A stretch of 64,000 nucleotides of DNA, from positions 75,632 through 139,631 of the forward strand of contig CAJJTG010000001.1 in NCBI GenBank assembly GCA_905194675.1. Reading direction: 5' to 3'. The DNA is from an uncultured Collinsella sp. Lineage in GTDB: Bacteria > Actinomycetota > Coriobacteriia > Coriobacteriales > Coriobacteriaceae. Both the position numbers and the translations under genes were made by a program. The notes below the pieces were generated by a model, which was not told where the DNA came from, did not search any database, and saw only the letters and a list, made by a program, of their open reading frames with translations. Numbering within the stretch: position 1 is the first letter of the stretch; the number at the start of each line of letters is the position of its first letter. Shown in pieces: positions 1 through 64,000 of the stretch.

Positions 1-573
1 GGCTACGGTCGCATCGCGGTGCCCTATGCGCACAAGGTCGTGACCGAGATCACCTGCCACGGCACCGGTGCCGTGCGCCTGTTTGGCGATCACGGCACGG
101 TGATCGACGTGGGCGGCCAGGACACCAAGGTCATTCAGCTTGAAAGTGGCCGCGTGGCCAAGTTTGCCATGAACGACAAGTGCGCCGCCGGCACGGGGCG
201 CTTTTTGGAGATCATGGCCGACCGCCTAGGCATTTCCCAGCAGCAGATGGCCGACCTGGCGCGTTCCGGCGAGCCTACCAAGATCAGCAGCATGTGCACG
301 GTGTTTGCCGAAAGCGAGGTTATCAGCCTGATCGGTCGCGGTGAGCCGCGCGAGAACATCGCACGTGGCGTGATCGACAGCGTGGTCTCGCGCGTGGCGA
401 CCATGGCCGGGCAGGCCGCAGGCGGCCCGTACTACCTGACCGGTGGCCTGTGCGAGAACGCCTTCGTGGTGGAGCGGTTGGGCGAGCTACTGGGGTCGCC
501 GGTGACCACCTCGCCCCAGGCTCGCTTTGCCGGTGCCATCGGCGCGGCGATTCGCGCGCAGGCGCTCAATTAA
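1..573 (+). CDS. BadF/BadG/BcrA/BcrD-family ATPase (acyl-CoA dehydratase activator, HgdC-like), 5'-truncated at the window edge
   Basis: Frame 1 is open from nt 1 (GYGRIAVPYAHKVV...). Actin-like ATPase motifs present (DVGGQDTKV, KCAAGTGRFLE, LTGGL). Ends at TAA 571-573. Confidence 0.6.
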   Translation, partial: GYGRIAVPYAHKVVTEITCHGTGAVRLFGDHGTVIDVGGQDTKVIQLESGRVAKFAMNDKCAAGTGRFLEIMADRLGISQQQMADLARSGEPTKISSMCTVFAESEVISLIGRGEPRENIARGVIDSVVSRVATMAGQAAGGPYYLTGGLCENAFVVERLGELLGSPVTTSPQARFAGAIGAAIRAQALN

Positions 574-643
574 TGCATCCGCCCCAGGCTCGCATTCATG
601 CGTATACTGGGAGAAAATGATTGACCGATGAGAGGAGGTATCG

Positions 644-1693
644 ATGGCTGACGATCAGATTAAGCTCACGTCTATGACTGCCGCGAGCGGTTGAGCCGCT
701 AAGTTGGCTCCTGGAGCCCTCGCCCAGGTCCTGGGCGACTTACCCAATGTGCATAACGACAACCTGCTCGTGGGGTTCGATACCTCCGACGATGCGAGCG
801 TCTTTCGCGTTGGCGATAACCTGGGCCTCGTTCAGTCCATCGACTTCTTCCCGCCGATGGTCGACGACCCGTTCCTGTTTGGCCAGATCGCCGCGGCCAA
901 CTCGCTGTCGGACATCTATGCTATGGGCGGGCGGCCGAGTCATGCCATGAACCTGCTCTGCATACCCAGTTGCCTGGGCGTCGAGGTTGCCGGCCAGATT
1001 CTGGCGGGTGGCGCCGACAAGTGCGTCGAGGCCGGCTGCTCTATCGCGGGCGGCCACACCATCAACGACGACGAGCCCAAGTACGGCCTGTCCGTGAGCG
1101 GCTTTGTCGCGCTCGACCGTATGCTCGCCAACAGCGGTGCGCGCGTGGGCGATGCGTTACTGCTGACCAAGGCGGTTGGCTCGGGCATCATCACCACGGC
1201 CATTAAGGGCGAGCTTATCGAGCAGGACGAGGCCGCAGCCATGTTTGACTCGATGCGCACCCTCAACGAGGCGCCGATTCGTCTGGCCGAGGGACTCGAG
1301 CTTCACGGCTGTACCGACGTCACGGGCTTTGGCCTGATCGGGCATGCGTGCGAGATGGCCGAGGGCTCGGGCGTGCAGATTGAGCTTGCGTCAGGGGCCG
1401 TACCGCTCTTTGACCAGGTGCTCGACATGGCGCGTCTTGGCATTATCCCAGCCGGCGCCTACCGCAACCAGGACTTCTTTGGCCCCCGCGTGGCGGCCGA
1501 CGATGACCTGGAACCGGGCATGTTGGATGCGCTGTACGATCCGCAGACCTCGGGCGGCCTGCTCATCGCGGCGCCTGCTGCCGATGTGGATGAGCTTTCG
1601 CGTCGTCTGCATGCCGAAGGACGTATCGCCGCCGTCGTCGGTCGCGTGTGCGAGCCGGTGCCAGGCGGCCCTGCCGTCCGCGTTGCCCGTTAA
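644..1693 (+). CDS. selD: Selenide, water dikinase (selenophosphate synthetase), selenocysteine-containing form
   Basis: ATG at 644 is preceded by a GAGGAGG RBS. An in-frame TGA at 692-694 falls within ...TAASG-U-AAK..., aligning with the SGGC/UGAK active-site motif of SelD. Hairpins lie immediately 3' of the TGA (ggctcc/ggagcc and cccagg/cctggg), a candidate SECIS. Downstream the protein is SelD-like throughout. The ORF track starts only at TTG 704 because of the TGA. Confidence 0.85.
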
Positions 1694-1752
1694 CGACACG
1701 TTTATCGAACTATGCACCGTTCTAGAACGATTTATTCGAAAGGAAAAAAGCT

Positions 1753-2379
1753 ATGTCTACCAAAATTGAAGTCAATGCCATGGGCGATGCCTGCCCGCTG
1801 CCCGTCGTCAAGACGCTTAAGGCACTCAAACAGCTTGATGGCGAGGGCGCCGTCGTGACTTCGGTCGATAACGAGACGGCCGTGAAGAACATCTCCAAGA
1901 TGGCACAGGAGAAGGGCTGCACGGCCTCGGTCGAGAAGATTTCGGACGCTGAGTGGCACGTGACTGTCGCGACCGCCGGTGCCGTGGCCGTTGCGGACCC
2001 CGAGCAGGACGGTGCCGCTTTCTGCGACGCCAGCGCCGGCAAGGGCAAACTCGTCATTTCCGTCTACACCGATTGCATGGGTCGTGGCGACGACGAGCTG
2101 GGCCACAAGCTCATGAAGGCGTTTATCTTTGCCGTGACGCAGCAGGAGGAGCTGCCTGCGACCATGTTGTTCTACAACGGCGGCGCCAAGCTCACCGTTG
2201 AGGGGTCGCCGGTGCTCGATGATCTGAAGGGCCTGGCGGAACAGGGTGTCGAGATTCTCACCTGCGGTACCTGCCTGGACCACTTTGGCATCAAGGACCA
2301 GCTTGCCGTGGGCGAGGTCACCAACATGTACGTGATCGTGGAGAAGATGGAGCAGGCCGTGCGCGTCGTGCGCCCATAA
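1753..2379 (+). CDS. yedF: YedF-like selenium metabolism protein (N-terminal TusA-like CPxP domain plus DsrE-like domain)
   Basis: N-terminal GDACPLPVVKT TusA-type motif. 208 aa. RBS gaaagga 8 nt upstream. Located next to selD. Confidence 0.6.
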   Translation: MSTKIEVNAMGDACPLPVVKTLKALKQLDGEGAVVTSVDNETAVKNISKMAQEKGCTASVEKISDAEWHVTVATAGAVAVADPEQDGAAFCDASAGKGKLVISVYTDCMGRGDDELGHKLMKAFIFAVTQQEELPATMLFYNGGAKLTVEGSPVLDDLKGLAEQGVEILTCGTCLDHFGIKDQLAVGEVTNMYVIVEKMEQAVRVVRP

Positions 2380-2398
2380 CGTATTGGTTGGAGTTGCC

Positions 2399-2650
2399 AT
2401 GAGGGAGAAGCGCCCGGCGCTTGTCATCACGTTTCCCACCACGGCGGCCGCCATGGGCTGCGAATCTCTGTGCATCGAGCGCGGTCTTCCCGGACGAACG
2501 ATTCCCGTGCCCGGGGAGGTCGCTGCCGGTTGCGGTCTGGCGTGGAAGGCGTTGCCTGCCGATGAGGAGCTGCTGCGCGGCGAACTCGCCGCGGCGGGCG
2601 TTCCCACCGAGGGCTATACCGTGATTGATATGTGGGAGGTCGTGCGATGA
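2399..2650 (+). CDS. DUF3343 small protein (putative Se/S carrier-like)
   Basis: ~83 aa with motif LVITFPTTAAAMGCESLCIERGLPGRTIPVPGEVAAGCGLAW, typical of DUF3343. RBS GGAG with 5-nt spacer before ATG 2399. Its stop overlaps the next gene's start (ATGA). Confidence 0.55.
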   Translation: MREKRPALVITFPTTAAAMGCESLCIERGLPGRTIPVPGEVAAGCGLAWKALPADEELLRGELAAAGVPTEGYTVIDMWEVVR

Positions 2651-3789
2651 TCTACCTGGATAACGCGGCGACGACCATGCACAAGCCGCTGACGGTCATC
2701 GATGCCGTGACGCAGGCGATGTGCTCGCTCGGCAATGCCGGGCGCGGCGCCACGTCGGGCGCCCTCGATGCCGCGCGTACCATTCACGGCTGCCGCGCCA
2801 AGCTTGCGCGCTTGCTGGGCTGCCCGCGGGCGGATCATGTGTGCTTTACGCCCAACTCCACCGCGGCGCTCAACACCGTCATCAATGGCGTGGTGCGCCC
2901 CGGCGACCGTGTGGTCACGACGGTGCTCGAGCACAACTCCGTGCTACGTCCGCTCAATCGCTTGGCGGCAGAGCAGGGTGTGACGGTTGATCATGCGGGT
3001 TGCGACGTGAACGGCGCGCTCGACTACGACGAGCTCGAGCGGCTAGTCACGCCCGGTACGCGTGCCGTGGTGGTGACGCACGCCTCAAATGTGACCGGCA
3101 ACGCGGTCGACATTGCGCGCGTGGCGGCCATGGCCCATGCGGCCGGTGCGCTGGTGATCGTCGATGCCTCTCAGTCTGCCGGCACGGCGCGTATCGATAT
3201 GCATGCCATGGGGCTCGACATTGTGTGCTTTACCGGCCACAAGGGGCTCATGGGGCCCCAAGGCACCGGCGGCCTGGCCGTGGCGGAGGGCATTGACGTG
3301 TCTCCGTGGGCCATGGGCGGCACGGGCGTGCACAGCTTTGACCCACTGCAGCCACTTGAGTGGCCCACGCGGCTCGAGGCGGGCACGCTCAACGGTCACG
3401 GCATAGCGGGCCTTTCTGCCGGTCTCGACTTTATCGAGGCGCAAGGCGGGGTCGAGGCGATTGCGGCGCATGAGCGTGCGCTCGCCGATCGCTTCCTTGC
3501 CGGTGTGCGCGAAATCCCGGAGATCAAGCTCTACGGCGCTTTTGACCAGCCGTCGCGCTCGGCGATCGTCTCACTCAACGTGGGCGATATCGACTCTGCC
3601 GAGATCTCGGACGCGCTCATGCAGGGGTGGGGGATTGCGACGCGCTCCGGCGCCCATTGCGCTCCGCTCATGCACCACGCGCTGGGAACCGAGCGCCAGG
3701 GCGTGGTTCGGTTCTCGTTTGGTTACTTCAATACGGCCGAGGAAGTCGACATGGCGATTGAGGCTCTGCGCGATTTGAGCTGCGATTAG
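2647..3789 (+). CDS. Class V aminotransferase: cysteine desulfurase / selenocysteine lyase (SufS/CsdA-like)
   Basis: IYLDNAATT N-terminus. PLP-lysine motif FTGHKGLMGPQG. C-terminal RSGAHCAP catalytic Cys loop. Translationally coupled to the DUF3343 gene (ATGA overlap). Confidence 0.8.
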   Translation: MIYLDNAATTMHKPLTVIDAVTQAMCSLGNAGRGATSGALDAARTIHGCRAKLARLLGCPRADHVCFTPNSTAALNTVINGVVRPGDRVVTTVLEHNSVLRPLNRLAAEQGVTVDHAGCDVNGALDYDELERLVTPGTRAVVVTHASNVTGNAVDIARVAAMAHAAGALVIVDASQSAGTARIDMHAMGLDIVCFTGHKGLMGPQGTGGLAVAEGIDVSPWAMGGTGVHSFDPLQPLEWPTRLEAGTLNGHGIAGLSAGLDFIEAQGGVEAIAAHERALADRFLAGVREIPEIKLYGAFDQPSRSAIVSLNVGDIDSAEISDALMQGWGIATRSGAHCAPLMHHALGTERQGVVRFSFGYFNTAEEVDMAIEALRDLSCD

Positions 3790-3915
3790 ACCAACCTTTT
3801 GCGCCCTTAGATAAACCGTTTACGCTACCTTCCCGCATTGTCGCTTATACAGGGTAATGTGAAATGATGGCCCACACTGGGACTCTGTATCTTTGCGAAT
3901 TACGGGAAGGTTCCT

Positions 3916-6900
3916 ATGAACAGGATCACTGCTGCCCTCTATAGGTTTTTGGTTGTCTATCTTTCGGTTGCGATGGTCGTGACCTCGATACCGCTTGCGC
4001 CCCGCGCGGCTTATGCCGATGACGCCGGGGCGCTTGCCGTTGAGAGCGAGGCCCAAGAGACCGACTCGGGCTCCGATACCGATGCGGTCGATGAATCATC
4101 ATCTTCGGACGAAAGCGCTTCATCCGCGTCTTCCGACCAAGAGAATAATACGCAGGACGACTCATCCAGCGCGGCATCCGATGCCCCCGGGACGAGCCTA
4201 GCGCAGGACCTCACAAGTGCTGTGACTGATTCCGATGCTGCAAAGAGCTCGCCTGCAACGTCAGAGTCCTCGTCCGATGACAGCGAAGTCGATCCCCTCG
4301 TGTATGAGGATCCAACGGTCTATGAGTATGCCAAGCTTATGCCGAACGGCTATGTGTATCCGTGCGATGCAGGCGGAAGCGTTACGGTAGAGATTGATGG
4401 AAACGACCCGTATGGGAGCTCTGTCGACGGTAAATTGGTAACCAATCTGATCGTTGATTACGGAGTGGATGGGGTCCCCGGATATATTTGTGAGTATTCC
4501 TCCAATCTGCGTTCGGTGCGTTTTGAGAACAGCTCTATTTCTTCAATTGGACTACACGCCTTTTCTGGGTGCTCCAATCTCGCCGATATCAGCTTTTCCG
4601 GTATGACCATTGGAAGTATCGGAACAGGGGCCTTTTCTGGGTGCGGATCGCTTACGAGCCTGAACATTAATGACGTTGCTACCATCGGCTCTATGGGCGA
4701 TGCCGCGTTTGCCTGGAGCGGGCTGCGGTCTACGGGTCTCGACAAGGTCGTTGGTCTCAGTTCGATTCCTGAGAACGCTTATAATGCCTGCAGCGCTCTG
4801 ACCGATACCGGTCTGGGCGGGAACACATCCATCACGTCAATCGGCGTTAATGCGTTCAAAAACTGCTCCCGCCTTGCGACGACCGGACTTGAGAGCAATA
4901 CGACGATCAAGACGCTCCGCGAAGGTTGCTTCTCCGGGACCAATATGAGCGGCGGGCTGACGCTGCCCCTTTATTCCAAAATCGAGGAACTGCCGAGCCG
5001 TGCGTTCTATGGCTCTAAGCTCGAAACCGTGTACCTTGGGTGCGACCATGTGGTGCTCATTAATTCCACCACGTTTCCCAAGCAATACATGACTGTCATG
5101 GTCCCTGCCAAGATGGTTTCGCAATACGAAAGCGGCCACCCTAAAGAGGTTTGGGAGAGCTGTAATGGTAGCCTGCCCGTCCCCGTAGGCAAGATGCTCC
5201 AAAAGATTGAGATCTCGCGTGATCCCGACAAGATGGCCTATCAGCCGGGGGAAAAGATCTCGCTCGAGGGCATGAGTGTCACATTTCAATATCCTCATTC
5301 GACGATGGATAGCGACTACGAAGCGCTCATAAAGGAAGAACTCGGCGAATACCTTACGGCGACCCCCTGCGATGGTGATGTCTTCGACGAGTCGATGGAC
5401 GGAGAACCTATACAGCTCGTGTACGACGATGGCTACACGCGCCTTGTCGCGTACAGCAAGGGCAACCTGCAGCAGGCGGCCTACGAGTATGCCAAGCTCA
5501 TGCCCAACTACTATCTGTATCCGTGCGACGCAAACGGAAATCTTACAGTAGAAATCGATGAGAACAGCCCGCGCGAGAACTCCGTCGACGGTCGAATGGT
5601 AACGAATTTGATTGTCGATTACGGGGTGGATGAAGTCGACGCACAGCTCTGTGCCGACTCTACCAACCTGCGTTCAGTGCGCTTTGAGAACACTTCCATT
5701 TCCAAATTCGGATTGCACGCCTTCTATAACTGCCCGAATCTCACCGATATCAGCCTTTCCGGTATGACCATCGGCACCATCGGGAAAGAGGCATTCTATG
5801 GCTGCAAGTCGCTTGCGAGCCTGAACATCAGCGAGACTACTACCATTGGCTCGATGGGCGACGCCGCGTTTGCCGAGAGTGGACTGGTGTCCACGGGGCT
5901 CGACAAGGTTATCGGCCTCACATCGATTCCCGACAGAGCCTACGAAGGCTGCAAGGCTCTGACCGATACCGGCCTGGACAAGAATGCCTCCATTACATCG
6001 ATTGGCGTTTGCGCGTTCAGGTTTTGCTCGAACCTTGCTACCACAGGGCTCGAGAGCAACACAACGGTCGAAACGCTTGGCCACACCTGCTTCTACGGCA
6101 CCGACTTGAGCGGCGGACTGACGCTGCCATATAACTCCAAGATCGAGGAGTTGCCGGAAAAGGCGTTTGGCAGTACCAATCTCGAGACCGTGTTCTTTGG
6201 GTGCAACCATGCGGTGCTCATTAACACCGACACGTTCCCCAAATACAACATGACCGTCATGGTCCCTGCCAGGATGATTCCGAAGTATGCTAACGGGCAT
6301 CCCAAAGCTGTTTGGGAGAGGTGCAACGGCTGCCTGCCCGTCCCGGTGGGCAAGGTGCTCGAGAACGTTGGGATCTCACGCGACCCCAACAACATGACCT
6401 ACGAGACGGGGGAGACCATTTCGCTCGAGGGCATGAGCGTTGAGCTCGATTACCCGCATACGGTATCGATTTGGAACTACGAGGCGCTCATACAGGAAGA
6501 GCTCGGCGAGTACCTTACGGCCACCCCCTGCGACGGTGACGTCTTCGATGAGTCGATGGACGGACAGCCCGTAAAGCTCGTGTATGACGACGGCTATTCG
6601 CATTTTGAAACCCAGACCAAGGGCACGCTACGGCTCAAGAAGCCTGAGCCGACGTCGTTCCAGATCTCCTATGCTCAAACGATCGATAAAGGCGAACGCA
6701 AACTGATGGACGGCGTTGAGCTGCCCGATGTTTCCGGCGCGACGACGATCGATGCGGGCGCCGAGGTCACGCTCGATGCCGGTGCTTTGGGGATGCTCAA
6801 CGACAACATCACGTTTAAGGGCTGGTATGACACCGAGTCCGGCAAGTATATCTCCAAAGAGACGGCCTACACGTTTACGCCGGATAAGGATCTGTCCCTG

Positions 6901-9900
6901 GAGGCTCGCTTTAAGCTCAAGGACTATGCGGTGCATGTCAACGATGCGCAGGCGACCGATTCGTCGCAGGACTATGCGCACCTGAGTGTTACCGCCCAAA
7001 ACTGCTATCGCAATGCCGGCGAGACGGTTGAGGTTTCTGCCGTCACGGATAACGCCCTGTTCCTGGGCTGGTATCTGGGCGAGGGCGATGATGCGTACGC
7101 CGCGAGCGATCAGCTCGACTTTACCTATACGGTGGACAAGGCGGACGCGATTGTGTCCGAGGACAAGACTGACGCTAGGATCGAGATCACTCCGCGATAC
7201 TGCGCTCCGCAGGCGAGCGTTGTGCTGAGTGTGGATGGGGTCGATGAGAACGGGCAGCCGCTCGGGCAGTTCCTTTCCACCGGTCTGTACGGCATCGGGT
7301 CGCGCGTAACGGTCGTGGCGGTGCCAATGCCTGGCTATGTGTTTGACTACGCGACCGATGCCCTCGGCAACGTTGTCTTTACCGGCGACGATGGTCCGTC
7401 CTACACGTTTGTGCTCGAGGGAGATGTGCAGTACACCGCGCATTTCCGCGAGGCGACTGACCCCGACGAGTCACTCGCGGCGCTTAAAGCCGCGCTCATT
7501 GCCGCGATTACGGCTGCGGCCGTTCTCGCCACCATGTATGGCCTGGGCGAGATTGTCGACCCCATCGCGGCCGACGCGGTGATTGAGATCGGTATGGCCG
7601 ACAACATTGAGGATGTTGCCGCTGTGGGCACCAAGGTGCTCAAGGAGATTAAGGACATCATCGACGACCACAAGAAGCCCAAGCCTCATGGCGACCATAA
7701 GATTGAGATTATTGCCACCGCGCAGCCCGAGGTGGGCGGCGTCGTTACCGGAGGCGGTATCCACTATGAGGGGACGGTCGCCACGCTCGAAGCCGTCGCA
7801 AATCCCGGCTATCGCTTCGTATGTTGGAAAGAGAACGGCGTCGAGGTCTCGACATCTCCTCTCAAGACGATGACGATCACGGACCTGACGCCCGAGGTTG
7901 TAAAGATGACGGCCGTCTTTGAGAAAAAAGTCGAGGTCACGGCAGTTGCCGAAGCCGATGGCATTCAGGCCGATTTTTCGACGGGCTGCACCGCAAGCCC
8001 TGTAAAGCAGAGCATCACCCGTGGCGATCAGGCTATGGTCATTGCGAGCGAGGGTCCCGACTATGCCTTTGTGGGATGGTTTGAGGACGGCATCGAGGTT
8101 TCGCCCGAGCGCACGTATATCTTCGAGGCCGAGGTCGACCGCCATCTGGTTGCGCGCTTCCGCAAGGCGGACAAGACTATTCTGGTGAATACCGATCCCT
8201 TCGATAGCGCCGAGGTGCTGTGCGATGGCATGCCAGTCGTGGATGGCAAGGTTCGCGCGAAGGATGGCGATATTCTCACGTTTACGATGCGGCCCAAGGT
8301 GCGCCCCGACAATCCGGAGAAAACGTACCGTTTTGTAGAGTGGCGAGAAACCGATGCGCAGGGTATCACGATTGCCAACAAGCAGGAAGTTTGCGAATAC
8401 CGCGTTAACGGCAATGCCCGAATTGAGGCCGTAATGGACGGCAGAGATACGCATACCGTGCGTGCCGAGGCCGACCCGCTCGAGGGCGGCACCGTTACGC
8501 TGAAGCGCGGCGAGACTGCCGGCATGGTTCTCGAGGTCCCCGAGGGTGAGCGCGTGACCGCGGAGGCTACGCCATCCGAGGGCTATATCTTTGACGGTTG
8601 GTATCTGAGCAATGGTGGCTCGGATACTACGTCGACGCTGGTTTCGAGCGAGCGTTCGTATACCTTTGAGCCCATTACCGACTGCGTGGTCCAGGCGAAG
8701 TTTACGCGTGCCTGCAAGGTGGACGTTGTCGTTGAGCCGGCCGCGGCCATGGCGGGCAAATATATGGTGCACGGTGAGGGCTACTGCATGAAGGGCGAGC
8801 CTGCCACGCTGAGCATTGAGCTCACGGCGGAGGCGAGCAAACAATTTACCTTTAAGGGCTGGTACGACGCCAAGACGGACCTGCTTTTGGGTACCGACCC
8901 CAGCTATCTCGAGTTCTATCCCGAGGACGTGGAATGCACCGTGCGCGCGGTGTTTGAGGAAAATACCTATACCGTGACGGCGAAGGCCAAGAAGACCTTT
9001 GTGGAGCGCGGTACGGTTGAGATTGAGGGGCACCCGGGGGTATCTTCGGTTACCTGCGGATATGGCGACACGGTGATGCTCAAGGCGAAGGCCAATGACG
9101 GCTACCGCTTTGACCATTGGAAGGATGACTCCGGTAAGGAGTACGACTCTGCCGAGCTGGTCGTTAAGGTTACCAAGTGCGACACCTATACCGCGATCTT
9201 TACCGACTCAAAACCCGAGGTAATGGTCACGGCCGATTCGTGGCTCGGCGGTACTGTGACGTGTAATGGGACCGTGGTGAACCCTACGACCGATACGTTC
9301 AAATTAGGGGAGACCCTTCATCTGACGGCTAAGGCCCATCCTGGTTTTTTGTTCTGGGGTTGGTACGTCAATGGTCGCCTGAAGAGCCTTAAGCACGAGA
9401 CCTCGTTGGTTGCGAAGGCTCGCGGTAAAACCGGACACTGCGTTATTACCGCGGCCTTTGTGCCGATCGATACCGTCTGCGTGCCTCTCGCCGATCCTGC
9501 GGAGGGCGGCACCGTCAAGGCGAGCCGAATCCTTGCCGACCGCGGCGCGGAGGTTGCCCTTAAGGCGACGCCCAATCCCGGTTACGTCTTTACTGGTTGG
9601 TATACGGCCGACGGCACGTTTGAGTCTGCCGATGCGGAGTTCACCTGCCACCAGGAGCGCAGCCATGTGCACGTCGCTCGCTTTATGGCAAAAAGCTATG
9701 AAGTCGACGCCACGACGGTAGTCGATTCCGGCACCGGTTCGCTGGTCGAATCGAGCGTCGCCGGCTGGGTCGAGGGCGCAGGCACCGTCGAGGCGGGGCA
9801 TGCCGCCACGCTGACGGCGCATGCGCTTTCGGGCTATGCGTTTGAGTATTGGGCCGATGCCTCGGGCGCCGTGGTAAGCCGTGACAGCACCTATCACGTG

Positions 9901-12900
9901 GTGCCGACGTCTGACACGACGCTTCAGGCCGTGTTCTCGGCAAAACAATATACGGTGGACGTCTCGTGCGAGGAGAGCATGGGCACGGTCGAGGGCGCGG
10001 GGGCGTATGCCGCTGGACAGGTCGCAACCGTGCGTGCGGTCGCCGCCGAGGATACGGCTTTTGTGGGCTGGTTCCGTAACGGCACATGCGTGAGCTCCAA
10101 GAAAACCTATCGATTTACCGTGCGTGAGGATACGTCGCTCTATGCCGTCTTTGCGTCGGGTTCGTATGTCGTGCATACCGTTGCTTCGCCTGCCGAGGGC
10201 GGAGCCGTGAGCGGCTTTGGTGGCTATGAGGCTGGCGACCGCGCAACGCTTCGTGCGATCGCCAACACCGGGTATTCGTTTGCGGGTTGGACGGACGACA
10301 AGGGCGAGACAGTCAGCGAGAACGCCGACTATACTGTTAAGGTCGCGGGTGACGCCACCTATACGGCGACCTTTACGCCTAAGTCCTATCAGGTCGTTTT
10401 GAGCGCGAGTGACGATAGCGTTAGCACTCTGAGCGGCGAGGGCTCCTATCAATTCGGTGATACGGTCGAACTCAACGTTACGCCTACGGGAACCAAACGT
10501 TTTGTCGGCTGGTATGTCCTGGATGCCGAGGGCAACAAGTCGCTGCTGAGCTGCGACGCCCATTGTTGGGTTAAGCTCGACAAGGATATGGTCGAGGGGC
10601 TCGAGGACGATACGTTGGAGCTCCAGGCCGTGTTTGCCGATCCGTACGAGGTGACCGTTACGGGCGAGGTCGTGGTGAAGGACAAGACTTCGAACAGGGG
10701 CTGCCGTGTTACGGGCAGCGGTAGCTTTGCCGTGGGCGACCAGGTGGAACTGTCCGCTGTTGCCGGTATGGGCTATCGCTTTGTGGGCTGGAGCACCGAT
10801 AAGGAGGGCACCTCGATTGTCGAGACCGCGACGACCCTCGATGTGACCGCCACGCAGGACATAACGTACTACGCGCAGTTCGAATCCGATGGACAGGTGA
10901 CCATTACCGTCACCGGCTCGTCCATCTTCCGCGGTACGGCCCTTCTGGTCGACGGCATTCCTGCCGGTAGCAGGTCATACGACAGGGGTGACATGTTTAT
11001 GGCCATCGCGATCCCGTGGAAGAAGTACCACTTCTCGCATTGGGTCGACGATGCGGGTGTTACGGTGGGCTACAGCGCTTTCTATATCGGTACCGCCAAG
11101 GAGAATAAGCAGCTTACGGCTGTGTTCTACGAGACGGGCTGCGATGTTCAGGTCGCTACGTATCCCAAGGATGCGGGCTTTAGCATGGTTGCGCTTGGTA
11201 CCGGTGGCTCCTACCACTCCGCCGCGATTATGTTTACCGTGCCGCACAAGGGTTGGAAGTTTAAATACTGGGCCGACGAGAACGGCATGCCTGTGGGCGC
11301 CACACCGGTGATCAACCGCGTAGTGTTTGGCAACCGTACTTTTACGGCCGTTTATGAGCGGGCGTCGATGACGGTTACGGCGGTGGATTCGCGTCAGGGC
11401 GGACACGTCGAGGGCTCCTCCGAGGACGAATCTCTGGGCTATGCCGTGACCAACGAAGTCGAGAACGGTACGTCCACGACCCTGACTGCCGTTCCCGATG
11501 CGGGCTATGTGTTCGATGGGTGGTATGCGCGCAATGACGACGGGTCGTTGGGCGATGAGCCGCTGAGCACGGATGCTACCTGGACGTTTGTCCCCGAGGA
11601 CAACATGACCGTCGAGGCGCGCTTTGCGGAGGCGCCTAAGTACAAGGTGACGGCCCGAGCGGTCAACGGATCGGTTGATCCGGAGTCTGCTTTGGTCGCT
11701 ACGGATGGCAAGGTGACGCTTTCGGCGGCGCCCGATGAGGGCTGCTACCTGACGCGCGTGACCGTTGCCGAAGAGGCCGGTGATGACGGTTCGGCCGGTA
11801 ATGCCTATGACCTCGATATTTCTGACTATAAGGGTGGGGCGTACGAGGTCACACTGAGTGGCGTGAGTGCTCCGCAGCAGGTCACGTTTGAATTCGCAAA
11901 GGCTGCGGCTCCGGAGGTGCTCGCTCAGCCGCAGGATACGAGTGCTTATGAGGGCGATCCGGTTGAACTTTCGGTTGCCGCCGAGGCGGGGCGCAACGTT
12001 CGCGTCCATGCGGCCGTGTCTTCTGGATCCGCTGCAGACGTCAAGCTGAGCTACCAGTGGTATCGCGTGTCTGACGATAGCGGCAAGGCGGTGGCGCTGA
12101 AGAGCGAGACGGGGGAGACGCTTTCGATCGCCCAGCTCGACAGCGACGGCGAGGGCGAGTACTTCTGCCGCATTACGCAGAACTACCTGGGCACGGTGAC
12201 AAAGACGGATACCGAACATGCGAAGGTATCCATCGTGCCGCGAGAAGCACTTGTGTTTAACGGGCGCGTGCTGCCGGTGGCGACCGCTCACGATGAGTAC
12301 CGTGCAGAGATTGCTGGTGCTACGGGCGGCAAGGCACCGTATGCGTACAACTTGGATGATGTTGAGGTTCCTGAGGGCATGCAGCTGACGCTGGCAGATG
12401 ACGGATCGGGCGCCTTGGTGCTCTCGGGCGTGCCTGCGGCTACGGGTGTGCATAGCTTCAAGATTAGGTGCACTGATGACCTGGGCAACAAGTGCGATGC
12501 GCACTTCGCGCTGCTCGTGAAGGCGAAGGAAGTCCCGCTTGCATTTGAGGGCCAGACCTTTACCTACAACGCGACGGCGCAGGCCCCGGAGCTTTCGGGC
12601 GTGCCCGAGGGTTGCGAGGACGATGTCAAACTGACCTATGTTGGCACGGGCGACACACATTACTCGTCGGATCAGGCGCCGGTGGATGCCGGCACGTATC
12701 GTGCGGTGGTGACGCTCGACGCCAAGGGATATGTCGGTAATGCCTCCTGTGACTTCACGATCGAGAAGGCCCCGGTCGATATTTCGATCGAGACGTCTGA
12801 TGTGACATACGATGGCGCACGACACGGTGCGGCGGTTGCGGTTGCCGGCCTTGATGCGTCTGGCTATTCCGTTGCCTATTGCGGTATAGATGGAACGTCC

Positions 12901-15900
12901 TATGGTCCGACGGCGCTGGAGCCGTGCGACAGTGGCAACTACCGCGTCACGGCTAAGGTGACTGACTCCAACTATCAGGGTAAAGAGTCCGCCGAGTTCT
13001 CGATTGCAAAGGCAAGCCAGGTCATTACGGGAACGACGAGCTATTCGGGCGTGTACGGTGGAGACCCCATTGTGTTTAACAACGTTGCCCAGACTCCCGT
13101 GACTTTTGAGCTGGTCGATTCCGATGACGATACGGGCCCGGTTTCGATTAAGGGACGCTGCGCGACGGTGAAGGCTGCCGGTACGGCACGTGTTGTCGCC
13201 CATGCCAAGGCGTCTCGAAACTATCTTGCCGCCGAGGACGTCGAGTTGACGGTTTCCGTTGCACCTGCCCAGTTGCTGGTGAAGGTCGACGATGCCGAGC
13301 GCTTTGAGGGCCAGGAAAATCCCGAGTTTACCTCCAGCTTGGTGAGCCGTTGCGACACCTCGGACGTTAAGGTTACGTACTTCTGCTCGGCGAATAAGAA
13401 ATCGCCGGCGGGTGAGTACCAGATCGACGCGGCGGTTGCGGATCCGAACTTTGATGTCGCGGTCGACCCCGGTACGCTGACGGTCAAGAAGAAGCCCGAG
13501 CACTACAAGGTGACGGCGAAGGCAGTCAACGGTTCGGTCGACAATGCTTTGGTTTCGGTTGTTGAGGGCGGGGACGCGACCCTCTCGGCGACGCCCGACG
13601 AGGGCTGCTACCTCGAGCGCGTGACGGTCGTGCAGGCCGGCTCGGATGCGACCGTTGACCTCGACATTTCTGATTACAAGGGCGGGGCGTACGAGGTCAC
13701 GCTGAACGATGTCACCGCATCGCAGGAGGTCACGTTCGAGTTTGCGAAGGCGGACGCTCCGCGTGTGGTCGCGCAGGCGCAGGACGTGAGCGTCCACGAG
13801 GGCGATACCGTCGCGCTCTCGGTCGCTGCCGAGGCAGGCAAGAACGTCGCCGACCACGCGGCCTCGTCCACGGGTTGCGCTGCCGAGGTTGAGCTTTCCT
13901 ACCAGTGGTTCCGCATGGCGAATGGCAAGGCCGTGGCGCTCGATGGCGAGACGGGGGAGACGCTCTCGCTCGCGGACCTCGATGACGAGAAAGCCGGCGA
14001 GTACTTCTGCCGCATCACTCAACGCTACCTTGGTACTGAGAAGCAAGCGGACAGTGATTGTGCCGCCGTTTCCGTCGTGCCGTGGGACACCCTTGTGTTT
14101 AACGGCGACCTGCTGCCGGCAGCGAGCGCGCACGGCACGTACCTCGCAACGATTGCCGGGGCCGCGGGCGGCAAGGCTCCGTACGAGTACGCATGGGATG
14201 AGACGAAGCTCCCCGACGGGTTCAAGCTTTCCCGTACACCGGGCGGTCTGACGCTCTCGGGCATCCCGTCCAAGACGGGCGTTTCCGCCTTTGATATCAC
14301 TTGCAGGGATGCTCGTGGCGAGGCCATGACCGCCCGCTTTGCGCTCGTTGTCCAGGCAAAGCACGTAAAGCTATCGTTCACGGATAGCGACTTTACCTTT
14401 AATGGCGCGTCGCAGGCGCCCGAAGTTTCCGGTGCTCCTAAGGTCTGCAAGGGCGACCTTAAGGTCTGGTACTTTGGTACTGGAAGCACGCAATATTCCT
14501 CGACGGAGGCCCCGACTGATGCCGGCACGTACCGCGCTGTCGCCACGCTGCGCGGCCACGGCTACATCGGTGCCGCCGCCTGCCAGTTTGAGATCGCTCT
14601 GGCAAAGCTCAAGGTGAAGGTTGACGACGCCGAGCGGTTCGAGGGCGAGGCGAACCCAGCGTTTACCTCGAGCCTGGAGAGTGCGGTTGACACTTCGGGT
14701 GTGAAGGTCGAGTATTCCTGCGATGCCGATGAGAGCTCTCCTGCTGGCGAGTACCAGATCGGCGCGACGGTCACCGACCCGAACTTCGATGTCGAGGTCG
14801 TGCCCGGAACGCTGACGGTGAAAAAGAAGCAGGAGCCCGTCGATCCAGACCCGGTGGTTCCGGACCCGGACAATCCTGATCCGGACAACCCGGATCCCGA
14901 TCAGCCTGATCCTGGTCCCAACCCCGACCCGGATCCTAACCCTGAACCTGATAATCCTGATCCGGGCCCCAAGCCGGATCCCGATAATCCCGACCCTGAT
15001 AACCCCGAGCCCGATAACCCGGACAAGCCCGAGCGCATTGAGGTGACGGCAAAGGCGGTCAACGGTTCGGTCGACAACGCTTCCGTCACCGTTGATGCGG
15101 GCGGCGACGTGACGCTCTCGGCGACGCCCGACAAGGGCTGCTACCTCGAGCTGGTGACGGTCACGGAAGCCGGCTCGGACAAGGCCATCGATCTCGATAT
15201 CTCCGACTATGAGGGCGGGGCGTACGAGGTCACGTTGAGTAGCGTCACCGCGTCGCAGGAGGTCACGTTCGAGTTCGTGAAGGCGGACGCTCCGAAGGTG
15301 ATCGCCCAGCCGCAGGATGCGAGCGCCCACGAGAGCGATGCTGTCGTGCTCTCGGTTGCTGCCGAGGCGGGCAAGGGCGTCCTCGACCACGCGTCCTCGT
15401 CCACGGGTTCCGCCGCTGATGTCGAACTGTCCTATCAATGGTTCCACATGGTGGGCGGCGAGGCCGTGGCGCTCGAGGGCGAGACGGGGGAGACGCTCCT
15501 CATCGAGGGCCTCGATGACGATTGCGCCGGCGAGTATTTCTGCCGCGTCACCCAGCGCTACCTTGGTACCGAGACGCAGGTGGAAAGCGATCGTGCCGTC
15601 GTTTCCGTTGTGCCCCGGGATGCCCTTGTGTTCAACGGCGGTCTGCTGCCGGTCGCACGTGCGCGTAGCACGTATCGCGCGACGATTTCGGGCGCCGCGG
15701 GTGGCGAAGCTCCGTATGAGTACACGTGGGACGACGCTAAGCTCCCCGACGGGTTTAAGCTTACCCGCACAGCGGGCGGTTTGACGCTCTCGGGCACCCC
15801 GTCCAAGGTCGGAGTGTCTACCTTTGACATCACGTGCAAGGATGCTCAGGGCAAGACCGTGACCGCGCACTTTGTTCTTGTCGTTCAGGCGAAGCGGGTC

Positions 15901-16824
15901 GAGCTTGCATTTGAGGGCGGCAACTTCGTCTATAGCGGTGACGCCCAGGCGCCCGAGGTCACGGGGGTTCCCAAGGCCTGCGAAGGTGACCTGAGGGTCA
16001 GGTATTACGGGACGGGCGGCACGCACTATTCGTCGAGTGGGGCCCCGACCGATGCCGGCACATATCGCGCCGTTGCCACGCTGCGAAGCGACGGGTATAT
16101 CGGCGCCGCCTCGCGCAAGTTCAAGATTTCACCGGCGAAGCTTAGGGTAAAGGTCGACGATGCTGAACGCTTCGAGGGAGAGGCGAATCCCGCCTTTACC
16201 TCGAGCCTAAAGAGCTCGGCCGATACCTCGGGCGTGAAAGTCGAGTACTCCTGCGTCGCCGATGAGAGTTCCCCGGCGGGCGAGTACCAGATCGGGGCGA
16301 CGGTCGCCGACCCGAACTTCGATGTCACGGTTGAGCCCGGTACGCTGACGGTGAAGAAGAAGCAGGAGCCTGTCAACCCGGACCCGGTGGTTCCCGATCC
16401 GGACAAGCCCGATGGACCCGATCCGGACAAGCCGGACCCGGACAAGCCCGAGCCTGACCAGCCTGATCCGGGCAAGCCTGAGCCCGACAAACCGGAGCCT
16501 GATCAGCCGGACAAGCCGGACCCGGATAACCCGGATAAGCCGGAGCCCGGCAACCCGGACCCGGATAAACCCGGGACGCCCGATTCCGACCAGCCGGATT
16601 CAAAGGATCCGACAAAACCCGGTAGTTCGGATGACTCCGCAGCTGATAAGGCAAAGGCATCGGGCGCGGAAAACTCCGGCAAGAAGGAATCTTCCAAGTC
16701 GAGCGCTCAGCAGCTCGCCGACACGGGCGATCGTGCGCCATTGGCCGTCGCCGTCGCTGTAGGCGCCGTTGCGCTTGTCGCGCTGGGACTCGAACTGCTG
16801 CGTCGCCGTCGCTCGGACGCGTAA
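3916..16824 (+). CDS. Giant (4302 aa) cell-wall-anchored surface protein / adhesin. Composition: signal peptide, Ser/Asp-rich acidic region, 2 BspA-type LRR modules, many Listeria-Bacteroides (Flg_new) repeats, 3 Ig/MBG-like megarepeats, Pro-Asp linkers, LADTG sorting signal
   Basis: Single uninterrupted ORF. N-terminal signal peptide (MNRITAALYRFLVVYLSVAMVVTSIPLAPRAAYA). Repeated GY(R/V)F(V/D)GW motifs. YQW...GEYFCR Ig-like motifs. C-terminus has LADTG (nt 16714-16728) followed by a hydrophobic segment and RRRRSDA tail, i.e. an LAXTG (class E sortase) type signal. Confidence 0.85.
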   Translation: MNRITAALYRFLVVYLSVAMVVTSIPLAPRAAYADDAGALAVESEAQETDSGSDTDAVDESSSSDESASSASSDQENNTQDDSSSAASDAPGTSLAQDLTSAVTDSDAAKSSPATSESSSDDSEVDPLVYEDPTVYEYAKLMPNGYVYPCDAGGSVTVEIDGNDPYGSSVDGKLVTNLIVDYGVDGVPGYICEYSSNLRSVRFENSSISSIGLHAFSGCSNLADISFSGMTIGSIGTGAFSGCGSLTSLNINDVATIGSMGDAAFAWSGLRSTGLDKVVGLSSIPENAYNACSALTDTGLGGNTSITSIGVNAFKNCSRLATTGLESNTTIKTLREGCFSGTNMSGGLTLPLYSKIEELPSRAFYGSKLETVYLGCDHVVLINSTTFPKQYMTVMVPAKMVSQYESGHPKEVWESCNGSLPVPVGKMLQKIEISRDPDKMAYQPGEKISLEGMSVTFQYPHSTMDSDYEALIKEELGEYLTATPCDGDVFDESMDGEPIQLVYDDGYTRLVAYSKGNLQQAAYEYAKLMPNYYLYPCDANGNLTVEIDENSPRENSVDGRMVTNLIVDYGVDEVDAQLCADSTNLRSVRFENTSISKFGLHAFYNCPNLTDISLSGMTIGTIGKEAFYGCKSLASLNISETTTIGSMGDAAFAESGLVSTGLDKVIGLTSIPDRAYEGCKALTDTGLDKNASITSIGVCAFRFCSNLATTGLESNTTVETLGHTCFYGTDLSGGLTLPYNSKIEELPEKAFGSTNLETVFFGCNHAVLINTDTFPKYNMTVMVPARMIPKYANGHPKAVWERCNGCLPVPVGKVLENVGISRDPNNMTYETGETISLEGMSVELDYPHTVSIWNYEALIQEELGEYLTATPCDGDVFDESMDGQPVKLVYDDGYSHFETQTKGTLRLKKPEPTSFQISYAQTIDKGERKLMDGVELPDVSGATTIDAGAEVTLDAGALGMLNDNITFKGWYDTESGKYISKETAYTFTPDKDLSLEARFKLKDYAVHVNDAQATDSSQDYAHLSVTAQNCYRNAGETVEVSAVTDNALFLGWYLGEGDDAYAASDQLDFTYTVDKADAIVSEDKTDARIEITPRYCAPQASVVLSVDGVDENGQPLGQFLSTGLYGIGSRVTVVAVPMPGYVFDYATDALGNVVFTGDDGPSYTFVLEGDVQYTAHFREATDPDESLAALKAALIAAITAAAVLATMYGLGEIVDPIAADAVIEIGMADNIEDVAAVGTKVLKEIKDIIDDHKKPKPHGDHKIEIIATAQPEVGGVVTGGGIHYEGTVATLEAVANPGYRFVCWKENGVEVSTSPLKTMTITDLTPEVVKMTAVFEKKVEVTAVAEADGIQADFSTGCTASPVKQSITRGDQAMVIASEGPDYAFVGWFEDGIEVSPERTYIFEAEVDRHLVARFRKADKTILVNTDPFDSAEVLCDGMPVVDGKVRAKDGDILTFTMRPKVRPDNPEKTYRFVEWRETDAQGITIANKQEVCEYRVNGNARIEAVMDGRDTHTVRAEADPLEGGTVTLKRGETAGMVLEVPEGERVTAEATPSEGYIFDGWYLSNGGSDTTSTLVSSERSYTFEPITDCVVQAKFTRACKVDVVVEPAAAMAGKYMVHGEGYCMKGEPATLSIELTAEASKQFTFKGWYDAKTDLLLGTDPSYLEFYPEDVECTVRAVFEENTYTVTAKAKKTFVERGTVEIEGHPGVSSVTCGYGDTVMLKAKANDGYRFDHWKDDSGKEYDSAELVVKVTKCDTYTAIFTDSKPEVMVTADSWLGGTVTCNGTVVNPTTDTFKLGETLHLTAKAHPGFLFWGWYVNGRLKSLKHETSLVAKARGKTGHCVITAAFVPIDTVCVPLADPAEGGTVKASRILADRGAEVALKATPNPGYVFTGWYTADGTFESADAEFTCHQERSHVHVARFMAKSYEVDATTVVDSGTGSLVESSVAGWVEGAGTVEAGHAATLTAHALSGYAFEYWADASGAVVSRDSTYHVVPTSDTTLQAVFSAKQYTVDVSCEESMGTVEGAGAYAAGQVATVRAVAAEDTAFVGWFRNGTCVSSKKTYRFTVREDTSLYAVFASGSYVVHTVASPAEGGAVSGFGGYEAGDRATLRAIANTGYSFAGWTDDKGETVSENADYTVKVAGDATYTATFTPKSYQVVLSASDDSVSTLSGEGSYQFGDTVELNVTPTGTKRFVGWYVLDAEGNKSLLSCDAHCWVKLDKDMVEGLEDDTLELQAVFADPYEVTVTGEVVVKDKTSNRGCRVTGSGSFAVGDQVELSAVAGMGYRFVGWSTDKEGTSIVETATTLDVTATQDITYYAQFESDGQVTITVTGSSIFRGTALLVDGIPAGSRSYDRGDMFMAIAIPWKKYHFSHWVDDAGVTVGYSAFYIGTAKENKQLTAVFYETGCDVQVATYPKDAGFSMVALGTGGSYHSAAIMFTVPHKGWKFKYWADENGMPVGATPVINRVVFGNRTFTAVYERASMTVTAVDSRQGGHVEGSSEDESLGYAVTNEVENGTSTTLTAVPDAGYVFDGWYARNDDGSLGDEPLSTDATWTFVPEDNMTVEARFAEAPKYKVTARAVNGSVDPESALVATDGKVTLSAAPDEGCYLTRVTVAEEAGDDGSAGNAYDLDISDYKGGAYEVTLSGVSAPQQVTFEFAKAAAPEVLAQPQDTSAYEGDPVELSVAAEAGRNVRVHAAVSSGSAADVKLSYQWYRVSDDSGKAVALKSETGETLSIAQLDSDGEGEYFCRITQNYLGTVTKTDTEHAKVSIVPREALVFNGRVLPVATAHDEYRAEIAGATGGKAPYAYNLDDVEVPEGMQLTLADDGSGALVLSGVPAATGVHSFKIRCTDDLGNKCDAHFALLVKAKEVPLAFEGQTFTYNATAQAPELSGVPEGCEDDVKLTYVGTGDTHYSSDQAPVDAGTYRAVVTLDAKGYVGNASCDFTIEKAPVDISIETSDVTYDGARHGAAVAVAGLDASGYSVAYCGIDGTSYGPTALEPCDSGNYRVTAKVTDSNYQGKESAEFSIAKASQVITGTTSYSGVYGGDPIVFNNVAQTPVTFELVDSDDDTGPVSIKGRCATVKAAGTARVVAHAKASRNYLAAEDVELTVSVAPAQLLVKVDDAERFEGQENPEFTSSLVSRCDTSDVKVTYFCSANKKSPAGEYQIDAAVADPNFDVAVDPGTLTVKKKPEHYKVTAKAVNGSVDNALVSVVEGGDATLSATPDEGCYLERVTVVQAGSDATVDLDISDYKGGAYEVTLNDVTASQEVTFEFAKADAPRVVAQAQDVSVHEGDTVALSVAAEAGKNVADHAASSTGCAAEVELSYQWFRMANGKAVALDGETGETLSLADLDDEKAGEYFCRITQRYLGTEKQADSDCAAVSVVPWDTLVFNGDLLPAASAHGTYLATIAGAAGGKAPYEYAWDETKLPDGFKLSRTPGGLTLSGIPSKTGVSAFDITCRDARGEAMTARFALVVQAKHVKLSFTDSDFTFNGASQAPEVSGAPKVCKGDLKVWYFGTGSTQYSSTEAPTDAGTYRAVATLRGHGYIGAAACQFEIALAKLKVKVDDAERFEGEANPAFTSSLESAVDTSGVKVEYSCDADESSPAGEYQIGATVTDPNFDVEVVPGTLTVKKKQEPVDPDPVVPDPDNPDPDNPDPDQPDPGPNPDPDPNPEPDNPDPGPKPDPDNPDPDNPEPDNPDKPERIEVTAKAVNGSVDNASVTVDAGGDVTLSATPDKGCYLELVTVTEAGSDKAIDLDISDYEGGAYEVTLSSVTASQEVTFEFVKADAPKVIAQPQDASAHESDAVVLSVAAEAGKGVLDHASSSTGSAADVELSYQWFHMVGGEAVALEGETGETLLIEGLDDDCAGEYFCRVTQRYLGTETQVESDRAVVSVVPRDALVFNGGLLPVARARSTYRATISGAAGGEAPYEYTWDDAKLPDGFKLTRTAGGLTLSGTPSKVGVSTFDITCKDAQGKTVTAHFVLVVQAKRVELAFEGGNFVYSGDAQAPEVTGVPKACEGDLRVRYYGTGGTHYSSSGAPTDAGTYRAVATLRSDGYIGAASRKFKISPAKLRVKVDDAERFEGEANPAFTSSLKSSADTSGVKVEYSCVADESSPAGEYQIGATVADPNFDVTVEPGTLTVKKKQEPVNPDPVVPDPDKPDGPDPDKPDPDKPEPDQPDPGKPEPDKPEPDQPDKPDPDNPDKPEPGNPDPDKPGTPDSDQPDSKDPTKPGSSDDSAADKAKASGAENSGKKESSKSSAQQLADTGDRAPLAVAVAVGAVALVALGLELLRRRRSDA
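4321..6600 (+). repeat. Two tandem ~1.15-kb in-gene repeats encoding LRR (BspA-like) modules
   Basis: YEYAKLMPNGYVYPCDAGG... (from 4321) and YEYAKLMPNYYLYPCDANG... (from 5491) align nearly residue-for-residue over ~380 aa. Confidence 0.7.
11638..16360 (+). repeat. Three tandem in-gene megarepeats (~1.86, ~1.54, ~1.32 kb). Repeats 2 and 3 are each followed by a Pro-Asp-rich (PDPDNPDP...) linker (nt 14836-15030 and 16363-16600)
   Basis: Units begin KYKVTARAVNGSVD (11638), HYKVTAKAVNGSVD (13501) and RIEVTAKAVNGSVD (15040). High nucleotide identity, e.g. the DLDISDYKGGAYEVTL segments. Confidence 0.75.
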
Positions 16825-16888
16825 CGGCTCAAAAGGGGCGGCTAGATTGAAGCTTTGCGCGATTTAGTCTGCTAAAGCGTATATACTT

Positions 16889-16925
16889 GCGGGACGGGTC
16901 TTTTGCCCGTCCCGTTTTTGTTTTG
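16889..16925 (+). terminator. Rho-independent terminator after the giant surface-protein gene
   Basis: gggacggg-tcttttg-cccgtccc stem followed by a gtttttgtttt T-run. Confidence 0.7.
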
Positions 16926-16942
16926 ACTCGAAAGGTGGTCCC

Positions 16943-18301
16943 ATGGCTTCATTCGCTCCGCGCGGTCTGCGCTCCGACCATGTCGTCACCGTCGGCATCG
17001 CTCTGTTCTCGATGCTCTTTGGCGCCGGCAACCTCATTATTCCGCCGCTGCTGGCGCTGCAGGCAGGTTCCGCCACGCCGGTCGCCATGTTCGGCTTTCT
17101 GATTGCCGCCATCGGCCTGCCCGTCATGGGCTTTATCGCCGTGGCGCTTGCCGGAACGGCGCGCGAGCTTGCTGGCCGCGTGCACCCCAAGTTTGGCGAG
17201 TTCTTTGTCGCGGCGGTGTATCTGGCCATTGGCCCGTGCCTGGCCATTCCGCGTACGAGTTCCACGGCCTTCGAGATGCTGGTGCCGCTGTTGCCCGAGG
17301 GCGTCTCGCTCGGCACGGCGCGCCTGGTGTTTGCCGTCGGCTTCTTCGTCGTCGCGTTTGCGCTCACGCTGCGCCCGGGCGTCATCACACGCGTGCTCGG
17401 CCGCATTACGGGCCCCGCGCTCATTGCCCTTATCGTGTTGGTCGTGGGTGCCGCCGTGGTCTCGCCGCTGGGTCCCGCTGCCGCGCCGCAGGCTCCCTAT
17501 AATGCCGGTGCTGCCGTGCAGGGCTTTTTGACCGGCTATCAGACCATGGACCTGCTCGCGTCGCTCGCCTTTGGCATCATCATCGCCGAGACTATCCACG
17601 AGCTGGGCGTTACCGATGACAAGCGCGTTGCCTTCGAGATTTCGCGCTCCGGCGTGATCGCCGGTGTGCTCATGGCCATCATCTACTGCGGCCTGGCGCT
17701 TGCCGGCGCGCAGCTCAGCACCGTGATGCCCGATGCCACCAACGGTGCCGCCATCCTTGCCCGTTCGGCCTCCATGCACTTTGGTCTTGCCGGCACGGTC
17801 GTGGTCTTTGCGATCTTTTTCCTCGCCTGCATGAACGTGTGCATCGGCCTTATCAGCTGCTGCTCGCGTTACTTCTGCGAGACGTATGTGGTTAAAGGGG
17901 GAGCGGAGGCTTCCGAGGAGGCCATGCGCCGTCCCTTTGCGGTTCTCGCCTTTGTGTTCGCGACGTTTTCGTGCGTGCTCTCCAACGTGGGTCTCGACGT
18001 GATCCTCATGTTCTCGGTGCCCATGCTCAACGCCCTGTACCCCGTCGCCATCGTGCTGGTGCTTATGGGTCTGGTGCACGGTTTTTGCGACGCGCATCCG
18101 CAGGTGTGGGTCTGGGTCGGCGGCGTTGTCGCAGTGCAGAGCGTGATTACCTCGGTCCGCGATGCGTTCTTTACGGGCGCGTGGCTGCCGTTCGATGCGC
18201 TGCCGCTGGCAGACATTGGAGCCGCGTGGGCGCCGGTTGCCGTGGTGGCGTTTGTGATCGGCCTGCTCCACAGTCGGTTTGTCGTACATTCGAGGAGCTA
18301 G
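16943..18301 (+). CDS. brnQ: Branched-chain amino acid transport system II carrier (LIVCS family)
   Basis: FGAGNLIIPPLL signature. ~12 predicted TM segments. RBS gaaaggtgg upstream. Confidence 0.8.
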   Translation: MASFAPRGLRSDHVVTVGIALFSMLFGAGNLIIPPLLALQAGSATPVAMFGFLIAAIGLPVMGFIAVALAGTARELAGRVHPKFGEFFVAAVYLAIGPCLAIPRTSSTAFEMLVPLLPEGVSLGTARLVFAVGFFVVAFALTLRPGVITRVLGRITGPALIALIVLVVGAAVVSPLGPAAAPQAPYNAGAAVQGFLTGYQTMDLLASLAFGIIIAETIHELGVTDDKRVAFEISRSGVIAGVLMAIIYCGLALAGAQLSTVMPDATNGAAILARSASMHFGLAGTVVVFAIFFLACMNVCIGLISCCSRYFCETYVVKGGAEASEEAMRRPFAVLAFVFATFSCVLSNVGLDVILMFSVPMLNALYPVAIVLVLMGLVHGFCDAHPQVWVWVGGVVAVQSVITSVRDAFFTGAWLPFDALPLADIGAAWAPVAVVAFVIGLLHSRFVVHSRS

Positions 18302-18392
18302 GGTATCGTCGCTTGCACAGGCGGGGAGTCTCCCCTATAATTTCCTTCGCTTTGGGACACGCAAGGTTTAGACCTTAGCTGCTCAACACCTT

Positions 18393-18469
18393 CGGGACGT
18401 GGCGCAGTTTGGTAGCGCGCCTGCTTTGGGAGCAGGATGTCGCAGGTTCAAATCCTGTCGTCCCGACCA
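18393..18469 (+). tRNA. tRNA-Pro (anticodon TGG)
   Basis: CGGGACGTGGCGCAG...CGTCCCGACCA. Anticodon loop ctTTGGGag. T-arm GGTTCAAATCC. CCA encoded. Confidence 0.85.
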
Positions 18470-18475
18470 TATCTT

Positions 18476-18549
18476 GCGGGCGTAGTTCAATGGTAGAACC
18501 CCAGCCTTCCAAGCTGATGACGCGGGTTCGATTCCCGTCGCCCGCTCCA
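18476..18549 (+). tRNA. tRNA-Gly (anticodon TCC)
   Basis: GCGGGCGTAGTTCAATGGTAGAAC...CAGCCTTCCAAGCTG... closely resembles E. coli glyT. Acceptor GCGGGCG/CGCCCGC + T + CCA. Confidence 0.85.
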
Positions 18550-18608
18550 TAGGATAGTTTTAACGGCTTTGGCTCCATTTGGTGCCAGAGCCGTTTTCAT
18601 AAGCGTGT

Positions 18609-18631
18609 CGGGCGACGGGAATCGAACCCGC
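18609..18631 (-). other. Inverted partial copy (23 nt) of the tRNA-Gly T-arm/acceptor 3' region
   Basis: cgggcgacgggaatcgaacccgc is the exact reverse complement of tRNA-Gly positions 18522-18544, ~60 nt downstream of the tRNA. Confidence 0.6.
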
Positions 18632-18644
18632 TCCGCGCCCACCT

Positions 18645-18669
18645 AAGTTGCGGTGAAATACGGACTGTC
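18645..18669. repeat. Half-copy of the small hairpin repeat family (AAGTTGCGGTGAAATACGGACTGT)
   Basis: Matches the left arms of the copies at 56772, 58311 and 19008. Confidence 0.6.
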
Positions 18670-18798
18670 TTTTGGCTTTTGCGAGCCCATTAAAGGCCGG
18701 GGTAGCTAATTTGGAGCGGGCTTTTTGACTGCTCTAGCGATCGGCTGGCAAATGTGGCCAAAAAAGCCCTGTCACAAAATGACCGGTCTGGTGCTGAG

Positions 18799-18956
18799 CC
18801 ACGAAAGCGGCCCATCTACTACGTTTGGCCCGCAGGGGTCGACCATAGCAGCAGTTTCGGAAAATCGGCAAGCCGTCTACCAGCTGTTTTGATATTTGGG
18901 ATTTCTGTATGGTCGAGGGTAATCGGTTAAACGTAGTAGATAGGCCCATTTTGTGG
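18799..18956. repeat. Large palindromic intergenic element, copy 1 (~158 bp; 28-nt terminal inverted arms CCACGAAAGCGGCCCATCTACTACGTTT / AAACGTAGTAGATAGGCCCATTTTGTGG plus inner GGTCGACCAT/ATGGTCGA palindromes)
   Basis: Same arm sequences and inner palindromes as the element at 56902-57059. Confidence 0.65.
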
Positions 18957-19007
18957 CGAACAGTAGGATTCGCGGTCCAAGGCTGCCAGTTTCGGATGGC
19001 CAACCTG

Positions 19008-19076
19008 GAAGTTGCGGTGAATTAATTTCTGAAAAGCGCGAATAAGCCTAATCTAGGAACTATTTCACCGCAACTT
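19008..19076. repeat. Small hairpin repeat, variant copy (arms GAAGTTGCGGTGAA / TTCACCGCAACTT)
   Basis: 13-nt inverted arms identical to the outer arms of the hairpins at 56772 and 58311. The internal sequence differs. Confidence 0.55.
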
Positions 19077-19090
19077 AGGAGGGGATGGGG

Positions 19091-19546
19091 CTAGCTGCGG
19101 GGGCGGTGGCGGAGCTTGTCGATGGTGGAGTCGATGCTGCGGCTGCGAGCTTCGGCTGCGGTTTGGCGCTTGCGGCGGTAATCGATCATGCCTTGGATGA
19201 TGGGCTTGCCAAAGCTCACGACATCATCGTTGTAGATGGCGGTTCGGGCTGCGAGGAGGCAGTCGGTAAAGTCCATATGGGTCTTGCCAAAGAGTTTGAT
19301 GGCAAGGGCGACAACGGTGGGCTCGTCGACCATGACGTCATCGAGCAGCCTTTTCATGGCCGCAGCAATCTCAACGCGGGGAACCTTATAGACGTCGCGC
19401 AGCGTGACCACGACGCGCGTGATGATTTCGGGGTAGACACGAGCGGTGCGGGTGGCGATGACCTTGGCGGCGCGCGGTGACAGAACTTCGTCGTCGTCAA
19501 GCAGGTAGCGTAGGATGACGGTCTCGTCGATGATGGTGCTACTCAT
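19091..19546 (-). CDS. PIN-domain toxin (VapC-like) of a type II toxin-antitoxin pair
   Basis: 151 aa. N-terminal IIDETVIL. C-terminal FTDCLLAARTAIYNDDVVSFGKP matches the PIN D..(L)IAA.A....lvT.D pattern. Overlaps the upstream antitoxin gene by 8 nt. Confidence 0.55.
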   Translation of the reverse strand: MSSTIIDETVILRYLLDDDEVLSPRAAKVIATRTARVYPEIITRVVVTLRDVYKVPRVEIAAAMKRLLDDVMVDEPTVVALAIKLFGKTHMDFTDCLLAARTAIYNDDVVSFGKPIIQGMIDYRRKRQTAAEARSRSIDSTIDKLRHRPRS

Positions 19547-19862
19547 GGATATCTACTTCCTCGGGACCCAAAATCGAATCGTCGCTTTCTGTAGCAAGGT
19601 ATTCAATCCAGACATTGCGCTCCTTGGAGCGGCGATTGGGGTCCCCATTTGCTTTGAGCGATCCATAGGCGGCGGTGCCGTCCTTTGAGCGCACGGCGAC
19701 CGGCTGAAAGGGGAGCTTGCGCATCAAAATGCTCTGCGCGACAAATAGACGTACGGCCTCGGCGAGCGATGTGCCCATGGCGTCGTAGAGACGTTCGGCA
19801 TGCTGCTTGTCTTCCTCGCGAATGCGCACCTGCAGGATGGCTCGTTTTTGAGTCGATGACAT
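19539..19862 (-). CDS. RelB/DinJ-type (RHH) antitoxin
   Basis: Probable start at the internal Met (MSSTQKRAILQVRIREEDKQHAERLYDAMGTSLAEAVRLFVAQSIL...) with RBS aaggggg 4 nt upstream. Resembles DinJ family IRIDEDLK...AVRMFL. Confidence 0.5.
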   Translation of the reverse strand: MSSTQKRAILQVRIREEDKQHAERLYDAMGTSLAEAVRLFVAQSILMRKLPFQPVAVRSKDGTAAYGSLKANGDPNRRSKERNVWIEYLATESDDSILGPEEVDIHE

Positions 19863-20086
19863 CACTGGCCCCCTTAATGAGCGTGCAATATAGTCGGTCA
19901 AATGCGGCATGTGCCGATACTTGAGCATCTTATAACGATTACTTTATTTCACTCAAGTTGATAACCATTAACACGAATACAAGCGTAGTACATCCAAAAC
20001 GAGAGCGCGTAAAAATCTCTGCAGCGTACGCGTGTAATACACTCGCCTTTATATCCTATTGAGAATAATCCTAACCAGCCCAAACT

Positions 20087-20110
20087 CCTGCAATACACCC
20101 GTATTGCAGG
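20087..20110. promoter_or_regulatory. 10-4-10 perfect palindrome CCTGCAATAC-ACCC-GTATTGCAGG in the AT-rich region upstream of the fdhF-hyf operon
   Basis: Read directly from the sequence. A partial third half-site CTGCAACTGCG follows at ~20128. Confidence 0.3.
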
Positions 20111-20288
20111 GGTTACGCTCAAGTTTACCCCCTGCAACTGCGTATATTCAATCTGTATACCGTTGGAGAAATTCTACCGAGTGCCTGTTTCGCCGCATGC
20201 ATTCGATACGCCGATGCCAGGCCACGGGCGGCTTGGGACAACGTCGACAGGGTCTCTCCGGCATGGGATTCAGGAGGGAGTGAACAAC

Positions 20289-20807
20289 ATGGGCAATAAA
20301 CGAGTCGTAGCCGATTCCTCGCGCTGCATTGGGTGTCAAACCTGCATGGCAGCGTGCATCGAGGCACACGACATCCCCGGCAACATCGCCGCACCGCGCC
20401 TGCGCGTGACGCGTACGTACGAGATCTCCGCACCGGTGGCTTGCCATCACTGCGAGGATGCCCCGTGCGCCAAGGCCTGCCCCACGGGCGCCTTGTTCTT
20501 TGATCCAAAGAACCATCGCATCGGCGTCAACGAGGACAACTGCATCGGCTGCAAGAGCTGCGTCATGGCCTGCCCCTTTGGCGCCGTGAGCGTGGCGACC
20601 ACGCAGGTCCCCGTCTTGATGGGCGACGTGCGCGTGGGTTCGCAGACTAAGAGCTTCGTGCTCAAGTGCGACCTGTGCGTGGACCGTCCCGGCGGTCCGG
20701 CGTGTGCCGAGGCGTGCCCGACTAAGGGCCTCACCCTGGTAGACGAGGAGCGCCTGGCGGAACTGACCGCCGAGCGTGCCCGCGCCACCATCGAAAACGA
20801 GGCGTAG
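20289..20807 (+). CDS. hycB: 4Fe-4S dicluster ferredoxin-type electron-transfer subunit (HycB/FdhB-like)
   Basis: Four CxxCxxCxxxCP motifs. RBS ggaggga. Immediately upstream of fdhF. Confidence 0.7.
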   Translation: MGNKRVVADSSRCIGCQTCMAACIEAHDIPGNIAAPRLRVTRTYEISAPVACHHCEDAPCAKACPTGALFFDPKNHRIGVNEDNCIGCKSCVMACPFGAVSVATTQVPVLMGDVRVGSQTKSFVLKCDLCVDRPGGPACAEACPTKGLTLVDEERLAELTAERARATIENEA

Positions 20808-20883
20808 GCGGGCGGCCATACAGGCCCGACGATTGTCAAATACGTACCGATTAATCGGTAGCAGAGAAAGGAAGGAGGGTGTC

Positions 20884-23106
20884 ATGGAGAAGCATAAAGT
20901 GATCTGCCCGTACTGCGGCGCCGGTTGCCAGTTTAACCTCCTGGTCCAAAACGGCCAGGTCGTGGGTACCGAACCGCTCAACGGCATCACCAATCAGGGC
21001 GAGCTGTGCCTTAAGGGCATGAGCGGCTACGACTTCATCAACGACACCAAGATCTTGACTCCTCGCGTACTGCACCCGATGATCCGCCGCACCAAGGGCG
21101 CGGATCTTGAGCGCGTAAGCTGGGACGAGGCACTGGATTTCACCGCATCTAAGATGCAGGCCATAATTGACGAATATGGTCCTAACGCTGTCATGACCAC
21201 CGGCTCTTCGCGAGGCGGCGGCAATGAGGCGAACTACGTCATGCAGAAGTTTACGCGTGCGTGCATCGGCACCCACAGCGTGGACAACTGCGCCCGTACT
21301 TGACACGGCCCTACTGTCCTCGGTCTGATGGACACGGTTGGTTCAGGTTGCATGTCATGCTCCATCCCCGGTATGGAGGATGCGGGCTGCATTTTCCTCT
21401 TCGGCTATAACCCTGCCGATTCGCACCCCATCGTCGCAAGGCGTATCGTGCGAGCCAAAGAAAAGGGTTGCAAGATCATCGTCGCCGACCCGCGCCATAT
21501 CGAAACCGCGCGTATCGCCGATCTCTACCTTCCGATCAAGAACGGTTGCAATGTTGCGTTTCTCAACGCCTTTGCCAACTGTCTGGTCAACGATGGCCTC
21601 TACGACAAGGAATTCGTCGCCGAGCATACGAACGGCTTTGACGAGTGGTGGGAGACCATCAAGAACTACACTCCCGAATCCGTACAGGACATCACGGGTG
21701 TCGAGCCCGCGTTGATCCACCAAGCTGCCGAGATGTACGCCACGGCGAAGCCCTCTGCCATCATTGGCTGGGGTATGGGCGTATGCCAGCAGAAGCAGAA
21801 CCTGAAGACGGTGCACACCATCGCCTCCATCGCCTGCGTTGCCGGCCAGATCGGCAAACCCAATTCCGGCCTCGCGCCCGTGCGTGGCCAGAATAACGTC
21901 CAGGGCTCCTGCGATATGGGCATGCTGCCCAACCTGTACCCTGGCTACCAGAAAGTCACTGACCCCGCTGTGCGTGCCAAGTTTGCCAAGGCTTGGGGCG
22001 TGCCCGAGGAAAAGCTCCCGCTCGAGGAGGGCTATAAGCTCACCGACCTGGGCCACCTGGTCGACGAGGGCAAGGTGCACTGCTTCTACAACTACGGCGA
22101 GGACCCGGTACAGACCGAGCCCGATTCGGCCGGTATGCGCAAGACGCTCTCCGAGCTGGATCTGTTCATTTGCCAGGACATCTTTATGACGCAGACGACC
22201 ATGCTCGCCGACGTCATCCTGCCTGCCACCTCTTGGGGCGAGCACGAGGGTGTCTTTACCGCATCCGACCGTAGCTTCCAGCACTTTGACGCGGCCGTTC
22301 CGCCCAAGGGCGAGTGCCGTCACGACTGGGAGATCTTCGCGGACCTGTCCACGCGCATGGGCTACCCCATGCACTACGACAACACCGAGCAGATCTGGAA
22401 CGAGTGCATTAGCCTGTGCCCCAACTTTGTGGGCGCGACCTACGAGAAGATGGCCCCCGAGGGCGGTTACGCCCAGTGGCCGGTCAAGAGCACCGATGTG
22501 AACGACCACGGCACGGCCGACATGTTCGCTGGTGGCAAGTTCACCACCAAGGACGGCCGCGCCAACCTGATGGCGCACGACTGGGAGGCGCCCTCCGAGC
22601 TTCCCGACGATGAGTACCCACTCATCCTGTGCACCGTCCGCGAGGTCGGCCACTACAGCTGCCGCTCGATGACCGGCAACTGCAAGACGCTGGCGCTGCT
22701 TGCCGACGAGCCCGGCTTTGTCCGCATGAATCCCGCGGACGCCCAGGCGCGCGGCATCAAGAACGGCGACATCGTCTCGATTCACAGCCGCCGCGGCCAG
22801 GTATACAGCCGCGCCGACGTGAGCGACCGTATCAACAAGGGCACGGTCTATATGACCTACCAGTGGTGGATCGGCAAGTGCAACGAGCTGACCATGCACA
22901 AGGTCGACCCGGTCTCGCATACGCCCGAGGACAAGTTCTCCGCCTGCCAGGTCGACGCCATTGCCGACCAGGTCTGGGCCGAGGGCGAAGTCGAGCGTCA
23001 GTACACCGAGCTCAAGCAGGCTCTGGTGGACGCCGCCGCTCCCCAGGACGTTGAGCCCGGCGCCGCCAAGTTCGACGATGAGACGCACGTGAACCAAATC
23101 GTGTAG
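20884..23106 (+). CDS. fdhF: Formate dehydrogenase H, selenocysteine-containing (FHL-linked)
   Basis: N-terminal CPYCGAGCQ Fe-S motif. An in-frame TGA at 21301-21303 sits in ...VDNCART-U-HGPTVLG..., matching E. coli FdhF Sec140 (CARVUHGPSVAG). The downstream ORF (21328..) is in the same frame. A hairpin-forming sequence follows the TGA. 741 aa in total. Confidence 0.9.
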
Positions 23107-23184
23107 TCCCGTTCTCGTTGGCTTTTTGGGCCGGGCGTCCCGCACGTTCGGGAGCCCGGCCCGTTATTTTGAAAGGAAGTGGGG

Positions 23185-23802
23185 ATGAACCGCTTCATCG
23201 ACATCAACCCGGAGAGGTGCATCGGCTGCGGAACATGCCAGTCCGCCTGTGCCGACGCCCACCGGATGCAGGGTCTTCAGGATACGCCGCGCTTGGCGCT
23301 CGTGAAGACCGGCGGTATTTCGGCCGCCCTTGCCTGCCACCATTGCGAGGGTGCCCCCTGCGCCGAGGTTTGCCCGGTGAATGCCATCGAGCACGATGGC
23401 GATCGCATCCACGTCAAGGAGCAGGAGTGCATCGGGTGCAGGCTGTGCGCCATTGCGTGCCCCTTCGGAGCCATCCATCCCGATGGCACGTCTATCGCCG
23501 GTGTCGCAGGCATGTGCGATCCGACGCCTTCGTATCCTAAGTCCCTGAGCAGCCTGCTTACGTGGGCTCCTGGCCAGTACACTTGCGCTGTCAAGTGCGA
23601 CCTGTGCGCCTTCGATCCGGACGGCCCGCATTGTGTGGCGGCGTGCCCCACCAAGGCGCTGACCGTCATGGGCGGCGCGGCCGATCGCGAGCTCGACGAG
23701 GCAAAGCGCCTGCGCTCGATCGAAAATGGTCCGGCCGTCGACGTTACCGCTGTGGCTCAGGGCCTGTCCGAGAAAGCAGAAGGGAGCGTAAACAATGGAT
23801 AG
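23185..23802 (+). CDS. hyfA: Hydrogenase-4 component A, 4Fe-4S ferredoxin
   Basis: Multiple CxxCxxCxxxCP motifs. RBS aaggaag. First gene of the hyf-like cluster. Confidence 0.7.
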   Translation: MNRFIDINPERCIGCGTCQSACADAHRMQGLQDTPRLALVKTGGISAALACHHCEGAPCAEVCPVNAIEHDGDRIHVKEQECIGCRLCAIACPFGAIHPDGTSIAGVAGMCDPTPSYPKSLSSLLTWAPGQYTCAVKCDLCAFDPDGPHCVAACPTKALTVMGGAADRELDEAKRLRSIENGPAVDVTAVAQGLSEKAEGSVNNG

Positions 23803-25813
23803 CATGACGCTGTTTATCGCATCGCTTGTCGTCTCGTGCATCGGTGCGCTCGCCTCGGTTCTGCTGATCAAGGCCGATAACGCCGCCAAGACCGCCGGCT
23901 GCCTTATCGGCGCCGTCGCCGCGGTGCTTTCGTTTGTGGCCGGTATCCAGGCCGTGCTGGGCGATGTCACGTCGGTCGACACCATCGTGTTCTTCCCGTT
24001 TGCCCATTTCCAGCTGCTGCTCAATCAGCTGTCCGGCCTGTTCGTGGCGCTCATCTCGGTGCTCGCGTTTGCCGGTTCGATCTACGGTCTCAACTACTTT
24101 GATGAGTACCCGGGCAAAAAGGGCCGTGCCGGCTTCTTCTTTAACACCTTCGTGGCGTCCATGATGCTCGTCATCACCGCCGACAACGTGTTTTGGTTCC
24201 TGGTCGCCTTTGAGCTCATGTCGCTTACCTCGTACTTCCTGGTCGTGATCGAGGAGAACGAGAATTCCATCCATGGCGGTTGGCTCTACTTTGTGATCGC
24301 GCACGTGGGCTTTGTGCTCATCATGGCGAGCTTCCTCACCATGACCAACTTTGCCGGCGGCTCGTTTGCCTTTGCGGATTTCCGCGCCACGCAGTTTAGC
24401 CCCGCGGTGGCATCCGTGTGCTTCGTGCTCGCCTTCTTTGGCTTTGGCGCCAAGGCCGGTATCATCCCGCTGCACGGCTGGCTGCCCAAGGCACATCCCG
24501 AGGCGCCGTCCAACGTGTCGGCCCTAATGTCCGGCGGCATGATCAAGATCGGTATCTTCGGTATCCTCAAGGTTGGTCTCGACCTGCTCTCCGCCTCGGG
24601 CGTTCAGGTCTGGTGGGGCCTTATGGTCATGGTCTTCGGTGCGATCTCGTCGGTCCTCGGCGTGGCCTTCGCCCTGCAGGAGCATGACATCAAGCGCCTG
24701 CTGGCCTATCACTCCGTCGAGAACATCGGCATCATTCTGCTCGGCGTCGGCGCCTCCATGGCCGCCATGGCGCTCAACTCTGTCGGCATCGCCGTCCTGG
24801 CTCTGATGGCCGCCCTCTACCACACGTTTAACCACGCGATGTTTAAGGGCGAGCTGTTCTTGGGCGCCGGTGCGCTGCTGTACTCCACGGGTACGCGCAA
24901 TATGGAGAAGATGGGCGGCCTGTTCCGTCGTATGCCGGCAACGGCCATCTGCTTCCTCGTTGGCGCACTTGCCATCTCGGCCATCCCGCCCTTCAACGGC
25001 TTTGTGTCCGAGTGGTTTACCTACCAGTCGCTCTTTAACGCCGCCATGCAGGGCGACAAGGCCGTCATGATCGTGGCCGTGTTCGCTGCCGTTGCGCTTG
25101 CCATTACCGGCGCTCTGGCCGTCACGTGCTTCGTCAAGGCCTATGGCGTCTCCTTTGCCTCCGCGCCCCGCTCCGAGGCCGCGGCCAATGCCAAGGAGGT
25201 TCCCGCCCCTATGGTGTTTGCGCAGGGCCTGCTCGCGGCCATCTGCGTCGTGCTGGGCATTGGCGCTCCCGTGATCGCGCCCGTGCTGGTCGATGTCGCC
25301 GCGTCCGTGCTGCATCCGTACGGTGGCGTATTTGCCGCCGAGGGCATGGAGCTCATGAACCAGTACTCCGGCGCTGCCACCTCCACGCCCGCGATCGCCA
25401 TTGCGCTCGTGGTGCTTGTCGGCCTTGCCTGCGGCTATCGCAAGCTCAAGACCGTCGGTAAGGTGCAGAAGTCTCAGCCGTGGGCATGCGGCTATGCTCC
25501 CAACGAGCATATGCCCGTCGTGGCCACGACCTTTGCCTCCGAGGTGTCCTGGTTTATGCAGCCGCTCTACACGCTGCGCGACCGCTGCACGGCCGTCTGC
25601 TGGTCCATCGCGCACTTCTTCCAGAAGCTCACCGGTGTGGCCGAGGCTGTGGAGCCCGTACCCGACAAGGTTCTCGTCGATGCCCCGCATAAGGGTGTCG
25701 AGAAGCTCGCCGACCTCGCGACTAAGCTCGAGGGCGGCAACTACAGCATCTATATCTGCTACATCGTCGCGGCACTCGTGGTGTTCCTCGTGCTCGCCGT
25801 GCAAATGGGTTAA
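23795..25813 (+). CDS. hyfB: Hydrogenase-4 membrane subunit B (NuoL-like antiporter subunit)
   Basis: 672 aa polytopic protein with NuoL/MnhA-type motifs (WLPKAHPEAPSNVSALMSGGMIK). Confidence 0.8.
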   Translation: MDSMTLFIASLVVSCIGALASVLLIKADNAAKTAGCLIGAVAAVLSFVAGIQAVLGDVTSVDTIVFFPFAHFQLLLNQLSGLFVALISVLAFAGSIYGLNYFDEYPGKKGRAGFFFNTFVASMMLVITADNVFWFLVAFELMSLTSYFLVVIEENENSIHGGWLYFVIAHVGFVLIMASFLTMTNFAGGSFAFADFRATQFSPAVASVCFVLAFFGFGAKAGIIPLHGWLPKAHPEAPSNVSALMSGGMIKIGIFGILKVGLDLLSASGVQVWWGLMVMVFGAISSVLGVAFALQEHDIKRLLAYHSVENIGIILLGVGASMAAMALNSVGIAVLALMAALYHTFNHAMFKGELFLGAGALLYSTGTRNMEKMGGLFRRMPATAICFLVGALAISAIPPFNGFVSEWFTYQSLFNAAMQGDKAVMIVAVFAAVALAITGALAVTCFVKAYGVSFASAPRSEAAANAKEVPAPMVFAQGLLAAICVVLGIGAPVIAPVLVDVAASVLHPYGGVFAAEGMELMNQYSGAATSTPAIAIALVVLVGLACGYRKLKTVGKVQKSQPWACGYAPNEHMPVVATTFASEVSWFMQPLYTLRDRCTAVCWSIAHFFQKLTGVAEAVEPVPDKVLVDAPHKGVEKLADLATKLEGGNYSIYICYIVAALVVFLVLAVQMG

Positions 25814-25825
25814 GGAGGGGAGAGC

Positions 25826-26752
25826 ATGAACAACATCGTACTTGCCGTTCTGCAGGGCGTGGTCGTCATGGCCGTCGCGCCGTTCTTCTCCGGTCTCGGC
25901 CGCGTGATTCGCGCCAAGATGCACAACCGTCGCGGCCCCAGCATCATGCAGGACTACCGCGACCTGGCCAAGCTCTTTGCGCGCCCCGAGTCCCAGAGCG
26001 AGGACGCGAGCTTTGCGCTGCGCATTATGCCGCCGCTGTTCTTTGCCGTCGCCTTTATGCTCGCGATGGGCTTGCCGCTCTTTACGGCACAAAGCCCCAT
26101 CCCGGTCTTTGGTGACGCCATCACCATCATGTACAGCCTGGCGCTCGCCCGCTTCTTCTTCGCCCTCTGCGGTGTGGATTCGTCCAACGCCTACGCCGGT
26201 ATCGGCGGCGTTCGCGAGCTGCTCATGAGCGTGCTTATCGAGCCGTCCATGCTGCTGGCACTGTTTGCCGCCGCCCTGGTGTGCGGCTCCACCGATATCG
26301 CCACCATGGGTCAGCACATCATGACGGGCGCCATCGACGCGCCGGTCGCCGTGATCCTCGCCGGCATCGCCTTTGCGATCGCCTGCTATATGGAGCTCGG
26401 CAAGCTGCCGTTTGATCAGGCCGAGGCCGAGCAGGAGCTCCAGGAAGGTCCGCTCGCCGAGCTTTCCGGACCGTCGCTTGCGATGGCCAAGCTCGCCATG
26501 TCCATGAAGCAGGTCCTGGTCGTCGCCTGGTTCTGCGCGATCTTCGTCCCCTGGGGCGAGCCCGCGACCGTGGGCATCGCGGCCGTTCTGGGCGCGGTCA
26601 TCTTCCTGGTGAAGTGCCTTATCGACTTTGTCGTGTGCGGCGTGATCGAGAACTCCTGCTCGCGCTCGCGTTTTAAGGTGCTCGGCAATCAGACCTGGGC
26701 CGTCGTGGGCATCGCCGTTCTGGCGTTTGTCTTCGTGGTCGTCGGCGTGTAG
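25826..26752 (+). CDS. hyfC: Hydrogenase-4 membrane subunit C (NuoH/HycD-like)
   Basis: 308 aa. NuoH-like (MHNRRGPSIMQDYRDL). Confidence 0.8.
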   Translation: MNNIVLAVLQGVVVMAVAPFFSGLGRVIRAKMHNRRGPSIMQDYRDLAKLFARPESQSEDASFALRIMPPLFFAVAFMLAMGLPLFTAQSPIPVFGDAITIMYSLALARFFFALCGVDSSNAYAGIGGVRELLMSVLIEPSMLLALFAAALVCGSTDIATMGQHIMTGAIDAPVAVILAGIAFAIACYMELGKLPFDQAEAEQELQEGPLAELSGPSLAMAKLAMSMKQVLVVAWFCAIFVPWGEPATVGIAAVLGAVIFLVKCLIDFVVCGVIENSCSRSRFKVLGNQTWAVVGIAVLAFVFVVVGV

Positions 26753-26767
26753 GAGAAGGGAGAAACA

Positions 26768-28225
26768 ATGTCATTTGCAGTCAGTCTGTCCCTTCTCGGC
26801 TTGGTCGCTATCGCGGCCCCGATGGTGGCCTCGGTGCTCGTCGCCCTGTTCCCCCGTCCGTACGCCAAGTGGTTCAGCGTTTTGGGTGCCGCCGTCTCGA
26901 CGGTCTGCACCATCGCCCTCGCCGCGAATTTCGCCGGCGCCGGCATGCCCGACACGCAGGTCCCCCTGATCTCGTTTGGGCAGACCCTCGTCATGGGATT
27001 CACCTTCGATCGCATGAGCACGCTGCTCGCGCCCGCCTTTGTGGGTATCGGCCTGCTTGTCGTGATCTATTCGATTCCCTATATGAGCGAGAATAATCGT
27101 GAGCATCCCGATGCGCCTCGTCGTCGCTTCTACGCGTACCTCGCGACCTTCATCGGCGCCATGGCCGGCCTCGTGTACAGCTCGACCCTTTTGGGTCAGC
27201 TCGTATTCTTTGAGATCACGGGTGCGTGCTCTTGGGGCCTCATTAGCTACTACATGTCGCCTACGGCCAAGAAGGCCGGCATGAAGGCCCTGATCATCAC
27301 GCATATCGGTGCGCTCGGCCTGTATCTGGGCGCCGCCATCGTGTTTGCCCACACCGGCACCTTCGCCATTACCGCGATTGCCGGCCTCGACGCCAAGCTC
27401 AAGGCTATCGTCCTTTTGCTCGTGCTGTTTGCGGCCTGGGCCAAGTCCGCACAGGTTCCCATGTACATGTGGCTGCCTTCGGCCATGGAGGCGCCGACGC
27501 CTGTTTCGGCCTACCTGCATGGCGCCTCGATGGTCAAGGTCGGCGTGTGCGTGTTCGCGCGTGCGCTCGTCTCTGCCGGCGAGGTTCCCGAGATCGTGGG
27601 CTGGGTCGCCATTATCGACGCCATGGTCACGATGCTCTTTGGTTTCCTTATGTACCTGCCGCAAAAGGACATGAAGCGTCTGCTGGCTTTCTCCACGATC
27701 GCCCAGCTCTCCTATGTGTTCTTTGGTCTGGGCCTTTCGGTCTTTGGCAGCCAGCTGGCCTTTGATGGCGCCGTGTGCCACATCTTTAACCACGCCTTCG
27801 CCAAGACCCTGTTCTTCCTGATCGCTGGTTCGTTCTCCTTTACGCTCGGCACGCGTATGCTGCCCAAGCTTCGCGGCATCGTAAAGAAGTACCCGATCTC
27901 GGGCGTGGGCTTTGGTGTCGCGGCACTCGCCATTGCCGGCGTGCCGCCCATGAACACGTTCTTCTCGAAGTTCCAGATCATCGCCGGCGGCTTCTCTGTG
28001 GGTGCCGGCAACGTCGCGATCCTGGTGCTCGTGTGCATCATGGTCGCCGAAACCGTCGCCACCTTTGCCTGGTTCCTTAAGTGGATGGGCTATTGCCTGC
28101 CCGGCGAGCCGAGCGAAGAGGTCGCTGCGGGAGCCCCGCTTCCCCGCGCGATGGCGTTCGTGTTCATCGTGCTCATCATCATGGTTATTGTCAGCGGCCC
28201 GCTTTCGGCCAGCTGGATCGGTTAG
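26768..28225 (+). CDS. hyfD: Hydrogenase-4 membrane subunit D (NuoM-like)
   Basis: 485 aa polytopic. WLPSAMEAPTPVSAYLHGASMVK motif. Confidence 0.75.
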   Translation: MSFAVSLSLLGLVAIAAPMVASVLVALFPRPYAKWFSVLGAAVSTVCTIALAANFAGAGMPDTQVPLISFGQTLVMGFTFDRMSTLLAPAFVGIGLLVVIYSIPYMSENNREHPDAPRRRFYAYLATFIGAMAGLVYSSTLLGQLVFFEITGACSWGLISYYMSPTAKKAGMKALIITHIGALGLYLGAAIVFAHTGTFAITAIAGLDAKLKAIVLLLVLFAAWAKSAQVPMYMWLPSAMEAPTPVSAYLHGASMVKVGVCVFARALVSAGEVPEIVGWVAIIDAMVTMLFGFLMYLPQKDMKRLLAFSTIAQLSYVFFGLGLSVFGSQLAFDGAVCHIFNHAFAKTLFFLIAGSFSFTLGTRMLPKLRGIVKKYPISGVGFGVAALAIAGVPPMNTFFSKFQIIAGGFSVGAGNVAILVLVCIMVAETVATFAWFLKWMGYCLPGEPSEEVAAGAPLPRAMAFVFIVLIIMVIVSGPLSASWIG

Positions 28226-28238
28226 GAGGTAGAACGAC

Positions 28239-28892
28239 ATGGGTTATTCGATCGTCAACATCCTTGGCGGCCTTCTGATCGTCACGTCCACCATGGTGGT
28301 CGTCTCAAAGAACATCAAGCACGCCATCCGCTGGTATGCGGTGCAGTCGCTGGTGCTCGTGGGACTGCTCGCTACGCTCGGTGCCACCACCGGTGCGCAG
28401 GAGTTGCTTATGTGGGCTGGATCTGCCTTTATCACCAAGGTCGTCCTGGTCCCTTATATCCTCAACCGCGCATACAAGAAGATGGGCGAGCCGAGTGACG
28501 CATCGCTTAAGGCCGGCCTTAAGCCTGCGTGGGCCATTTGCATCATCTCCGTGGAGGTCGCGATTTGCTTTGCCGTCGTGACGCAGATCAGCCTGCCCAC
28601 GGCCGAGGTCGCAACGCCTGCGCTCGCAATTAGCTTCGCTCACTTCTTTGTGGGCCTCACCTGCATCATCTCGCAGCGCAACATCATGAAGCAGATCTTT
28701 GGATACTGCCTTATGGAAAACGGCAGCCATGTGACGCTCGCGCTTTTGGCCCCCACCGCCCCCGAGATCATCGAGATCGGTATCGCCACCGACGCCATCT
28801 TTGCCGTCATCATCATGTCCATCGTCGTGCGTCGCATTTGGGACGACTCCCACTCGCTCGATGCGCGCGACCTGTCCGAGCTGAGGGGGTAG
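28239..28892 (+). CDS. hyfE: Hydrogenase-4 membrane subunit E
   Basis: 217 aa hydrophobic protein, same size and order as E. coli HyfE. Confidence 0.65.
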   Translation: MGYSIVNILGGLLIVTSTMVVVSKNIKHAIRWYAVQSLVLVGLLATLGATTGAQELLMWAGSAFITKVVLVPYILNRAYKKMGEPSDASLKAGLKPAWAICIISVEVAICFAVVTQISLPTAEVATPALAISFAHFFVGLTCIISQRNIMKQIFGYCLMENGSHVTLALLAPTAPEIIEIGIATDAIFAVIIMSIVVRRIWDDSHSLDARDLSELRG

Positions 28893-28895
28893 TCC

Positions 28896-30455
28896 ATGGA
28901 AACGTTGATTCTCGCCCTGCTCGCGACTCCTTTGGTGTTCTCGCTGGTCATGGCGTTTTTGCCCAAGAACACGTCCTATAACGTGTTTGCCGGTCTCAAC
29001 CTGGTCTCCGTCGCAGCCGTCCTGGTGCTGTCGATTATGACGGCCGGTGACGTCCTTATGAGCGGCGAAACCGCGAGCGCTCTTGGCCTGTGGTTCCACC
29101 TCGATTCGCTGGGCGCCATCTTTGTGCTGCTCATCGGCTTTATCGGTTTTCTTACGGGGCTGTTCTCGCTGCCCTATGTAAAGGCCGATATCGAGGAGGG
29201 CTCCATGCCCGCCGAGCGCGCCAAGCAGTATTTTGCGCTGTTTAGCCTGTTTGTGTTCACCATGCTGCTCGCGTGCCTGTCCAACAACATGATCCTCACG
29301 TGGGCCGCCGTGGAGGCAACCACGCTTTCCACCGTGTTCCTCGTGGGTATCTACAAGAACAAGACGGCCCTCGAGGCTTCTTGGAAGTATGCGATGGTCT
29401 GCACCGCCGGCGTGGCCTTCGGCCTGTTCGGTACGCTGCTGATCTACGCCAACGCCGCCGACGTGATTCCCAATGCCCACGAGGCCGCATTCCTGTCGTG
29501 CGTGCTGCCGTATGCCGATCAGTTCGACCCGACGCTCATGCGCCTCGCCTTTGCGTTTATCGTGATCGGTTTTGGCACCAAGGCCGGCCTGTTCCCCATG
29601 CACACTTGGCTGCCCGATGCCCACTCCCAGGCCCCGAGCCCTGTCTCGGCCCTGCTCTCGGGCGTGCTGCTTAAGTGCGCCATGCTTGTGATCATGCGCT
29701 TCTACGGCTTTACTATCCAAGCCGTGGGCGCCGAGTATCCGCAACTTTTGCTGCTGATCGTCGGCACGCTGTCCATTTTGGTGGCGGCGCTTTCGATGTT
29801 TCGCCAGGACGACCTCAAGCGCCGCTTTGCGTACTCGTCTGTGGAGAACGTGGGCGTTATCGCCCTGTGCCTGGGTATCGGTGGCCCGCTGGGTATCGCC
29901 GCGGCCCTGCTGCACTGCGTGTTCCACGGCTTTACCAAGACGCTTGCCTTCTGCGTGTCCGGCAACATCCAGCACGCCTTTGGCACGCGTAGCCTGGCCA
30001 AGATCCAGGGCGTCGTCGAGGTTGCACCCGCAACCGCCGCGCTCGCCGTCCTGGCACTGCTCGGTCTTGGTGCCTTCCCGCCCTTTGGCATGTTTATCTC
30101 CGAGTTCCTGACTTTTGTCGCCGGTGTTACCGCCGGTCCCATGTGGCTGGTCGTCGTGGTCGCCCTCGGTCTTACCGTGGCCATCTCCGCGCTCACCCGT
30201 ATCGCACTCAAGTCGGTATTCGGCCATGCGCCCCAGGGCATGGGCAAGCATGAGGCCCCGGCGCTCATGCTTATCCCCGAAATCATCCTGGCTGTCATGA
30301 TCTTGTGGTTTGGCATCGCCACCCCGCTGCCTCTCGTGCACGGTGTGGAGACCGCGACCGGCATCGTGCTCGAGCAGAGCACCGAGGAACTTCACGCGAC
30401 GCCGATGTACCGCGCTGTGTTCGGTACTGAGACCGCTCAGAGCGAGGTGGAGTAA
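28896..30455 (+). CDS. hyfF: Hydrogenase-4 membrane subunit F (NuoN-like)
   Basis: 519 aa. WLPDAHSQAPSPVSALLSGVLLK motif. Confidence 0.75.
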   Translation: METLILALLATPLVFSLVMAFLPKNTSYNVFAGLNLVSVAAVLVLSIMTAGDVLMSGETASALGLWFHLDSLGAIFVLLIGFIGFLTGLFSLPYVKADIEEGSMPAERAKQYFALFSLFVFTMLLACLSNNMILTWAAVEATTLSTVFLVGIYKNKTALEASWKYAMVCTAGVAFGLFGTLLIYANAADVIPNAHEAAFLSCVLPYADQFDPTLMRLAFAFIVIGFGTKAGLFPMHTWLPDAHSQAPSPVSALLSGVLLKCAMLVIMRFYGFTIQAVGAEYPQLLLLIVGTLSILVAALSMFRQDDLKRRFAYSSVENVGVIALCLGIGGPLGIAAALLHCVFHGFTKTLAFCVSGNIQHAFGTRSLAKIQGVVEVAPATAALAVLALLGLGAFPPFGMFISEFLTFVAGVTAGPMWLVVVVALGLTVAISALTRIALKSVFGHAPQGMGKHEAPALMLIPEIILAVMILWFGIATPLPLVHGVETATGIVLEQSTEELHATPMYRAVFGTETAQSEVE

Positions 30456-30458
30456 CGA

Positions 30459-32231
30459 ATGATTGAAACTGAGAACAAGGTGTATGCCCGTCGCTGCGAG
30501 AGCCATGTCGAGGCCCTGCGCCGCGCCGTTCCGGGCTGCATCGAGAAGGTCGAGTGGCAGTGCGAGGACCAGCTGACGATCACCGTCAAGCAGGACAAGC
30601 TGCCCGAGGCCGTCCACTACCTGTATTACGAGCGCTACGGCTGGATTCCCGTAATCATCGGCAACGACGAGCGCAGTCTGTGCGGTCGCTACGCCGTGTA
30701 CTACGTCATCTCCATGGAGGGGGAGGACCCCGGCTGGGTGACCGTGCGCACCGAGGTCGATCCCGCCAAGATGACGTTCCCGTCCGTGACGCCGTTCGTC
30801 CCCGCCTGCGTGTGGGGCGAGCGCGAGCTGCGCGACATGTTCGGCCTGATCCCCGAGGGTCTGCCCGATCGTCGTCGCCTGGTGCTGCCCGACGATTGGC
30901 CCAGTGGCCTGTACCCGCTGCGCAAGGACTCCATGGACTACCGCTTCCGTCCCGCTCCCGCGAGTGACATGGAAAACTACGAGTTCTTGGCCGATACCAA
31001 GGGCAAGGAGACGACGCTTGTCCCCATGGGCCCGTTGCACATTACCTCCGACGAGCCCGGCCACTTCCGCCTGTTCGTTGAGGGCGAGACGATCGTCGAC
31101 GCCGACTACCGTCTGTTCTACGTGCACCGCGGCATGGAGAAGGTCGCCGAGACGCGCCTGAACTATGACGCCGTGACGTTCCTCGCCGACCGCATCTGCG
31201 GCATCTGCGGCTGCGCCCACTCGGTGGCCTATGCCGAGGCCGTCGAGCGTGCCCAGGGCATCCATGTCCCGCCGCGCGCCCAGTACATCCGCGCCATCAT
31301 GCTCGAGGTCGAGCGTCTGCACTCGCATCTGCTCAATATTGGCCTGGCGTCGCACTACACGGGCTTCGACTCCGGCTTCCAGCAGTTCTTCCGCGTCCGC
31401 GAGAAGTCCATGGACCTGGCCGAGAAGCTCTCCGGTCACCGCAAGACCTACGGCCTTAACGTGATCGGCGGCGTGCGTCGCGACATTTTGGCCGAGCAGA
31501 AGCTCTCCACGCTCACGACCATCCACCAGCTGCGCTCCGAGGTTCAGGAGCTCGTCGACGTCTTGCTCTCCACGCCCAACTTTATTGAGCGTACGAGTGG
31601 CATTGGCATCTTGGACCGCAAGATCGCACGCGACTTCTCGCCGGTCGGCCCGCTCATGCGTGGCTCGGGCTATGCCCGCGACGTGCGTTTTGACCATCCC
31701 TTCGACGGCTACGCCGATCCGGACGTCCAAAAGATGCACGCCGCTACGGCCGACACCTGCGATGCCTTCGGCCGTACCGCCGTTCGCATCCAGGAGGTCT
31801 ACGATTCGATCGACATGATCGAGACCATGCTCGAGAACTGCCCGTCGGGCCCCATCCTCACCACGGATTGGGAGTACACCCCGCACAAGTACGCCATCGG
31901 CGCCACCGAGGCGCCGCGCGGCGAGGACGTGCATTGGGCCATGCTCGGCAACAACCAGAAGTGCTACCGCTGGCGCGCCAAGGCCGCCACGTACAGCAAC
32001 TGGCCGGTCCTGCGCTACATGTTCCGCGGCAACACCGTGGGCGACGCGGCGCTGATCGTCGGCTCGCTCGACCCGTGCTACTCCTGCACCGACCGCGTGA
32101 CGGTGACCGATGTCGCCGCCAAGCGCGACCACGTGCTCGACAAGGAGCAGTTCGAGAACGTCTGGCGCGACAAGTCGCCGCTTGCGGGCGAGGGCACCAT
32201 GGCCGCTCCGCTCGATGAGGAGGCGCTCTAA
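30459..32231 (+). CDS. hyfG: [NiFe] hydrogenase-4 large subunit (NuoC/NuoD fusion type)
   Basis: RICGICGCAHS N-terminal Ni-binding motif. C-terminal DPCYSCTDR motif followed by a ~35-aa extension, the expected substrate of the HycI protease. Confidence 0.85.
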   Translation: MIETENKVYARRCESHVEALRRAVPGCIEKVEWQCEDQLTITVKQDKLPEAVHYLYYERYGWIPVIIGNDERSLCGRYAVYYVISMEGEDPGWVTVRTEVDPAKMTFPSVTPFVPACVWGERELRDMFGLIPEGLPDRRRLVLPDDWPSGLYPLRKDSMDYRFRPAPASDMENYEFLADTKGKETTLVPMGPLHITSDEPGHFRLFVEGETIVDADYRLFYVHRGMEKVAETRLNYDAVTFLADRICGICGCAHSVAYAEAVERAQGIHVPPRAQYIRAIMLEVERLHSHLLNIGLASHYTGFDSGFQQFFRVREKSMDLAEKLSGHRKTYGLNVIGGVRRDILAEQKLSTLTTIHQLRSEVQELVDVLLSTPNFIERTSGIGILDRKIARDFSPVGPLMRGSGYARDVRFDHPFDGYADPDVQKMHAATADTCDAFGRTAVRIQEVYDSIDMIETMLENCPSGPILTTDWEYTPHKYAIGATEAPRGEDVHWAMLGNNQKCYRWRAKAATYSNWPVLRYMFRGNTVGDAALIVGSLDPCYSCTDRVTVTDVAAKRDHVLDKEQFENVWRDKSPLAGEGTMAAPLDEEAL

Positions 32232-32232
32232 T

Positions 32233-32949
32233 ATGCTGAAGCTTTGGAAGGTTAACGCCAAGGCCGGCGACGCGACGGTCAAGTACCCGTTTGCGCCGTT
32301 TCCCACCAACAAGGATATGCGCGGCAAGCCCGAGCACAACGCGGAGCTCTGCATCGCCTGCGGTGCCTGCGGCGTGGCGTGCCCGGCCGATGCCATTCGC
32401 ATGGACACCGACCTTGCGGCCGATACCATCACCTGGTCGATCGACTACGGTCGCTGCATCTTTTGCGGCCGCTGCGAGGAAGCCTGCCCCATGGAGGCCA
32501 TCAAGCTCACCGAGGAGTTTGAGCTGGCCGTCATGAGCAAGGACGACCTCACCAGCAAGAGCGTCTACACGCTCGAGCACTGCTCGCGTTGCGGCAAGCC
32601 GTTTGCCCCGCACAAGGAGATCGACTACGCCAAGCGCCTGCTGCAAAAGGCCGGCGGCATGGAGGCCGAGCAGGCCGCCCGTACCGTCGGCATGTGCCAG
32701 GAGTGCAAGCGCGAGCTCGACGCCCTGCGCGCCGCCTCGGCCGTCAAGACCGGCAACGCGCGCGGCATGGCTGCCAACGAGACGCTTGCGTCCGGTGAGC
32801 CCCAGGGCCCCGGCATGGAGTATCTGGGCGGCCACGGCGTGAACCCGGAGTATGTCGACCGCGAGCTCAACCCCGATGCGCCCGAGATCCCCGCTGGACC
32901 TGCACCGGTCGAGGGCATCATCATGGATTTTGATACGAAGGAGGAGTAA
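32233..32949 (+). CDS. hyfH: Hydrogenase-4 2x[4Fe-4S] subunit (NuoI/HycF-like) with a C-terminal extension
   Basis: ATG at 32233 immediately after the hyfG stop. CIACGACGVACP and CIFCGRCEEACP motifs. Carries a ~90-aa C-terminal tail not present in E. coli HyfH. Confidence 0.7.
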   Translation: MLKLWKVNAKAGDATVKYPFAPFPTNKDMRGKPEHNAELCIACGACGVACPADAIRMDTDLAADTITWSIDYGRCIFCGRCEEACPMEAIKLTEEFELAVMSKDDLTSKSVYTLEHCSRCGKPFAPHKEIDYAKRLLQKAGGMEAEQAARTVGMCQECKRELDALRAASAVKTGNARGMAANETLASGEPQGPGMEYLGGHGVNPEYVDRELNPDAPEIPAGPAPVEGIIMDFDTKEE

Positions 32950-32951
32950 CC

Positions 32952-33734
32952 ATGGCCGAACCCACGCTTTTGCCCGAGCGGCTTCAGTACCGCCCGACCA
33001 AGATCGAGCTCGACGAGAGCATCGAGAAGGCCAAGGCGACCCTTCTTAAGAAGATCAAGCGCTCGGTGTACGTCTACCGTGTTGACTGCGGCGGCTGCAA
33101 CGGCTGCGAGATCGAGATCTTCGGTTCCATCACGCCTGTCTTCGACGTCGAGCGTTTTGGCATCAAGGTCGTGCCCTCGCCCCGTCACGCCGATGTGCTG
33201 TTGTACACCGGCGCCGTGACGCGTGCCATGCGCATGCCGGCCCTGCGCGCCTTTGAGGCCGCGCCCGATCCCAAGATCGTGGTGTCCTATGGTGCGTGCG
33301 GCTGCACCGGTGGCATCTTCTACGACAACTACTGCGTCTGGGGCGGCACGGACAAGATTCTGCCGGTCGATGTCTACATCCCCGGCTGCCCGCCCAGCCC
33401 TGCGCAGACCATCTACGGCTTTGCTATGGCGCTCGGTCTGCTGGACCAAAAGCTCCATGCCGAGACCACGGTGGAGGCCGCCGGCGAGCAGGCCGATATC
33501 CTGCACCCCGGCGTGCCGTACAAGCTGCGTGTTGCCATCGAGCGCGAGGCTCGCGCCATGAGCGGCTACCGTTATGGCCGCGACCTGGCCAACGAGTTTA
33601 TGGATACGCTCGAGGGCGCGCCCAAGGGCGATATCCGCGGTGCCATGGCGCTGCTCATCGACAAGCAGGACGATCCGCGCCGCGTCGAGGTGTACTCGGC
33701 ACTGCAGGATCTGGTGCTGGCCGGAGGTCGCTAG
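32952..33734 (+). CDS. hyfI: [NiFe] hydrogenase-4 small subunit (NuoB/HycG-like) with a C-terminal extension
   Basis: CGGCNGCE, GACGCTGG and GCPP motifs. Confidence 0.8.
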   Translation: MAEPTLLPERLQYRPTKIELDESIEKAKATLLKKIKRSVYVYRVDCGGCNGCEIEIFGSITPVFDVERFGIKVVPSPRHADVLLYTGAVTRAMRMPALRAFEAAPDPKIVVSYGACGCTGGIFYDNYCVWGGTDKILPVDVYIPGCPPSPAQTIYGFAMALGLLDQKLHAETTVEAAGEQADILHPGVPYKLRVAIEREARAMSGYRYGRDLANEFMDTLEGAPKGDIRGAMALLIDKQDDPRRVEVYSALQDLVLAGGR

Positions 33735-34316
33735 ATGGAGCTCACGGACCGCTCTGGTTACTTTGCGGGCCCCGGCATGCTCGGCGGCTCCTTTGGCGAT
33801 GCCTCGCGCGCAAGCGACGAGGCTGCCGAGGGCGTCGCCGACCCTTGCCTGGGCCATGCGCCCGACCAGGTGGTCTTTTACGAGCTCACACGTAAGTTTG
33901 TGGAGACCGAGGAAGACGTTCCCCAGGAGGCCTGCGACGTGCTGTACTACACGCTCGCCGTGGGCCACCACACCGGCGTGCTCGACTGCTTTGAGCCGCG
34001 CCTGTCGGTGCCGGTGGATGTGTTCTATTCGCTCGTCGACGCGCTGCCGGAGGGGGAGGCCAAGACCAAGTTTGAGGCCATCCGCTCCTTTGGCGAGTGC
34101 CAGCTCGACAAGGCGGCGGTGCCGTCGCTGCTCGAGGCCTGCGATGCGCTGCTCGACGAGCGCGGTTTTCGCGGGTCGGCCAAGGCCGGCATCTCGGTGT
34201 TCGACGACGACTTTGGCTTGCATGCCCAGCAGGTCGCGTTTCTGATGAAGTTTCGCGATCTGGTGGAGCGCGTGCGCGATGTGTCGGGCGTGTATCTGAC
34301 GGGGAGGTTGCAGTAA
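33735..34316 (+). CDS. hyfJ: Formate hydrogenlyase maturation protein HycH/HyfJ-like
   Basis: 193 aa acidic protein in the hyfJ position. Assigned by synteny only. Confidence 0.45.
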   Translation: MELTDRSGYFAGPGMLGGSFGDASRASDEAAEGVADPCLGHAPDQVVFYELTRKFVETEEDVPQEACDVLYYTLAVGHHTGVLDCFEPRLSVPVDVFYSLVDALPEGEAKTKFEAIRSFGECQLDKAAVPSLLEACDALLDERGFRGSAKAGISVFDDDFGLHAQQVAFLMKFRDLVERVRDVSGVYLTGRLQ

Positions 34317-34819
34317 TGGGTTGCGTTGTGGATGGACGTTTGAACGGCGCCCCGTTTGCGGGCATCGTGCTCACGGCGGGAAGCGTGCTGCGTGCCGACG
34401 ATGCCGCCGGCCCCGTGCTCTCCAAAAAGATGGAGGACGCGCCCATCGCCGGTTGGTACACAATCGACGGCGGCCAAACGCCCGAGGATGACATCATCGA
34501 GGTCAAGCGCGAGCGTCCGCCGCGTCTGGTCTTGGTCGATGCCGCCGACATGGCGCTGCCCGTCGGGTCCATCCGTTTGCTTGACAAGCGCGATGTGGCC
34601 CGCAAGTCGATGTTCACCACGCATTCGCTTCCTTTGTCGATTCTGATCGAAGAGATTGAGCAATCGTGCGATGATATCGTCTTCGTCGGGATTCAGCCGG
34701 GCGACACGGAGTTCTACAACCCCATGTCCCCGGAAGTCTTTGACGCCGTCGACGCCGTGTACGACGCCGTGGCCGCCAACGACTTTTCCCACTTTGTCCG
34801 CTTGGGGCAAGAGCAGTAG
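34316..34819 (+). CDS. hycI: Hydrogenase 3/4 large-subunit maturation endopeptidase
   Basis: ATG overlaps the previous stop (TAATG). GCVVDGRLNG...LVLVDAADM resembles HycI/HybD family proteases. Confidence 0.6.
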   Translation: MGCVVDGRLNGAPFAGIVLTAGSVLRADDAAGPVLSKKMEDAPIAGWYTIDGGQTPEDDIIEVKRERPPRLVLVDAADMALPVGSIRLLDKRDVARKSMFTTHSLPLSILIEEIEQSCDDIVFVGIQPGDTEFYNPMSPEVFDAVDAVYDAVAANDFSHFVRLGQEQ

Positions 34820-34858
34820 GAGCACTTGTTCCATTTTGTTAGGAAAGAAGTGATTGAC

Positions 34859-35698
34859 ATGGCAGATTCCAAGGTGGAGTATCCCGCTCCCGATTGCCTG
34901 GCACCCGCCGCGATCGAGGCCAAGACCGAGGCCGCCGGCGTGACCAAGGCCAACCTGCCGGTCGCTAAGGCCTTTCTGTTGGCAATGTTCGCCGGTGCGT
35001 TCATTGCCTTCGGCGGTCTGTTCTTTACGGTGTTTTTGAGCGACAACACGCTGGGCTGGGGTGCCCAGCGCGTCGTGGGCGGCCTGTGCTTTTGCCTGGG
35101 CCTGGTGCTGGTACTGGTGTGCGGCGCCGAGCTGTTTACCGGCAATTCGCTTATGGTCTGTGCGCTCAAGAGCAAAAAGATCACCCTGGCTCAGATGCTC
35201 AAGGCCTGGGTCGTCGTGTGGGTCGGCAATTTTGTCGGTGCCCTGTTCATCGTCTTTTTGGTGTACATGGCCGGCATTTACAAGCTCAACGGCGGGGCGG
35301 TCGCCAATTCCATGGTGAGCGTCGCCGCCGGCAAGGTGACGATCGACTGGGTGACGATCTTCTTCCGCGGCATCCTGTGCAACATTTTTGTGTGCCTGGC
35401 CGTGTGGATCGGTACCGCCGGCAAGACCGTGGTCGATAAGGTCGTGGGCATTCTGCTGCCCATTGCCGCGTTTGTGGCCTGCGGTTTTGAGCACTGCGTT
35501 GCCAACATGTACTTTTTGCCCATGGGGGCCGTGATGCACGCGTGCGGCTACGGTGCCGACGTCGCCGGCGCCGATGCACTCAACGCCGCGGGCATTGCGT
35601 TTAACCTGTCCGCCGCCACGCTGGGCAACATCGTGGGCGGCGCGGTTCTGGTTGCGCTCGGCTACTGGTTTATCTACGCCAAGAAGTCCGAGGCGTAA
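34859..35698 (+). CDS. focB: Formate channel (FNT family)
   Basis: GAELFTGN and GFEHCVANMYF FNT signatures. Sits in the position focB occupies at the end of the E. coli hyf operon. Confidence 0.8.
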   Translation: MADSKVEYPAPDCLAPAAIEAKTEAAGVTKANLPVAKAFLLAMFAGAFIAFGGLFFTVFLSDNTLGWGAQRVVGGLCFCLGLVLVLVCGAELFTGNSLMVCALKSKKITLAQMLKAWVVVWVGNFVGALFIVFLVYMAGIYKLNGGAVANSMVSVAAGKVTIDWVTIFFRGILCNIFVCLAVWIGTAGKTVVDKVVGILLPIAAFVACGFEHCVANMYFLPMGAVMHACGYGADVAGADALNAAGIAFNLSAATLGNIVGGAVLVALGYWFIYAKKSEA

Positions 35699-35720
35699 GG
35701 TACCGTCTGTTTGACGTCGG

Positions 35721-35757
35721 GCCTCCCGCGGGGCGTTGCCGTGCGGGAGGCTTTTTG
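35721..35757 (+). terminator. Rho-independent terminator closing the fdhF-hyf-focB operon
   Basis: cctcccgc-ggggcgttgccgt-gcgggagg followed by cttttt. Confidence 0.7.
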
Positions 35758-35820
35758 GGCCTGGGGCCCGTTGCCGGGCTGTTGGCCTGTTCTGTTTGGC
35801 TGGTGAAAGGGGTAATCGAG

Positions 35821-37938
35821 ATGGCATCTGCTGTGAAGCGTGACGGTCGCGCCGTGGTGACCACATGCGGGGGATGCTATGCCGATTGCGCCTTTGCGGC
35901 ACGCGTTGAGGACGGTCGTGTGGTGGCCGAGTTGCCGGTGCCGGGGCATCCATGCGCGGCGCGTGCCCTGTGCGCCCGCGGGCGGCATCGCCTGTCCATG
36001 CCGTTTGATGAGCGCGATCGGATTTTGCATCCCATGCGCCGCCGAGCTGATGGCTCGGGGTTTGATGCGATTTCCTGGGATGAGGCGTTTGCCCAGATTG
36101 CCGAGTGTCTTTTGGGGATTGTTGACGAGCGCGGGCCCCGTGCGCTGGGCATGACGCTCGGCGTGCCCTCGTTCGACCGCTACTGGGGCTATCGTCTTAT
36201 GCACGCGCTGGGTTCGCCCAACGTGTACGGTGCCGACGGTGCCTGCGAGGTAAGCCGACTTACCGGCTGGGAGCACAGCCTGGGCTACAGTCCCGCCTCC
36301 GACCTGGCGCATACCGATTGCATTATGTACCTGGGGCGTTCCATTGTCGATTCGTCGACGATGGGGGCCGTTGACGCGCTCAACGATGCCCGTCGCCGTG
36401 GGGCGAAGATCATCGTTGTTGACCCCCGGCGCAGCGGCTCGGCTGCACTTGCCGACCGCTGGTTGCGCGTGCGCCCGGGCTGCGACTTGGCGCTGCTGTT
36501 GGGTATTGCGCATGTCTTGATTGCCGAGGACCTGTATGACCACGAGTTCGTGACCCGCTATACCACGGGTTTTGACGAGCTGGCGCAGGCGGCCCGTGCT
36601 TGGACGCCCGAGTGGGCCGAGTCGATGTGCGACGTGCCGGCCGCAGAGATCGCCGCCACGGCGCGCGATCTAGCTGCGGCCGCGCCTGCTGCCGTGGTGG
36701 ACGCCGGCTTTCATGGCGGCATTGGCATCGCGTATGCCAATAGCACCCAGACCGCGCGCGCTATCTGCTTGGTCGATGTGCTGCTGGGCTGTATTGGACA
36801 TGTGGGCGGCGCGCTCAATCCACCCACACCGCTTGCGCTGGGCGACCTTGATCCCGCACGCTTTGCGACGCCGCCGGTGTCGCGCATGTCCAAGCTGGGA
36901 TCCGAGCGCTATCCACTGGTCGATCCGGTGCGCGGCCTGTGTACGACCATCGGTCAGTCGATTCTTGCCGGCGATTTGCGTGGGCTCATCGTCTATGCCA
37001 GTAACCCCGGTGCGGGCTATGGTAATGCACAAGCTTGGTTGGGTATTTTGCAGCAGCTCGACTTGCTCGTGACGATTGATATTCGCTGGTCCGAGACGGC
37101 GCGTGCTTCTGACTTCGTGCTGCCCGACGTGACGTATCTGGAAGCCGACCGCGGCGTGGGCACGGTCGTGGGCGCCAACGATTCGCGGGTGTTCTACCGC
37201 AACGCCGTGCTGCCTGTGCAGCATGACGACACACGTCCCGGTCGGGAGATTTTTGCCGGTCTGGCGCAGGCGTGTGGCGCGGGCGAGTACTTCCAGTTTA
37301 CGTCTGACGATCTGGCGGCTGCCCAGGTGGCGCCTTTTGGGATCAATCTGGATGAGCTCAAGGAGCGCGGCTGGGCCGACACGGGTGTTGCGTTGCCGTC
37401 GCGTACGGGCGAGCCGGCGATTCCCTTGGATGGCGGCAAAATTGCGCTGGCAAGCGACGTATGGGAACGAGCCGGTCTGGGTCGTGTGCCCAACTGGATC
37501 GCTCCCATGGTGGAGCCTGGCCCGGGGATGTTTCGCCTCATTAGCGGCAACCGTCCCTTTGAGTCGCATACCTCGCGAAGGCTTGCAGCCCAAGGTGCCG
37601 CTGAGGCTGGGTCGGACCTGGATGCCGTGCAGATGAATGCCGATGCTGCTGCGCACATGGGCATCGCCGACGGCGAGATCGTCGAACTCGTGAGCGATAT
37701 GGGCCGCGACCGCGCGCGTGTGGAGACGACGCCGTATCTGCATCCGGCGTGCATCTTCACCTCGGCCGCCCCCGGTGGGCGTTCGTTTGACGCCGATGCC
37801 GGTGGCGCTCAAGGCTTGGGCGTGGGCCCGCTCGACCATACGCCGTTGCGTTGGGACCCGTTGACGGGTGCCGCGCTCACCCAGGAAAACGCCGTTCGCG
37901 TGGAAAAGATCGCGGCGCGCGGGGATAATGACAAGTAA
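35821..37938 (+). CDS. Molybdopterin (bis-MGD) oxidoreductase of the DMSO reductase family, cytoplasmic (no Tat signal), substrate unknown
   Basis: N-terminal CGGCYADC Fe-S motif directly after the Met. ~706 aa with typical molybdopterin oxidoreductase blocks. No RRxFLK twin-arginine motif. The ORF extends in-frame upstream to 35755, but ATG 35821 is preferred. Confidence 0.65.
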   Translation: MASAVKRDGRAVVTTCGGCYADCAFAARVEDGRVVAELPVPGHPCAARALCARGRHRLSMPFDERDRILHPMRRRADGSGFDAISWDEAFAQIAECLLGIVDERGPRALGMTLGVPSFDRYWGYRLMHALGSPNVYGADGACEVSRLTGWEHSLGYSPASDLAHTDCIMYLGRSIVDSSTMGAVDALNDARRRGAKIIVVDPRRSGSAALADRWLRVRPGCDLALLLGIAHVLIAEDLYDHEFVTRYTTGFDELAQAARAWTPEWAESMCDVPAAEIAATARDLAAAAPAAVVDAGFHGGIGIAYANSTQTARAICLVDVLLGCIGHVGGALNPPTPLALGDLDPARFATPPVSRMSKLGSERYPLVDPVRGLCTTIGQSILAGDLRGLIVYASNPGAGYGNAQAWLGILQQLDLLVTIDIRWSETARASDFVLPDVTYLEADRGVGTVVGANDSRVFYRNAVLPVQHDDTRPGREIFAGLAQACGAGEYFQFTSDDLAAAQVAPFGINLDELKERGWADTGVALPSRTGEPAIPLDGGKIALASDVWERAGLGRVPNWIAPMVEPGPGMFRLISGNRPFESHTSRRLAAQGAAEAGSDLDAVQMNADAAAHMGIADGEIVELVSDMGRDRARVETTPYLHPACIFTSAAPGGRSFDADAGGAQGLGVGPLDHTPLRWDPLTGAALTQENAVRVEKIAARGDNDK

Positions 37939-37990
37939 TTGACTCAGCTGATGTATTCGACTGATCCACGTTTCTTTTGAAAGGCCGCAC

Positions 37991-39448
37991 ATGAGCGATA
38001 GCCAGAACATGTCCGATGAGGTGCGCGCCTGCCTGCGCGCCATTCCTTCCGTCAACGAGCTGCTTGCCGAGTGGCCGGTGGTGAAGGCTGCGGGGGAGAC
38101 CTGCGACGCGGTGGTGCATGCCGGCGTGACGGCTGAGCTCGACGAGGAGCGCGCCGCGATTCGTGCCGGTGCCGCCCCGCGTTCCAAGCGCGAGCTGGCC
38201 TCGGCCATCGAGTGGCGTGCGCATCGCTCCGCACTGCCGAGCCTGCGCCCCGCCGTCAACGCCACGGGTGTGGTCATCCATACCAATCTGGGCCGTGCCC
38301 CGCTTGCGGAGTCGGCGGCAAAGGCCGTGGCCGAGGTTGCGCGCGGGTATAGCACGCTCGAGTACAGCGTCGACACCTGTTCGCGCGGGTCGCGCAAGGA
38401 GCACGCCGCGCAACTGATCCGCTCGCTCACCGGTGCCGAGGACGCGCTCGTGGTCAACAACAACGCCGCTGCGGTGCTGCTGGTGCTGGCAACCCATGCC
38501 GCGGGCAAAGAGGTCATAGTCAGCCGTGGCGAGCTTGTTGAGATCGGCGGCAGCTTCCGTATCCCCGACGTCATGGAGGCCTCGGGTGCCAAGCTCGTCG
38601 AGGTCGGGGCCACCAACCGCACGCATCTGGTCGACTACGAGCGTGCCATCACGCCCGATACGGCGATGATCCTTAAGGTCCATCCTTCTAACTATCGCAT
38701 CGAGGGTTTCCACGAGGAGGTGGGTTCTCGGGAGCTTGCGGCGCTTGCTCACAAGCATGGCCTGCTGTTCTACGAGGACCAGGGGTCGGGCGCGCTGTTG
38801 CCCGACGACATCTTGGTGCACGGCGGCGAAGAAACCACGCCGGCTTCGGTTTCGGCAGGGCTCGATCTGGTGTCGTGCTCGGGCGATAAGCTGCTCGGTG
38901 CCGCACAGGCGGGCATTATCATGGGCCGTCGCGATCTGGTCCAGGCCTGTGGGTCGCATCCGCTTATGCGCGCTCTGCGTCCGGGCAAGTTGGCGCTCAC
39001 GGCGCTCGAGGCCACACTTCGCATCTACATGGACGGTGCCGACGTGGCCCATCGCGATATTCCGGTGCTCAGCATGCTCACGCTGCCGCAGGCCCATTTG
39101 GAACGACGTGCCCGCAGGCTGCGCGATCGTATGGTCGCCGGGCTCGATAAGGCCGGCTCCCCGTGTGCCGTGCAGGTGGAAATCGTCGAGGAATCGTCGA
39201 CCCCCGGTGGCGGCTCGCTGCCTACCGTGGAGCTGCCCACGATGTGCGTTGCCGTGCGTCTTGTTGACGTGCGCCTGTCCGTCGACGCGCTCAAACGCTC
39301 GCTCGTTCAAGACTTCGACACGCCGGTCGTCACGCGAACCTCGCACGATCGCATTTTGTTTGACGTCCGTACGCTTGTGGGCGACCGCGATATCGAGACG
39401 GCGGCGTCGACGCTCGTCGCGTGCGTTGAGAAGGCGGTGCGCCGATGA
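37991..39448 (+). CDS. selA: L-seryl-tRNA(Sec) selenium transferase (selenocysteine synthase)
   Basis: 485 aa. SelA-like throughout (NATGVVIHTNLGRAPL; SGDKLLGAAQAGIIMG PLP-Lys region). RBS gaaagg. Confidence 0.85.
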   Translation: MSDSQNMSDEVRACLRAIPSVNELLAEWPVVKAAGETCDAVVHAGVTAELDEERAAIRAGAAPRSKRELASAIEWRAHRSALPSLRPAVNATGVVIHTNLGRAPLAESAAKAVAEVARGYSTLEYSVDTCSRGSRKEHAAQLIRSLTGAEDALVVNNNAAAVLLVLATHAAGKEVIVSRGELVEIGGSFRIPDVMEASGAKLVEVGATNRTHLVDYERAITPDTAMILKVHPSNYRIEGFHEEVGSRELAALAHKHGLLFYEDQGSGALLPDDILVHGGEETTPASVSAGLDLVSCSGDKLLGAAQAGIIMGRRDLVQACGSHPLMRALRPGKLALTALEATLRIYMDGADVAHRDIPVLSMLTLPQAHLERRARRLRDRMVAGLDKAGSPCAVQVEIVEESSTPGGGSLPTVELPTMCVAVRLVDVRLSVDALKRSLVQDFDTPVVTRTSHDRILFDVRTLVGDRDIETAASTLVACVEKAVRR

Positions 39449-41412
39449 GTGAGGTCGAAGCGTTGGTGGAATGCCCCGTTATCGTAGGTACGGCGGGCCA
39501 CGTCGATCACGGTAAGTCGGCACTGATCGAGGCGCTGACCGGCAAGAATCCCGACCGTCTGGAGGTTGAGCGCCGTCGCGGTATGACGGTGGAGCTGGGC
39601 TTTGGCGAACTGGCGCTGCCGAGTGGCAAGATCGTTGGCCTGGTCGACGTGCCGGGCCACGCGCATTACTTGCGCGCCATGGTGCAGGGCGCCACGGGTA
39701 TCGACGTGGCCGTGCTGGTGGTTTCGGCCGTCGAGGGCGTGATGCCGCAGACCCGCGAGCACGTGCATGTGCTGGAGCTGCTGGGCGTCACACACATGGT
39801 GGTCGCGCTGACGATGTGCGACCTGGCCGACGCCGAGATGACTGAGCTTGCCGAGCTCGATGTCGATGATTTTTTGTCGGACACCGTGTTTACGGGCGTG
39901 CCGATCGTGCCCGTGTCGTCCAAGACCGGTGCGGGAATCGATGACCTGCTGGCTGCGCTCGACGAGCAGGTTGCCGCTTGCTGGGGTGCCTGCCGTGCCC
40001 GTGCCGAGCTCACCGATGCCGCACCGCGTCTGCCCATCGACCGCTGCTTTACGATCAAGGGCGCCGGTACCGTGGTGACGGGAACGTTGCACGATGCGCC
40101 GGTTGCGGTGGGCGATGAGCTCGTCGCGCTGCCGTCGCGTACGGTCTGTCGCGTGCGCGGGATTCAGGTGCATGGCGATACGCCGCGGGCATTGCCCGGT
40201 CAGCGTGTGGCGCTCAACTTGGTGGGCGATGCCGTCGCCGCGCTCGATCGCGGAGAGATGCTCGGCGTGGAGGGTCACTTTGGCCAGACGCTGCGCTTTG
40301 TGATGATGTTTACGTATCTGGGTCGCGAGGGCGCCAAGCCGCGCGTGCTCGAGTCGGGTGCGCGCGTGCACGTGATGGCCGGTACGGCCGAGGTTGTCGG
40401 TCGCATCATGCTTTTGGAGGGCGAGGCCCCCATGGCGGTGGGAGAGACGCGAGTGGTGCAGGTACGCTTGGAGGAACCGCTGCCGCTGCGTGCCGGGGAT
40501 CATGCCGTGGTGCTGTCCTATTCGCCCGTGATGCTTATTGGCGGCGGGCGCGTGCTGCTTTCGCGCTGCCGTCGCTCGCGCGAGCTTGCTGATGGGGAGC
40601 GTGCACTGTATGCGGCGCTCGAGTCCGGCGATATCGCGGGCGGTGTGGGCGCTTGGCTGGCGCTGCAGGCGCTGCCGGTTACGGCGGTTGATGTTGCCGA
40701 GGCGCTGGATCTTGGCGTCGGCGAGGTCGATGCCGTACTGCGCGGGTTGGTGGCGCAGGGCTCCGTTCGTAAACTTGCCGCGGGTGATTCGGACCTCTTG
40801 GCGGACGCCGTGGTGCTCGACGCCGCGATGGATGCACTGGCAGCGACCTTGTCGGCCATGCATGCCGCGGCTCCCAAGGAGACGGGCTTTACGCCCGGCG
40901 CCGTTGCCCATGCTGCGTGGCCTTCCGCTGATGAATGTGTTTCCGCGGCTCTGCTTGCCGAGGGCTGTTCGCGTGGCGTGTGCGCCGCCGAGGGTGCCGA
41001 GGTGTTCGACCCGCACTCGGCCGCCGCTGCCGCACGCGTGGTGCATGAGGCATGCGAGCGCATTGTGGCGCTGCTTGATGAGACGGGCCTCGATGCGCCG
41101 ACGTTGCCAGAGGTAGGCGAGCAACTGCAGCTCGATCGCGACACCATGACGCGAGCTCTGCGCGAGCTTTCGCTTAACCGTTCCATCGTGAAGGTCGAGC
41201 GCGACGTTGCCCTGTCTGCCGCCGCCGAGGCCCATGCGCGCGAGCTTGTTGCCGTTGCCATTGAGGCAGCCGGTGGCGCTGCCACCACGAGTGTGTTGCG
41301 CGAGGCCCTGGGTGTGTCGCGCAAGCGTGCCATCAGCATCTTGGAGCACCTGGATGCCGTGCGCTTCACGGTGCTCGACAAGGAGGCTGGCGGCCTGCGC
41401 TCCCTGCGCTAG
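39445..41412 (+). CDS. selB: Selenocysteine-specific translation elongation factor
   Basis: Overlaps the selA stop (ATGA). GTAGHVDHGKSAL G1 motif, DVPGH and NKCD-like motifs, plus a long C-terminal winged-helix extension. Confidence 0.85.
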   Translation: MSEVEALVECPVIVGTAGHVDHGKSALIEALTGKNPDRLEVERRRGMTVELGFGELALPSGKIVGLVDVPGHAHYLRAMVQGATGIDVAVLVVSAVEGVMPQTREHVHVLELLGVTHMVVALTMCDLADAEMTELAELDVDDFLSDTVFTGVPIVPVSSKTGAGIDDLLAALDEQVAACWGACRARAELTDAAPRLPIDRCFTIKGAGTVVTGTLHDAPVAVGDELVALPSRTVCRVRGIQVHGDTPRALPGQRVALNLVGDAVAALDRGEMLGVEGHFGQTLRFVMMFTYLGREGAKPRVLESGARVHVMAGTAEVVGRIMLLEGEAPMAVGETRVVQVRLEEPLPLRAGDHAVVLSYSPVMLIGGGRVLLSRCRRSRELADGERALYAALESGDIAGGVGAWLALQALPVTAVDVAEALDLGVGEVDAVLRGLVAQGSVRKLAAGDSDLLADAVVLDAAMDALAATLSAMHAAAPKETGFTPGAVAHAAWPSADECVSAALLAEGCSRGVCAAEGAEVFDPHSAAAAARVVHEACERIVALLDETGLDAPTLPEVGEQLQLDRDTMTRALRELSLNRSIVKVERDVALSAAAEAHARELVAVAIEAAGGAATTSVLREALGVSRKRAISILEHLDAVRFTVLDKEAGGLRSLR

Positions 41413-41448
41413 ATTGGCTGCTCGGTTTGGTAAAATACCGCCGCACTT

Positions 41449-41545
41449 GGGAACGGATGGGCTCCGGTGGGCTCCGCGGTCCTCAAAACCGTTGCGAGGC
41501 GTGCAAAACGTCTTGGATGTGTTCGATTCACATACGTTCCCGCCA
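41449..41545 (+). tRNA. selC: Candidate tRNA-Sec (anticodon TCA), 97 nt
   Basis: Lies 37 nt downstream of selB. Acceptor gggaacg/cgttccc + g + CCA. 7-nt anticodon loop ccTCAaa. Long variable arm (aggcg-tgcaaaa-cgtct). T-arm atgtg-TTCGATT-cacat. By hand-folding the D-arm does not form a canonical 6-bp stem. Confidence 0.5.
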
Positions 41546-41699
41546 TACGCTACCAGCGCTTTTGTGCTCGCGGTCTTGCTGCGTGCCGCAAAGGCGCTGT
41601 TTTGTTTTTGCACGAGCTTTTCGAAGCGCCGTTATTTCGGCGGCTGTATTTAGCTTCGTGCACCGGGTTTCGAGCATGCCGATGGAGGTGTTTTGCCGT

Positions 41700-42332
41700 A
41701 TGACTACCGTAAGACGGGCCGATCTTTCTTGTGTCGTTCAAGCAGGCGGGTTGTCGTCGCGCATGGGCTGCGATAAGGCTCGCATGGCGTTTTGCGGCGA
41801 GCCGCTCATCGAGCGCGTGCTGGGTCGGCTGGCGCCAGTTGCCGGCGAGTTGGTCGTGACGACTTCGCGTCCCAGCGAGCTTGCCTATCTTGAGGAGCAC
41901 GCGTTTGGCGGCCTGGTGCCGCGTGTGGTGGCGGACCTTGAAGGACCGGCGGGCGCCATGCGCGGCATCGCGAGCTCGCTGGCCGCGGCCCGATTGCCGC
42001 TCGTGGCGATCGTCGCCTGCGATATGCCGTTTGTCTCGCCAGAGCTCATCGGCGCGCTTGCCGATCGTGTTGAGGCCGAGGCGCTCGACGTGTGCGTGCC
42101 GCGCGAGGAGCGGGGGATTGAGCCGCTTTGCGCCGTCTGGCGTCGTGACGCGTGTGCGCCGGTTGCCCAAGAGCTGCTCGTCTGCGACCGCCAGCGCATT
42201 CGATGCCTGATCAATCGCGTTCAGGCTGGTTATATGGATGAGCCGCAGATCGTTAAGGCCGCGGGCTCAACGCTCTGCTTCGAGAACGTCAATACGCCCG
42301 AGGAGTTTGCGGCGGCCGAGTTACTCGCCTAG
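41700..42332 (+). CDS. mobA: Molybdenum cofactor guanylyltransferase
   Basis: LSCVVQAGGLSSRMG N-terminus and C-terminal FENVNTPEEF match the MobA signature ends. Confidence 0.75.
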   Translation: MTTVRRADLSCVVQAGGLSSRMGCDKARMAFCGEPLIERVLGRLAPVAGELVVTTSRPSELAYLEEHAFGGLVPRVVADLEGPAGAMRGIASSLAAARLPLVAIVACDMPFVSPELIGALADRVEAEALDVCVPREERGIEPLCAVWRRDACAPVAQELLVCDRQRIRCLINRVQAGYMDEPQIVKAAGSTLCFENVNTPEEFAAAELLA

Positions 42333-42347
42333 ACGATGGGAGTTGCT

Positions 42348-42743
42348 ATGTCTCACGATATTTGCCCCGACACGGGGGAACCTTGCACTTGCGATGGGTC
42401 CGAACCCTGTACCTGCGGATGTGGTGGCTGTGGACATACCGCGGAAGAGGAAGCGGCTGCCGCGGCGTATCGTGAGGCACACCGCGAAGGCCCGTCCGGT
42501 GATGCCCTCGACCACGAACGCAAGATCATCGTGCCGTTCGACAGCACCTTCGATGTGATGGAATGCGAGCAGCTTTGCCTTGCCGCCGGTGTGCCCGGGC
42601 GCATCATGCCGCTGCCGGGCTCCATTACCGCCGGCTGCGGGCTGTGCTGGGCCATGCCGTTCTCCGGCGATGCCCTCGCCGCCTTCCGTGCCGCTACCGA
42701 AGGCCGTATAGCCCTCGCCGACTACCATCAGCTCGTCCTCTAA
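42348..42743 (+). CDS. DUF3343 paralog with an N-terminal Cys-rich extension
   Basis: C-terminal region IIVPFDSTFDVMECEQLCLAAGVPGRIMPLPGSITAGCGLCWAMP is paralogous to the protein at 2399-2650. N-terminus CPDTGEPCTCDGSEPCTCGCGGCGH. The RBS/start context GGGAGTTGCTATG is nearly identical to that of the first paralog (GGAGTTGCCATG). An alternative ATG lies at 42336. Confidence 0.55.
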   Translation: MSHDICPDTGEPCTCDGSEPCTCGCGGCGHTAEEEAAAAAYREAHREGPSGDALDHERKIIVPFDSTFDVMECEQLCLAAGVPGRIMPLPGSITAGCGLCWAMPFSGDALAAFRAATEGRIALADYHQLVL

Positions 42744-42751
42744 CCGCCAGC

Positions 42752-42865
42752 ACCACCACATTGGGGACAGGCACCTTTTGTGGTGGTTTCACTGCTTGAA
42801 TGGCCTTCTTGTGGCGTTACGAGTCAAAACCACCACAAAGGTGCCTGTCCCCAGTGTGGTGGTTT
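42752..42865. repeat. Large inverted repeat (two ~35-nt arms, each itself internally palindromic, separated by ~41 nt) in the DUF3343-gdhA intergenic region
   Basis: Left arm ccaccacattggggacaggcaccttttgtggtgg. Right arm ccaccacaaaggtgcctgtccccagtgtggtgg is its near-perfect reverse complement. Confidence 0.55.
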
Positions 42866-43077
42866 GGAACATGCGGACGAAACAGCTTCGAAACACGCGA
42901 TTTGCACGTTATGTGCTCAAAAACGCTTCTACCTGCATCGTAATCAAAATGAAACATGCGCCCGCGGTCTTATGCGAAACTTTGCTGCAACAGTGCGATA
43001 TTATCCATATTCGATAAAGCTCGCGGCGCATGGGGCGCCGCGAACGACACCTTTCTTTTCCATCAATTGGAGGAAGC

Positions 43078-44433
43078 ATGAGCTACACGCAGAAAGTTCT
43101 CGACGAGCTCAAGGCCCGCTATCCCGAGCAGCCTGAGTTCATCCAGGCCGCGACCGAGATCCTCGGCACCATCCAGCCGGCGCTCGACGCCCACCCCGAG
43201 TACGAGGAGGCCGCCCTGCTGGAACGCCTCGTCGAGCCCGAGCGCATCGTCATGTTCCGTGTTCCCTGGGTCGATGACCAGGGCAAGGTTCAGGTCAACC
43301 GCGGCTATCGCGTCGAGTTCAACTCTGCCATTGGACCCTACAAGGGCGGCCTGCGCTTTAACCCGACGGTCACCCTGGGCATGCTCAAGTTCCTGGGCTT
43401 GGAGCAGATCCTCAAGAACAGCCTGACCACCCTTCCCATGGGCGGCGGCAAGGGCGGCTCCGACTTTGACCCCAAGGGCAAGTCCAACAACGAGATCATG
43501 CACTTCTGCCAGTCCTTCATGACCGAGCTCTATCGCCACATCGGCCCCAACACCGACGTTCCCGCCGGCGACCTGGGCGTTGGCGGCCGCGAGGTTGCCT
43601 ACCTGTTCGGTCAGTACAAGCGCCTGACCAACGAGTGGACCGGCGTCCTCACCGGCAAGGGGCTCTCCTTTGGCGGCTCGCTGGCCCGTACCGAGGCCAC
43701 CGGCTACGGCTTGGTCTACTTTGTGGATGAGTACCTCAAGAGCCGCGGCGACTCCTTCGAGGGCAAGAACGTCGTCGTCCACGGCTCCGGCAACGTCGCC
43801 ATCTACGCGGTCCAGAAGGTCTCCCAGCTCGGCGGCAAGGTGCTGGCCTGCTCCGACACCCACGGCTGGGTCGAGGATCCCGACGGTATCGACTACACCG
43901 TGCTCGAGCATGTCTACAACAAGAAGCGCTCCGGCCACGATAAGGGCGTTACGCTTGCTATGTACGTTGACGAGAAGCCCAACGCCGTGTGGCACGAGGG
44001 CGACGGCCGTGGCGTGTGGCAGCTGCCCTGCGACATCGCGCTGCCCTGCGCTCGCGAGAACACGCTGCTGCTCGAGGACGCCCAGGCGCTCGTCGCCAAC
44101 GGCTGCAAGGTGGTCGGCGAGGGCGCGAACATGCCCACGACCATCGAGGCCACGACCTACTTCCAGGAGAACGGCGTTGCCTTTATGCCCGGTAAGGCTG
44201 CCAACGCCGGCGGCGTGCTCGTGTCCGGCCTGGAGATGAGCCAGAACGCCGAGCACCTGTCCTGGACCTTCGAGGAGGTCGACGGCAAGCTCGAGCAGCT
44301 CATGCGCGGCATGTTCCACAACGTGGACGACACCGCCAAGGAGTATGGCCAGGAGGGCAACTTTGTCATGGGCGCCAACATTGCCGGCTTCCTGAAGGTC
44401 GCCGACGCCATGATGGCCCAGGGCGTCTGCTAA
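43078..44433 (+). CDS. gdhA: NADP-specific glutamate dehydrogenase
   Basis: 451 aa. Glu/Leu/Phe/Val dehydrogenase signature region (LPMGGGKGGSDFDPKGKS). RBS ggaggaag. Confidence 0.9.
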   Translation: MSYTQKVLDELKARYPEQPEFIQAATEILGTIQPALDAHPEYEEAALLERLVEPERIVMFRVPWVDDQGKVQVNRGYRVEFNSAIGPYKGGLRFNPTVTLGMLKFLGLEQILKNSLTTLPMGGGKGGSDFDPKGKSNNEIMHFCQSFMTELYRHIGPNTDVPAGDLGVGGREVAYLFGQYKRLTNEWTGVLTGKGLSFGGSLARTEATGYGLVYFVDEYLKSRGDSFEGKNVVVHGSGNVAIYAVQKVSQLGGKVLACSDTHGWVEDPDGIDYTVLEHVYNKKRSGHDKGVTLAMYVDEKPNAVWHEGDGRGVWQLPCDIALPCARENTLLLEDAQALVANGCKVVGEGANMPTTIEATTYFQENGVAFMPGKAANAGGVLVSGLEMSQNAEHLSWTFEEVDGKLEQLMRGMFHNVDDTAKEYGQEGNFVMGANIAGFLKVADAMMAQGVC

Positions 44434-44478
44434 ATCCAGCTTGACATAGCTCCGCACAGCACCAGCTGATGCGCCTAA

Positions 44479-44511
44479 GGCTCCCGGCAATTCCTGCCGG
44501 GAGCCTTTTTC
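44479..44511 (+). terminator. Rho-independent terminator after gdhA
   Basis: ggctcccggca-attcc-tgccgggagcc followed by tttttc. Confidence 0.7.
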
Positions 44512-44573
44512 TATGGTGGTGAGGGTCGTGCGCCCTCGTTTGGTATACTTAGGGGTACTGGACAAGTAAAGAG

Positions 44574-45488
44574 ATGGGGGAGAACGTGCTCAAGTTCGGT
44601 ACCTACGTCCGTGTTGGAAACGCGGCCGAAGCCTATGAGCTCTTACAGAAGAACCGCAACAACAAGATTGTGGGCGGCGGCATCTGGATGCGCCTGGGAT
44701 CGCGTCGCGTGGCGACGGCGATTGACCTTTCGGCCTGCGGACTCGATCAGATTGAGGAGACCGAGACCGAGTTTCGTATCGGTGCCATGTGCACCCTGCG
44801 CCAGCTCGAGCGTCATGCCGGGCTCAACGCACTTGTCAACAATGCTTTTCAGTTCGCCGTCCACGACATCGTGGGCGTGCAGCTGCGCAATACCGCCACG
44901 GTGGGCGGCAGCATCTACGGCCGCTTTGGCTTCTCGGACGTGCTTTCGGCCTTTTTGGCGCTCGACTCGTACGTTGAGCTGACGGGTGCCGGCCGCGTGC
45001 CGCTGGCTGAGTTTGTGAACATGGGCTATGTGCGCGACGTGATCGAGCGCGTCGTGGTCGTCAAGCACGATTACCGTGCGAGTTACGAGGCCGTGCGCAA
45101 GGCCGCGACCGACTTCCCCTCGCTGAACGTCACCGCCGCCTGGTGGGACGGCTCCTGGCATGTCACCGTGGGCGCCCGCCCGCTGCGCGCAACCCTGCTG
45201 CAGGGCGAGGCGTGTGGCCTCGCCAGCGAGCAGCCTTCCGAGGACGAGCTGCGCGCCCTGGCCGCGTCCGTGCGTGCCCTGAGCTACGGCACCAACATGT
45301 GGGGCTCGGCCGACTACCGCCGCCGCATCTCGGCCCCGCTCGCCGTCCAGGCCGTGCGCCGCGCCGCTGGCATCGAGCTTTCGGCCGCGCTTGCCCGCGA
45401 GCTCGAGACCGTTCAGGTCCCCAAATATGCCACGGACGAGTATTCCTGCCGCCGCGTGCCCGGCGTCGATTCTAGCGAGGTGCGCTAA
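44574..45488 (+). CDS. FAD-binding subunit of a xanthine dehydrogenase-family molybdenum hydroxylase (CoxM/XdhB-like)
   Basis: 304 aa. N-terminal FAD-binding PCMH-type region (KIVGGGIWMRLG...ATVGGSI). Confidence 0.7.
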   Translation: MGENVLKFGTYVRVGNAAEAYELLQKNRNNKIVGGGIWMRLGSRRVATAIDLSACGLDQIEETETEFRIGAMCTLRQLERHAGLNALVNNAFQFAVHDIVGVQLRNTATVGGSIYGRFGFSDVLSAFLALDSYVELTGAGRVPLAEFVNMGYVRDVIERVVVVKHDYRASYEAVRKAATDFPSLNVTAAWWDGSWHVTVGARPLRATLLQGEACGLASEQPSEDELRALAASVRALSYGTNMWGSADYRRRISAPLAVQAVRRAAGIELSAALARELETVQVPKYATDEYSCRRVPGVDSSEVR

Positions 45489-48319
45489 TGGCTGCCAAAC
45501 TCATCGATCTTTCCTTTACGCTCAACGGTCGCAAGGTCAAGGTTCAGATTGCCCCCGATACCATGCTCTTTGCGCTGCTGCGCGAGCAGGGTTGCGCGTC
45601 GGTACGTTGCGCCTGCGAGACCACCAACTGCGGTCTGTGCACGGTGTGGCTCGACGGCGACCCGGTGCTGAGCTGCTCGGTTCCCGCCGCCCGTGTTGAG
45701 GGCCACACCATCACCACGCTTGAGGGCCTCAAGGCCGAGTCCGAGGCGCTCGCCCGTGCGATGGCTGCCGAAGGTGCCGAGCAGTGCGGTTTTTGCGCCC
45801 CCGGCCTCATCATGAACGTGCTGGCGCTTGCCCGCGCCGCCAAGGAGGACCCGAGCCTCGTCGCCACGCGCGAGGAGCTCTCGCGCCAGCTGGCTGGCAA
45901 CCTCTGCCGCTGCAGCGGCTACGAGAGCCAGCTGCGCGCCATCGTGCGCTTCCTTAACGAGTCCGGCGTGCGGGTGGGCTTCGAGATGCCCGAGCTGCCG
46001 GTCAATAACACCAGCTCTGACGGCGTCACCTACAAGCAGATCACCCACAAGCAGCCCAAGAAGGACTCGAAGGCCCTGCTCGAGGGTCGTCCGGTCTACA
46101 CCGGCGATATGGTGCCCGCCGGCGCCCTGATCGTCAAACTCAAGCGCAGCCCCTATGCCCGCGCCAAGATCCGCTCCATCGATACGTCGCGCGCCCTGAA
46201 GGTGCCGGGTGTCGTGGGCGTCTACACCTACGAGGACGTGCCCAAGCGCCGCTTTACCATCGCCGGCCAGAGCTATCCGCAGCCGAGTCCCTACGACCGC
46301 CTGATTCTCGAGAACCTCGTGCGCTATCAAAATGAGGAGGTGGCGATTGTCGCCGCCGAGACCGAGGAGGCCGCCGACAAGGCACTCAAGCTCATCAAGG
46401 TCGACTACGAGGTGCTCGAGCCGTTGCTCGACTTTACCCAGGCACTCGATAACGAGATCGTGGTCCACCCCGAGGGCGACGTGACCTTTATGTTCCCGCA
46501 GGGCGGCGACGTTGCTCGCAACCTGGTGTGCAGCGGTACCAGCGATTTTGGCGACCTTGATGAGGCGTTCGCCCAGAGCGACATCGTCATTGAGCGCACC
46601 TACACGAGCCAGGCCACGCAGACCGCGCCCATGGAGACCTTCCGTGCCTTTGCGACGACCGACGCGTTTGGACGTATCTCGGTGACCACCTCGACGCAGG
46701 TGCCCTTCCACGTGCGTCGCATGGTCGCCCAGTCGCTCGACATTCCGCAGTCGCAGGTGCAGGTCATTAAGCCGCGCATCGGCGGCGGCTTTGGCTCCAA
46801 GCAGACGGGCTGCTGCGAGATCTTCGTGGCGTTCGTCACCCAGCAGACCGGCCGTCCGAGCTACTGCTGCTACACCCGCGAGGAGACCATCACCGCGGGC
46901 AACTCGCGCCACCAGATGCAGATGACCGTCAAGCTGGGCGCCATGAACGACGGCACCATCACGGCCATCGACCTGCATACGCTGTCCAACGCCGGCGCGT
47001 ACGGCGAGCACGCCACCACGACGATCGGCCTTTCGGGTCACAAGAGCCTGCCCATCTACAACCATGTGAAGGCGAGCCGCTTTAGCTGGGACGCCGTCTA
47101 CACCAACACCAACCGCGGCGGTGCGTATCGCGGCTACGGTGCCACCCAGGGCCAGTTTGCCGTGGAGAGCGCCGTCAACGAGCTCGCCGACATGCTGCAC
47201 ATGGACCCCGCCGACCTGCGCCTTAAGAACATCGTGCGCGAGGGCGAGATCATGCCGCAGTACTACAACGAGAAGCTCAACGCCTGCGCGCTCGACCGCT
47301 GCCTGCTGCGCGCGATGGACATGATCGGCTGGCGCGACAAGCCGCTGGCCGTGGACCTGGGCGACCGCGTACGCGCCCTGGGTTGCGCGCTCACCATGCA
47401 GGGCTCGGGCATCTCCAACGTCGACATTGCCGGCATCGACATGCGCCTGGAAGAGGATGGCTTTATTACGATTTCGACCGGCGCCACCGACAACGGCATG
47501 GGTGTTGACACGATCCTGGCGCAGATTGCCGCCGAGGAGCTGGGCGTTGAGAGCTCGCTGATCGTGGTGCGCGGCGTGGATACCGACGTATCGCCGTTCG
47601 ACGCTGGCTCGTACGCGAGCTCGGGTACGTACGTGACGGGCCTGGCTGCCAAGAACGCCGCGACCGAGCTGCGTGAGAAGATTTGTGCCAAGGCTGCCCA
47701 GATGTGGGGCGTGGACGCCGCCGATGTGGTCTTCGACGGCCAGTACGTGCGCCTGTCCGATGAGCGTGCCGCGCGCGAGCAGAACCGCTACCTCACGCTG
47801 CGCGACTTTGCCAACCTGTGCGTCAAGAACATCGCAGGCGGCGACGCGCTCACCTCGCACGCTTCTGCTTGCCTGCCCGTTTCGCCTCCGCCGTTTATGG
47901 CCGGCATCGCCGAGGTCGAGGTCGACAAGGCCACCGGCAAGGTGACCGTGGTGGACTACGCGGCGGCCGTTGACTGCGGCACCGTGATCAACGAGGCGCT
48001 CGCGCGCGTCCAGGCCGAGGGCGGCATTGCCCAGGGTATCGGTCACGCGCTCTACGAGATCGTTGAGCATGACGATCGCGGCCGCCTGCGCACCGGCAAC
48101 TTTATGAGCTACAAGCTGCCCACGCGCCTGGATATCGGCAGCATTCGCGTGGCCTTTGAGCCGAGCTACGAGCCGACGGGCCCGTTTGGCGCCAAGTCGA
48201 TCGGCGAGGTCGTCATCAACACACCGCTCGCCGCCGTTGCCTCGGCCGTCGCACACGCCACCGGCCACCAGGTTCGCTCGTTACCGATCACGCCCGAGAA
48301 GGCCCTGCTGGGGGAGTAG
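45488..48319 (+). CDS. Xanthine dehydrogenase-family molybdenum hydroxylase, fused [2Fe-2S] small subunit plus molybdopterin-binding large subunit
   Basis: ATG overlaps the upstream stop (TAATG). N-terminal plant-type and helical 2Fe-2S motifs (CETTNCGLCTV; CGFCAPG...CRCSGY). The remainder is aldehyde oxidase/XDH a/b-hammerhead plus Mo-binding domains. 943 aa. Confidence 0.8.
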   Translation: MAAKLIDLSFTLNGRKVKVQIAPDTMLFALLREQGCASVRCACETTNCGLCTVWLDGDPVLSCSVPAARVEGHTITTLEGLKAESEALARAMAAEGAEQCGFCAPGLIMNVLALARAAKEDPSLVATREELSRQLAGNLCRCSGYESQLRAIVRFLNESGVRVGFEMPELPVNNTSSDGVTYKQITHKQPKKDSKALLEGRPVYTGDMVPAGALIVKLKRSPYARAKIRSIDTSRALKVPGVVGVYTYEDVPKRRFTIAGQSYPQPSPYDRLILENLVRYQNEEVAIVAAETEEAADKALKLIKVDYEVLEPLLDFTQALDNEIVVHPEGDVTFMFPQGGDVARNLVCSGTSDFGDLDEAFAQSDIVIERTYTSQATQTAPMETFRAFATTDAFGRISVTTSTQVPFHVRRMVAQSLDIPQSQVQVIKPRIGGGFGSKQTGCCEIFVAFVTQQTGRPSYCCYTREETITAGNSRHQMQMTVKLGAMNDGTITAIDLHTLSNAGAYGEHATTTIGLSGHKSLPIYNHVKASRFSWDAVYTNTNRGGAYRGYGATQGQFAVESAVNELADMLHMDPADLRLKNIVREGEIMPQYYNEKLNACALDRCLLRAMDMIGWRDKPLAVDLGDRVRALGCALTMQGSGISNVDIAGIDMRLEEDGFITISTGATDNGMGVDTILAQIAAEELGVESSLIVVRGVDTDVSPFDAGSYASSGTYVTGLAAKNAATELREKICAKAAQMWGVDAADVVFDGQYVRLSDERAAREQNRYLTLRDFANLCVKNIAGGDALTSHASACLPVSPPPFMAGIAEVEVDKATGKVTVVDYAAAVDCGTVINEALARVQAEGGIAQGIGHALYEIVEHDDRGRLRTGNFMSYKLPTRLDIGSIRVAFEPSYEPTGPFGAKSIGEVVINTPLAAVASAVAHATGHQVRSLPITPEKALLGE

Positions 48320-48344
48320 CGGGTCAGCGAACAAGTCGTAATTG

Positions 48345-48374
48345 GCGGGGCGGGACAACTCGCCCCGCCTTTTG
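48345..48374 (+). terminator. Rho-independent terminator after the Mo-hydroxylase operon
   Basis: ggcggggcg-ggacaact-cgccccgcc followed by tttt. Confidence 0.65.
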
Positions 48375-48459
48375 CACTCGTGGTGAGGTCGTGAGCCTGT
48401 AAAAGGTGTGCGTGCGCTTGCCGTTCGTATCTGCTATCATTCCTAGTCTGTGCGCTCAT

Positions 48460-48543
48460 GCGGGCGTGGCGGAATTGGTAGACGCGCCAGATTTAGGTTC
48501 TGGTGGGATTCCCGTGAAGGTTCGAGTCCTTTCGCCCGCACCA
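48460..48543 (+). tRNA. tRNA-Leu (anticodon TAG)
   Basis: GCGGGCGTGGCGGAATTGGTAGACGCG... Anticodon loop ttTAGgt. Long variable arm. T-arm GGTTCGAGTCC. Ends cgcccgc-a-CCA. Confidence 0.85.
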
Positions 48544-48619
48544 ACGCACCCGCGTCGGCTTATGCCCTCGCGACACTTTGTTGCATAAAGGTACCAGCAC
48601 CTCAGATAAGCTGGGCAGT

Positions 48620-49933
48620 ATGAGGAGGAACGTGTTGAACATCACCGCTTCTGACGTCAAGGACGCCAAGCTCACCGCTACGGTCACCATCCCGGCCGCC
48701 GACGTCGACGCCGCGATCAAGAAGGCCTACAAGGACACCGCCAAGAAGTACCGCTTCCCGGGCTTCCGTGCCGGTAAGGCTCCCCGTCCGGTCATCGATT
48801 CCGCTCTTGGCGCCGAGGCTACCCTCGCTCAGGCCACCAACGACCTGATCGCCGCCAACGAGCCCGCCGTTCTCAACGAGCTGGACATCGTCCCCACCAA
48901 GAGCGGTGACTACAAGGAGCTCGACCTCGCCAAGGATCACGAGGATTACACCTACACCGTCGAGTTCTCCCTGCGTCCTGCTGCCGAGCTCTCCTCCTTC
49001 GACGCCGTCGAGATCGAGATGCCCCCTGCGGAGGTCACCGAGTCCGAGATCAACAACCAGGTCGAGATGCTCCTCAACTACCGTGCCACCTTCGAGGACG
49101 TCGAGGGTCGCGCCGTCGAGGCTGAGGACTACGTTACCGTCGACCTCAAGGCCGTCGAGAACGCCGACAACTTCGCCGCCGAGGGCCGCATGCTCATCGC
49201 CGGCAGCGACAGCAACCCTGCTGAGTTCAACGAGGCCCTGATCGGCGCCAACGTTGACGACGTCAAGACCGTCACCTGGACCGACGAGGTCGAGGAGGGC
49301 GAGGAGGCCGAGACCCACACCGTCGAGGTCACCGTCAAGGGCATCAAGGTCCGCAACACCCCCGAGCTCACCGACGAGCTCGTCAAGTCCGACTTTGGTT
49401 TCGACAGCATCGACGCTATGCGCGACGCCATCAAGCTCGAGATCGAGCAGGACAAGGCTTCCCGCCTCCCGGCCGAGAAGGAGAACCGTTGCGTCGCCGC
49501 TCTCGCCGAGCGTCTGCAGCTCGAGGAGATGGATGCCGACTACGAGCAGTCCGTCTTTGAGGAGCTTGGCCAGAACTTCCTGTCCAACCTCGCTGCCCGC
49601 GGCATGACCCTCGACACCTGGCTGCCCGCTTCCGGCCTGACCATGGAGCAGTTCATCGGCGACCTGCACAAGCAGGCCAACGACGTTGCCCGTGAGTCCC
49701 TGGCGCTCGACGCCCTCGCCCGTGAGCTCAAGATCGAGGTCACCGAGGACGACATCAACGCCGAGTTCGAGAAGGCCGGCGTCAAGGACGTCGAGGCTTC
49801 CAAGGCTGAGTTCATCGCCGATGGCCGCATGCCTGCCGTCCGCGAGTCCATCCGTCGCTCCAAGGCCGTCGACCACCTGGTCGAGAACGCCAAGGTGACC
49901 GAGGTCGACGAGACCGCCAAGGACGCCAAGTAA
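48620..49933 (+). CDS. tig: Trigger factor
   Basis: Tig-like over its full length (RFPGFRAGKAPRPVI; PPIase-like middle domain). Start is ambiguous: ATG 48620, or TTG 48635 six nt after an AGGAGG RBS. Confidence 0.8.
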   Translation: MRRNVLNITASDVKDAKLTATVTIPAADVDAAIKKAYKDTAKKYRFPGFRAGKAPRPVIDSALGAEATLAQATNDLIAANEPAVLNELDIVPTKSGDYKELDLAKDHEDYTYTVEFSLRPAAELSSFDAVEIEMPPAEVTESEINNQVEMLLNYRATFEDVEGRAVEAEDYVTVDLKAVENADNFAAEGRMLIAGSDSNPAEFNEALIGANVDDVKTVTWTDEVEEGEEAETHTVEVTVKGIKVRNTPELTDELVKSDFGFDSIDAMRDAIKLEIEQDKASRLPAEKENRCVAALAERLQLEEMDADYEQSVFEELGQNFLSNLAARGMTLDTWLPASGLTMEQFIGDLHKQANDVARESLALDALARELKIEVTEDDINAEFEKAGVKDVEASKAEFIADGRMPAVRESIRRSKAVDHLVENAKVTEVDETAKDAK

Positions 49934-50083
49934 TTCTCGCCACCTTGCTCGCGAGCGCATGCATGTGCCCGCGATGGGGTAAAGTTATAAACCGGTTATC
50001 CGGTTGCTTCGTACGGTGCCAGCCAATGCATAGCATGCGGGCACCGTACGTTTATCTAGAACCACTATTGGTCCGTAAGAGAA

Positions 50084-50716
50084 ATGGAGATGCGTATGAT
50101 CGCTAAGTTCGATTCCGCCCTCGTGCCATACGTTATCGAGCAGACGCCGCGCGGCGAGCGCAGCTACGATATCTATTCGCGCCTGCTCAACGACCGCATT
50201 ATCTTCTTGGGCGAGGAGATCAACTCCGTCAGCGCCAACCTGGTCGTTGCCCAGCTGCTGCATCTTGAGAGCCAGGATGCCGAGAAGGATATCTCGCTCT
50301 ACATCAATTCGCCCGGCGGCGAGGTTTACTCCGGCCTGGCGATTCTGGACACCATGAACTTCATCAAGCCGCAGGTCTCCACCATCTGCGTCGGTATGGC
50401 CGCGTCCATGGCCGCCGTGCTGCTTTCGGCCGGTGCCAAGGGCAAGCGCTTCTGCCTGCCGCACTCCAAGGTCATGATTCACCAGCCCAGCGGCGGTGCG
50501 CAGGGCCAGCAGACCGAGATTGAGATTGTGGCCGAGGAGATCAAGAAGACCCGTCGTGAGCTCAACCAGATCCTGTCCGACGCCTCGGGCCAGCCCATCG
50601 AGAAGGTTCAGGCCGATACCGAGCGCGACAACTACCTCACGGCTGCCGAGGCCCTCGACTACGGTCTGATTGACCGCATTGTCACCTCGCGCGACCTCGC
50701 CGCGAAGGACGCCTAG
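50084..50716 (+). CDS. clpP: ATP-dependent Clp protease proteolytic subunit
   Basis: [19 protein letters not shown] and [11 protein letters not shown] (Ser active site) motifs, plus a His motif. Alternative in-frame ATG starts at 50090 and 50096. Confidence 0.9.
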
Positions 50717-50717
50717 G

Positions 50718-52133
50718 ATGGCCGGTAACATGCAGGACGGCTTCGACGAGAACGGCAACCCCATCCGCTGCTCCTTCTGCGGAAAAGAGCAGGGTCAGGT
50801 TCGCCGCCTGGTGAAGGGCCCGACCAATATCTTTATCTGCGACGAGTGCGTCGCCGCCTGCTCCGAAATCTTGGAGGAGTCGCTGGCTTCGGACTTTATG
50901 GACGCCGCCCGCAACGGCAAGCTGCCGGGCTTCCTTAACGACCACGGCCAGGCTGCCGGTCAGCCCGCTGTAGATCCTGAGGCCGAGGGTTTTGAGCTGG
51001 AGGACGACGCCCGCCAGGTCATTACGCACGTGCCGACGCCGCACGAGATCTATGACGAGCTTTCGGCCTATGTCATGGGCCAGGAAGACGCCAAGCGCGC
51101 CATGTCGGTTGCCGTGTACAACCACTATCGCCGCGTCATCGAGGGCGGCGCTGCGCTTTCGGCCTTTGACGAAGCTGGCGGTTTGGACTCGCAGCTCGAC
51201 GACGATATGGACGAGGTGGAGCTCGCCAAGTCTAACATTTTGCTGCTCGGTCCCACCGGTACCGGTAAGACTCTGCTCGCCCAGACGCTCGCGCGCATCC
51301 TCGAGGTGCCGTTTGCCATCGCCGACGCCACCGCGCTCACCGAGGCCGGTTACGTGGGCGAGGACGTGGAGAACATCCTGCTCAAGCTCATCAATGCTGC
51401 CGATGGCGACATTGAGCGCGCGCAGGTCGGCATTATCTACGTGGACGAGATCGACAAGATTGCCCGCAAGGCCGAGAACCTCTCCATCACCCGCGATGTT
51501 TCGGGCGAGGGCGTTCAGCAGGCGCTGCTGAAGATCCTTGAGGGCACGGTGGCAAGCGTTCCGCCCACCGGCGGCCGCAAGCATCCCCAGCAGGAGCTGC
51601 TGCAGATCGACACGACCAACATCCTGTTCATCTGCGGCGGTGCCTTTGTGGGCCTGGATAAGATCATCGCCGACCGTGTTGGCAACAAGGGCGTGGGCTT
51701 TAACTCCGAGATCGCCGGCCCCACTTCGGTCGACGAGAACGACCTGCTGCGTCAGGTGCTCCCGCAGGACCTCAACGCCTTTGGCATGATCCCCGAGTTT
51801 GTGGGCCGTACGCCCGTCGTCACCCAGACGCAGGCGCTCGACGAGGACGATCTGGTGTCGATTCTGACCGAGCCCAAGAACGCCGTGGTGCGCCAGTACC
51901 GTAAGATGTTCCAGCTCGAGGACGTTGAGCTTGAGTTTGAGGACGCGGCGCTGCACGAGATCGCCCGCATGGCACTCGCCCGCAAGACCGGCGCCCGCGG
52001 CCTGCGCTCCATCTGCGAGGACGTGCTGCAGCAGACGATGTTCGACCTCCCCAGCGAGGAAGGCGTCGCCAAGGTCATCGTGACCGAAGCCTCCGTAAAG
52101 GGCGAAGAACAGCCCCAGCGCATCTATGGGTAA
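50718..52133 (+). CDS. clpX: ATP-dependent Clp protease ATP-binding subunit
   Basis: N-terminal Zn finger CSFCGK...CDEC. Walker A GPTGTGKT. Conserved tig-clpP-clpX order. Confidence 0.9.
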
Positions 52134-52148
52134 ATAGCGCCCGTTTAG

Positions 52149-52174
52149 GTCCCGCGGCAACCACTGCGGGACCT
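52149..52174 (+). terminator. Hairpin terminator after clpX
   Basis: ggtcccgc-ggcaaccact-gcgggacc with a weak T tract. Confidence 0.5.
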
Positions 52175-52182
52175 GCCATTTA

Positions 52183-52268
52183 GGGACAGGTTTATTTTGG
52201 TCGGTTTTATATGGGCAAACGTCATTCTGCCTGATAAAACCTGCCAAAATAAACCTGTCCCTTTTTGG
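52183..52268 (+). terminator. Second large hairpin with T-run (19-bp perfect stem AGGGACAGGTTTATTTTGG/CCAAAATAAACCTGTCCCT, 43-nt loop, TTTTT)
   Basis: Perfect inverted arms at 52183-52201 and 52245-52263, followed by ttttt. Confidence 0.55.
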
Positions 52269-52337
52269 TAGGTATGCCTGTGCTATTCTGTGAGATTGTT
52301 TAGCTAGTACCTTCAGACTGAAGTAATCGATACCTAA

Positions 52338-52450
52338 GGCGTGTCCGCCTGTTTGGTTTTCGTAGATTCCGCACGAGCCGAAGGACACTTAATGTGCTCT
52401 TCGTGCGAGTCAGGACTTGACCGAGCGAAAACCAAGCAGGCGGACACGCC
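52338..52450 (+). promoter_or_regulatory. Highly structured valS leader element: a perfect 25-bp stem enclosing a 63-nt sub-structured loop, ending 20 nt before the valS start codon
   Basis: Arms ggcgtgtccgcctgtttggttttcg (52338-52362) and cgaaaaccaagcaggcggacacgcc (52426-52450) are exact reverse complements. An inner imperfect hairpin ccgcacgagccgaag/cttcgtgcg lies between them. The RBS gggagag follows at 52458. Confidence 0.45.
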
Positions 52451-52470
52451 GGCGGGACAGGGAGAGATAT

Positions 52471-55167
52471 ATGGAAGAAATGCCCAAGAACTACGATCCG
52501 TCGACCAACGAGCCGGCGATCCTGCAGAAGTGGCTCGACGGCGGCTACTACAAGCGCCGCGAGGGCGTGGGCGACTGCACCGTCACCATTCCGCCTCCCA
52601 ACGTAACCGGCAAGCTCCACATGGGTCACGCCACCGATGACTCCATCCAGGACGCCATCATTCGTATGGCCCGCATGCGCGGCAAGTCCACGCGCTGGGT
52701 GCTGGGTACCGATCACGCCGGTATTGCCACGCAGACCAAGGTCGACAAAAAGCTCAAGAGCGAGGGCATCAGCCGCCTGGAGATTGGCCGCGACAAGTTT
52801 GTCGACGCCTGCTGGGATTGGACCCACGAGTACGGCGGCATCATCGTCGAGCAGATCAAGCGCATGGGCTGCTCCGTCGACTTCGACAACGAGCGCTTCA
52901 CCATGGACGAGGATTACGCCCAGGCCGTGCGTAAGGTATTCTGCGACTGGTACCACGACGGCCTGATCTACCGTGGCAAGCGCATCGTCAACTGGTGCCC
53001 CAACTGCACCACCGCTATCTCGGATGACGAGGCCGAGTACAAGGACGAGAAGGGCCACCTGTGGCACCTGCGCTACCCGCTGACCGAGCCGGTCAACGGC
53101 CAGGACTATATCGTCGTCGCCACTACGCGCCCCGAGACCATGCTCGGCGACACGGGCGTCGCCGTCTCCCCGAAGGATCCCGAGAAGGCCGCCTTTGTGG
53201 GTAAGACCGTCAAGCTCCCCATCGTCGACCGTGAGATCCCCATCTTTGAGGATTGGCACGTCGACGCCAACTTTGGCTCCGGCTTCGTCAAGGTCACCCC
53301 TGCTCACGACCCCAACGACTACGCCATGGGTCAGGCCCACGACCTGCCGCAGATCAACATCTTCGACGAGCACGCGGTGGTCGTCGAGGGCTATGGCGAG
53401 TTCACCGGCATGAATCGCGACGAGTGCCGCGAGGCCGTCATCAAGTGGTTCGACGAGCACGGCCTGCTCGACCACGTCGACGAGCACGACCACTCCGTCA
53501 TGCACTGCTACCGTTGCGACTCCGCCCTGGAGCCGTGGCTTTCTGAGCAGTGGTTTGTGGCCGTCGACAAGCTCAAGGGGCCGGCGCTGGACGCCGTCAA
53601 CTCCGGCAAGGTCACCTTCCACCCCGCGCGCTGGACGCAGACCTACACCACCTGGATGGAGAACCTCAAGGACTGGTGCATTAGCCGCCAGCTGTGGTGG
53701 GGTCACCGCATTCCCGTGTTCTACTGCGAGGACTGCGGCTGGGAGGACGCCCTTACCGAGGACACCGACGTGTGCCCCAAGTGCGGCGGCCATCACGTCC
53801 ATCAGGACGAGAACGTGCTGGACACCTGGTTCAGCTCGCAGCTGTGGACCTTCGCCACGCAGGGCTGGCCGCAAAAGCCGGAGCTGCTCGAGGGCCATCA
53901 CCCCACGACGGCGCTCGTCACCGCTCGCGACATCATCGCGCTGTGGGTCGCCCGCATGGTCATGAGCTCGCTGTACTTCCTGGACGAGGTGCCGTTTAAG
54001 GACGTCGTCATCTACCCGACGATCCTTGCCAAGGACGGCAGCCGCATGTCCAAGTCCAAGGGCAACGGCGTTGACCCCATGGACCTCATCGGTATGTACG
54101 GTGCTGACGCCATGCGTTACAACCTGCTCACGCTGTGCACTAACAACCAGGACGTCAAGTTCGACGCGAACATCGATAAGAAGACCAAGAAGCTCATCGA
54201 CAGCCCGCGTACCGACCAGGCCAAGTCGTTTGTGACCAAGATCTGGAACGCCAGCCGCTTCCTGCTTATGAACATGGAGGGCTACACGCCCGGCGTGCCC
54301 GTCGTGGAGACGCCGGCCGACGCCTGGATGTTCAGCCGCCTGGCCAAGGCCGTCCAGATGGTCACCGAGGGTATTGAGAACTACACCTTTGGCGACATGG
54401 CTCGCGGCGTGCAGCAGTTCTTCTGGAACGAGGTCTGCGACTGGTACGTCGAGGTCACCAAGGCCCGCCTGAAGGGCGAGGGCCGTCTGCAGGCTCAGCG
54501 CAACCTGATCTTTGTGCTCGACACCTCCATTCGCCTGATGCACCCGCTCATGCCGTTTGTCACTGAGGAGATCTGGGACAACATGCCGGCGAGCGTGCTC
54601 GACCTGGATGCCGAGGGTAACGTGAATCGCGCCGAGGCGCTCATGATTGCCAAGTGGCCCGAGCCCGCCGACTACGCCAAGTACGTTGACGAGCCTGCCG
54701 AGCGCGCGTTTGAGCTGTGCCGTACCGTCGTGTCTGCCGCTCGCGCCACGCGTTCGCGTTATCGCTTGAGCCCCAAGGCCGAGCTCGACGTGGTCGTGCG
54801 CGCCGGCGCCGAGGACATCGAGAAGCTCGAGAGCCTGCGTTCGACCATCGAGCCGCTGGCGAACACCGCTTCGCTGGTCATGGGTACCGATGTCGAGAAG
54901 CCGGCTGCGAGCATCGCCGTGGTCGATAGCGGTGTCGAGGTCTTTGTGGTGCTCGAGGGCAAGGTTGATCTTTCGGCCGAGAAGGCACGCCTGGAGAAGG
55001 AGATCGCCGCGGCGCAGAAGGAGCTCGCCGGCTGCGAGAAGACGCTGGCCAACGAGGGCTTTGTGGCCAAGGCCGCGCCCGCGGTGGTCCAGAAGAAGAG
55101 GGACCGTGCAGCTGAGCTCAAGGAGATCCTTGCGGCGCTGACTGCTCAGGTTGCTGACTTCTCGTAA
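52471..55167 (+). CDS. valS: Valyl-tRNA synthetase
   Basis: HMGH class I motif (PNVTGKLHMGHA), KMSKS (SRMSKSKGN) and a C-terminal coiled coil. 898 aa. Confidence 0.9.
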   Translation: MEEMPKNYDPSTNEPAILQKWLDGGYYKRREGVGDCTVTIPPPNVTGKLHMGHATDDSIQDAIIRMARMRGKSTRWVLGTDHAGIATQTKVDKKLKSEGISRLEIGRDKFVDACWDWTHEYGGIIVEQIKRMGCSVDFDNERFTMDEDYAQAVRKVFCDWYHDGLIYRGKRIVNWCPNCTTAISDDEAEYKDEKGHLWHLRYPLTEPVNGQDYIVVATTRPETMLGDTGVAVSPKDPEKAAFVGKTVKLPIVDREIPIFEDWHVDANFGSGFVKVTPAHDPNDYAMGQAHDLPQINIFDEHAVVVEGYGEFTGMNRDECREAVIKWFDEHGLLDHVDEHDHSVMHCYRCDSALEPWLSEQWFVAVDKLKGPALDAVNSGKVTFHPARWTQTYTTWMENLKDWCISRQLWWGHRIPVFYCEDCGWEDALTEDTDVCPKCGGHHVHQDENVLDTWFSSQLWTFATQGWPQKPELLEGHHPTTALVTARDIIALWVARMVMSSLYFLDEVPFKDVVIYPTILAKDGSRMSKSKGNGVDPMDLIGMYGADAMRYNLLTLCTNNQDVKFDANIDKKTKKLIDSPRTDQAKSFVTKIWNASRFLLMNMEGYTPGVPVVETPADAWMFSRLAKAVQMVTEGIENYTFGDMARGVQQFFWNEVCDWYVEVTKARLKGEGRLQAQRNLIFVLDTSIRLMHPLMPFVTEEIWDNMPASVLDLDAEGNVNRAEALMIAKWPEPADYAKYVDEPAERAFELCRTVVSAARATRSRYRLSPKAELDVVVRAGAEDIEKLESLRSTIEPLANTASLVMGTDVEKPAASIAVVDSGVEVFVVLEGKVDLSAEKARLEKEIAAAQKELAGCEKTLANEGFVAKAAPAVVQKKRDRAAELKEILAALTAQVADFS

Positions 55168-55398
55168 GGTTTACTCGGGGGCGCGTCCCGATGCTTTGCT
55201 CTCCGCTGCGGACACCTATTCCGCCGTTCTAACGAACGGCGGCTGACTCGACGCTGCAAACGCCTCTGATGGCCAATCTGCCGTTCAACTTCGGGCGCAT
55301 GGGCATAAGCCCTATGCGCCCTTGTTTCACGGCACCTTGGCTCATCAGAGGCGTTTTCGCTGACTATCCTCAACCTATACTGTTTTATTTTTCTATGA

Positions 55399-56757
55399 AT
55401 GGCGGTTTTAAAAATGCCTAAGCGTTCTGGCTTGTATACCGTTCCTTTTGAGTTTGATTTGCTTTCATTTGATGAGGCTGTTGGGCTGGCTGCTGATACG
55501 GGGCGGATTTCTGGGGATGCTGGGCCTCTGCTCGAGACGGTTGTCGATATGCTCGATGAGCTGGGACGTCCGGATGAGTATTTCGATTGCATTCAGGTTG
55601 CCGGTACCAATGGCAAGACTTCGACCACGCGTTTTTCGGCCGCCATTCTTCGCGGCGAGGGGCTCAAGACTGCGCTGTATACGTCGCCGCAGCTAGTGCG
55701 CTATCCCGAGCGCATGGAGGTCGATGGACGCGTTGTGAGCGACGAGGCCTTTGCCCGTGGCGTTTCGGCGGCTGTCGAGGCAGGGCGTCGGGTGAATGCG
55801 CACCGTGTGGCGGCGGGGGAGCGCGCCTATACCATCACACCGTTTGACCTGCTGACGGCTGCTGCGCTTGTCGTGTTTGCCGAGGCTGCGGTGGATGTTG
55901 CCGTGCTCGAGGTTGGCATGGGCGGCCGCTGGGACGCCACGAGTGCGACCGATCCCGTTGCCGTTGCCATTACGGGCATTGGGCTCGATCACACACGTAT
56001 TTTGGGCGATACGCTTGAGGCCATTGCGGGGGAGAAGGCTGCGGTTATCAAACCCGGGCGCCTGGTTGTTTTGGGCGAGGGCACGCACGAGGCGAGCGTT
56101 CAGCGCGTGATGGATGCCCGTTGCCGCGAGTGCGGCGTCGTGCCGCTCGTGGTGAGCCACGCCACGACTAAGGTGCCGGCGCATGTGGGCGATACGGTTG
56201 AGTTTAGTTGCACCACGCCGTGTGCGATCTATACGTCGAGCATGGTCAAGCCGGCCTATCAGCCGCAGAATGCCGCGTGCGCGATTATGCTTTGCGAGGG
56301 GTATTTGGGCCGCGAGCTCGACCACGATGCGCTGGATGTATCGCTTATGGGTTGCCCCACACCGGGTCGTTTTGACGTGCTAGGGGCCGATCCGCTCAAG
56401 CTGATTGATGCCTGTCACAACCCCCAGAGCTGCGAGAACTTTGTGAGCGCGCTGGACGAGATCGATCCGTGCGTGGAGAACCGCCCCACGTTGCTGTGCG
56501 CCGCGCTGGCCGATAAGGACGTGGCGGGCATCGTCGACGTGCTGATCCCGGCCTTCCCACGCGTGGTCGTGACCCAGACCGATTCCGATCGAGCCTTGCC
56601 GGCGGAGGAGCTTGCCGCCCTGGTGGACGCCGATAAGCTCGCGGGCGTATACCCGAGCGTGTCCGAGGCCCTCGCAGCCTTCGATGCCGCGGACGAGTCC
56701 TTCGTAGCAGCCGGCACCATCACCCTAGCCGGCGAAGTAGCCGGCCTGCTGCGCTAA
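55399..56757 (+). CDS. folC: Bifunctional folylpolyglutamate synthase / dihydrofolate synthase
   Basis: Mur-ligase P-loop VAGTNGKTST. Conserved valS-folC order. Alternative start ATG 55414. Confidence 0.8.
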   Translation: MAVLKMPKRSGLYTVPFEFDLLSFDEAVGLAADTGRISGDAGPLLETVVDMLDELGRPDEYFDCIQVAGTNGKTSTTRFSAAILRGEGLKTALYTSPQLVRYPERMEVDGRVVSDEAFARGVSAAVEAGRRVNAHRVAAGERAYTITPFDLLTAAALVVFAEAAVDVAVLEVGMGGRWDATSATDPVAVAITGIGLDHTRILGDTLEAIAGEKAAVIKPGRLVVLGEGTHEASVQRVMDARCRECGVVPLVVSHATTKVPAHVGDTVEFSCTTPCAIYTSSMVKPAYQPQNAACAIMLCEGYLGRELDHDALDVSLMGCPTPGRFDVLGADPLKLIDACHNPQSCENFVSALDEIDPCVENRPTLLCAALADKDVAGIVDVLIPAFPRVVVTQTDSDRALPAEELAALVDADKLAGVYPSVSEALAAFDAADESFVAAGTITLAGEVAGLLR

Positions 56758-56771
56758 CCCATCCCCTCAGC

Positions 56772-56839
56772 GGTTGCGGTGAAATGCGGACTGTTTTACA
56801 AGCCAGGAGCCTCAAACAGTCCGTATATCACCGCAACTT
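56772..56839. repeat. Small hairpin repeat, full copy (~68 bp; arms GGTTGCGGTGAAATGCGGACTGTTT / AAACAGTCCGTATATCACCGCAACTT)
   Basis: Near-perfect 26-nt inverted arms. Same family as the copies at 58311, 18645 and 19008. Confidence 0.65.
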
Positions 56840-56901
56840 AAAAGTAGTCAATTTGGGACGGGGCAATTTTGACTACCCTGCGCCTCGAGTTGACTTGCTC
56901 G

Positions 56902-57059
56902 CCACGAAATGGGCCTATCTACTACGTTTTACCGACTACCCTCGACCATGCGGGGCATTGTGAAATTAAAACCGCAGGTAGATGGCTCGCCATTTTTCAA
57001 ATAAGACCCGCATGGTCGACTCATGCGGGTTAAACGTAGTAGATAGGCCGTTTTCGTGG
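56902..57059. repeat. Large palindromic intergenic element, copy 2
   Basis: Arms CCACGAAATGGGCCTATCTACTACGTTT / AAACGTAGTAGATAGGCCGTTTTCGTGG. Inner cccgcatggtcgac palindromes. Homologous to the element at 18799-18956. Confidence 0.65.
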
Positions 57060-57108
57060 TGCAGCGTTTGCAAGATGTGTCAAAGGGGCTCTCCCTTTGA
57101 CACATTGC

Positions 57109-58197
57109 CTAGTCTAGGCGGACCGGATCGTGGGGGTAGGCGTTGAGAATTTCGACGCCGTTCTCGGTCACCAGGGCCAGGTCCTCGATGCGGACGCCGG
57201 TGCGGTCGGGGAGGTAGATGCCCGGTTCGATGGAGAACGTCATGCCCGGCTCTACGACCTGCTCGTTGACGAGCGAGACGTCGCCCGGCTCGTGGTCCTG
57301 CAGGCCGATCGAGTGACCCAGGCGATGCGTAAAGTATTCGCCGTAGCCCGCGTCTTCAATCACATCGCGTGCGGCGCGGTCCAGGTCGCACATGCGCACG
57401 CCCGGTGCGATGAGCGCTTCGGCGGCCTCGTTGGCGCGGCGCACGATGTCGTAGATGCGTGCCGTCTCCTCGTCCGGTTCGCCCCAAAAGAACGTGCGCG
57501 TCATGTCCGAGCAATAGTTGCAGCGGCGTCCGCCAATGTCGAACAGCACCACGTCGCCGCGCTTGAGCACAGTGTCGTCGGGTTCGTGATGCGGGTCGCC
57601 GGCGTTGGCGCCAAAGCTCACGATGGGCGGAAAGCTAAAGCCCTCGCAGCCGTGCTTGCGATACAGGCCGAGCATCTGGTCGGCAATCTCGCGTTCCGTC
57701 ACGCCCTCGTGGACAAGCTTAATAGCATCGGCCATTACAGCGTCGTTAGCGGTCGAGGACGCACGCATGAGCTCCTGCTCGGTGGCATCCTTGTGGGTGC
57801 GTGCGGCGGTGACGGCAAAGTCACCCAGGAAAAACTCGCTTGCGGCGTGGCGCTCCATGAGCGGCATCAAAAAGCCGGAGCGCATGACGGTGTCGATGCC
57901 GAGCGGTTTGGTCGGATCGACCTCGCGAGCGATGGCGTCGGCCACGACATCGGTATCGGTGTGATAGGCGACGCGGGCATTGTCGTACTCGGGCAGTTGA
58001 TGCAGTGCGTTGACCAGGATCACCGGCTCGGCATCGCGCACGAGCAGCACGCCGCAAAAACGCTCGAACATATCGGCATAAAAGCCGGTCAGGTAATAGA
58101 TCGACCATGGGTCGTTTACGAGCAGCTGTGCGCCGGGGTGCTGAGCCTCGAGCGCATCGAGCACGCGCGCCACGCGCTGGTCATCGACATGTGCCAT
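57109..58197 (-). CDS. M24-family metallopeptidase (Xaa-Pro aminopeptidase/dipeptidase-like)
   Basis: Metal-ligand motifs of the pita-bread fold (DIGG, HRLGHSIGLQDHE, EPGMTFSIEPGIY). Start taken at Met-14 (ATG 58197) because the RBS aaagga lies 6 nt upstream. The ORF extends to 58236. Confidence 0.8.
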   Translation of the reverse strand: MAHVDDQRVARVLDALEAQHPGAQLLVNDPWSIYYLTGFYADMFERFCGVLLVRDAEPVILVNALHQLPEYDNARVAYHTDTDVVADAIAREVDPTKPLGIDTVMRSGFLMPLMERHAASEFFLGDFAVTAARTHKDATEQELMRASSTANDAVMADAIKLVHEGVTEREIADQMLGLYRKHGCEGFSFPPIVSFGANAGDPHHEPDDTVLKRGDVVLFDIGGRRCNYCSDMTRTFFWGEPDEETARIYDIVRRANEAAEALIAPGVRMCDLDRAARDVIEDAGYGEYFTHRLGHSIGLQDHEPGDVSLVNEQVVEPGMTFSIEPGIYLPDRTGVRIEDLALVTENGVEILNAYPHDPVRLD

Positions 58198-58310
58198 GAA
58201 ACATCCTTTCGCTAGGGTGCCACCATGGTATCCCAAGCCCGGCAGATAGGGACGTTCCTTTTATGCCGGCACTTCGGGACACTCCTTTGCATATCCTATG
58301 CGGCCCTCAT

Positions 58311-58378
58311 AAGTTGCGGTGAAATACGGACTGTTTAGCGGCCTGAAGCCATAAAACAGTCCGTATTTCACCGCAACT
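58311..58378. repeat. Small hairpin repeat, full copy (AAGTTGCGGTGAAATACGGACTGTTT...AAACAGTCCGTATTTCACCGCAACT)
   Basis: Perfect 25-nt inverted arms around a 17-nt loop. Confidence 0.65.
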
Positions 58379-58438
58379 GCGGAGGAGGACCGGGCGGATG
58401 GTGGAGTAGCTAAAAGTGCCCCGTCCCAAATGAGCTAC

Positions 58439-58837
58439 CTAGGCAGGGTCGATGTTCATGCTGGCGATAAGGTTGATGTTGGTGTCTAGGAGATTCTCCA
58501 ACACGACGTCGCCCATGCGGATGGGGGCCTCGACGACCACGCCGCGGATGAGGTCCATGGCCTGGGCGTTGAGTTCTAGCGGGATGGCTTCGGCGGTGCG
58601 CACGGGGAGCTGGGCTTCGTTGCCGCCGGATACGGCCACGGTGGTGGTGAGCACGCGCATGGGGCAGGTGAGCTCCTGATGTGCGAACTTATCGCCGCGC
58701 GGGCAGTTGTTACCGGTTACGGAGCGCACTTCCACCACGGTGCCATTGGCGTCGCGCTCCACCTCTACGGTCAGGAGGCACTCGGATGGGCAGGTGGTGC
58801 AGTTGAACTGCAGCGTCTCGGTCACATTCGTACTCAT
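58439..58837 (-). CDS. DUF1667-domain protein (small Cys-containing subunit usually co-encoded with GlpA-like and NAD/FAD oxidoreductases)
   Basis: 132 aa. CTTCPSEC and NNCPRG Cys motifs. Third gene of the minus-strand operon. Confidence 0.55.
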   Translation of the reverse strand: MSTNVTETLQFNCTTCPSECLLTVEVERDANGTVVEVRSVTGNNCPRGDKFAHQELTCPMRVLTTTVAVSGGNEAQLPVRTAEAIPLELNAQAMDLIRGVVVEAPIRMGDVVLENLLDTNINLIASMNIDPA

Positions 58838-58840
58838 GAG

Positions 58841-60199
58841 CTATGCCTCCTCAACGGGATCGACGGACAGGACGATTTCGCTGGCACCCAGGTCGAGTGC
58901 GCGTTGAATCACCTTTGCCGGCAGCGGGAAGCTTTCCATGACGCTCGGTTTAAACGCGCGGGCTTTGCCCGCAAACACTTCTTCGCCGTTGGCCAAGATG
59001 CGTACTCGAGCGGTATTGACCGGCCGGCGTACGCGGAAGTTGAGCTTGGTGAGCGCCACAGCCGTAATGCGTCCCGGCAGCGCGTAGCCCGCAATGCCGG
59101 CAGGGGAGACCGTGAGCTCGCAGCCCGTGCCCGCAGCGCACGCCTCGGCGCCGCCCAACGCCCACGCCGCCGCTGCCGCACCGGCGCGCTCAGACTCGGT
59201 CGTCACGTTGTCGGCCAGGTCGTGCACGTGCAGCACGTTACCGCAGGCAAAGATGCCCGGCACGCCCGTCTGCAGGCTCTGGTCCACCACGGCGCCGCGC
59301 GTGCGCGGGTCAAGCTCCACGCCTGCTGCAACCGAAAGCTCGTTCTCGGGAATCAATCCCACCGAAAGCAGCAGTGTGTCACACGGAATAATGCGCTCGG
59401 TCCCGGCAATGGGAGCCAGACGCTCGTCGACTTGGCTCACCTCGACGGCCTCCACACGGTCGTGCCCGATCACGCGCGTGACGGTGGTGGACAGGTGCAG
59501 CGGAATGCCAAAGTCGTCTAGGCAGTTCTTGACGTTGCGGCGCAGTCCGTTGGCGTACGGCATGAGCTCGTACACGCCCTCGACCGAAATCCCCTCGAGC
59601 GTGCAGCGGCGCGCCATGATAAGCCCGATGTCGCCCGAGCCCAAAATGACGGCGCGCGAGCCGGGTTTAAGGTTTTCGATATTGATGTATCGCTGCGCCA
59701 GGCCGGCCGTAAACACACCGGCGGGACGACTGCCGGGGATCTTGATCTCGCTGCGGGTGCGCTCACGGCAACCCATGGCAAGGACGATCGCGCGCCCGGT
59801 GAGCTGCAGCATGCCTTCAGGACTCATGAGCGTGACGGTATGGACCGCGGTGTCTTCCGCAGGCTCGCCAGAATCAATCCCAAGCACCATGCTGTTGAGG
59901 AACAGCGCAATGTCGGTTGCGTGCACCTGGTCGATAAAGCGCTGCGCATACTCGGGACCGGTGAGCTCCTGTTTAAAGTGCGACAGGCCAAAGCCGGGGT
60001 GGATGCACTGGCGGAGGATGCCGCCCAGGTGCTGCTCGCGCTCCACGATGGCCACGCGTGCGCCTGCCTTATGCGCAGCCAGCGCGGCCGCCATGCCGGC
60101 GGGGCCGCCACCGATGACGACCACGTCGAAGGCCTGCGTTGCTATCGACGCTACGGTTCCGGCCTCCGCGCGTTTGTCGCGCATGTCAAACGTCGCCAT
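58841..60199 (-). CDS. NAD(P)/FAD-dependent oxidoreductase (pyridine nucleotide-disulfide oxidoreductase family)
   Basis: Two Rossmann dinucleotide motifs (VVVIGGGPAGMAAA and AVILGSGDIGL). Confidence 0.75.
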   Translation of the reverse strand: MATFDMRDKRAEAGTVASIATQAFDVVVIGGGPAGMAAALAAHKAGARVAIVEREQHLGGILRQCIHPGFGLSHFKQELTGPEYAQRFIDQVHATDIALFLNSMVLGIDSGEPAEDTAVHTVTLMSPEGMLQLTGRAIVLAMGCRERTRSEIKIPGSRPAGVFTAGLAQRYINIENLKPGSRAVILGSGDIGLIMARRCTLEGISVEGVYELMPYANGLRRNVKNCLDDFGIPLHLSTTVTRVIGHDRVEAVEVSQVDERLAPIAGTERIIPCDTLLLSVGLIPENELSVAAGVELDPRTRGAVVDQSLQTGVPGIFACGNVLHVHDLADNVTTESERAGAAAAAWALGGAEACAAGTGCELTVSPAGIAGYALPGRITAVALTKLNFRVRRPVNTARVRILANGEEVFAGKARAFKPSVMESFPLPAKVIQRALDLGASEIVLSVDPVEEA

Positions 60200-60200
60200 C

Positions 60201-61655
60201 CTAGCGCACCCCCTTCAAAGGACCCTCGACCAGCCAGGAACCGGCATCCTCCAACAGTACCTCGCTGGGGTCGCAGCCCAGCTCGCGCGCCAGGATCGCC
60301 ACCACACGGCTCTGGCAAAACCCGCTTTGGCACCGACCCATGCCGGCACGGCAGCGGCGCTTGACGCCCTCGACCGAAACCGCGCCCGGCTGGCGTCGAA
60401 TCGCGGCCACGATCTCGGCTTCGGGCACCGTCTCGCAGCGGCAGACAATCTGGCCCCAAGCGGGATCGGACTCAATGAGCTCCTCCTTGCGCGCCAGCGG
60501 TGCGCGGTCAAAGTCTTCCGGCGCGCGGCGAATTGGGTTCCAGTCTGCCCGCTCGTGCAGTTTCACGCCGGCATCGCGCAGGACCTGTTCCATTCGCTCG
60601 GCAATAGCCGGCGCGCTTGCCACACCCGGTGACTGAATGCCCGCCGCCTGGAATAGCCCCGGCATCACGGCCGACTGCCCAATAAAGAAGTCGTTCGTTC
60701 CCTGAATGACCGGACGCCCGCCGGCAAACGCGCGCACCACGCGGCGCGTGTCCAGGTCGGGCACCAGCTTGCGCGCGCCGGTCAGCAGCGCGTCCACATC
60801 GCTTGCATAGGTCTGCGTGTCGCCCGGCTCGCGCACGGCAGCCGTGGCGGTAATCACGGTGTTGCCGTGCACGGTGCCCGTGACAATAACGCCCTTGGAC
60901 ACCGGCGTCGGCACGGGGTAGAGCGGCATGAGCGTGCGCGGTTCCTTATCCAGCACCACAATGTTGCCCTGGCGCCATACCATCTGGAACTCTTCGGCAC
61001 CCGCCATATGCGAGATGTCGGCGGCGCCGTTGCCCGCGGCGTTGATCAGGTAACGGCAGCGCACGTTGCCAGCGGGGGTCGCCAGCGTAAAGCGCGCGTC
61101 GTCGACCGAGCCCGCGACTTCAATCGCCTCCACGGGTGCGGAGCGCATAAACGCTACGCCGTTGGCAACCGCGTTCTCCAGCGCGGCGATGGCCACTTCA
61201 AATGGGTCAACGTAACCGGTCGAAGGGCACCACAACGCGCATGTTGCGTCGGCGCTGGCACGCGGTTCCAGCTCGTGGATACGTTCGGGGCCGATAATCG
61301 ACAGCTCGGACACGCCGTTGGCCAGGCCATTCTGGCGCAGCTTCTCCAGGTGTGCGCGGTCTTCGTCGTTAAACCCCAGCACCATCGACCCGGTGCGGCG
61401 GAACAAAAATCCCAGCTCCTGGGCCCACGAGCCATATAGCTCGCAGCCGCGGGCGTTGACCTGCGCCTTTACGGTTCCCGGAGCCGGATCGTAGCCGGCG
61501 TGAACCAGGCCGCCGTTGGCCTTCGAGGCGCCCAGCGCAATGTCGTTGGCCGCCTCGACCATGCATATGGACAGGTCATAGCGCGCGAGCTGCCGCGCGA
61601 TGGCGCACCCGGTGATGCCGGCGCCCACAATCGCGATATCAAACGTTTCTGCCAC
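60201..61655 (-). CDS. FAD-dependent oxidoreductase, GlpA-like (anaerobic glycerol-3-phosphate dehydrogenase A-like) with a C-terminal BFD-like [2Fe-2S] domain
   Basis: N-terminal DIAIVGAGITGCAIA FAD motif. C-terminal CRCETV...CRAGMGRCQSGFCQ. GTG start with a gggagg RBS. Confidence 0.75.
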   Translation of the reverse strand: MAETFDIAIVGAGITGCAIARQLARYDLSICMVEAANDIALGASKANGGLVHAGYDPAPGTVKAQVNARGCELYGSWAQELGFLFRRTGSMVLGFNDEDRAHLEKLRQNGLANGVSELSIIGPERIHELEPRASADATCALWCPSTGYVDPFEVAIAALENAVANGVAFMRSAPVEAIEVAGSVDDARFTLATPAGNVRCRYLINAAGNGAADISHMAGAEEFQMVWRQGNIVVLDKEPRTLMPLYPVPTPVSKGVIVTGTVHGNTVITATAAVREPGDTQTYASDVDALLTGARKLVPDLDTRRVVRAFAGGRPVIQGTNDFFIGQSAVMPGLFQAAGIQSPGVASAPAIAERMEQVLRDAGVKLHERADWNPIRRAPEDFDRAPLARKEELIESDPAWGQIVCRCETVPEAEIVAAIRRQPGAVSVEGVKRRCRAGMGRCQSGFCQSRVVAILARELGCDPSEVLLEDAGSWLVEGPLKGVR

Positions 61656-61672
61656 GGTGCCTCCCAGATGAG

Positions 61673-61687
61673 TTGACAGGCTGTCAA
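61673..61687. promoter_or_regulatory. Perfect 7-1-7 palindrome TTGACAG-G-CTGTCAA ~20 nt upstream of the GlpA-like gene start. Candidate operator
   Basis: Read directly from the sequence. Lies between the RBS and the presumed promoter of the minus-strand operon. Confidence 0.35.
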
Positions 61688-61824
61688 TATGACTATCCTA
61701 CGGCCTGCACATCCCCAGTGCGGCGGCAATGCGGCGAACAGTCCCGCAACACCCGCCAACGGCAGGCGAGGGGAGGCTCGGCAACGTCGACAACCTCGTC
61801 TGCCAACAACTACGGCAACCGTTC

Positions 61825-62203
61825 GTCTCGATCTGTAACAGTTGGACGAGGATTTGGGTTCCAGTTGTTACAGTTTGAGACATTCGGTTTGGACGGTTTT
61901 CTTTGTCTTAATCTGTAACAGTTAGCTGAGGATTTGGGTTCTAGATGTTACAGATTTAGATGAACCTATCAGTCGGTTTCGAATGTCTAAATCTGTAACG
62001 GTTAGACCTGTTTTTGCCGAGTTGTTGTTACAGATTGAGATATTTTAACGGAGGGCTCACCGTTCGTCTCGATCTGTAACAGTAAGAGGGGTTTTGGGGC
62101 CCAAGATGTTACAGATCGAGATTGAAGTCGGGGAGGGACCCCTGTGTCTCGATCTGTAACATTTAGGACCGGATTCCGCTCCTAACTGTTACAGATTGAG
62201 ATG
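61825..62203. repeat. Phased array of five ~80-bp units. Each unit contains an 18-19-nt inverted repeat (consensus GTCTCGATCTGTAACAGTT ... AACTGTTACAGATCGAGAC) around a variable ~19-22-nt centre. Units are separated by variable ~22-26-nt linkers
   Basis: Left arms at 61825, 61906, 61985, 62066 and 62146 (spacing 81/79/81/80). Right arms at 61863, 61942, 62021, 62104 and 62185. The arms are conserved while the centres and linkers diverge. No ORF spans the array. Confidence 0.7.
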
Positions 62204-62301
62204 TTTGTGTCCGCGTCAGCCCCGCCCCTAGCCGTGGTCCCATATAAACAAACCCCGTGGTAAACTTGACCGGACTGTTAATATTCCGAAAGGTACCCGT
62301 A

Positions 62302-62733
62302 ATGTCCAAGTACATCTCCGAGCTCATGTCGCCGCAGCTCATGGGCGTCGTCTATGCCTTCGTTGGCTTTATCATCGCCCTGTATGTTCTGTCGGTCGTC
62401 TATGTGTTCATCGACGCTCGCCGCCGCGGCGCCAGCGCCTACGTGGCATGGGGCATCATCGCCCTCATCCCGTTTGTTGGCCTCATCGCCTACCTGGTCC
62501 TGCGTCCGCACTCCTACGCGGCCGACCGTGAGGAGCAGGAGCTGGACATGGCCCTGCGCGAGCGCCAACTTGCCCAGTACGGCACCTGCCCGCAGTGCGG
62601 CGCGCCCATCGAGAAGGACTTCGTCGTCTGTCCGGTGTGCGATACCCAGGTTCGCAACGTATGCCCCAGCTGCCATCGCCCGCTCGATGCGCACTGGAAG
62701 GTCTGCCCCTACTGCCGAACTCGCATCCAGTAA
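62302..62733 (+). CDS. Small membrane protein: PLD-nuclease N-terminal (PLDc_N-like) TM domain plus a C-terminal double zinc-ribbon
   Basis: ATG 62302 after RBS gaaagg. YVFIDARRRGASAYVAWGIIALIPFVGLIAYLVL (PLDc_N-like). Four CxxC pairs (CPQCG, CPVCD, CPSCH, CPYCR). Confidence 0.55.
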   Translation: MSKYISELMSPQLMGVVYAFVGFIIALYVLSVVYVFIDARRRGASAYVAWGIIALIPFVGLIAYLVLRPHSYAADREEQELDMALRERQLAQYGTCPQCGAPIEKDFVVCPVCDTQVRNVCPSCHRPLDAHWKVCPYCRTRIQ

Positions 62734-62842
62734 CGCATCCATCGCCGGGCCGGCCGCAAGCCACGGGCTCCGCGCACCCCGCGCATCCCACGGCCGCCAC
62801 GCGCCCCGCGCCGCCCCACACGATGAAGCATGCGTAGAAAAT

Positions 62843-62880
62843 CGCCCGCCGTGCCATTAAGGTGCGGCGGGCGCTTGTAT
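62843..62880 (+). terminator. Hairpin terminator after the zinc-ribbon gene
   Basis: cgcccgccg-tgccattaaggtg-cggcgggcg followed by cttgtat. Confidence 0.5.
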
Positions 62881-62971
62881 ACCAAGGCAACCTGCCTATA
62901 ATGATGCAAGTTAAAACGCCGAGCGCATCGCACGCACTTGCATCAGGCATCCGAGAGGAGAAAACATACCC

Positions 62972-64000
62972 ATGAAGGCACTCTACAATGACGGTTCGGT
63001 GGCCGAGCTCCCGCAGGACGAGGTCACGCACGTCATCCGCCACTCTGCCGCGCACATCATGGCGCAGGCCATCAAGCGCCTGTACCCCCAGGCCGACTTT
63101 GCCTACGGTCCTGCGACCGACAACGGCTTCTACTACGACGTTGATCTGCCCGAGGGCGTCAAGATCAGCGAGGACGACTTCCCCGCGATCGAGGCCGAGA
63201 TGAAAAAGATCATCAAGGAGAACCTCAAGTTCACCGTGTACGAGAAGCCCCGCGCCGAGGCCATCGCCCTTATGGAGGAGCGCGGCGAGAAGTACAAGGT
63301 CGAGCACATCGGCGACCTGGACGACGACGCCCGCATCACCTTCTACCAGCAGGGCGACTACATCGACATGTGCGTCGGCCCCCACATCTGCTACACCAAG
63401 GCCCTCAAGGCCTTTAAGCTCACCGGCGTCTCGGGCGCCTACTGGAAGGGCGACAAGGACAACAAGATGCTCACCCGCATCAACGGCGTCGCCTTTGCCA
63501 CCAAAGAAGAGCTCGACGAGCACATGCACATGCTGGAGGAGGCCAAGAAGCGCGACCACCGCAAGATCGGCCGCGAGATGGACCTCTTTATGATGCGCGA
63601 CGAGGCCCCCGGCTTCCCGTTCTTCCTGCCCAACGGCATGATCCTTAAGAACACGCTGCTGGACTACTGGCGCGAGATCCACCACAAGGCCGGCTACGTG
63701 GAGATCTCCACGCCGCTCATCATGAACAAGCAGCTGTGGAAGACCTCGGGTCACTGGGACCACTACAAGGACAACATGTACTCCACCGTCATTGACGACG
63801 AGGAGTACTGCATTAAGCCCATGAACTGCCCGGGCGGCGTGCTGGTGTACGCCTCCAAGCCTCACTCCTACCGTGAGCTGCCCATCCGCGCCGGCGAGAT
63901 TGGCCTGGTGCACCGCCACGAGCTGCGCGGCGCCCTGCACGGCCTGTTCCGCGTGCGCTGCTTTAACCAGGACGATGCCCACCTGTTTGTGCGCCCCGAC
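62972..64000 (+). CDS. thrS: Threonyl-tRNA synthetase, N-terminal part (continues beyond the window)
   Basis: Frame is open from ATG 62972 to the window end (343 codons). N-terminal TGS and second additional domain (HSAAHIMAQAIKRLYP). Start of the class II catalytic core (RDHRKIGREMDLF...HRHELRGALHGLFRVR). Not in the ORF track because no stop codon lies within the window. Confidence 0.85.
   Translation, partial: MKALYNDGSVAELPQDEVTHVIRHSAAHIMAQAIKRLYPQADFAYGPATDNGFYYDVDLPEGVKISEDDFPAIEAEMKKIIKENLKFTVYEKPRAEAIALMEERGEKYKVEHIGDLDDDARITFYQQGDYIDMCVGPHICYTKALKAFKLTGVSGAYWKGDKDNKMLTRINGVAFATKEELDEHMHMLEEAKKRDHRKIGREMDLFMMRDEAPGFPFFLPNGMILKNTLLDYWREIHHKAGYVEISTPLIMNKQLWKTSGHWDHYKDNMYSTVIDDEEYCIKPMNCPGGVLVYASKPHSYRELPIRAGEIGLVHRHELRGALHGLFRVRCFNQDDAHLFVRPD

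Follow-up and report, generated by a model that had tools for sequence, protein, structure and literature searches.

LRR proteins of the BspA family are described as adhesins, and periscope proteins are surface proteins of varying length built on tandem repeats of high identity. For Collinsella, a genus prevalent in the human gut that association studies have time and again tied to disease states, we know of no work on how the cells attach to anything. Fibrillar adhesins, in turn, combine a signal peptide with a binding-type domain at the distal end, a tandem beta-rich stalk and a sortase-type anchor, with MBG and Flg_new named as stalk domains (Monzon et al., J Bacteriol 2022, PMC9210967). 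The Collinsella gene described here, found in a window of 64,000 nucleotides (the whole stretch of DNA that was analysed), encodes a protein built in this way, whose stalk holds about 20 Flg_new repeats together with MBG_3, MBG_2, He_PIG and Ig-like domains. It is unlike the described fibrillar adhesins in that its putative binding head is a duplicated BspA-type LRR module, in that repetition within the stalk is nested three levels deep, and in that an 83-aa helical module breaks the beta-rich stalk. Two LRR_5 modules stand at the N-terminal end of this protein; a text search of PMC9210967 did not return LRR_5.

The likeness to BspA-like LRR proteins (Tannerella forsythia BspA; 4FS7, 4GT6) lies in LRR_5 matches of 91-93 bits and in the best PDB relatives. 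BspA-like proteins are typically far shorter and, in Bacteroidota, differently anchored, whereas here an LRR cassette of ~385 aa, present in one to three copies, is set on a stalk of ~3400 aa that ends in a sortase signal. With Listeria internalins the protein shares the Flg_new domain, which is the InlB B-repeat domain, and the placing of repeats behind an LRR head; the NCBI name of the cluster representative is ‘InlB B-repeat-containing protein’. Unlike in internalins, however, the LRR is BspA-type, the LRR-type Pfam matches in the protein being LRR_5, LRR_8 and LRR_4 only, and a Pfam search of the protein detected no internalin-specific domains (cap, inter-repeat region). Moreover, there are about 20 B-repeats here versus one or few, and the anchor motif is LADTG versus LPXTG or GW modules. 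The protein is an ordinary protein of the fibrillar-adhesin type, save for its strongly conserved helical module.

An intact giant gene in Collinsella

The coding sequence (3916..16824, + strand) spans 12,909 nt and comprises an ATG start and 4302 codons plus stop, with zero internal stops. A ribosome-binding site, GGGAAGG, can be read 5 nt 5' of the ATG (3904..3910, +), and an intrinsic-terminator-like hairpin with a T tract follows (16889..16925, +), its stem-loop (16889-16915; 11 bp, of which 8 are G-C) lying 65 nt past the stop codon. The GC3 bias of 0.72 is in line with that of the neighbouring genes. The same 4302-aa protein, identical residue for residue, was recovered from at least 8 (8-9) independent contigs from NCBI, IMG, Logan and ENA. 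These observations bear out the first-pass annotation in its claim of a 12.9-kb open reading frame encoding 4302 aa, which is a real, intact Collinsella gene. The flanks of this surface-protein gene are housekeeping in nature, with selenium metabolism upstream and brnQ downstream. Large antisense ORFs within the span, which had been set aside as artefacts, were also rejected as genes here and are shadows of the sense coding sequence: they are Arg/Leu-rich with GC1/GC3 reversed, a Pfam search of them gave no matches, and the longest is interrupted by stops in 34 of 43 orthologues.

Orthologues were found in 79 Collinsella species-level genomes and are complete in 52, and the gene occurs almost throughout the genus. 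Copy-number variation had been predicted from the repeats, and it does occur between lineages, the comparison being one between species-level genomes and not within one species. One LRR module is present in 4, two in 45 and three in 3 of the 52 complete orthologues, those with a single module retaining LRR module B; megarepeats number two or three (two in L057), and the first Pro-Asp linker measures 28-88 aa. The module counts of the present protein are common to 43 of the 52. Such lineage-dependent module numbers (LRR cassettes, megarepeats and Pro-Asp linkers) recall periscope proteins, but the high repeat identity that defines that group is absent, the repeats here being 74-80% identical in DNA with a longest exact match of 23 nt. 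This degree of identity, together with a single layout in 43/52, suggests that length change is an occasional between-species event and not rapid switching.

The same figures do away with the expectation of near-identical DNA repeats of 1.1-1.9 kb: LRR modules A and B are 74% identical and megarepeats 2 and 3 79.5% identical in DNA, and no exact direct repeat in the entire coding sequence exceeds 23 nt, which makes the anticipated assembly collapse unlikely, as does the repeated independent recovery of the exact 4302-aa sequence. That the ORF is itself an assembly artefact, with collapsed or mis-joined repeats, or a pseudogene is therefore extremely improbable. Such a reading could appeal to the roughly 16 of 79 related loci that stop inside the gene, several of them where megarepeat 1 begins (query residues 2593-2613) or close to linker 2 (4135-4151), to the ~9/79 loci split by frameshift or nonsense changes, and to a Senegalimassilia homologue with a CAG-to-TAG nonsense codon in three assemblies. 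The broken copies, however, come mostly from low-coverage metagenome-assembled genomes, so the splits may be assembly error, and the artefact reading is further opposed by the dissimilarity of the repeat units, by identical proteins on contigs from different projects, by the shared module counts and by purifying selection along the full length of the gene.

Domain architecture and selection along the protein

The protein opens with a putative signal peptide (aa 1-34; 3916..4017, +; Kyte-Doolittle peak 2.02), MNRITAALYRFLVVYLSVAMVVTSIPLAPRAAYA before DD, in which sequence reading and hydropathy distinguish a basic n-region, a hydrophobic core and an AYA end followed by DD. Behind it comes an acidic, Ser/Asp/Glu-rich N-terminal (distal) region recognised by composition (aa 35-135; 4018..4320, +), in agreement with the signal peptide and Ser/Asp-rich acidic region proposed at first pass. 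Nowhere is the protein more variable than here, mean pairwise identity dropping to 0.71 across orthologues. LRR module A (aa 136-522; 4321..5481, +) consists of a BspA-type LRR and a beta domain of ~95 aa, and is followed by LRR module B (aa 523-906; 5482..6633, +). Pfam LRR_5 matches them at E = 6.5e-26 and 2.1e-26, respectively (91.2 and 92.8 bits, gathering cut-off 27.7), and the PDB entries that resemble them best are 4FS7 and 4GT6, solved proteins of gut bacteria, each named ‘cell surface protein’, with E of ~1e-18 to 1e-19. Of the two near-identical ~380-aa modules that had been described, the duplication is real and the near-identity is not, since the modules share only 69% of their residues and 74% of their DNA.

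The stalk begins with a first block of Flg_new-type repeats (aa 907-1179; 6634..7452, +; Flg_new_2 E = 1.7e-13, Flg_new E = 3e-4), and continues beyond the helical insert with the main Flg_new / Flg_new_2 array (aa 1263-2575; 7702..11640, +; Flg_new_2 up to E = 2.4e-63). The main array contains about 16 repeats that are mutually 30-40% identical, and its length is constant throughout the orthologues. In total, about 20 Flg_new / Flg_new_2 repeats extend over aa ~907-2575, their F-x-G-W motif recurring with a period of 74-93 aa, so the long run of Listeria-Bacteroides-type repeats first noted is indeed there.

Three megarepeats carry the stalk further. Megarepeat 1 (aa 2576-3192; 11641..13491, +) is a long form with extra MBG_3 domains, its Pfam matches being MBG_3 (E = 1.1e-21, three stretches), MBG_2 (E = 1.9e-7), Ig_3 (E = 4e-5) and He_PIG (E = 3e-4); megarepeat 2 (aa 3193-3640; 13492..14835, +) and megarepeat 3 (aa 3704-4151; 15025..16368, +) likewise match MBG_3, MBG_2, He_PIG and Ig_3. 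The Ig_3 matches are sub-threshold, yet their position is identical from one megarepeat to the next. Megarepeats 2 and 3 share 75% of their residues, and megarepeat 1 is ~45% identical to either in protein. The earlier description of three megarepeats with Ig-like and MBG-like domains consequently stands, apart from their supposed near-identity in DNA, which reaches 79.5% in the best pair. Pfam annotation of the whole protein placed LRR_5, Flg_new_2, Flg_new, MBG_3, MBG_2 and He_PIG above cut-off, which covers the LRR, Flg_new and MBG families that had been named for checking. When a megarepeat and the Flg_new array were compared by sequence with the PDB, no informative relative emerged. Two Pro-Asp linkers had also been pointed out, and both are evident in the sequence and to Tandem Repeats Finder: linker 1 (aa 3641-3703; 14836..15024, +) with 15-nt periods, and a Pro-Asp/Lys linker 2 with a Ser/Lys-rich pre-anchor spacer (aa 4152-4266; 16369..16713, +) with periods of 15-45 nt.

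By comparing orthologues region by region with the Nei-Gojobori method, we found a selection gradient from a variable tip to a constrained stalk. dN/dS stays below 0.4 everywhere in the gene; it peaks in the acidic tip (0.36) and in LRR module A (0.23), ranges from ~0.09 to 0.15 in the Flg_new stalk and is 0.12 in the signal peptide. Positive selection across the tip was considered on the strength of a crude proxy, amino-acid differences over synonymous codon differences, which gave ~1 there; it was rejected given the Nei-Gojobori values of 0.23-0.36, which indicate only relaxed constraint.

A strongly conserved helical insert

Between the two Flg_new blocks lies an 83-aa non-repeat insert (aa 1180-1262; 7453..7701, +), predicted by AF2 as a three-helix bundle (pLDDT 79). 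It is present once per protein in 52/52 complete orthologues, and its dN/dS of 0.02 is the lowest of the gene. A constraint on DNA or RNA was rejected as the cause, because the dS of the insert (0.30) is as high as elsewhere in the gene. A word-index search with the 83 residues returned no matches, a Pfam search of the insert gave no match, and Foldseek of its model against the PDB produced generic helical matches only (E >= 1.9). Streptococcal factor-H-binding and GA-type three-helix bundles were rejected as homologues on the same grounds (Foldseek E 1.9 or worse). An exhaustive HMMER search of 1.84 billion proteins retrieved only 7 representatives carrying the insert, which is confined to this family of giant surface proteins of Coriobacteriia.

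The strongest constraint in a 4302-aa protein, coupled with no Pfam family and no PDB fold, hints at a specific role. We tentatively raise the possibility, which we regard as the less probable one, that the insert represents a functional domain not described before and peculiar to Coriobacteriia giant surface proteins, with a role beyond spacing; candidate roles would be lateral association of fibrils with one another, a docking site for a partner protein or a host ligand, and membrane contact. The first helix (aa 1186-1208) is membrane-grade in hydrophobicity, with a Kyte-Doolittle peak of 2.2. Its C-terminal flank reads as rich in acidic residues with no basic ones, which disfavours stop-transfer. 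Stop-transfer by this helix, if real, would clash with full export of the protein.

Sorting signal and sortase class

At the C-terminus, a tripartite cell-wall sorting signal (aa 4267-4302; 16714..16821, +) matches the LADTG sortase signal recognised at first pass. It comprises LADTG at aa 4267, a hydrophobic segment at aa 4272-4297 (Kyte-Doolittle peak 2.45) and the basic tail RRRRSDA, and is kept in 59 locus ORFs. LADTG is almost invariant over Collinsella orthologues while the adjoining residues vary, which argues that the motif itself is under selection. As a sortase signal LAXTG is well established, and elsewhere in Actinobacteria it is documented for class E (PMC5148588); alanine at position 2 of the pentapeptide fits the definition of class E substrates given there. 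With the substrates of class E enzymes (Streptomyces SrtE1; the housekeeping sortases of Bifidobacterium and Corynebacterium) the protein thus shares L-A-x-T-G, the hydrophobic segment, the basic tail and an actinobacterial host. The relatives in the sister family differ from class E substrates, using LGQTG or QQQTG, and the sortase adjoining there is class B. No sortase genes were found within the 64-kb window, and a literature search found nothing on Collinsella sortases.

Processing of LADTG (LGQTG in relatives) by a sortase of another class, such as a housekeeping class B-type enzyme as in Eggerthellaceae, would leave the protein wall-anchored all the same, and has perhaps something under one chance in three of being right. 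A homologue from Senegalimassilia ends in LGQTG and lies 2.4 kb upstream of a sortase that is class B by TIGR03064 (163 bits, cut-off 153.75) and by its best PDB relatives, all SrtB. In another genome the same sortase occurs in the conserved context ppk-ppx-PPK2-(small TM ORF)-srtB-purF-purM, a placement suggestive of a housekeeping role, and in Eggerthella, Gordonibacter, Raoultibacter and Rubneribacter close homologues bear the name class B sortase. Collinsella, however, belongs to a different family (Coriobacteriaceae); when a Collinsella sortase was sought from the Senegalimassilia enzyme, all named matches listed were from Eggerthellaceae and none was labelled Collinsella; the Senegalimassilia adjacency may be coincidence, and the documented use of LAXTG in other Actinobacteria would speak for class E, a candidate class for LADTG proposed from this motif.

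Some relatives from other genera end in LGQTG or QQQTG or without any LxxTG motif, which indicates that covalent anchoring is not universal in the family. The motif-less members P0172, P0173 and P0023 keep a C-terminal TM segment and basic tail, and together with the TM-like hydropathy of the internal helix at aa 1186-1208 they lend some colour to a protein that stays in the membrane by its C-terminal or internal helix and that no sortase ever cuts. We hold this to be very unlikely for the Collinsella protein, given the near-invariance of LADTG amid varying neighbours, the base-free acidic flank of the internal helix and the packing of that helix into a three-helix bundle by AF2.

Proposed display and function

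Taken together, the gene very likely encodes a Sec-exported surface fibril protein (‘fibrillar adhesin’) of a gut bacterium of the Collinsella aerofaciens group, probably anchored covalently to the wall. The signal peptide would direct the chain across the membrane, where LADTG, the hydrophobic segment and the Arg tail would retain it until a sortase cuts between Thr and Gly and links it to peptidoglycan. The Pro-Asp linkers would then span the wall, and the long beta-rich stalk, composed of the three megarepeats (Ig-like, He_PIG, MBG) and the ~20 Flg_new repeats, would hold out at its distal end a putative ligand-binding head of two BspA-type LRR modules and the acidic tip. The domain content, the conservation of the sorting signal and the fit to the fibrillar-adhesin scheme (PMC9210967) sustain the original suggestion of a surface protein resembling giant adhesins. 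A literature search found nothing on this protein.

A surface fibril might also have a main role other than host adhesion, for instance in bacterial co-aggregation, in catching dietary particles or glycans, or as a structural layer of the cell envelope. Among the domains detected, none has a known specific host ligand; BspA-type LRR and Flg_new are generic binding or spacer modules, the neighbouring genes are housekeeping ones, and near-universality in the genus is what a core envelope component would show. Against this, BspA-family LRR proteins are regarded as adhesins, and a variable LRR head atop a long stalk matches the adhesin scheme (PMC9210967); we consider such a non-host role unlikely. 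As the largest surface protein of Collinsella, and one near-universal in the genus, the protein is an obvious first candidate for an adhesin.

These findings leave the current understanding of surface-protein biology unchanged. The contrast between variable tip and constant stalk shows which parts to express for binding tests, and the conserved helical insert offers a small, well-defined target that can be deleted or expressed alone, the sortase class in Coriobacteriia being a further one. The surface protein may possibly also serve as a target for strain typing or as an antigen.

Architecture and integrity of the giant surface protein

The ORF at 3916..16824 (+ strand) of the window starts with ATG, runs for 4302 codons with zero internal stops, and encodes a predicted wall-anchored surface fibril protein. 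GGGAAGG lies 5 nt before the ATG, a G+C-rich hairpin with a T tract follows at 16889-16915, 65 nt past the stop, and positional GC (GC3 0.72 > GC1 0.61 > GC2 0.47) shows the pattern of the neighbouring genes. Tiled self-comparison of the protein, together with hydropathy for the signal peptide (aa 1-34), delineated a Ser/Asp/Glu-rich acidic tip (aa 35-135), LRR modules A (aa 136-522) and B (aa 523-906), a long repeat region (aa 907-2575), megarepeats 1, 2, and 3 (aa 2576-3192, 3193-3640, and 3704-4151), one Pro-Asp linker past megarepeat 2 and another past megarepeat 3, and a sorting signal consisting of LADTG at aa 4267, a hydrophobic segment, and RRRRSDA.

The domains guessed from sequence in the first-pass annotation were borne out by Pfam, the Ig-like ones only below threshold. 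LRR_5 (BspA type; cut-off, 27.7 bits) matched modules A and B at 91 and 93 bits, Flg_new_2 and Flg_new covered all of aa 907-2575 (best E 2.4e-63; about 20 repeats, with the signature F-x-G-W spaced 74-93 aa apart), and each megarepeat carried MBG_3, MBG_2, and He_PIG, with sub-threshold Ig_3/I-set matches at the YQW...GEYFCR site of all three. In a PDB search, the nearest solved relatives of the LRR module were 4FS7 and 4GT6 (E ~1e-18 to 1e-19), both BspA-like “cell surface proteins” of gut bacteria. On these predicted domains, the protein fits the published fibrillar-adhesin scheme (PMC9210967), with BspA-type LRR modules as the putative head and an InlB-B-repeat/MBG stalk. An internalin identity was rejected, the LRR being of the wrong type, as was that of a typical periscope protein, the repeats being too diverged.

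Large ORFs antisense to the gene, described previously as artefacts, are shadows of the real gene and were rejected as genes. The codon-aligned antisense frame contains only 20 stops in 4302 codons because the sense strand seldom uses TTA, CTA, and TCA; the resulting ORFs (longest, 1129 aa) are rich in Arg (17%) and Leu (12%), have GC1 > GC3, and gave no match in a Pfam search, and stops break the longest in 34 of 43 orthologues.

Repeat divergence and module copy number

The first-pass annotation had considered the repeats near-identical and hence prone to assembly collapse, and neither point held. LRR modules A and B share 69% protein and 74% DNA identity, megarepeats 2 and 3 share 75% and 79.5%, and megarepeat 1 is ~45% identical to either at the protein level. 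The longest exact direct repeat across the whole CDS is 23 nt, and Tandem Repeats Finder reported only 15-45 nt periods, all within the two Pro-Asp linkers. Given this divergence, ordinary k-mer sizes would suffice for an assembler to resolve the gene, and the identical 4302-aa sequence occurs on at least 8-9 independent contigs (NCBI, IMG, Logan, and ENA); collapse and pseudogene status of the window copy are therefore very unlikely.

Scanning a single genome for each species recovered orthologues at 79 loci (74-97% identity), labelled almost entirely Collinsella or Coriobacteriaceae. Copy number does differ between these species-level genomes, as anticipated from the repeats, with one to three LRR modules and two or three megarepeats. 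Two LRR modules and three megarepeats were found in 43 of the 52 complete orthologues (4245-4333 aa), a single, B-like LRR module in four (~3870 aa), three LRR modules in three (~4700 aa), two megarepeats in one (3760 aa, locus L057), and absence of one MBG_2 end in one (4088 aa, locus L039). Pro-Asp linker length ranges from 28 to 88 aa, and the Flg_new array is constant in length across all 52. Module variation is thus real but occasional, and was observed between species-level lineages. About 16 of the 79 loci stop inside the gene, several at the start of megarepeat 1, and about 9 more are broken by frameshift or nonsense changes; these truncated or split loci come mostly from low-coverage metagenome-assembled genomes. 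Separately, the Senegalimassilia homologue (L082) is annotated as two genes (2622 and 781 aa) divided at 9965-9967 by a single in-frame TAG where relatives have CAG (Gln); since the same change recurs in three independent assemblies (L082, L083, and L084), a genuine nonsense allele seems likelier than a mistake in assembly.

The literature search found no publications on this protein, whose 90%-identity cluster holds 1078 members under a representative named “InlB B-repeat-containing protein, Collinsella aerofaciens.” It is an uncharacterised member of a well-known kind, already listed by public databases with an automatically assigned name, and only two points, the matter of its sortase and the conserved insert of helices, go beyond the routine.

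Selection and a conserved helical insert

Nei-Gojobori analysis of the 43 orthologues that share the two-LRR, three-megarepeat layout, aligned by codon, revealed purifying selection over the entire protein, with dN/dS of 0.36 for the acidic tip, 0.23 for LRR module A, 0.15 for module B, 0.09-0.15 for the Flg_new stalk, and 0.16-0.22 for the megarepeats. Variation is thus greatest at the distal end and least in the stalk, the pattern expected if a binding head were borne on a spacer.

The most constrained stretch (dN/dS 0.02) is an 83-aa non-repeat insert at aa 1180-1262 (window 7453-7701), flanked by Flg_new repeats and absent from the first-pass annotation; its ordinary dS (0.30) indicates that the constraint acts on protein rather than DNA. 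Each complete orthologue carries one copy (52/52). Its AlphaFold model is a three-helix bundle (mean pLDDT 79, 7-sequence alignment), with the same helices in a single-sequence run. Pfam gave no match, and comparison of the model with PDB folds returned nothing better than E = 1.9. When 1.84 billion representatives were searched exhaustively with HMMER, the insert turned up in only seven proteins, six being giant relatives of the same overall plan (1991-3481 aa) and one a 95-aa fragment. Helix 1, SLAALKAALIAAITAAAVLATMYGL, reaches a Kyte-Doolittle peak of 2.2, compared with 2.02 for the signal peptide and 2.45 for the C-terminal anchor, a hydrophobicity that could denote a stop-transfer segment. 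Because the C-terminal flank is strongly acidic with zero basic residues and the sequence downstream is typical extracellular material, we instead take the insert to be exported and to form a small helical domain. Self-association or partner docking would be our guesses at its role.

Anchor motif and candidate sortase

LADTG is almost invariant among Collinsella orthologues, and LAXTG is a documented class E sortase motif (PMC5148588). Relatives in other genera have LGQTG or QQQTG in its place, or no motif. No sortase genes were found within the 64-kb window. A sortase 2.4 kb downstream of the Senegalimassilia homologue scores 163 bits on the class B model TIGR03064, above the cut-off of 153.75; its PDB relatives are all SrtB, and its named homologues, among the matches listed, are all from Eggerthellaceae. 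The same sortase occurs in another genome in the conserved order ppk-ppx-PPK2-small TM ORF-srtB-purF-purM. Directly upstream of it in two Eggerthellaceae genomes is a conserved single-pass membrane ORF of 33-35 aa (14337-14438 in L082 and 9722-9829 in a second locus, L085; consensus W-x-IPVIVAVIVI...KGFLDEMKKK). Housekeeping sortases of actinobacteria have been linked to a small membrane partner, SafA (PMC9282373), which this ORF resembles in position, but the FPW motif of SafA is missing from it.

Genomic neighbourhood

Housekeeping genes flank the giant gene on both sides, and no signs of mobile elements were seen among its neighbours. Upstream is a selenium-utilisation set comprising an AIRS-family protein, a TusA/DsrE protein, and an enzyme of the cysteine desulfurase family whose SclA-like match falls below threshold; downstream are brnQ, two tRNAs, a formate-hydrogenlyase-like cluster, and then tig, clpP, clpX, and valS. 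A molybdopterin oxidoreductase at 20776-23106 (+) is interrupted by one TGA (21301-21303), which leaves two ORFs in a shared frame, 20776-21303 and 21328-23106. The context, VDNCART-TGA-HGPTVLGL, is the selenocysteine motif of formate dehydrogenase-H, and the span is almost certainly one selenoprotein gene, rather than two genes, heading the cluster (20163-32231). A selenocysteine tRNA was detected at 41449-41541 (+) (Rfam RF01852, 64.6 bits); together with the selenium-utilisation-type genes at 704-3789, it gives the window much of a selenium-utilisation toolkit. A 768-aa ORF at 39307-41613, which overlaps this tRNA on the opposite strand and has no Pfam match, is probably spurious. The tRNA pair that follows brnQ (Rfam RF00005) occupies 18393-18546 (+), and a third tRNA of this family lies upstream of the trigger-factor gene at 48460-48540 (+). 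Between the pair and the hydrogenlyase cluster, a RelB-antitoxin-like ORF at 19539-19928 (-) (Pfam RelB, E = 3e-6) shares 8 nt with a 151-aa ORF at 19091-19546 (-) that has no family match, and the two (19091-19928) may form a toxin-antitoxin pair.

Follow-up and report, generated by a model that had tools for sequence, protein, structure and literature searches.

What are the palindromic sequences that crowd the spacers behind a tRNA-Gly gene and a FolC-like gene in this Collinsella DNA, how did they come to lie there, and do they serve the genes beside them? An earlier note, made from the letters of the 64,000-nt stretch analysed here (the window), had described them as families of structured intergenic repeats; that description is borne out, except that three types are in fact present. 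The best reading of these elements is that they are copies of two families of non-coding palindromic repeats, here called the small and the large unit, together with a third short module, all specific to Collinsella. They are dispersed, inserted and polymorphic between lineages, they keep their hairpin complementarity, and they are placed after stop codons or between convergent genes. The explanation that we favour, with somewhat better than even confidence, is that they are gene-end repeats, probably terminators or 3'-end protectors, that are REP/REPIN/TRIT-like on one side and MITE-like on the other.

Both families are new, and belong to already known kinds of bacterial intergenic repeat rather than representing a new principle. 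A literature search with sequence strings and with the terms Collinsella plus REP, MITE and Collinsella-1 found no description of either unit; Collinsella, a genus of the Coriobacteriaceae, is common in the human gut and has been much studied, yet its intergenic repeats are apparently undescribed in the sources searched. In what follows, relatives designated by L numbers are genome stretches from a one-genome-per-species scan with the small-hairpin arm, or metagenome stretches.

Anatomy of the small unit

The 21-nt arm TTGCGGTGAAATACGGACTGT (up to 3 mismatches allowed) matches five times in the window, at 18648 (+), 56774 (+)/56816 (-) and 58314 (+)/58356 (-), with 0 matches in shuffled sequence, and the outer 13-mer AAGTTGCGGTGAA also matches at 19009 (+)/19064 (-). 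The small hairpins previously placed at 56772, 58311 and 19008, and the half copy at 18645, are accordingly all present, far above chance. All of the elements fold far better than shuffled sequence, with predicted folds of the small units at -39 to -58 kcal/mol and z-scores of -6.7 to -11.2. The earlier note gave the small element a length of about 68 bp; its true extent, counting the conserved outer flank CCCyTCAtaAG, the arms and a 17-nt centre, is about 85 bp.

Four small units, listed here without strand, are found in the window. The full type 1 copy at 56763-56847 (arms 56774-56794 and 56816-56836; fold -38.9 kcal/mol, z -6.7) starts 6 nt past the TAA stop codon (56755-56757) of a Mur-ligase/FolC-like gene, identified by Pfam, with its core TTGCGG 16 nt past the stop. 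A second type 1 copy with perfect arms at 58303-58387 (-56 to -58 kcal/mol, z about -10 to -11) is flanked by a DUF1667 gene (stop codon 58439-58441, minus strand) and the start of an M24 peptidase gene. The half copy, at 18639-18678, is missing its right arm, so that the left arm and a portion of the centre remain; in L033 a full small unit occupies the orthologous position. The fourth copy, at 18998-19087, had been called a variant of the others. Its presence is confirmed, and comparison of the outer 13-mer, the fold and the subfamilies corrects its assignment to a decayed type 2 member, with an inner arm GTTCCTG (GTTCCTG/CAGGAAC) rather than CGGACTG and with the left inner arm decayed. The right arm of this copy ends 17 nt from the stop codon of a 151-aa gene at 19091-19546 (-), and relatives such as L014 and L033 carry a type 1 unit at the same site.

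The small unit consists of two conserved arms of 23-34 nt around a 17-nt centre that is fixed in length and free in sequence. When half-sites are aligned, the conserved stretch runs from 11 nt outside the arm core up to the border of the centre and reads CCCyTCAtaAG followed by TTGCGGTGAAATACGGACTGTTT, giving the arm consensus CCCyTCAtaAGTTGCGGTGAAATACGGACTGTTT. The arm-to-arm gap is 21 in nearly all small units, while the sequence of the centre differs from site to site; within orthologous sites, ungapped identity is 75-83% in the inner arms, 59% in the centre and about 50% in the flanks. The outer arm, TTGCGGTGrAATA, is near-invariant, and the inner arm is swappable: two subfamilies share the outer arm and the length, type 1 having the inner arm CGGACTG/CAGTCCG and type 2 GTTCCTG/CAGGAAC, so that they differ by a 5-nt block in both arms. 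Arms are paired type 1 with type 1 in 135 cases and type 2 with type 2 in 28, the single mixed pairing being a chimera at L056, and this near-exclusive homotypic pairing indicates that the hairpin is maintained block by block. Stretches that were picked via the large element, and are therefore unbiased for the small unit, contain both types in equal measure (24 and 23). Covariation in the small unit takes the form of the block-level swap in both arms; single-base arm variants (positions 8, 9, 12 and 13) are generally uncompensated, and position 13 is asymmetric (C/G) in 23 of 81 units. In the sense orientation G.U outnumbers A.C (21 versus 7), a bias that is weak and phylogenetically non-independent.

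No T-run follows the hairpin, whose tail has the consensus CTTATGAGGGG, so the small unit is not a canonical intrinsic terminator; a terminator scan of the window did not flag it. A flank, CTGATGAGG, resembles the core of the hammerhead ribozyme, a candidate that was rejected since the flank varies (CTTATGAGG, CTGCGGAGG and others) and neither stem II nor GAAA follows it.

Anatomy of the large unit

The large arm GGCCTATCTACTACGTTT occurs four times in the window, at 18809/18929 and 56912/57032, compared with 0.03 in shuffled sequence. The large palindromes reported at 18799-18956 and 56902-57059 are thus recovered, far above chance, and the z-scores of the two folds are -7.1 and -10.9. In the copy at 56896-57065 (+; core 56902-57059) the outer arms are GCCACGAAATGGGCCTATCTACTACGTTT / AAACGTAGTAGATAGGCCGTTTTCGTGGT and the inner arms TCGACCAT / ATGGTCGA, and an asymmetric centre, AAAACCGCAGGTAGA, gives the large unit an orientation. 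The copy at 18793-18962 (-; core 18799-18956) is inverted relative to it, so that the earlier description needs correcting in that the two window copies are oppositely oriented; the 18793 copy is co-oriented with a minus-strand RelB-like operon that ends at 19091. A 32-aa ORF in the large unit at 56909 was dismissed as not coding, its start and frame being unconserved in other copies.

The large unit is about 165 bp and of constant length, 132 of the 143 copies among the matches listed being identical in this respect. Alignment of 126 distinct copies gave the outer arms GCCACGAAAnnGGCCyATCTACTACGTTT / AAACGTAGTAGATrGGCCnnTTTCGTGGC, in which the invariance of the 11-nt arm core is partly an artefact of the search pattern (both arm cores were required), the inner arms (C)TCrACCAT / ATGGTCG, and the conserved asymmetric centre AAAACCGCAGGTAGA-nnGCyTGCGGTTTTT. 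RNAalifold on these 126 units returned the outer stem only, and with the pairing specified by hand for the counts, 80.7% of cells pair, against 33-41% when the partners are slid. Compensatory changes are found at several pairs, for example at columns 21-154 (C-G in 55, U-A in 37).

The outer arms show no strand bias (113 G.U versus 93 A.C), which suggests that the long stem could matter as DNA rather than as RNA. In the central hairpin a G.U versus A.C bias is present, on the strand that carries the T-run. Of the 126 large units, 69 have a hairpin followed by a T-run at the same central position on one strand or both, 39 of them on both, compared with 32 of 630 shuffled sequences. From its sequence, this central hairpin and T-run resembles an intrinsic terminator in roughly half of the copies. 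The window copies have a weaker terminator signal, with only the minus-strand hairpin at 57030-57006 flagged.

Folds of this strength, compensatory changes and a conserved asymmetric centre might be expected of small structured RNA genes, or of cis-regulatory RNAs that have a specific target and are not generic gene-end elements. Several observations make this highly improbable. Rfam at gathering score over the window, L361 and L364 gave no match to the units, the window yielding four tRNAs only, and at E up to 10 over 18300-19150 and 56700-58500 there was only generic hairpin noise besides the tRNAs. Collinsella-1 (RF01700), listed in PMC2864571 and assumed to be included in Rfam 15, gave no covariance-model match to the units. 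No promoter-like site lies beside the units, the single one found being upstream of the tRNA genes; the neighbouring genes are functionally unrelated; and the palindromic symmetry and the lack of strand bias in the arms suit a DNA repeat better.

Third module and the tRNA-Gly locus

The third repeat type has an 8-bp stem of variable sequence and a conserved loop, TTTGGGACGGGGC, followed by T's, and is itself dispersed. The copy at 56844-56876 (+) has the stem GTAGTCAA/TTGACTAC and the loop TTTGGGACGGGGCAA, then a T-run; that at 58406-58438 (-), with the loop TTTGGGACGGGGC, lies directly after the DUF1667 stop codon, and the two are equally oriented relative to transcription. Two degenerate copies, given without strand and partly read by eye from the sequence, occupy 18702-18790 (about 18702-18732 and 18750-18790), with GTAGCTAATTTGGAGCGGGCTTTTTGACTGC on the plus strand, GGTCATTTTGTGACAGGGCTTTTTTGGCC on the minus strand and a motif match at 18766-18778; a flank of this kind also adjoins the L102 and L108 copies. 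At both window loci the third module sits between the other modules, a point on which the earlier description is amended.

Recurrence of the repeat types in mosaic arrangements is supported, and the types are nonetheless independent. The fixed order of small hairpin followed by large palindrome does not survive a wider count: among 120 large copies chosen regardless of the small unit, a small unit lies within 300 nt upstream in 19 and downstream in 14, and is absent from that range in the other 87. Likewise, the proposed composite of small hairpin, large palindrome, gene and small hairpin has to be abandoned, as the M24 peptidase gene is resident and the hairpin upstream of it is missing in L016, L018 and L335 with the rest of the locus kept. 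The peptidase layout is one of separate insertions at two gene ends and not a composite transposon.

The other window locus follows a tRNA-Gly gene (18476-18549), and the inverted 23-nt copy of its 3' end that the earlier note had seen is real, located by sequence comparison at 18609-18631 (-). The same inverted fragment is found at equal spacing in L100, L102, L278 and L308. The locus is variable: L033 and others have a 1.2-kb ORF of low G+C with a full small unit on either side, and the large unit takes that place in L102, L278, L308 and the window. The 340-aa product of the variable ORF (L033:2816-3838) had no match in Pfam. Judging by its hairpin spacing, L100 carries the ORF allele, and its inverted tRNA-Gly fragment is thus untied to the large unit.

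Small units that bracket alternative contents, either the 1.2-kb ORF or a large unit, raise the idea that they are DNA sites for a recombinase or DNA-binding protein, marking exchangeable cassettes in the manner of attC or serving as targets for insertion sequences. The type of unit differs by lineage at one site, the chimeric unit at L056 joins types 1 and 2, an IS3-family element sits in the loop of one small unit with a GTT duplication, and a near-invariant outer arm with a swappable inner arm would also fit such a role. Alternative contents are seen at one locus only, however, and most units flank ordinary housekeeping genes. No integrase or recombinase gene lies beside the units in the window or in an annotated 200 kb. 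The outer core sites of integron attC have the R''/R' consensus RYYYAAC / GTTRRRY, which the outer arm AAGTTGCGG/CCGCAACTT misfits, and an integron attC was rejected on this ground and on the lack of an integrase among the neighbouring genes. We regard recombinase sites as a very unlikely explanation.

Distribution and placement relative to genes

Copies beyond the window are plentiful, both families being dispersed through Collinsella genomes and human-gut metagenomes. The one-genome-per-species scan with the small arm returned at least 120 stretches, nearly all labelled Collinsella, and among the stretches listed there are 114 full small units and 36 single arms, many of the latter being full hairpins with a diverged second arm. 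Clustering of flanks places the small unit at no fewer than 15 distinct sites with unrelated flanks. A metagenome scan requiring both large arm cores gave 120 more stretches, nearly all human-gut contigs, and the large unit is represented by 143 copies among the matches listed (metagenomes and genomes together), in at least 7 flank clusters. In a 900-kb C. aerofaciens RefSeq record that is filed as a plasmid and carries rho, dnaE and argS (NZ_OY725717.1), BLAST located the small unit at 24 places and the large unit at 3, and direct scanning of 200 kb of this record found 4 small units, 2 large units and a remnant at about 234294. By extrapolation, a genome would contain tens of small units, and of large ones somewhere between about five and a few tens. 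The small arm had 0 matches in viral contigs and the phage collection searched held no match to the units; matches of the large arm in viral contigs were discarded as single chance matches to a 15-nt pattern that is too short.

With a rough ORF caller, the core of the small-unit arm lies 11-30 nt past a stop codon in most site clusters, and no small-unit site cluster is between divergent genes. RefSeq annotation of NZ_OY725717.1 gives stop-codon distances of 13-29 nt in four of four cases: 16 and 15 nt between convergent DegV and YafQ genes, the spacer of which consists entirely of one small unit, and 29, 13 and 19 nt for the others. In the window the distance is 16 nt for the FolC-like gene and 17 nt for the gene at 19091, in line with these. 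Among large units, a co-oriented gene ends upstream in 93 of 118, and 68 are between convergent genes.

Insertion polymorphism and mode of spread

The presence/absence polymorphism between relatives that mobility would imply was found at three sites, and the mobile origin of the elements is real. Between the stop codon of a selB-like gene, so named from its position beside tRNA-Sec, and the tRNA-Sec gene, the window has an empty insertion site at 41400-41449 (+) that is filled in some relatives. This spacer is 12 nt in the window and in L027, and holds a small unit in L003 and a large unit in L242 and L293; a site that is empty, small or large by lineage shows that the elements were inserted. 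In L016, L018 and L335 the unit upstream of the M24 peptidase gene (58303-58387) is lacking, and AAAA stands in place of about 125 nt. At the site behind the FolC-like gene, all three modules are present in 19 of 23 relatives and the small unit is orthologous in 19-20 of 23, while the small unit and the third module are missing in two relatives, L109 and L346.

A target-site duplication is not apparent: no clear direct repeat accompanies the filled and empty selB/tRNA-Sec and peptidase-upstream sites, in a comparison of alleles from diverged lineages in which a 2-nt duplication could escape detection. Nor was a parent insertion sequence found, as 200 kb holding IS3, IS21, IS256 and IS1249 copies contained no other match to the arm core. 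For Y1/RAYT genes, tblastn over 2.04 Mb around units with an IS200 TnpA and an E. coli RAYT sequence gave nothing better than E = 2.3, and a regex scan gave 0 matches. The label of MITE-like is apt for the terminal inverted arms, the small size and the polymorphism, and is thus half borne out, as neither a target-site duplication nor, in the 200 kb scanned, a parent insertion sequence with matching ends was found. With no target duplication visible, the elements may have spread through an intermediate that is a hairpin or single-stranded, or through the action of an enzyme that is not encoded nearby.

These observations make purely selfish mobile DNA of the MITE or REPIN type a serious rival, in which the bias toward gene ends would reflect selection against insertion elsewhere and the conserved arms the needs of a transposase. 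Insertion polymorphism between lineages speaks for it, as do the decayed and truncated copies (18639-18678 and 19009-19076 in the window, and the NZ_OY725717.1 remnant), the combination of arms conserved in sequence with a free centre, and the unmixed groups, which are also seen in REPINs (PMC3337134). It has to contend, on the other hand, with the want of a matching-end transposase or a RAYT/IS200-like gene in the roughly 2.04 Mb sampled around units, and with the missing target-site duplications. Most copies are moreover shared by many Collinsella lineages at orthologous positions, a sign of long retention; the large unit keeps its terminator-like centre at a fixed position in most copies; and the stop-codon distance is narrower than mere tolerance would need. 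On balance we consider purely selfish elements rather unlikely, and return to a role at gene ends as the preferred explanation.

Proposed function

Transcribed at the end of an mRNA, the hairpins might stop RNA polymerase or block 3' exonucleases. Such a 3'-end function would account for the persistence of units at gene ends and orthologous sites across Collinsella lineages, and for the fact that the whole spacer of some convergent genes is one small unit. For the small unit, which has no U-tract, termination would need a non-canonical or factor-assisted route, as has been proposed for the mycobacterial TRIT (PMC3152330). Purified mycobacterial RNA polymerase is reported to need a U-tract (PMC3993855).

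The near-invariant outer arm, the swappable inner stem, the fixed 17-nt centre and the tight spacing after the stop codon together suggest a bolder variant, in which a dedicated Collinsella protein reads the small hairpin, either as a termination or RNA-processing factor or as a hairpin-mobilising enzyme unrelated to RAYTs. We hold this to be decidedly unlikely, though if it were true the units would be part of an undescribed host-element system and not passive repeats. Whatever their role, recognition of the units should help to annotate gene ends and operon boundaries and to weed out false small ORFs; they may help explain breaks in metagenome assemblies, and are usable as markers for strain typing.

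Comparison with known systems

REPINs are the REP doublets of Pseudomonas and enterobacteria and are mobilised by RAYT transposases. They consist of two inverted conserved repeats around a non-conserved spacer, measure about 89 bp and form no hybrids between groups (PMC3337134). The small unit is similarly an inverted repeat pair with a less conserved spacer that forms one long predicted hairpin, is extragenic and has a length of about 85-89 bp on this comparison; as in REPINs, several non-hybridising groups are found per genome, which the single mixed pairing among the small-unit arms counted above reflects, there is no target duplication and vertical persistence is long (PMC3337134). Unlike in REPINs, the small-unit arm consensus contains, by inspection, no internal imperfect palindrome, spacer length is almost fixed where REPINs occur with many different spacings, the 2.04 Mb sampled around units yielded no RAYT or IS200-like gene, and the small unit is present in tens per genome, not hundreds.

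A close parallel in design and placement is TRIT (Tuberculosis Rho-independent terminator) of Mycobacterium, which is palindromic, conserved in sequence, restricted to its genus and placed tightly at stop codons (PMC3152330). The small unit resembles it in being actinobacterial, genus-restricted, palindromic and conserved in both sequence and structure, with dozens to about 150 copies, and in its narrow placement at stop codons; TRIT is a proposed bidirectional terminator that possibly needs a binding factor (PMC3152330). The two differ in that TRIT overlaps the coding end (around -8), whereas small units begin a few nucleotides past the stop (PMC3152330). A conserved palindromic hairpin held tightly at stop codons is thus common to both, as a likeness of design and not of sequence homology. 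The small unit offers a second actinobacterial case, beside the mycobacterial one, in which to ask whether hairpins that are conserved in sequence and lack a U-tract terminate transcription with the assistance of a factor.

For the large unit the comparison is with MITEs, among them the Correia elements of Neisseria, which are bacterial MITEs carrying regulatory signals. Like these, the large unit is a short non-coding element of about 165 bp with long terminal inverted arms and multiple intergenic copies, is polymorphic for insertion and carries what appears from its sequence to be a transcription signal. It differs in having neither a target-site duplication nor an identified parent insertion sequence, in its strikingly constant length and in its conserved, oriented centre. 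The features of a canonical intrinsic terminator are seen, as a prediction, in the large-unit centre in about half of the copies, and not in the small unit. Finally, the BIMEs of E. coli are mosaics of REP with other short motifs, and the Collinsella repeats likewise form mosaics of several short palindromic modules, independent of one another, in the intergenic regions 3' of genes, whether between convergent genes or inside operons; their sequences are unrelated to those of BIMEs, and the Collinsella modules are much longer.

Hairpin and tandem repeats

The third repeat module is a short hairpin in which an 8-bp variable stem encloses the conserved loop TTTGGGACGGGGC, followed by a T-run. Two inverted pairs of short hairpins in the window, at 42752-42863 and 52171-52273, have loops (TTGGGGACAGGCACC, TTTAGGGACAGGTTT) similar to that of the third module, on stems (ACCACCACA, ACCTGCCA) that differ from its stem. 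This pairing of like loops with other stems suggests that the module and the two hairpin pairs form a wider family, in which the loop is conserved and the stem covaries. In C. aerofaciens, a 180-bp segment beside a tRNA gene contains the TTTGGGACGGGGC-loop module four times, twice on each strand (comparison stretch L361, 45795-45977; NZ_OY725717.1, 245795-245977). The sequence of a tandem array at 61818-62201 of the window is unrelated to the small, large or third-module repeats. In this array an 80-81 bp unit is repeated five times head to tail, and every copy holds a hairpin (TCTCGATCTGTAACAG...CTGTTACAGATTGAGA) whose centre varies. The array is flanked by a minus-strand gene, whose ORF region ends near 61697, and by a plus-strand gene at 62248.

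Large ORF and the tRNA-Gly locus

A single ORF of 4302 aa (3916-16824 of the window) probably encodes a giant surface protein. It has a signal-like N-terminal region and a C-terminal hydrophobic anchor preceded by long Pro-Asp-rich repeats; several blocks of 1.2-1.8 kb are internally repeated within it. The earlier note had placed a toxin-antitoxin pair next to the repeats that lie 3' of tRNA-Gly. A RelB-like antitoxin gene is present on the minus strand (19539-19928), and the 151-aa gene that comes after it (19091-19546) had no match in a Pfam search; only half of the pair has therefore been identified. The variable segment downstream of tRNA-Gly is filled, in several Collinsella lineages, by a low-G+C ORF of 340 aa, located between two small palindromic units (L033:2816-3838) and likewise without a match in Pfam; the window carries a large palindrome in its place.

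Altered small units and an insertion sequence

Among the small units found, the sole chimera, at L056:3917-3978, joins one type 2 arm (inner arm GTTCCTG) to one type 1 arm (CGGACTG), which leaves the hairpin mismatched. Other lineages carry a normal type 1 unit at this site. Another small unit, downstream of mnmA, is interrupted in its loop by an IS3-family insertion sequence (L364:27880-29244; NZ_OY725717.1, 377880-379244). The record in question is a 900-kb PLSDB entry for C. aerofaciens TSDC17.2-1.1 and bears the label "plasmid 6". It includes rho, dnaE, argS, trpS, ruvABC and suf genes, and is therefore most likely a piece of the chromosome filed as a plasmid. The IS3-family element is accompanied by a 3-bp duplication, GTT, and this insertion resembles the REP-targeting insertion sequences of other bacteria.

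What the first reader, a model, noticed from the sequence alone, without database searches (positions are those of the whole stretch)
61825..62203. Phased array of five ~80-bp palindromic units with conserved arms and variable centres, unlike any standard repeat class
The 650-bp divergent intergenic region between the GlpA-like operon and a PLDc_N/zinc-ribbon gene contains five units at a strict ~80-bp period. Each unit is an 18-19-bp inverted repeat (core ATCTGTAACAGTT / AACTGTTACAGAT) around a ~20-nt centre. The centres and the inter-unit linkers are mostly unrelated to one another, although the centres of units 1 and 2 still share GAGGATTTGGGTTC. This alternating conserved/variable architecture resembles CRISPR arrays or type III antitoxin (ToxI-like) repeat RNAs. 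Here, however, the repeats alternate in orientation, there are no cas genes in the window, and there is no toxN-like gene. Selective conservation of both arms but not of loops or linkers argues for function rather than recent tandem duplication. The function could be RNA hairpins, or five phased binding sites/cruciforms for a dimeric DNA-binding protein. The downstream gene's promoter region also contains a related half-site (ACTGTTAATAT).
Basis: seen in the sequence. Interest (0 to 1): 0.8.

Follow-up and report, generated by a model that had tools for sequence, protein, structure and literature searches.

The report
Collinsella dispersed palindromic repeat array
The five 80-bp palindromic units are real, but they are one copy of a repeat family scattered through the intergenic DNA of Collinsella gut bacteria, comparable to the REP/BIME repeats of E. 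coli, and not a CRISPR-like or antitoxin-RNA array.

Summary
Window 61826-62201 holds five units at an 80/81-bp period. Each unit is two inverted 15-nt arms (TCTCRATCTGTAACA) exactly 25 nt apart.

The array is not a one-off. The same unit occurs in about 105 Collinsella genomes, in arrays of 1-8 units, at 35 or more different intergenic sites next to unrelated genes. A 900-kb C. aerofaciens chromosome piece carries 15 arrays.

At the window's own glpA/zinc-ribbon site, other species have 2-8 units and differ by whole-unit gain or loss.

- **Arms:** conserved (2.9% divergence between orthologues, against 6.9% for flanking intergenic DNA).
- **Centres and linkers:** divergent in sequence (12-15%), but their lengths stay fixed.
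- **Pairing:** the two arms show no compensatory changes. The palindrome is two inverted copies of a recognition motif, not a selected hairpin.
- **Other checks:** no Rfam family matches, and the two neighbouring genes scanned are neither cas nor toxN.

Best reading: a Collinsella-specific interspersed extragenic repeat, like BIMEs or REPIN clusters, whose arms are sites for an unidentified protein. I found no description of it in the literature searched. Interest is moderate. The fixed spacing and the regional clustering of arrays remain unexplained.

The parts
61826..61880 (.). Unit 1: left arm 61826-61840 (TCTCGATCTGTAACA), 25-nt centre 61841-61865, right arm 61866-61880 (TGTTACAGTTTGAGA)
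61881..61905 (.). Linker 1 (25 nt, not conserved in sequence)
61906..61960 (.). Unit 2: arms 61906-61920 and 61946-61960; its centre shares GAGGATTTGGGTTC with unit 1
61961..61985 (.). Linker 2 (25 nt). The same linker follows the equivalent unit in L002 and L024
61986..62040 (.). Unit 3: arms 61986-62000 (TCTAAATCTGTAACG) and 62026-62040. Orthologous units exist in L002 and L024
62041..62066 (.). Linker 3 (26 nt; this gives the one 81-bp period)
62067..62121 (.). Unit 4: arms 62067-62081 and 62107-62121 (perfectly complementary). Orthologous units exist in L024, L092 and L118
62122..62146 (.). Linker 4 (25 nt). It is conserved together with unit 4 in L024, L092 and L118
62147..62201 (.). Unit 5, the terminal unit: arms 62147-62161 and 62187-62201. 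A related terminal unit, followed by the same tgtttgtgtc flank, ends every orthologous array examined
61656..61825 (.). Non-repeat intergenic flank on the GlpA-like side. Most of it is conserved between species. The last ~20 nt before the first arm vary with which unit comes first
62202..62301 (.). Non-repeat intergenic flank before the zinc-ribbon gene, highly conserved between species. It contains the supposed half-site ACTGTTAATAT, which is not a family member
60201..61655 (-). Neighbouring gene: FAD-dependent oxidoreductase with BFD-like 2Fe-2S domain (GlpA-like). It is the first gene of a three-gene cluster (with Pyr_redox_2 and DUF1667 genes). It is not part of the repeat
62302..62733 (+). 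Neighbouring gene: 143-aa PLDc_N + double-zinc-ribbon protein. It is not part of the repeat

Best explanation
The array is one locus of a Collinsella-wide family of interspersed extragenic palindromic repeats.

**Anatomy.** The basic unit is 57 bp. It has two inverted copies of a ~15-25-nt motif (consensus G-W-W-T-G-TCTC-R-ATCTGTAACA-K-n-TAG), held exactly 40 bp apart centre to centre. Units are strung head to tail every 80-81 bp.

**Shown here.**
- The family is dispersed, strictly intergenic, and sits next to unrelated genes.
- Arm sequence is conserved, and centre and linker lengths are fixed (40 bp in 335 of 338 arm pairs), while centre and linker sequences drift.
- Arrays at one site differ between species by whole units.
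- The two arms do not co-vary.

**Inferred.**
- The arms are sequence-specific recognition sites for a trans-acting protein that reads each arm independently, at a fixed geometry. This could be a mobilising transposase-like enzyme, as for REPIN/RAYT or MITEs, or a host DNA-binding protein, as for BIMEs, which bind IHF and gyrase.
- Arrays grow and shrink by unequal recombination or slippage between the identical arms.
- Arrays persist in intergenic DNA, mostly just after gene 3' ends, where they are tolerated.
- At this locus the array lies between two conserved stretches of flank that probably hold the two divergent promoters. There is no evidence that it regulates the glp-like operon in particular.
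For: **Dispersal.**
- These hold 145 arrays of 1-8 units, at periods of 79-81 bp in almost every case, falling into 35 or more flank classes.
- One 900-kb C. aerofaciens record carries 15 arrays with 32 units.

**Context.**
- No array lies inside an ORF. Contexts are 41 divergent, 40 convergent and 36 tandem.
- Neighbours include Nramp, PTS, a kinase, an AAA ATPase and lacG.

**Same site in other species.** Arrays of 2, 3, 3, 3, 4 and 8 units sit between conserved flanks, with units shared in mosaic.

**Geometry.** Left-to-right arm distance is 40 bp in 335 of 338 cases. Right-to-left is 40 bp (129 cases) or 41 bp (85 cases). Solo arms are rare.

**Constraint.**
- Orthologue divergence is 2.9% for arms, 6.9% for flanking intergenic DNA, 11.8% for centres and 14.7% for linkers.
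- Variation in the arms is confined to three positions.

**No hairpin selection.**
- The observed Watson-Crick fraction equals what independent arms would give at every variable pair.
- 90.9% of cells are paired, against 91.2% in shuffles. The covariation score is 0.096, against 0.100 in shuffles.

**Linkers belong to the element.** Centre and linker types recur at different genomic sites far above shuffled controls.

**Known analogues.** Ordered tandem REPIN clusters and evenly spaced REP arrays are described in PMC3116915.
Against: - No cognate protein was identified. No RAYT-like gene flanked by units was seen in the window or in the 900-kb record. The ends of the IS200/IS605, IS21, IS256 and IS30 copies in that record do not resemble the arms.
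- No empty orthologous site or target-site duplication was found, so mobility is not demonstrated.
- For decaying selfish copies one would not expect arms at orthologous sites to be better conserved than neighbouring intergenic DNA. That points to a host-level function or to continuing homogenisation.
- Arrays are strongly clustered along the one long record examined: 0 of 127 intergenic regions in 402 kb, against 15 of 210 in the rest. A purely tolerated element does not predict this.
- Each arm is not itself a stem-loop, and there is no GTAG/CGTC tag at the foot of the unit, so it is not a canonical REP.
Confidence: 0.6

Rival explanations
1. Host nucleoprotein platform. The arms are phased binding sites on double-stranded DNA for a Collinsella DNA-binding or chromosome-organising protein. 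All arms lie about four helical turns apart. The arrays mark or structure a particular chromosomal region, or act as insulators or topological barriers between transcription units.
For: - Arm sequence and 40/41-bp spacing are conserved although the intervening sequence is free to vary.
- The arms vary independently of each other, as half-sites would.
- Arms at orthologous sites are better conserved than the flanking intergenic DNA.
- Units within one genome are old and diverged, yet none has lost its spacing.
- Arrays are absent from 402 kb and present 15 times in the adjacent 498 kb of one replichore.
- E. coli BIMEs bind IHF and gyrase (established knowledge; reviewed in PMC3333891, seen).
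Against: - No candidate protein was found.
- The clustering rests on a single 900-kb record.
- Half-site centres 40 bp apart are far for a simple dimer.
- Unit number varies freely between species at one site, from 2 to 8.
- The sites are strictly intergenic, whereas short binding sites of chromosome organisers (parS, matS) also occur inside genes.
Confidence: 0.2
2. Single-strand hairpin element. Each unit works as an RNA or ssDNA stem-loop, for example as a 3'-UTR stabiliser, a terminator, or a hairpin substrate of a HUH (RAYT/IS200-type) enzyme.
For: - Each unit can form a 16-bp stem, and the region folds far better than shuffles (z = -11 on the plus strand, -10 on the minus strand).
- In the window, G.T oppositions outnumber A.C by 17:2 on the plus strand. 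This bias correlates with G/T skew of the loops and linkers.
- 10 of 14 arrays in the annotated record lie 7-110 bp after a stop codon.
- An IS200/IS605 copy has inserted into one array, as such elements do into REPs.
Against: - There is no compensatory change at any variable pair.
- A.C and G.T combinations are about as common as expected for independent arms.
- About a third of arrays lie between divergent genes.
- In co-directional contexts the G.T-rich strand is antisense to the flanking genes in 4 of 5 site classes.
- No terminator-like U-tracts are present.
- No Rfam family matches.
Confidence: 0.15
3. Locus-specific operator array. The five units are operators of a regulator of the divergent glp-like operon and the zinc-ribbon gene.
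For: The array lies between two divergent genes, and GlpR/DeoR-type regulators are known to use multiple operators (established knowledge).
Against: - The same units lie at 35 or more sites beside unrelated genes, often between convergent genes.
- Unit number at this very site ranges from 2 to 8 between species.
Confidence: 0.03
4. CRISPR-like or ToxI-like RNA array, with guide or antitoxin repeats and variable inserts.
For: The only support is the alternation of conserved and variable segments of fixed length.
Against: - The repeats alternate in orientation.
- Neither neighbouring gene is cas or toxN.
- A genome has dozens of arrays, next to housekeeping genes.
- The 'spacers' are inherited, shared between species, and recur at other sites.
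- No CRISPR repeat family passes threshold; the best is 14.7 bits against a 35-bit cut-off.
Confidence: 0.01

Closest known systems
BIMEs and ordered REPIN clusters (REP/PU repeats of E. coli, Pseudomonas and others; PMC3116915, PMC3333891)
   Same: - Short palindromic repeats restricted to extragenic DNA and dispersed at many sites.
- The conserved motif alternates in orientation, with linkers of fixed length.
- Tandem clusters vary in unit number between strains.
- Most lie near gene 3' ends.
- They are targets of IS insertion.
   Different: - The arm is not itself a stem-loop; only the pair of arms is palindromic.
- There is no GTAG/CGTC tag at the foot.
- No RAYT gene was found.
- Copy number is roughly 30 units per 900 kb, not hundreds per genome.
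- Arrays, not singlets or doublets, are the usual state: about 90% of loci have 2 or more units.
[quoted passage not shown]
- The host is an actinobacterial gut genus.
MITEs (miniature inverted-repeat transposable elements)
   Same: - Terminal inverted repeats are conserved independently of each other, with no covariation, around a freely evolving centre of fixed length.
- They are intergenic and dispersed.
   Different: - The 57-bp unit is very small.
- Units occur at a fixed 80/81-bp phase, with linkers that belong to the element.
- No target-site duplication or empty site was seen.
- No parent IS with matching ends was found among the IS21, IS256, IS30 and IS200 copies examined.
Plasmid centromere or iteron arrays such as F sopC (12 tandem 43-bp units, each with an inverted-repeat SopB site; from established knowledge)
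   Same: Both are phased tandem units, each carrying a conserved inverted-repeat protein site separated by less conserved spacer.
   Different: - A centromere is one locus per replicon, next to its parAB genes.
- Here dozens of chromosomal loci carry arrays, with no linked partition genes.
CRISPR arrays
   Same: Both show regular alternation of conserved and variable segments of constant length.
   Different: - CRISPR repeats are direct, not inverted.
- CRISPR spacers are unique and acquired in a polar fashion.
- CRISPR arrays are linked to cas genes.

None of these features holds here.

Membership tests
REP / BIME / REPIN (RAYT-associated) | Short imperfect palindromes repeated many times and confined to extragenic DNA | tested here: met
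   145 arrays were found, none inside an ORF. One 900-kb record has 15 arrays with 32 units.
REP / BIME / REPIN (RAYT-associated) | Higher-order clusters with the motif in alternating orientation, or ordered tandem clusters | tested here: met
   Arm chains of the L-R-L-R form dominate. Spacing is 40 bp, then 40 or 41 bp. Compare PMC3116915.
REP / BIME / REPIN (RAYT-associated) | Each REP is itself a stem-loop, and the hairpin is the recognised form | tested here: not met
   The 15-nt arm is not self-complementary beyond TGTWACA. Pairing between the arms shows no compensatory change.
REP / BIME / REPIN (RAYT-associated) | Conserved GTAG or CGTC tetranucleotide at the foot of the palindrome (PMC3733652) | tested here: not met
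   The positions outside the stem have consensus G-W-W-T-G. A TAG (often GTAG or CTAG) lies inside the unit instead, at positions 12-14.
REP / BIME / REPIN (RAYT-associated) | A single-copy RAYT (Y1 transposase) gene flanked by the repeats | tested here: inconclusive
   None was seen in the RefSeq annotation of the 900-kb record, or next to arrays where I checked. The two IS200/IS605 tnpA copies there have unrelated end hairpins. The rest of the genome was not searchable.
MITE | Terminal inverted repeats flanking a short non-coding core | tested here: met
   
MITE | Target-site duplication and occupied/empty site polymorphism | tested here: inconclusive
   No empty orthologous site was found among the fetched loci. 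Array ends carry linker-like sequence rather than an obvious duplication.
MITE | A parent IS in the genome with the same terminal repeats | tested here: not met
   The ends of the IS21, IS256, IS30 and IS200 copies in NZ_OY725717.1 are unrelated to the arms. Only 3 solo arms occur in about 0.9 Mb. Only part of one genome was examined.
CRISPR array | Direct repeats in one orientation | tested here: not met
   The arms alternate in orientation.
CRISPR array | Unique spacers that differ between strains; adjacent cas genes | tested here: not met
   - Centres and linkers are shared between species and recur at other sites.
- The neighbours are metabolic or housekeeping genes.
- The best CRISPR-DR Rfam score is 14.7 bits against a 35-bit cut-off.
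Type III toxin-antitoxin (ToxI-like RNA) | Direct tandem repeats immediately upstream of a toxN-family endoribonuclease gene | tested here: not met
   The flanking genes are a DAO/Fer2_BFD oxidoreductase and a PLDc_N/DZR protein. The arrays are dispersed.
Integron attC sites / CALIN | R''/R' cores RYYYAAC...GTTRRRY, sites in one orientation separated by gene cassettes, intI nearby | tested here: not met
   - The cores here read CTGTAAC/GTTACAG, with 2 mismatches each to the consensus (read).
- Only 25 nt lies between units, so there are no cassettes.
- No attC covariance model was available to run.
Any described RNA family (Rfam 15) | Score at or above the family's gathering threshold | tested here: not met
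   No hit falls in the region at gathering thresholds. With relaxed thresholds only weak generic miRNA-hairpin matches appear.

The most novel reading that the evidence does not exclude
The arrays may be phased nucleoprotein sites rather than selfish DNA. In this reading, an unidentified Collinsella protein binds the invariant arms, which sit about four helical turns apart. This would explain why arm sequence and spacing are kept over long times while everything between them drifts. The arrays would mark one chromosomal region: none occur in 402 kb, and 15 occur in the adjacent 498 kb of a replichore. They would then act as a macrodomain-type or insulator-type chromosome-organising system built from repeat arrays.
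Probability: 0.12. Interest if true: 0.75.

Novelty: new variant of a known kind. Interest (0 to 1): 0.4.

Why it matters
**Practical value.**
- Collinsella is an abundant and very diverse human gut genus. No repeat family has been described for it in the literature I could search.
- Knowing this family prevents mis-annotation of the arrays as CRISPR-like or sRNA loci.
- The family gives a set of variable-number tandem-repeat (VNTR)-type markers, with 2-8 units at one site across species.
- It explains some assembly breaks, because many arrays sit at contig ends.

**Biological interest.** Invariant arms, strictly fixed spacing, free intervening sequence, no hairpin covariation and regional clustering together are not what simple decaying mobile DNA predicts. 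If a specific binding protein exists, these arrays would be a tractable example of repeat-based genome organisation in Actinomycetota.

Tried and rejected
- **Rfam.** Searched at gathering and at relaxed thresholds. Nothing relevant appeared, and 'Collinsella-1' does not match.
- **CRISPR/ToxI reading.** Rejected on repeat orientation, dispersal, and the neighbouring genes that were scanned.
- **Hairpin selection.** Tested by marginal-versus-joint base counts and by the count of structure pairs. No covariation was found. Pairing inside the 25-nt centre is only weakly enriched and off-register.
- **Strand polarity.** G.T versus A.C oppositions are strongly biased in the window (17:2). The bias is inconsistent relative to flanking genes. 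In the 900-kb record it follows the general GC skew only weakly (23:37). I treat it as a mutational or compositional asymmetry. The position-10/34 'polarity marker' is mixed within arrays: adjacent units agree 32 times and differ 13 times.
- **The 363-aa ORF.** It is tightly flanked by two arrays in 9 species and was considered as a possible cognate protein. It has no Pfam, NCBIfam or PDB match. Other genes (Nramp, a kinase) are flanked by arrays in the same way, so the association is not specific.
- **Search for empty orthologous sites.** None was found among the fetched loci.
- **Protein homologue search with the GlpA-like gene.** It returned only 92-95% identical Collinsella proteins, so no distant orthologous intergenic regions were obtained.
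- **Phage collection.** No match.
- **IMG/VR hits.** These are host DNA flanking a prophage integrase, or unrelated low-GC chance matches.
- **IS ends.** Compared with the arms; no similarity.
- **A faulty query.** One NCBIfam query for the zinc-ribbon gene used a start shifted by one base (62303 instead of 62302). That negative result is void. The Pfam result stands.

Full report
**1. The observation.**
Window 61826-62201 contains five copies of a unit with start-to-start spacing of 80, 80, 81 and 80 bp. Each unit has a 15-nt left arm (TCTCGATCTGTAACA and variants), a 25-nt centre, and the inverted arm. Successive units are separated by 25 or 26 nt. The arm 18-mer occurs 7 times with up to 3 mismatches, against 0.05 expected. 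The 10-mer core occurs 10 times against 1.2 expected. All occurrences lie inside the array. A profile HMM of 342 units from other genomes finds only these five units in the 64-kb window.

The array lies in a 646-bp divergent intergenic region. On one side is a GlpA-like FAD oxidoreductase gene (60201-61655, minus strand), followed by Pyr_redox_2 and DUF1667 genes. On the other is a 143-aa PLDc_N/double-zinc-ribbon gene (62302-62733, plus strand). The exception is the 'related half-site' near the downstream gene, which no search recovers.

**2. It is a dispersed family.**
The window comes from Collinsella in the human gut. Nearly all were from about 105 Collinsella genomes, and every Collinsella-type match had a 25-nt gap. 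With two mismatches allowed per core, these loci hold 145 arrays of 1-8 units, almost always at 79-81 bp. Clustering the flanks gives 35 or more different genomic sites.

The arrays never lie inside ORFs. They occur between divergent (41), convergent (40) and co-directional (36) genes. The neighbours are unrelated in function: Nramp, PTS, a Ser/Thr kinase, an AAA ATPase, glutamate synthase and an amidohydrolase.

A PLSDB record labelled as a plasmid, NZ_OY725717.1, is really 900 kb of C. aerofaciens chromosome. It carries recA, dnaE, rpoBC and ribosomal-protein operons. I read it completely. It holds 32 units in 15 arrays. Ten of 14 classifiable arrays lie 7-110 bp after a stop codon, and 3-4 lie between divergent genes.

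**3. The same site in other species.**
Six other Collinsella genomes carry the complete intergenic region at the glpA/zinc-ribbon site. They have 2, 3, 3, 3, 4 (plus a solo arm) and 8 units. The non-repeat flanks are highly conserved. Individual units, with their linkers, can be recognised across species in mosaic order. Window unit 4 with its linker equals L024 unit 6, L092 unit 2 and L118 unit 2, and a related terminal unit followed by the same flank ends every array. The arrays therefore change by gain and loss of whole 80-bp units. This is what unequal recombination or slippage between identical arms would produce (inference).

**4. What is conserved.**
- **Consensus.** Across 160 oriented units the consensus is G-W-W-T-G-TCTC-R-ATCTGTAACA-K-n-TAG, then about 15 variable nt with an A/T-rich middle, then the mirror image.
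- **Arm distances.** Left-to-right arm distance is 40 bp in 335 of 338 cases. Right-to-left is 40 bp (129 cases) or 41 bp (85 cases). Arrays begin with a left arm and end with a right arm, and solo arms are rare.
- **Divergence.** Between orthologous arrays, divergence is 2.9% in arms, 6.9% in properly aligned non-repeat intergenic flanks, 11.8% in centres and 14.7% in linkers.
- **Age of units.** Within one genome, centres in the same array are no more alike (13.7/25) than centres in different arrays (12.4/25). The units are therefore old, not recent duplicates, yet they have kept arm sequence and spacing.
- **Recurrence.** Centre and linker types recur at different genomic sites far more than shuffled controls allow. 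The linker is part of the element and is not target DNA.

**5. Hairpin or two half-sites?**
The region would fold very stably as RNA on either strand (z about -11 and -10). But at every variable pair of positions, the observed Watson-Crick fraction equals what independent arms would give. For example it is 0.54 against 0.50 expected at -1/45, and 0.51 against 0.54 at -6/50. On a gap-free alignment of 120 units, 90.9% of cells pair, against 91.2% in column-preserving shuffles. The covariation score is 0.096 against 0.100, with 403 of 500 shuffles at least as high.

The palindrome is thus fully explained by two inverted copies of one conserved motif. There is no sign that pairing itself is selected. 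A strong excess of G.T over A.C on the window's plus strand (17:2) correlates with G/T skew of the loops and linkers. It is not consistently oriented relative to genes, and I regard it as compositional.

No Rfam family matches. No terminator-like sites are present.

**6. Mechanism.**
The best-supported reading is an interspersed extragenic repeat family of the BIME/REPIN-cluster/MITE kind. Its arms are sequence-specific recognition sites, read independently at fixed geometry by an unidentified protein. Its arrays change size by recombination between arms.

- **Shown:** dispersal, intergenic restriction, whole-unit variation, arm and spacing constraint, and absence of covariation.
- **Inferred:** the existence and nature of the protein, and the recombination mechanism.
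- **Not shown:** mobility. I found no empty site and no target duplication. I also found no parent IS or RAYT. The IS200/IS605, IS21, IS256 and IS30 ends in the 900-kb record are unrelated to the arms, although one IS200/IS605 copy has inserted into an array.

Two facts fit a host-level DNA function better than decaying selfish DNA. First, arms at orthologous sites are better conserved than neighbouring intergenic DNA. Second, arrays are absent from 402 kb (0 of 127 intergenic regions of at least 100 bp) but occupy 15 of 210 in the adjacent 498 kb of the same replichore (p = 0.0008). I keep that as the main rival and as the most novel reading. The clustering rests on one record only.

**7. Comparison with known systems.**
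Ordered tandem REPIN clusters and evenly spaced REP arrays are described for Pseudomonas (PMC3116915). BIMEs with alternating REPs and fixed linkers are known in enterobacteria (PMC3333891).

This family shares the architecture and the genomic behaviour. It fails three defining REP features:
- the arm is not a stem-loop;
- there is no GTAG/CGTC tag at the foot;
- no RAYT was found.

It shares inverted terminal repeats with MITEs but lacks the other hallmarks. CRISPR, ToxI and attC membership are each excluded by tested features. No paper in the searchable library links Collinsella or Coriobacteriaceae with REP, REPIN, BIME or MITE elements.

**8. Verdict.**
The feature is real and non-random. 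It is one member of a genus-wide repeat family and not a unique device at this locus. I rate it a new variant of a known kind, with interest 0.4. The open questions are the identity of the arm-binding factor, why the spacing is so strictly kept, and whether the regional clustering is general.

Noticed in passing
NZ_OY725717.1 (L136-L153), whole 899,693-bp record: All 15 arrays lie between 402.7 and 876.8 kb. None lies in the first 402 kb, although that part has as much intergenic DNA (68.9 against 68.3 kb). The count is 0 of 127 against 15 of 210 intergenic regions (p = 0.0008). The plus strand has negative GC skew throughout, so this is a single replichore.
   Followed up: partly
L144 22697-23420 (NZ_OY725717.1 422,697-423,420): An IS200/IS605 tnpA copy sits where other species have a 2-4-unit array downstream of the Nramp gene. 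Only a truncated unit remains next to it. A second, nearly identical IS copy (533,435-533,893; same TnpA protein) is not near any array. The IS's own end hairpins are unrelated to the arms.
   Followed up: partly
L042 4917-6011 (also L020 904-2040; NZ_OY725717.1 412,152-413,228): A ~363-aa ORF is tightly bracketed by arrays on both sides, within 4-45 bp of its ends, in 9 or more species. It has no Pfam, NCBIfam or PDB sequence match. By eye its C-terminus (VDYFW...GELDGKGKY) looks like a DUF559/Vsr-type nuclease motif. A 35%-identical paralogue lies about 1 kb from another array site (L026, L045, L050).
   Followed up: partly
L122, L124, L125, L127, L129, L134 (IMG/VR contigs): Predicted prophage contigs contain an array right next to a ~375-386-aa ORF at the edge of the phage-specific region, possibly the integrase (not scanned against any family library). 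For the four contigs that match L040/L101 (L122, L125, L127, L129), the array lies on the host-homologous side. In L125, homology to the prophage-free locus L040 ends about 68 bp beyond the array. The phage appears to integrate beside the repeat, not within it.
   Followed up: partly
window 61826-62201, plus strand: There is a strong strand asymmetry in the stem mismatches (17 G.T against 2 A.C). The pattern is that of C-to-T change on the plus strand of the right arms only. The same orientation of bias is seen in orthologous arrays. Its relation to transcription or replication is unresolved.
   Followed up: partly
window 62041-62066, 62122-62146 and 61810-61825: Several linkers contain their own small palindromes (AACGG...CCGTT, GGGG...CCCC, ACGG...CCGT), centred between units. 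The array therefore has dyad axes about every 40 bp. This was seen by eye only and was not tested statistically.
   Followed up: no
window 41449-41541: A selenocysteine tRNA gene is present (Rfam tRNA-Sec, 64.6 bits). Three ordinary tRNA genes lie at 18393-18546 and 48460-48540.
   Followed up: no
window 14866-15024 and 16393-16598: Long runs of 15-nt-period tandem repeats are present (for example CCGGACAAGCCGGAC, which would read as Pro-Asp-Lys-Pro-Asp). They probably encode a proline-rich repeat region of a surface protein.
   Followed up: no
NZ_OY725717.1 (PLSDB): This record is labelled 'plasmid 6' and circular. It carries recA, dnaE, rpoB/C, ftsK, rho and most ribosomal-protein operons, so it is a chromosome segment misfiled as a plasmid.
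   Followed up: yes
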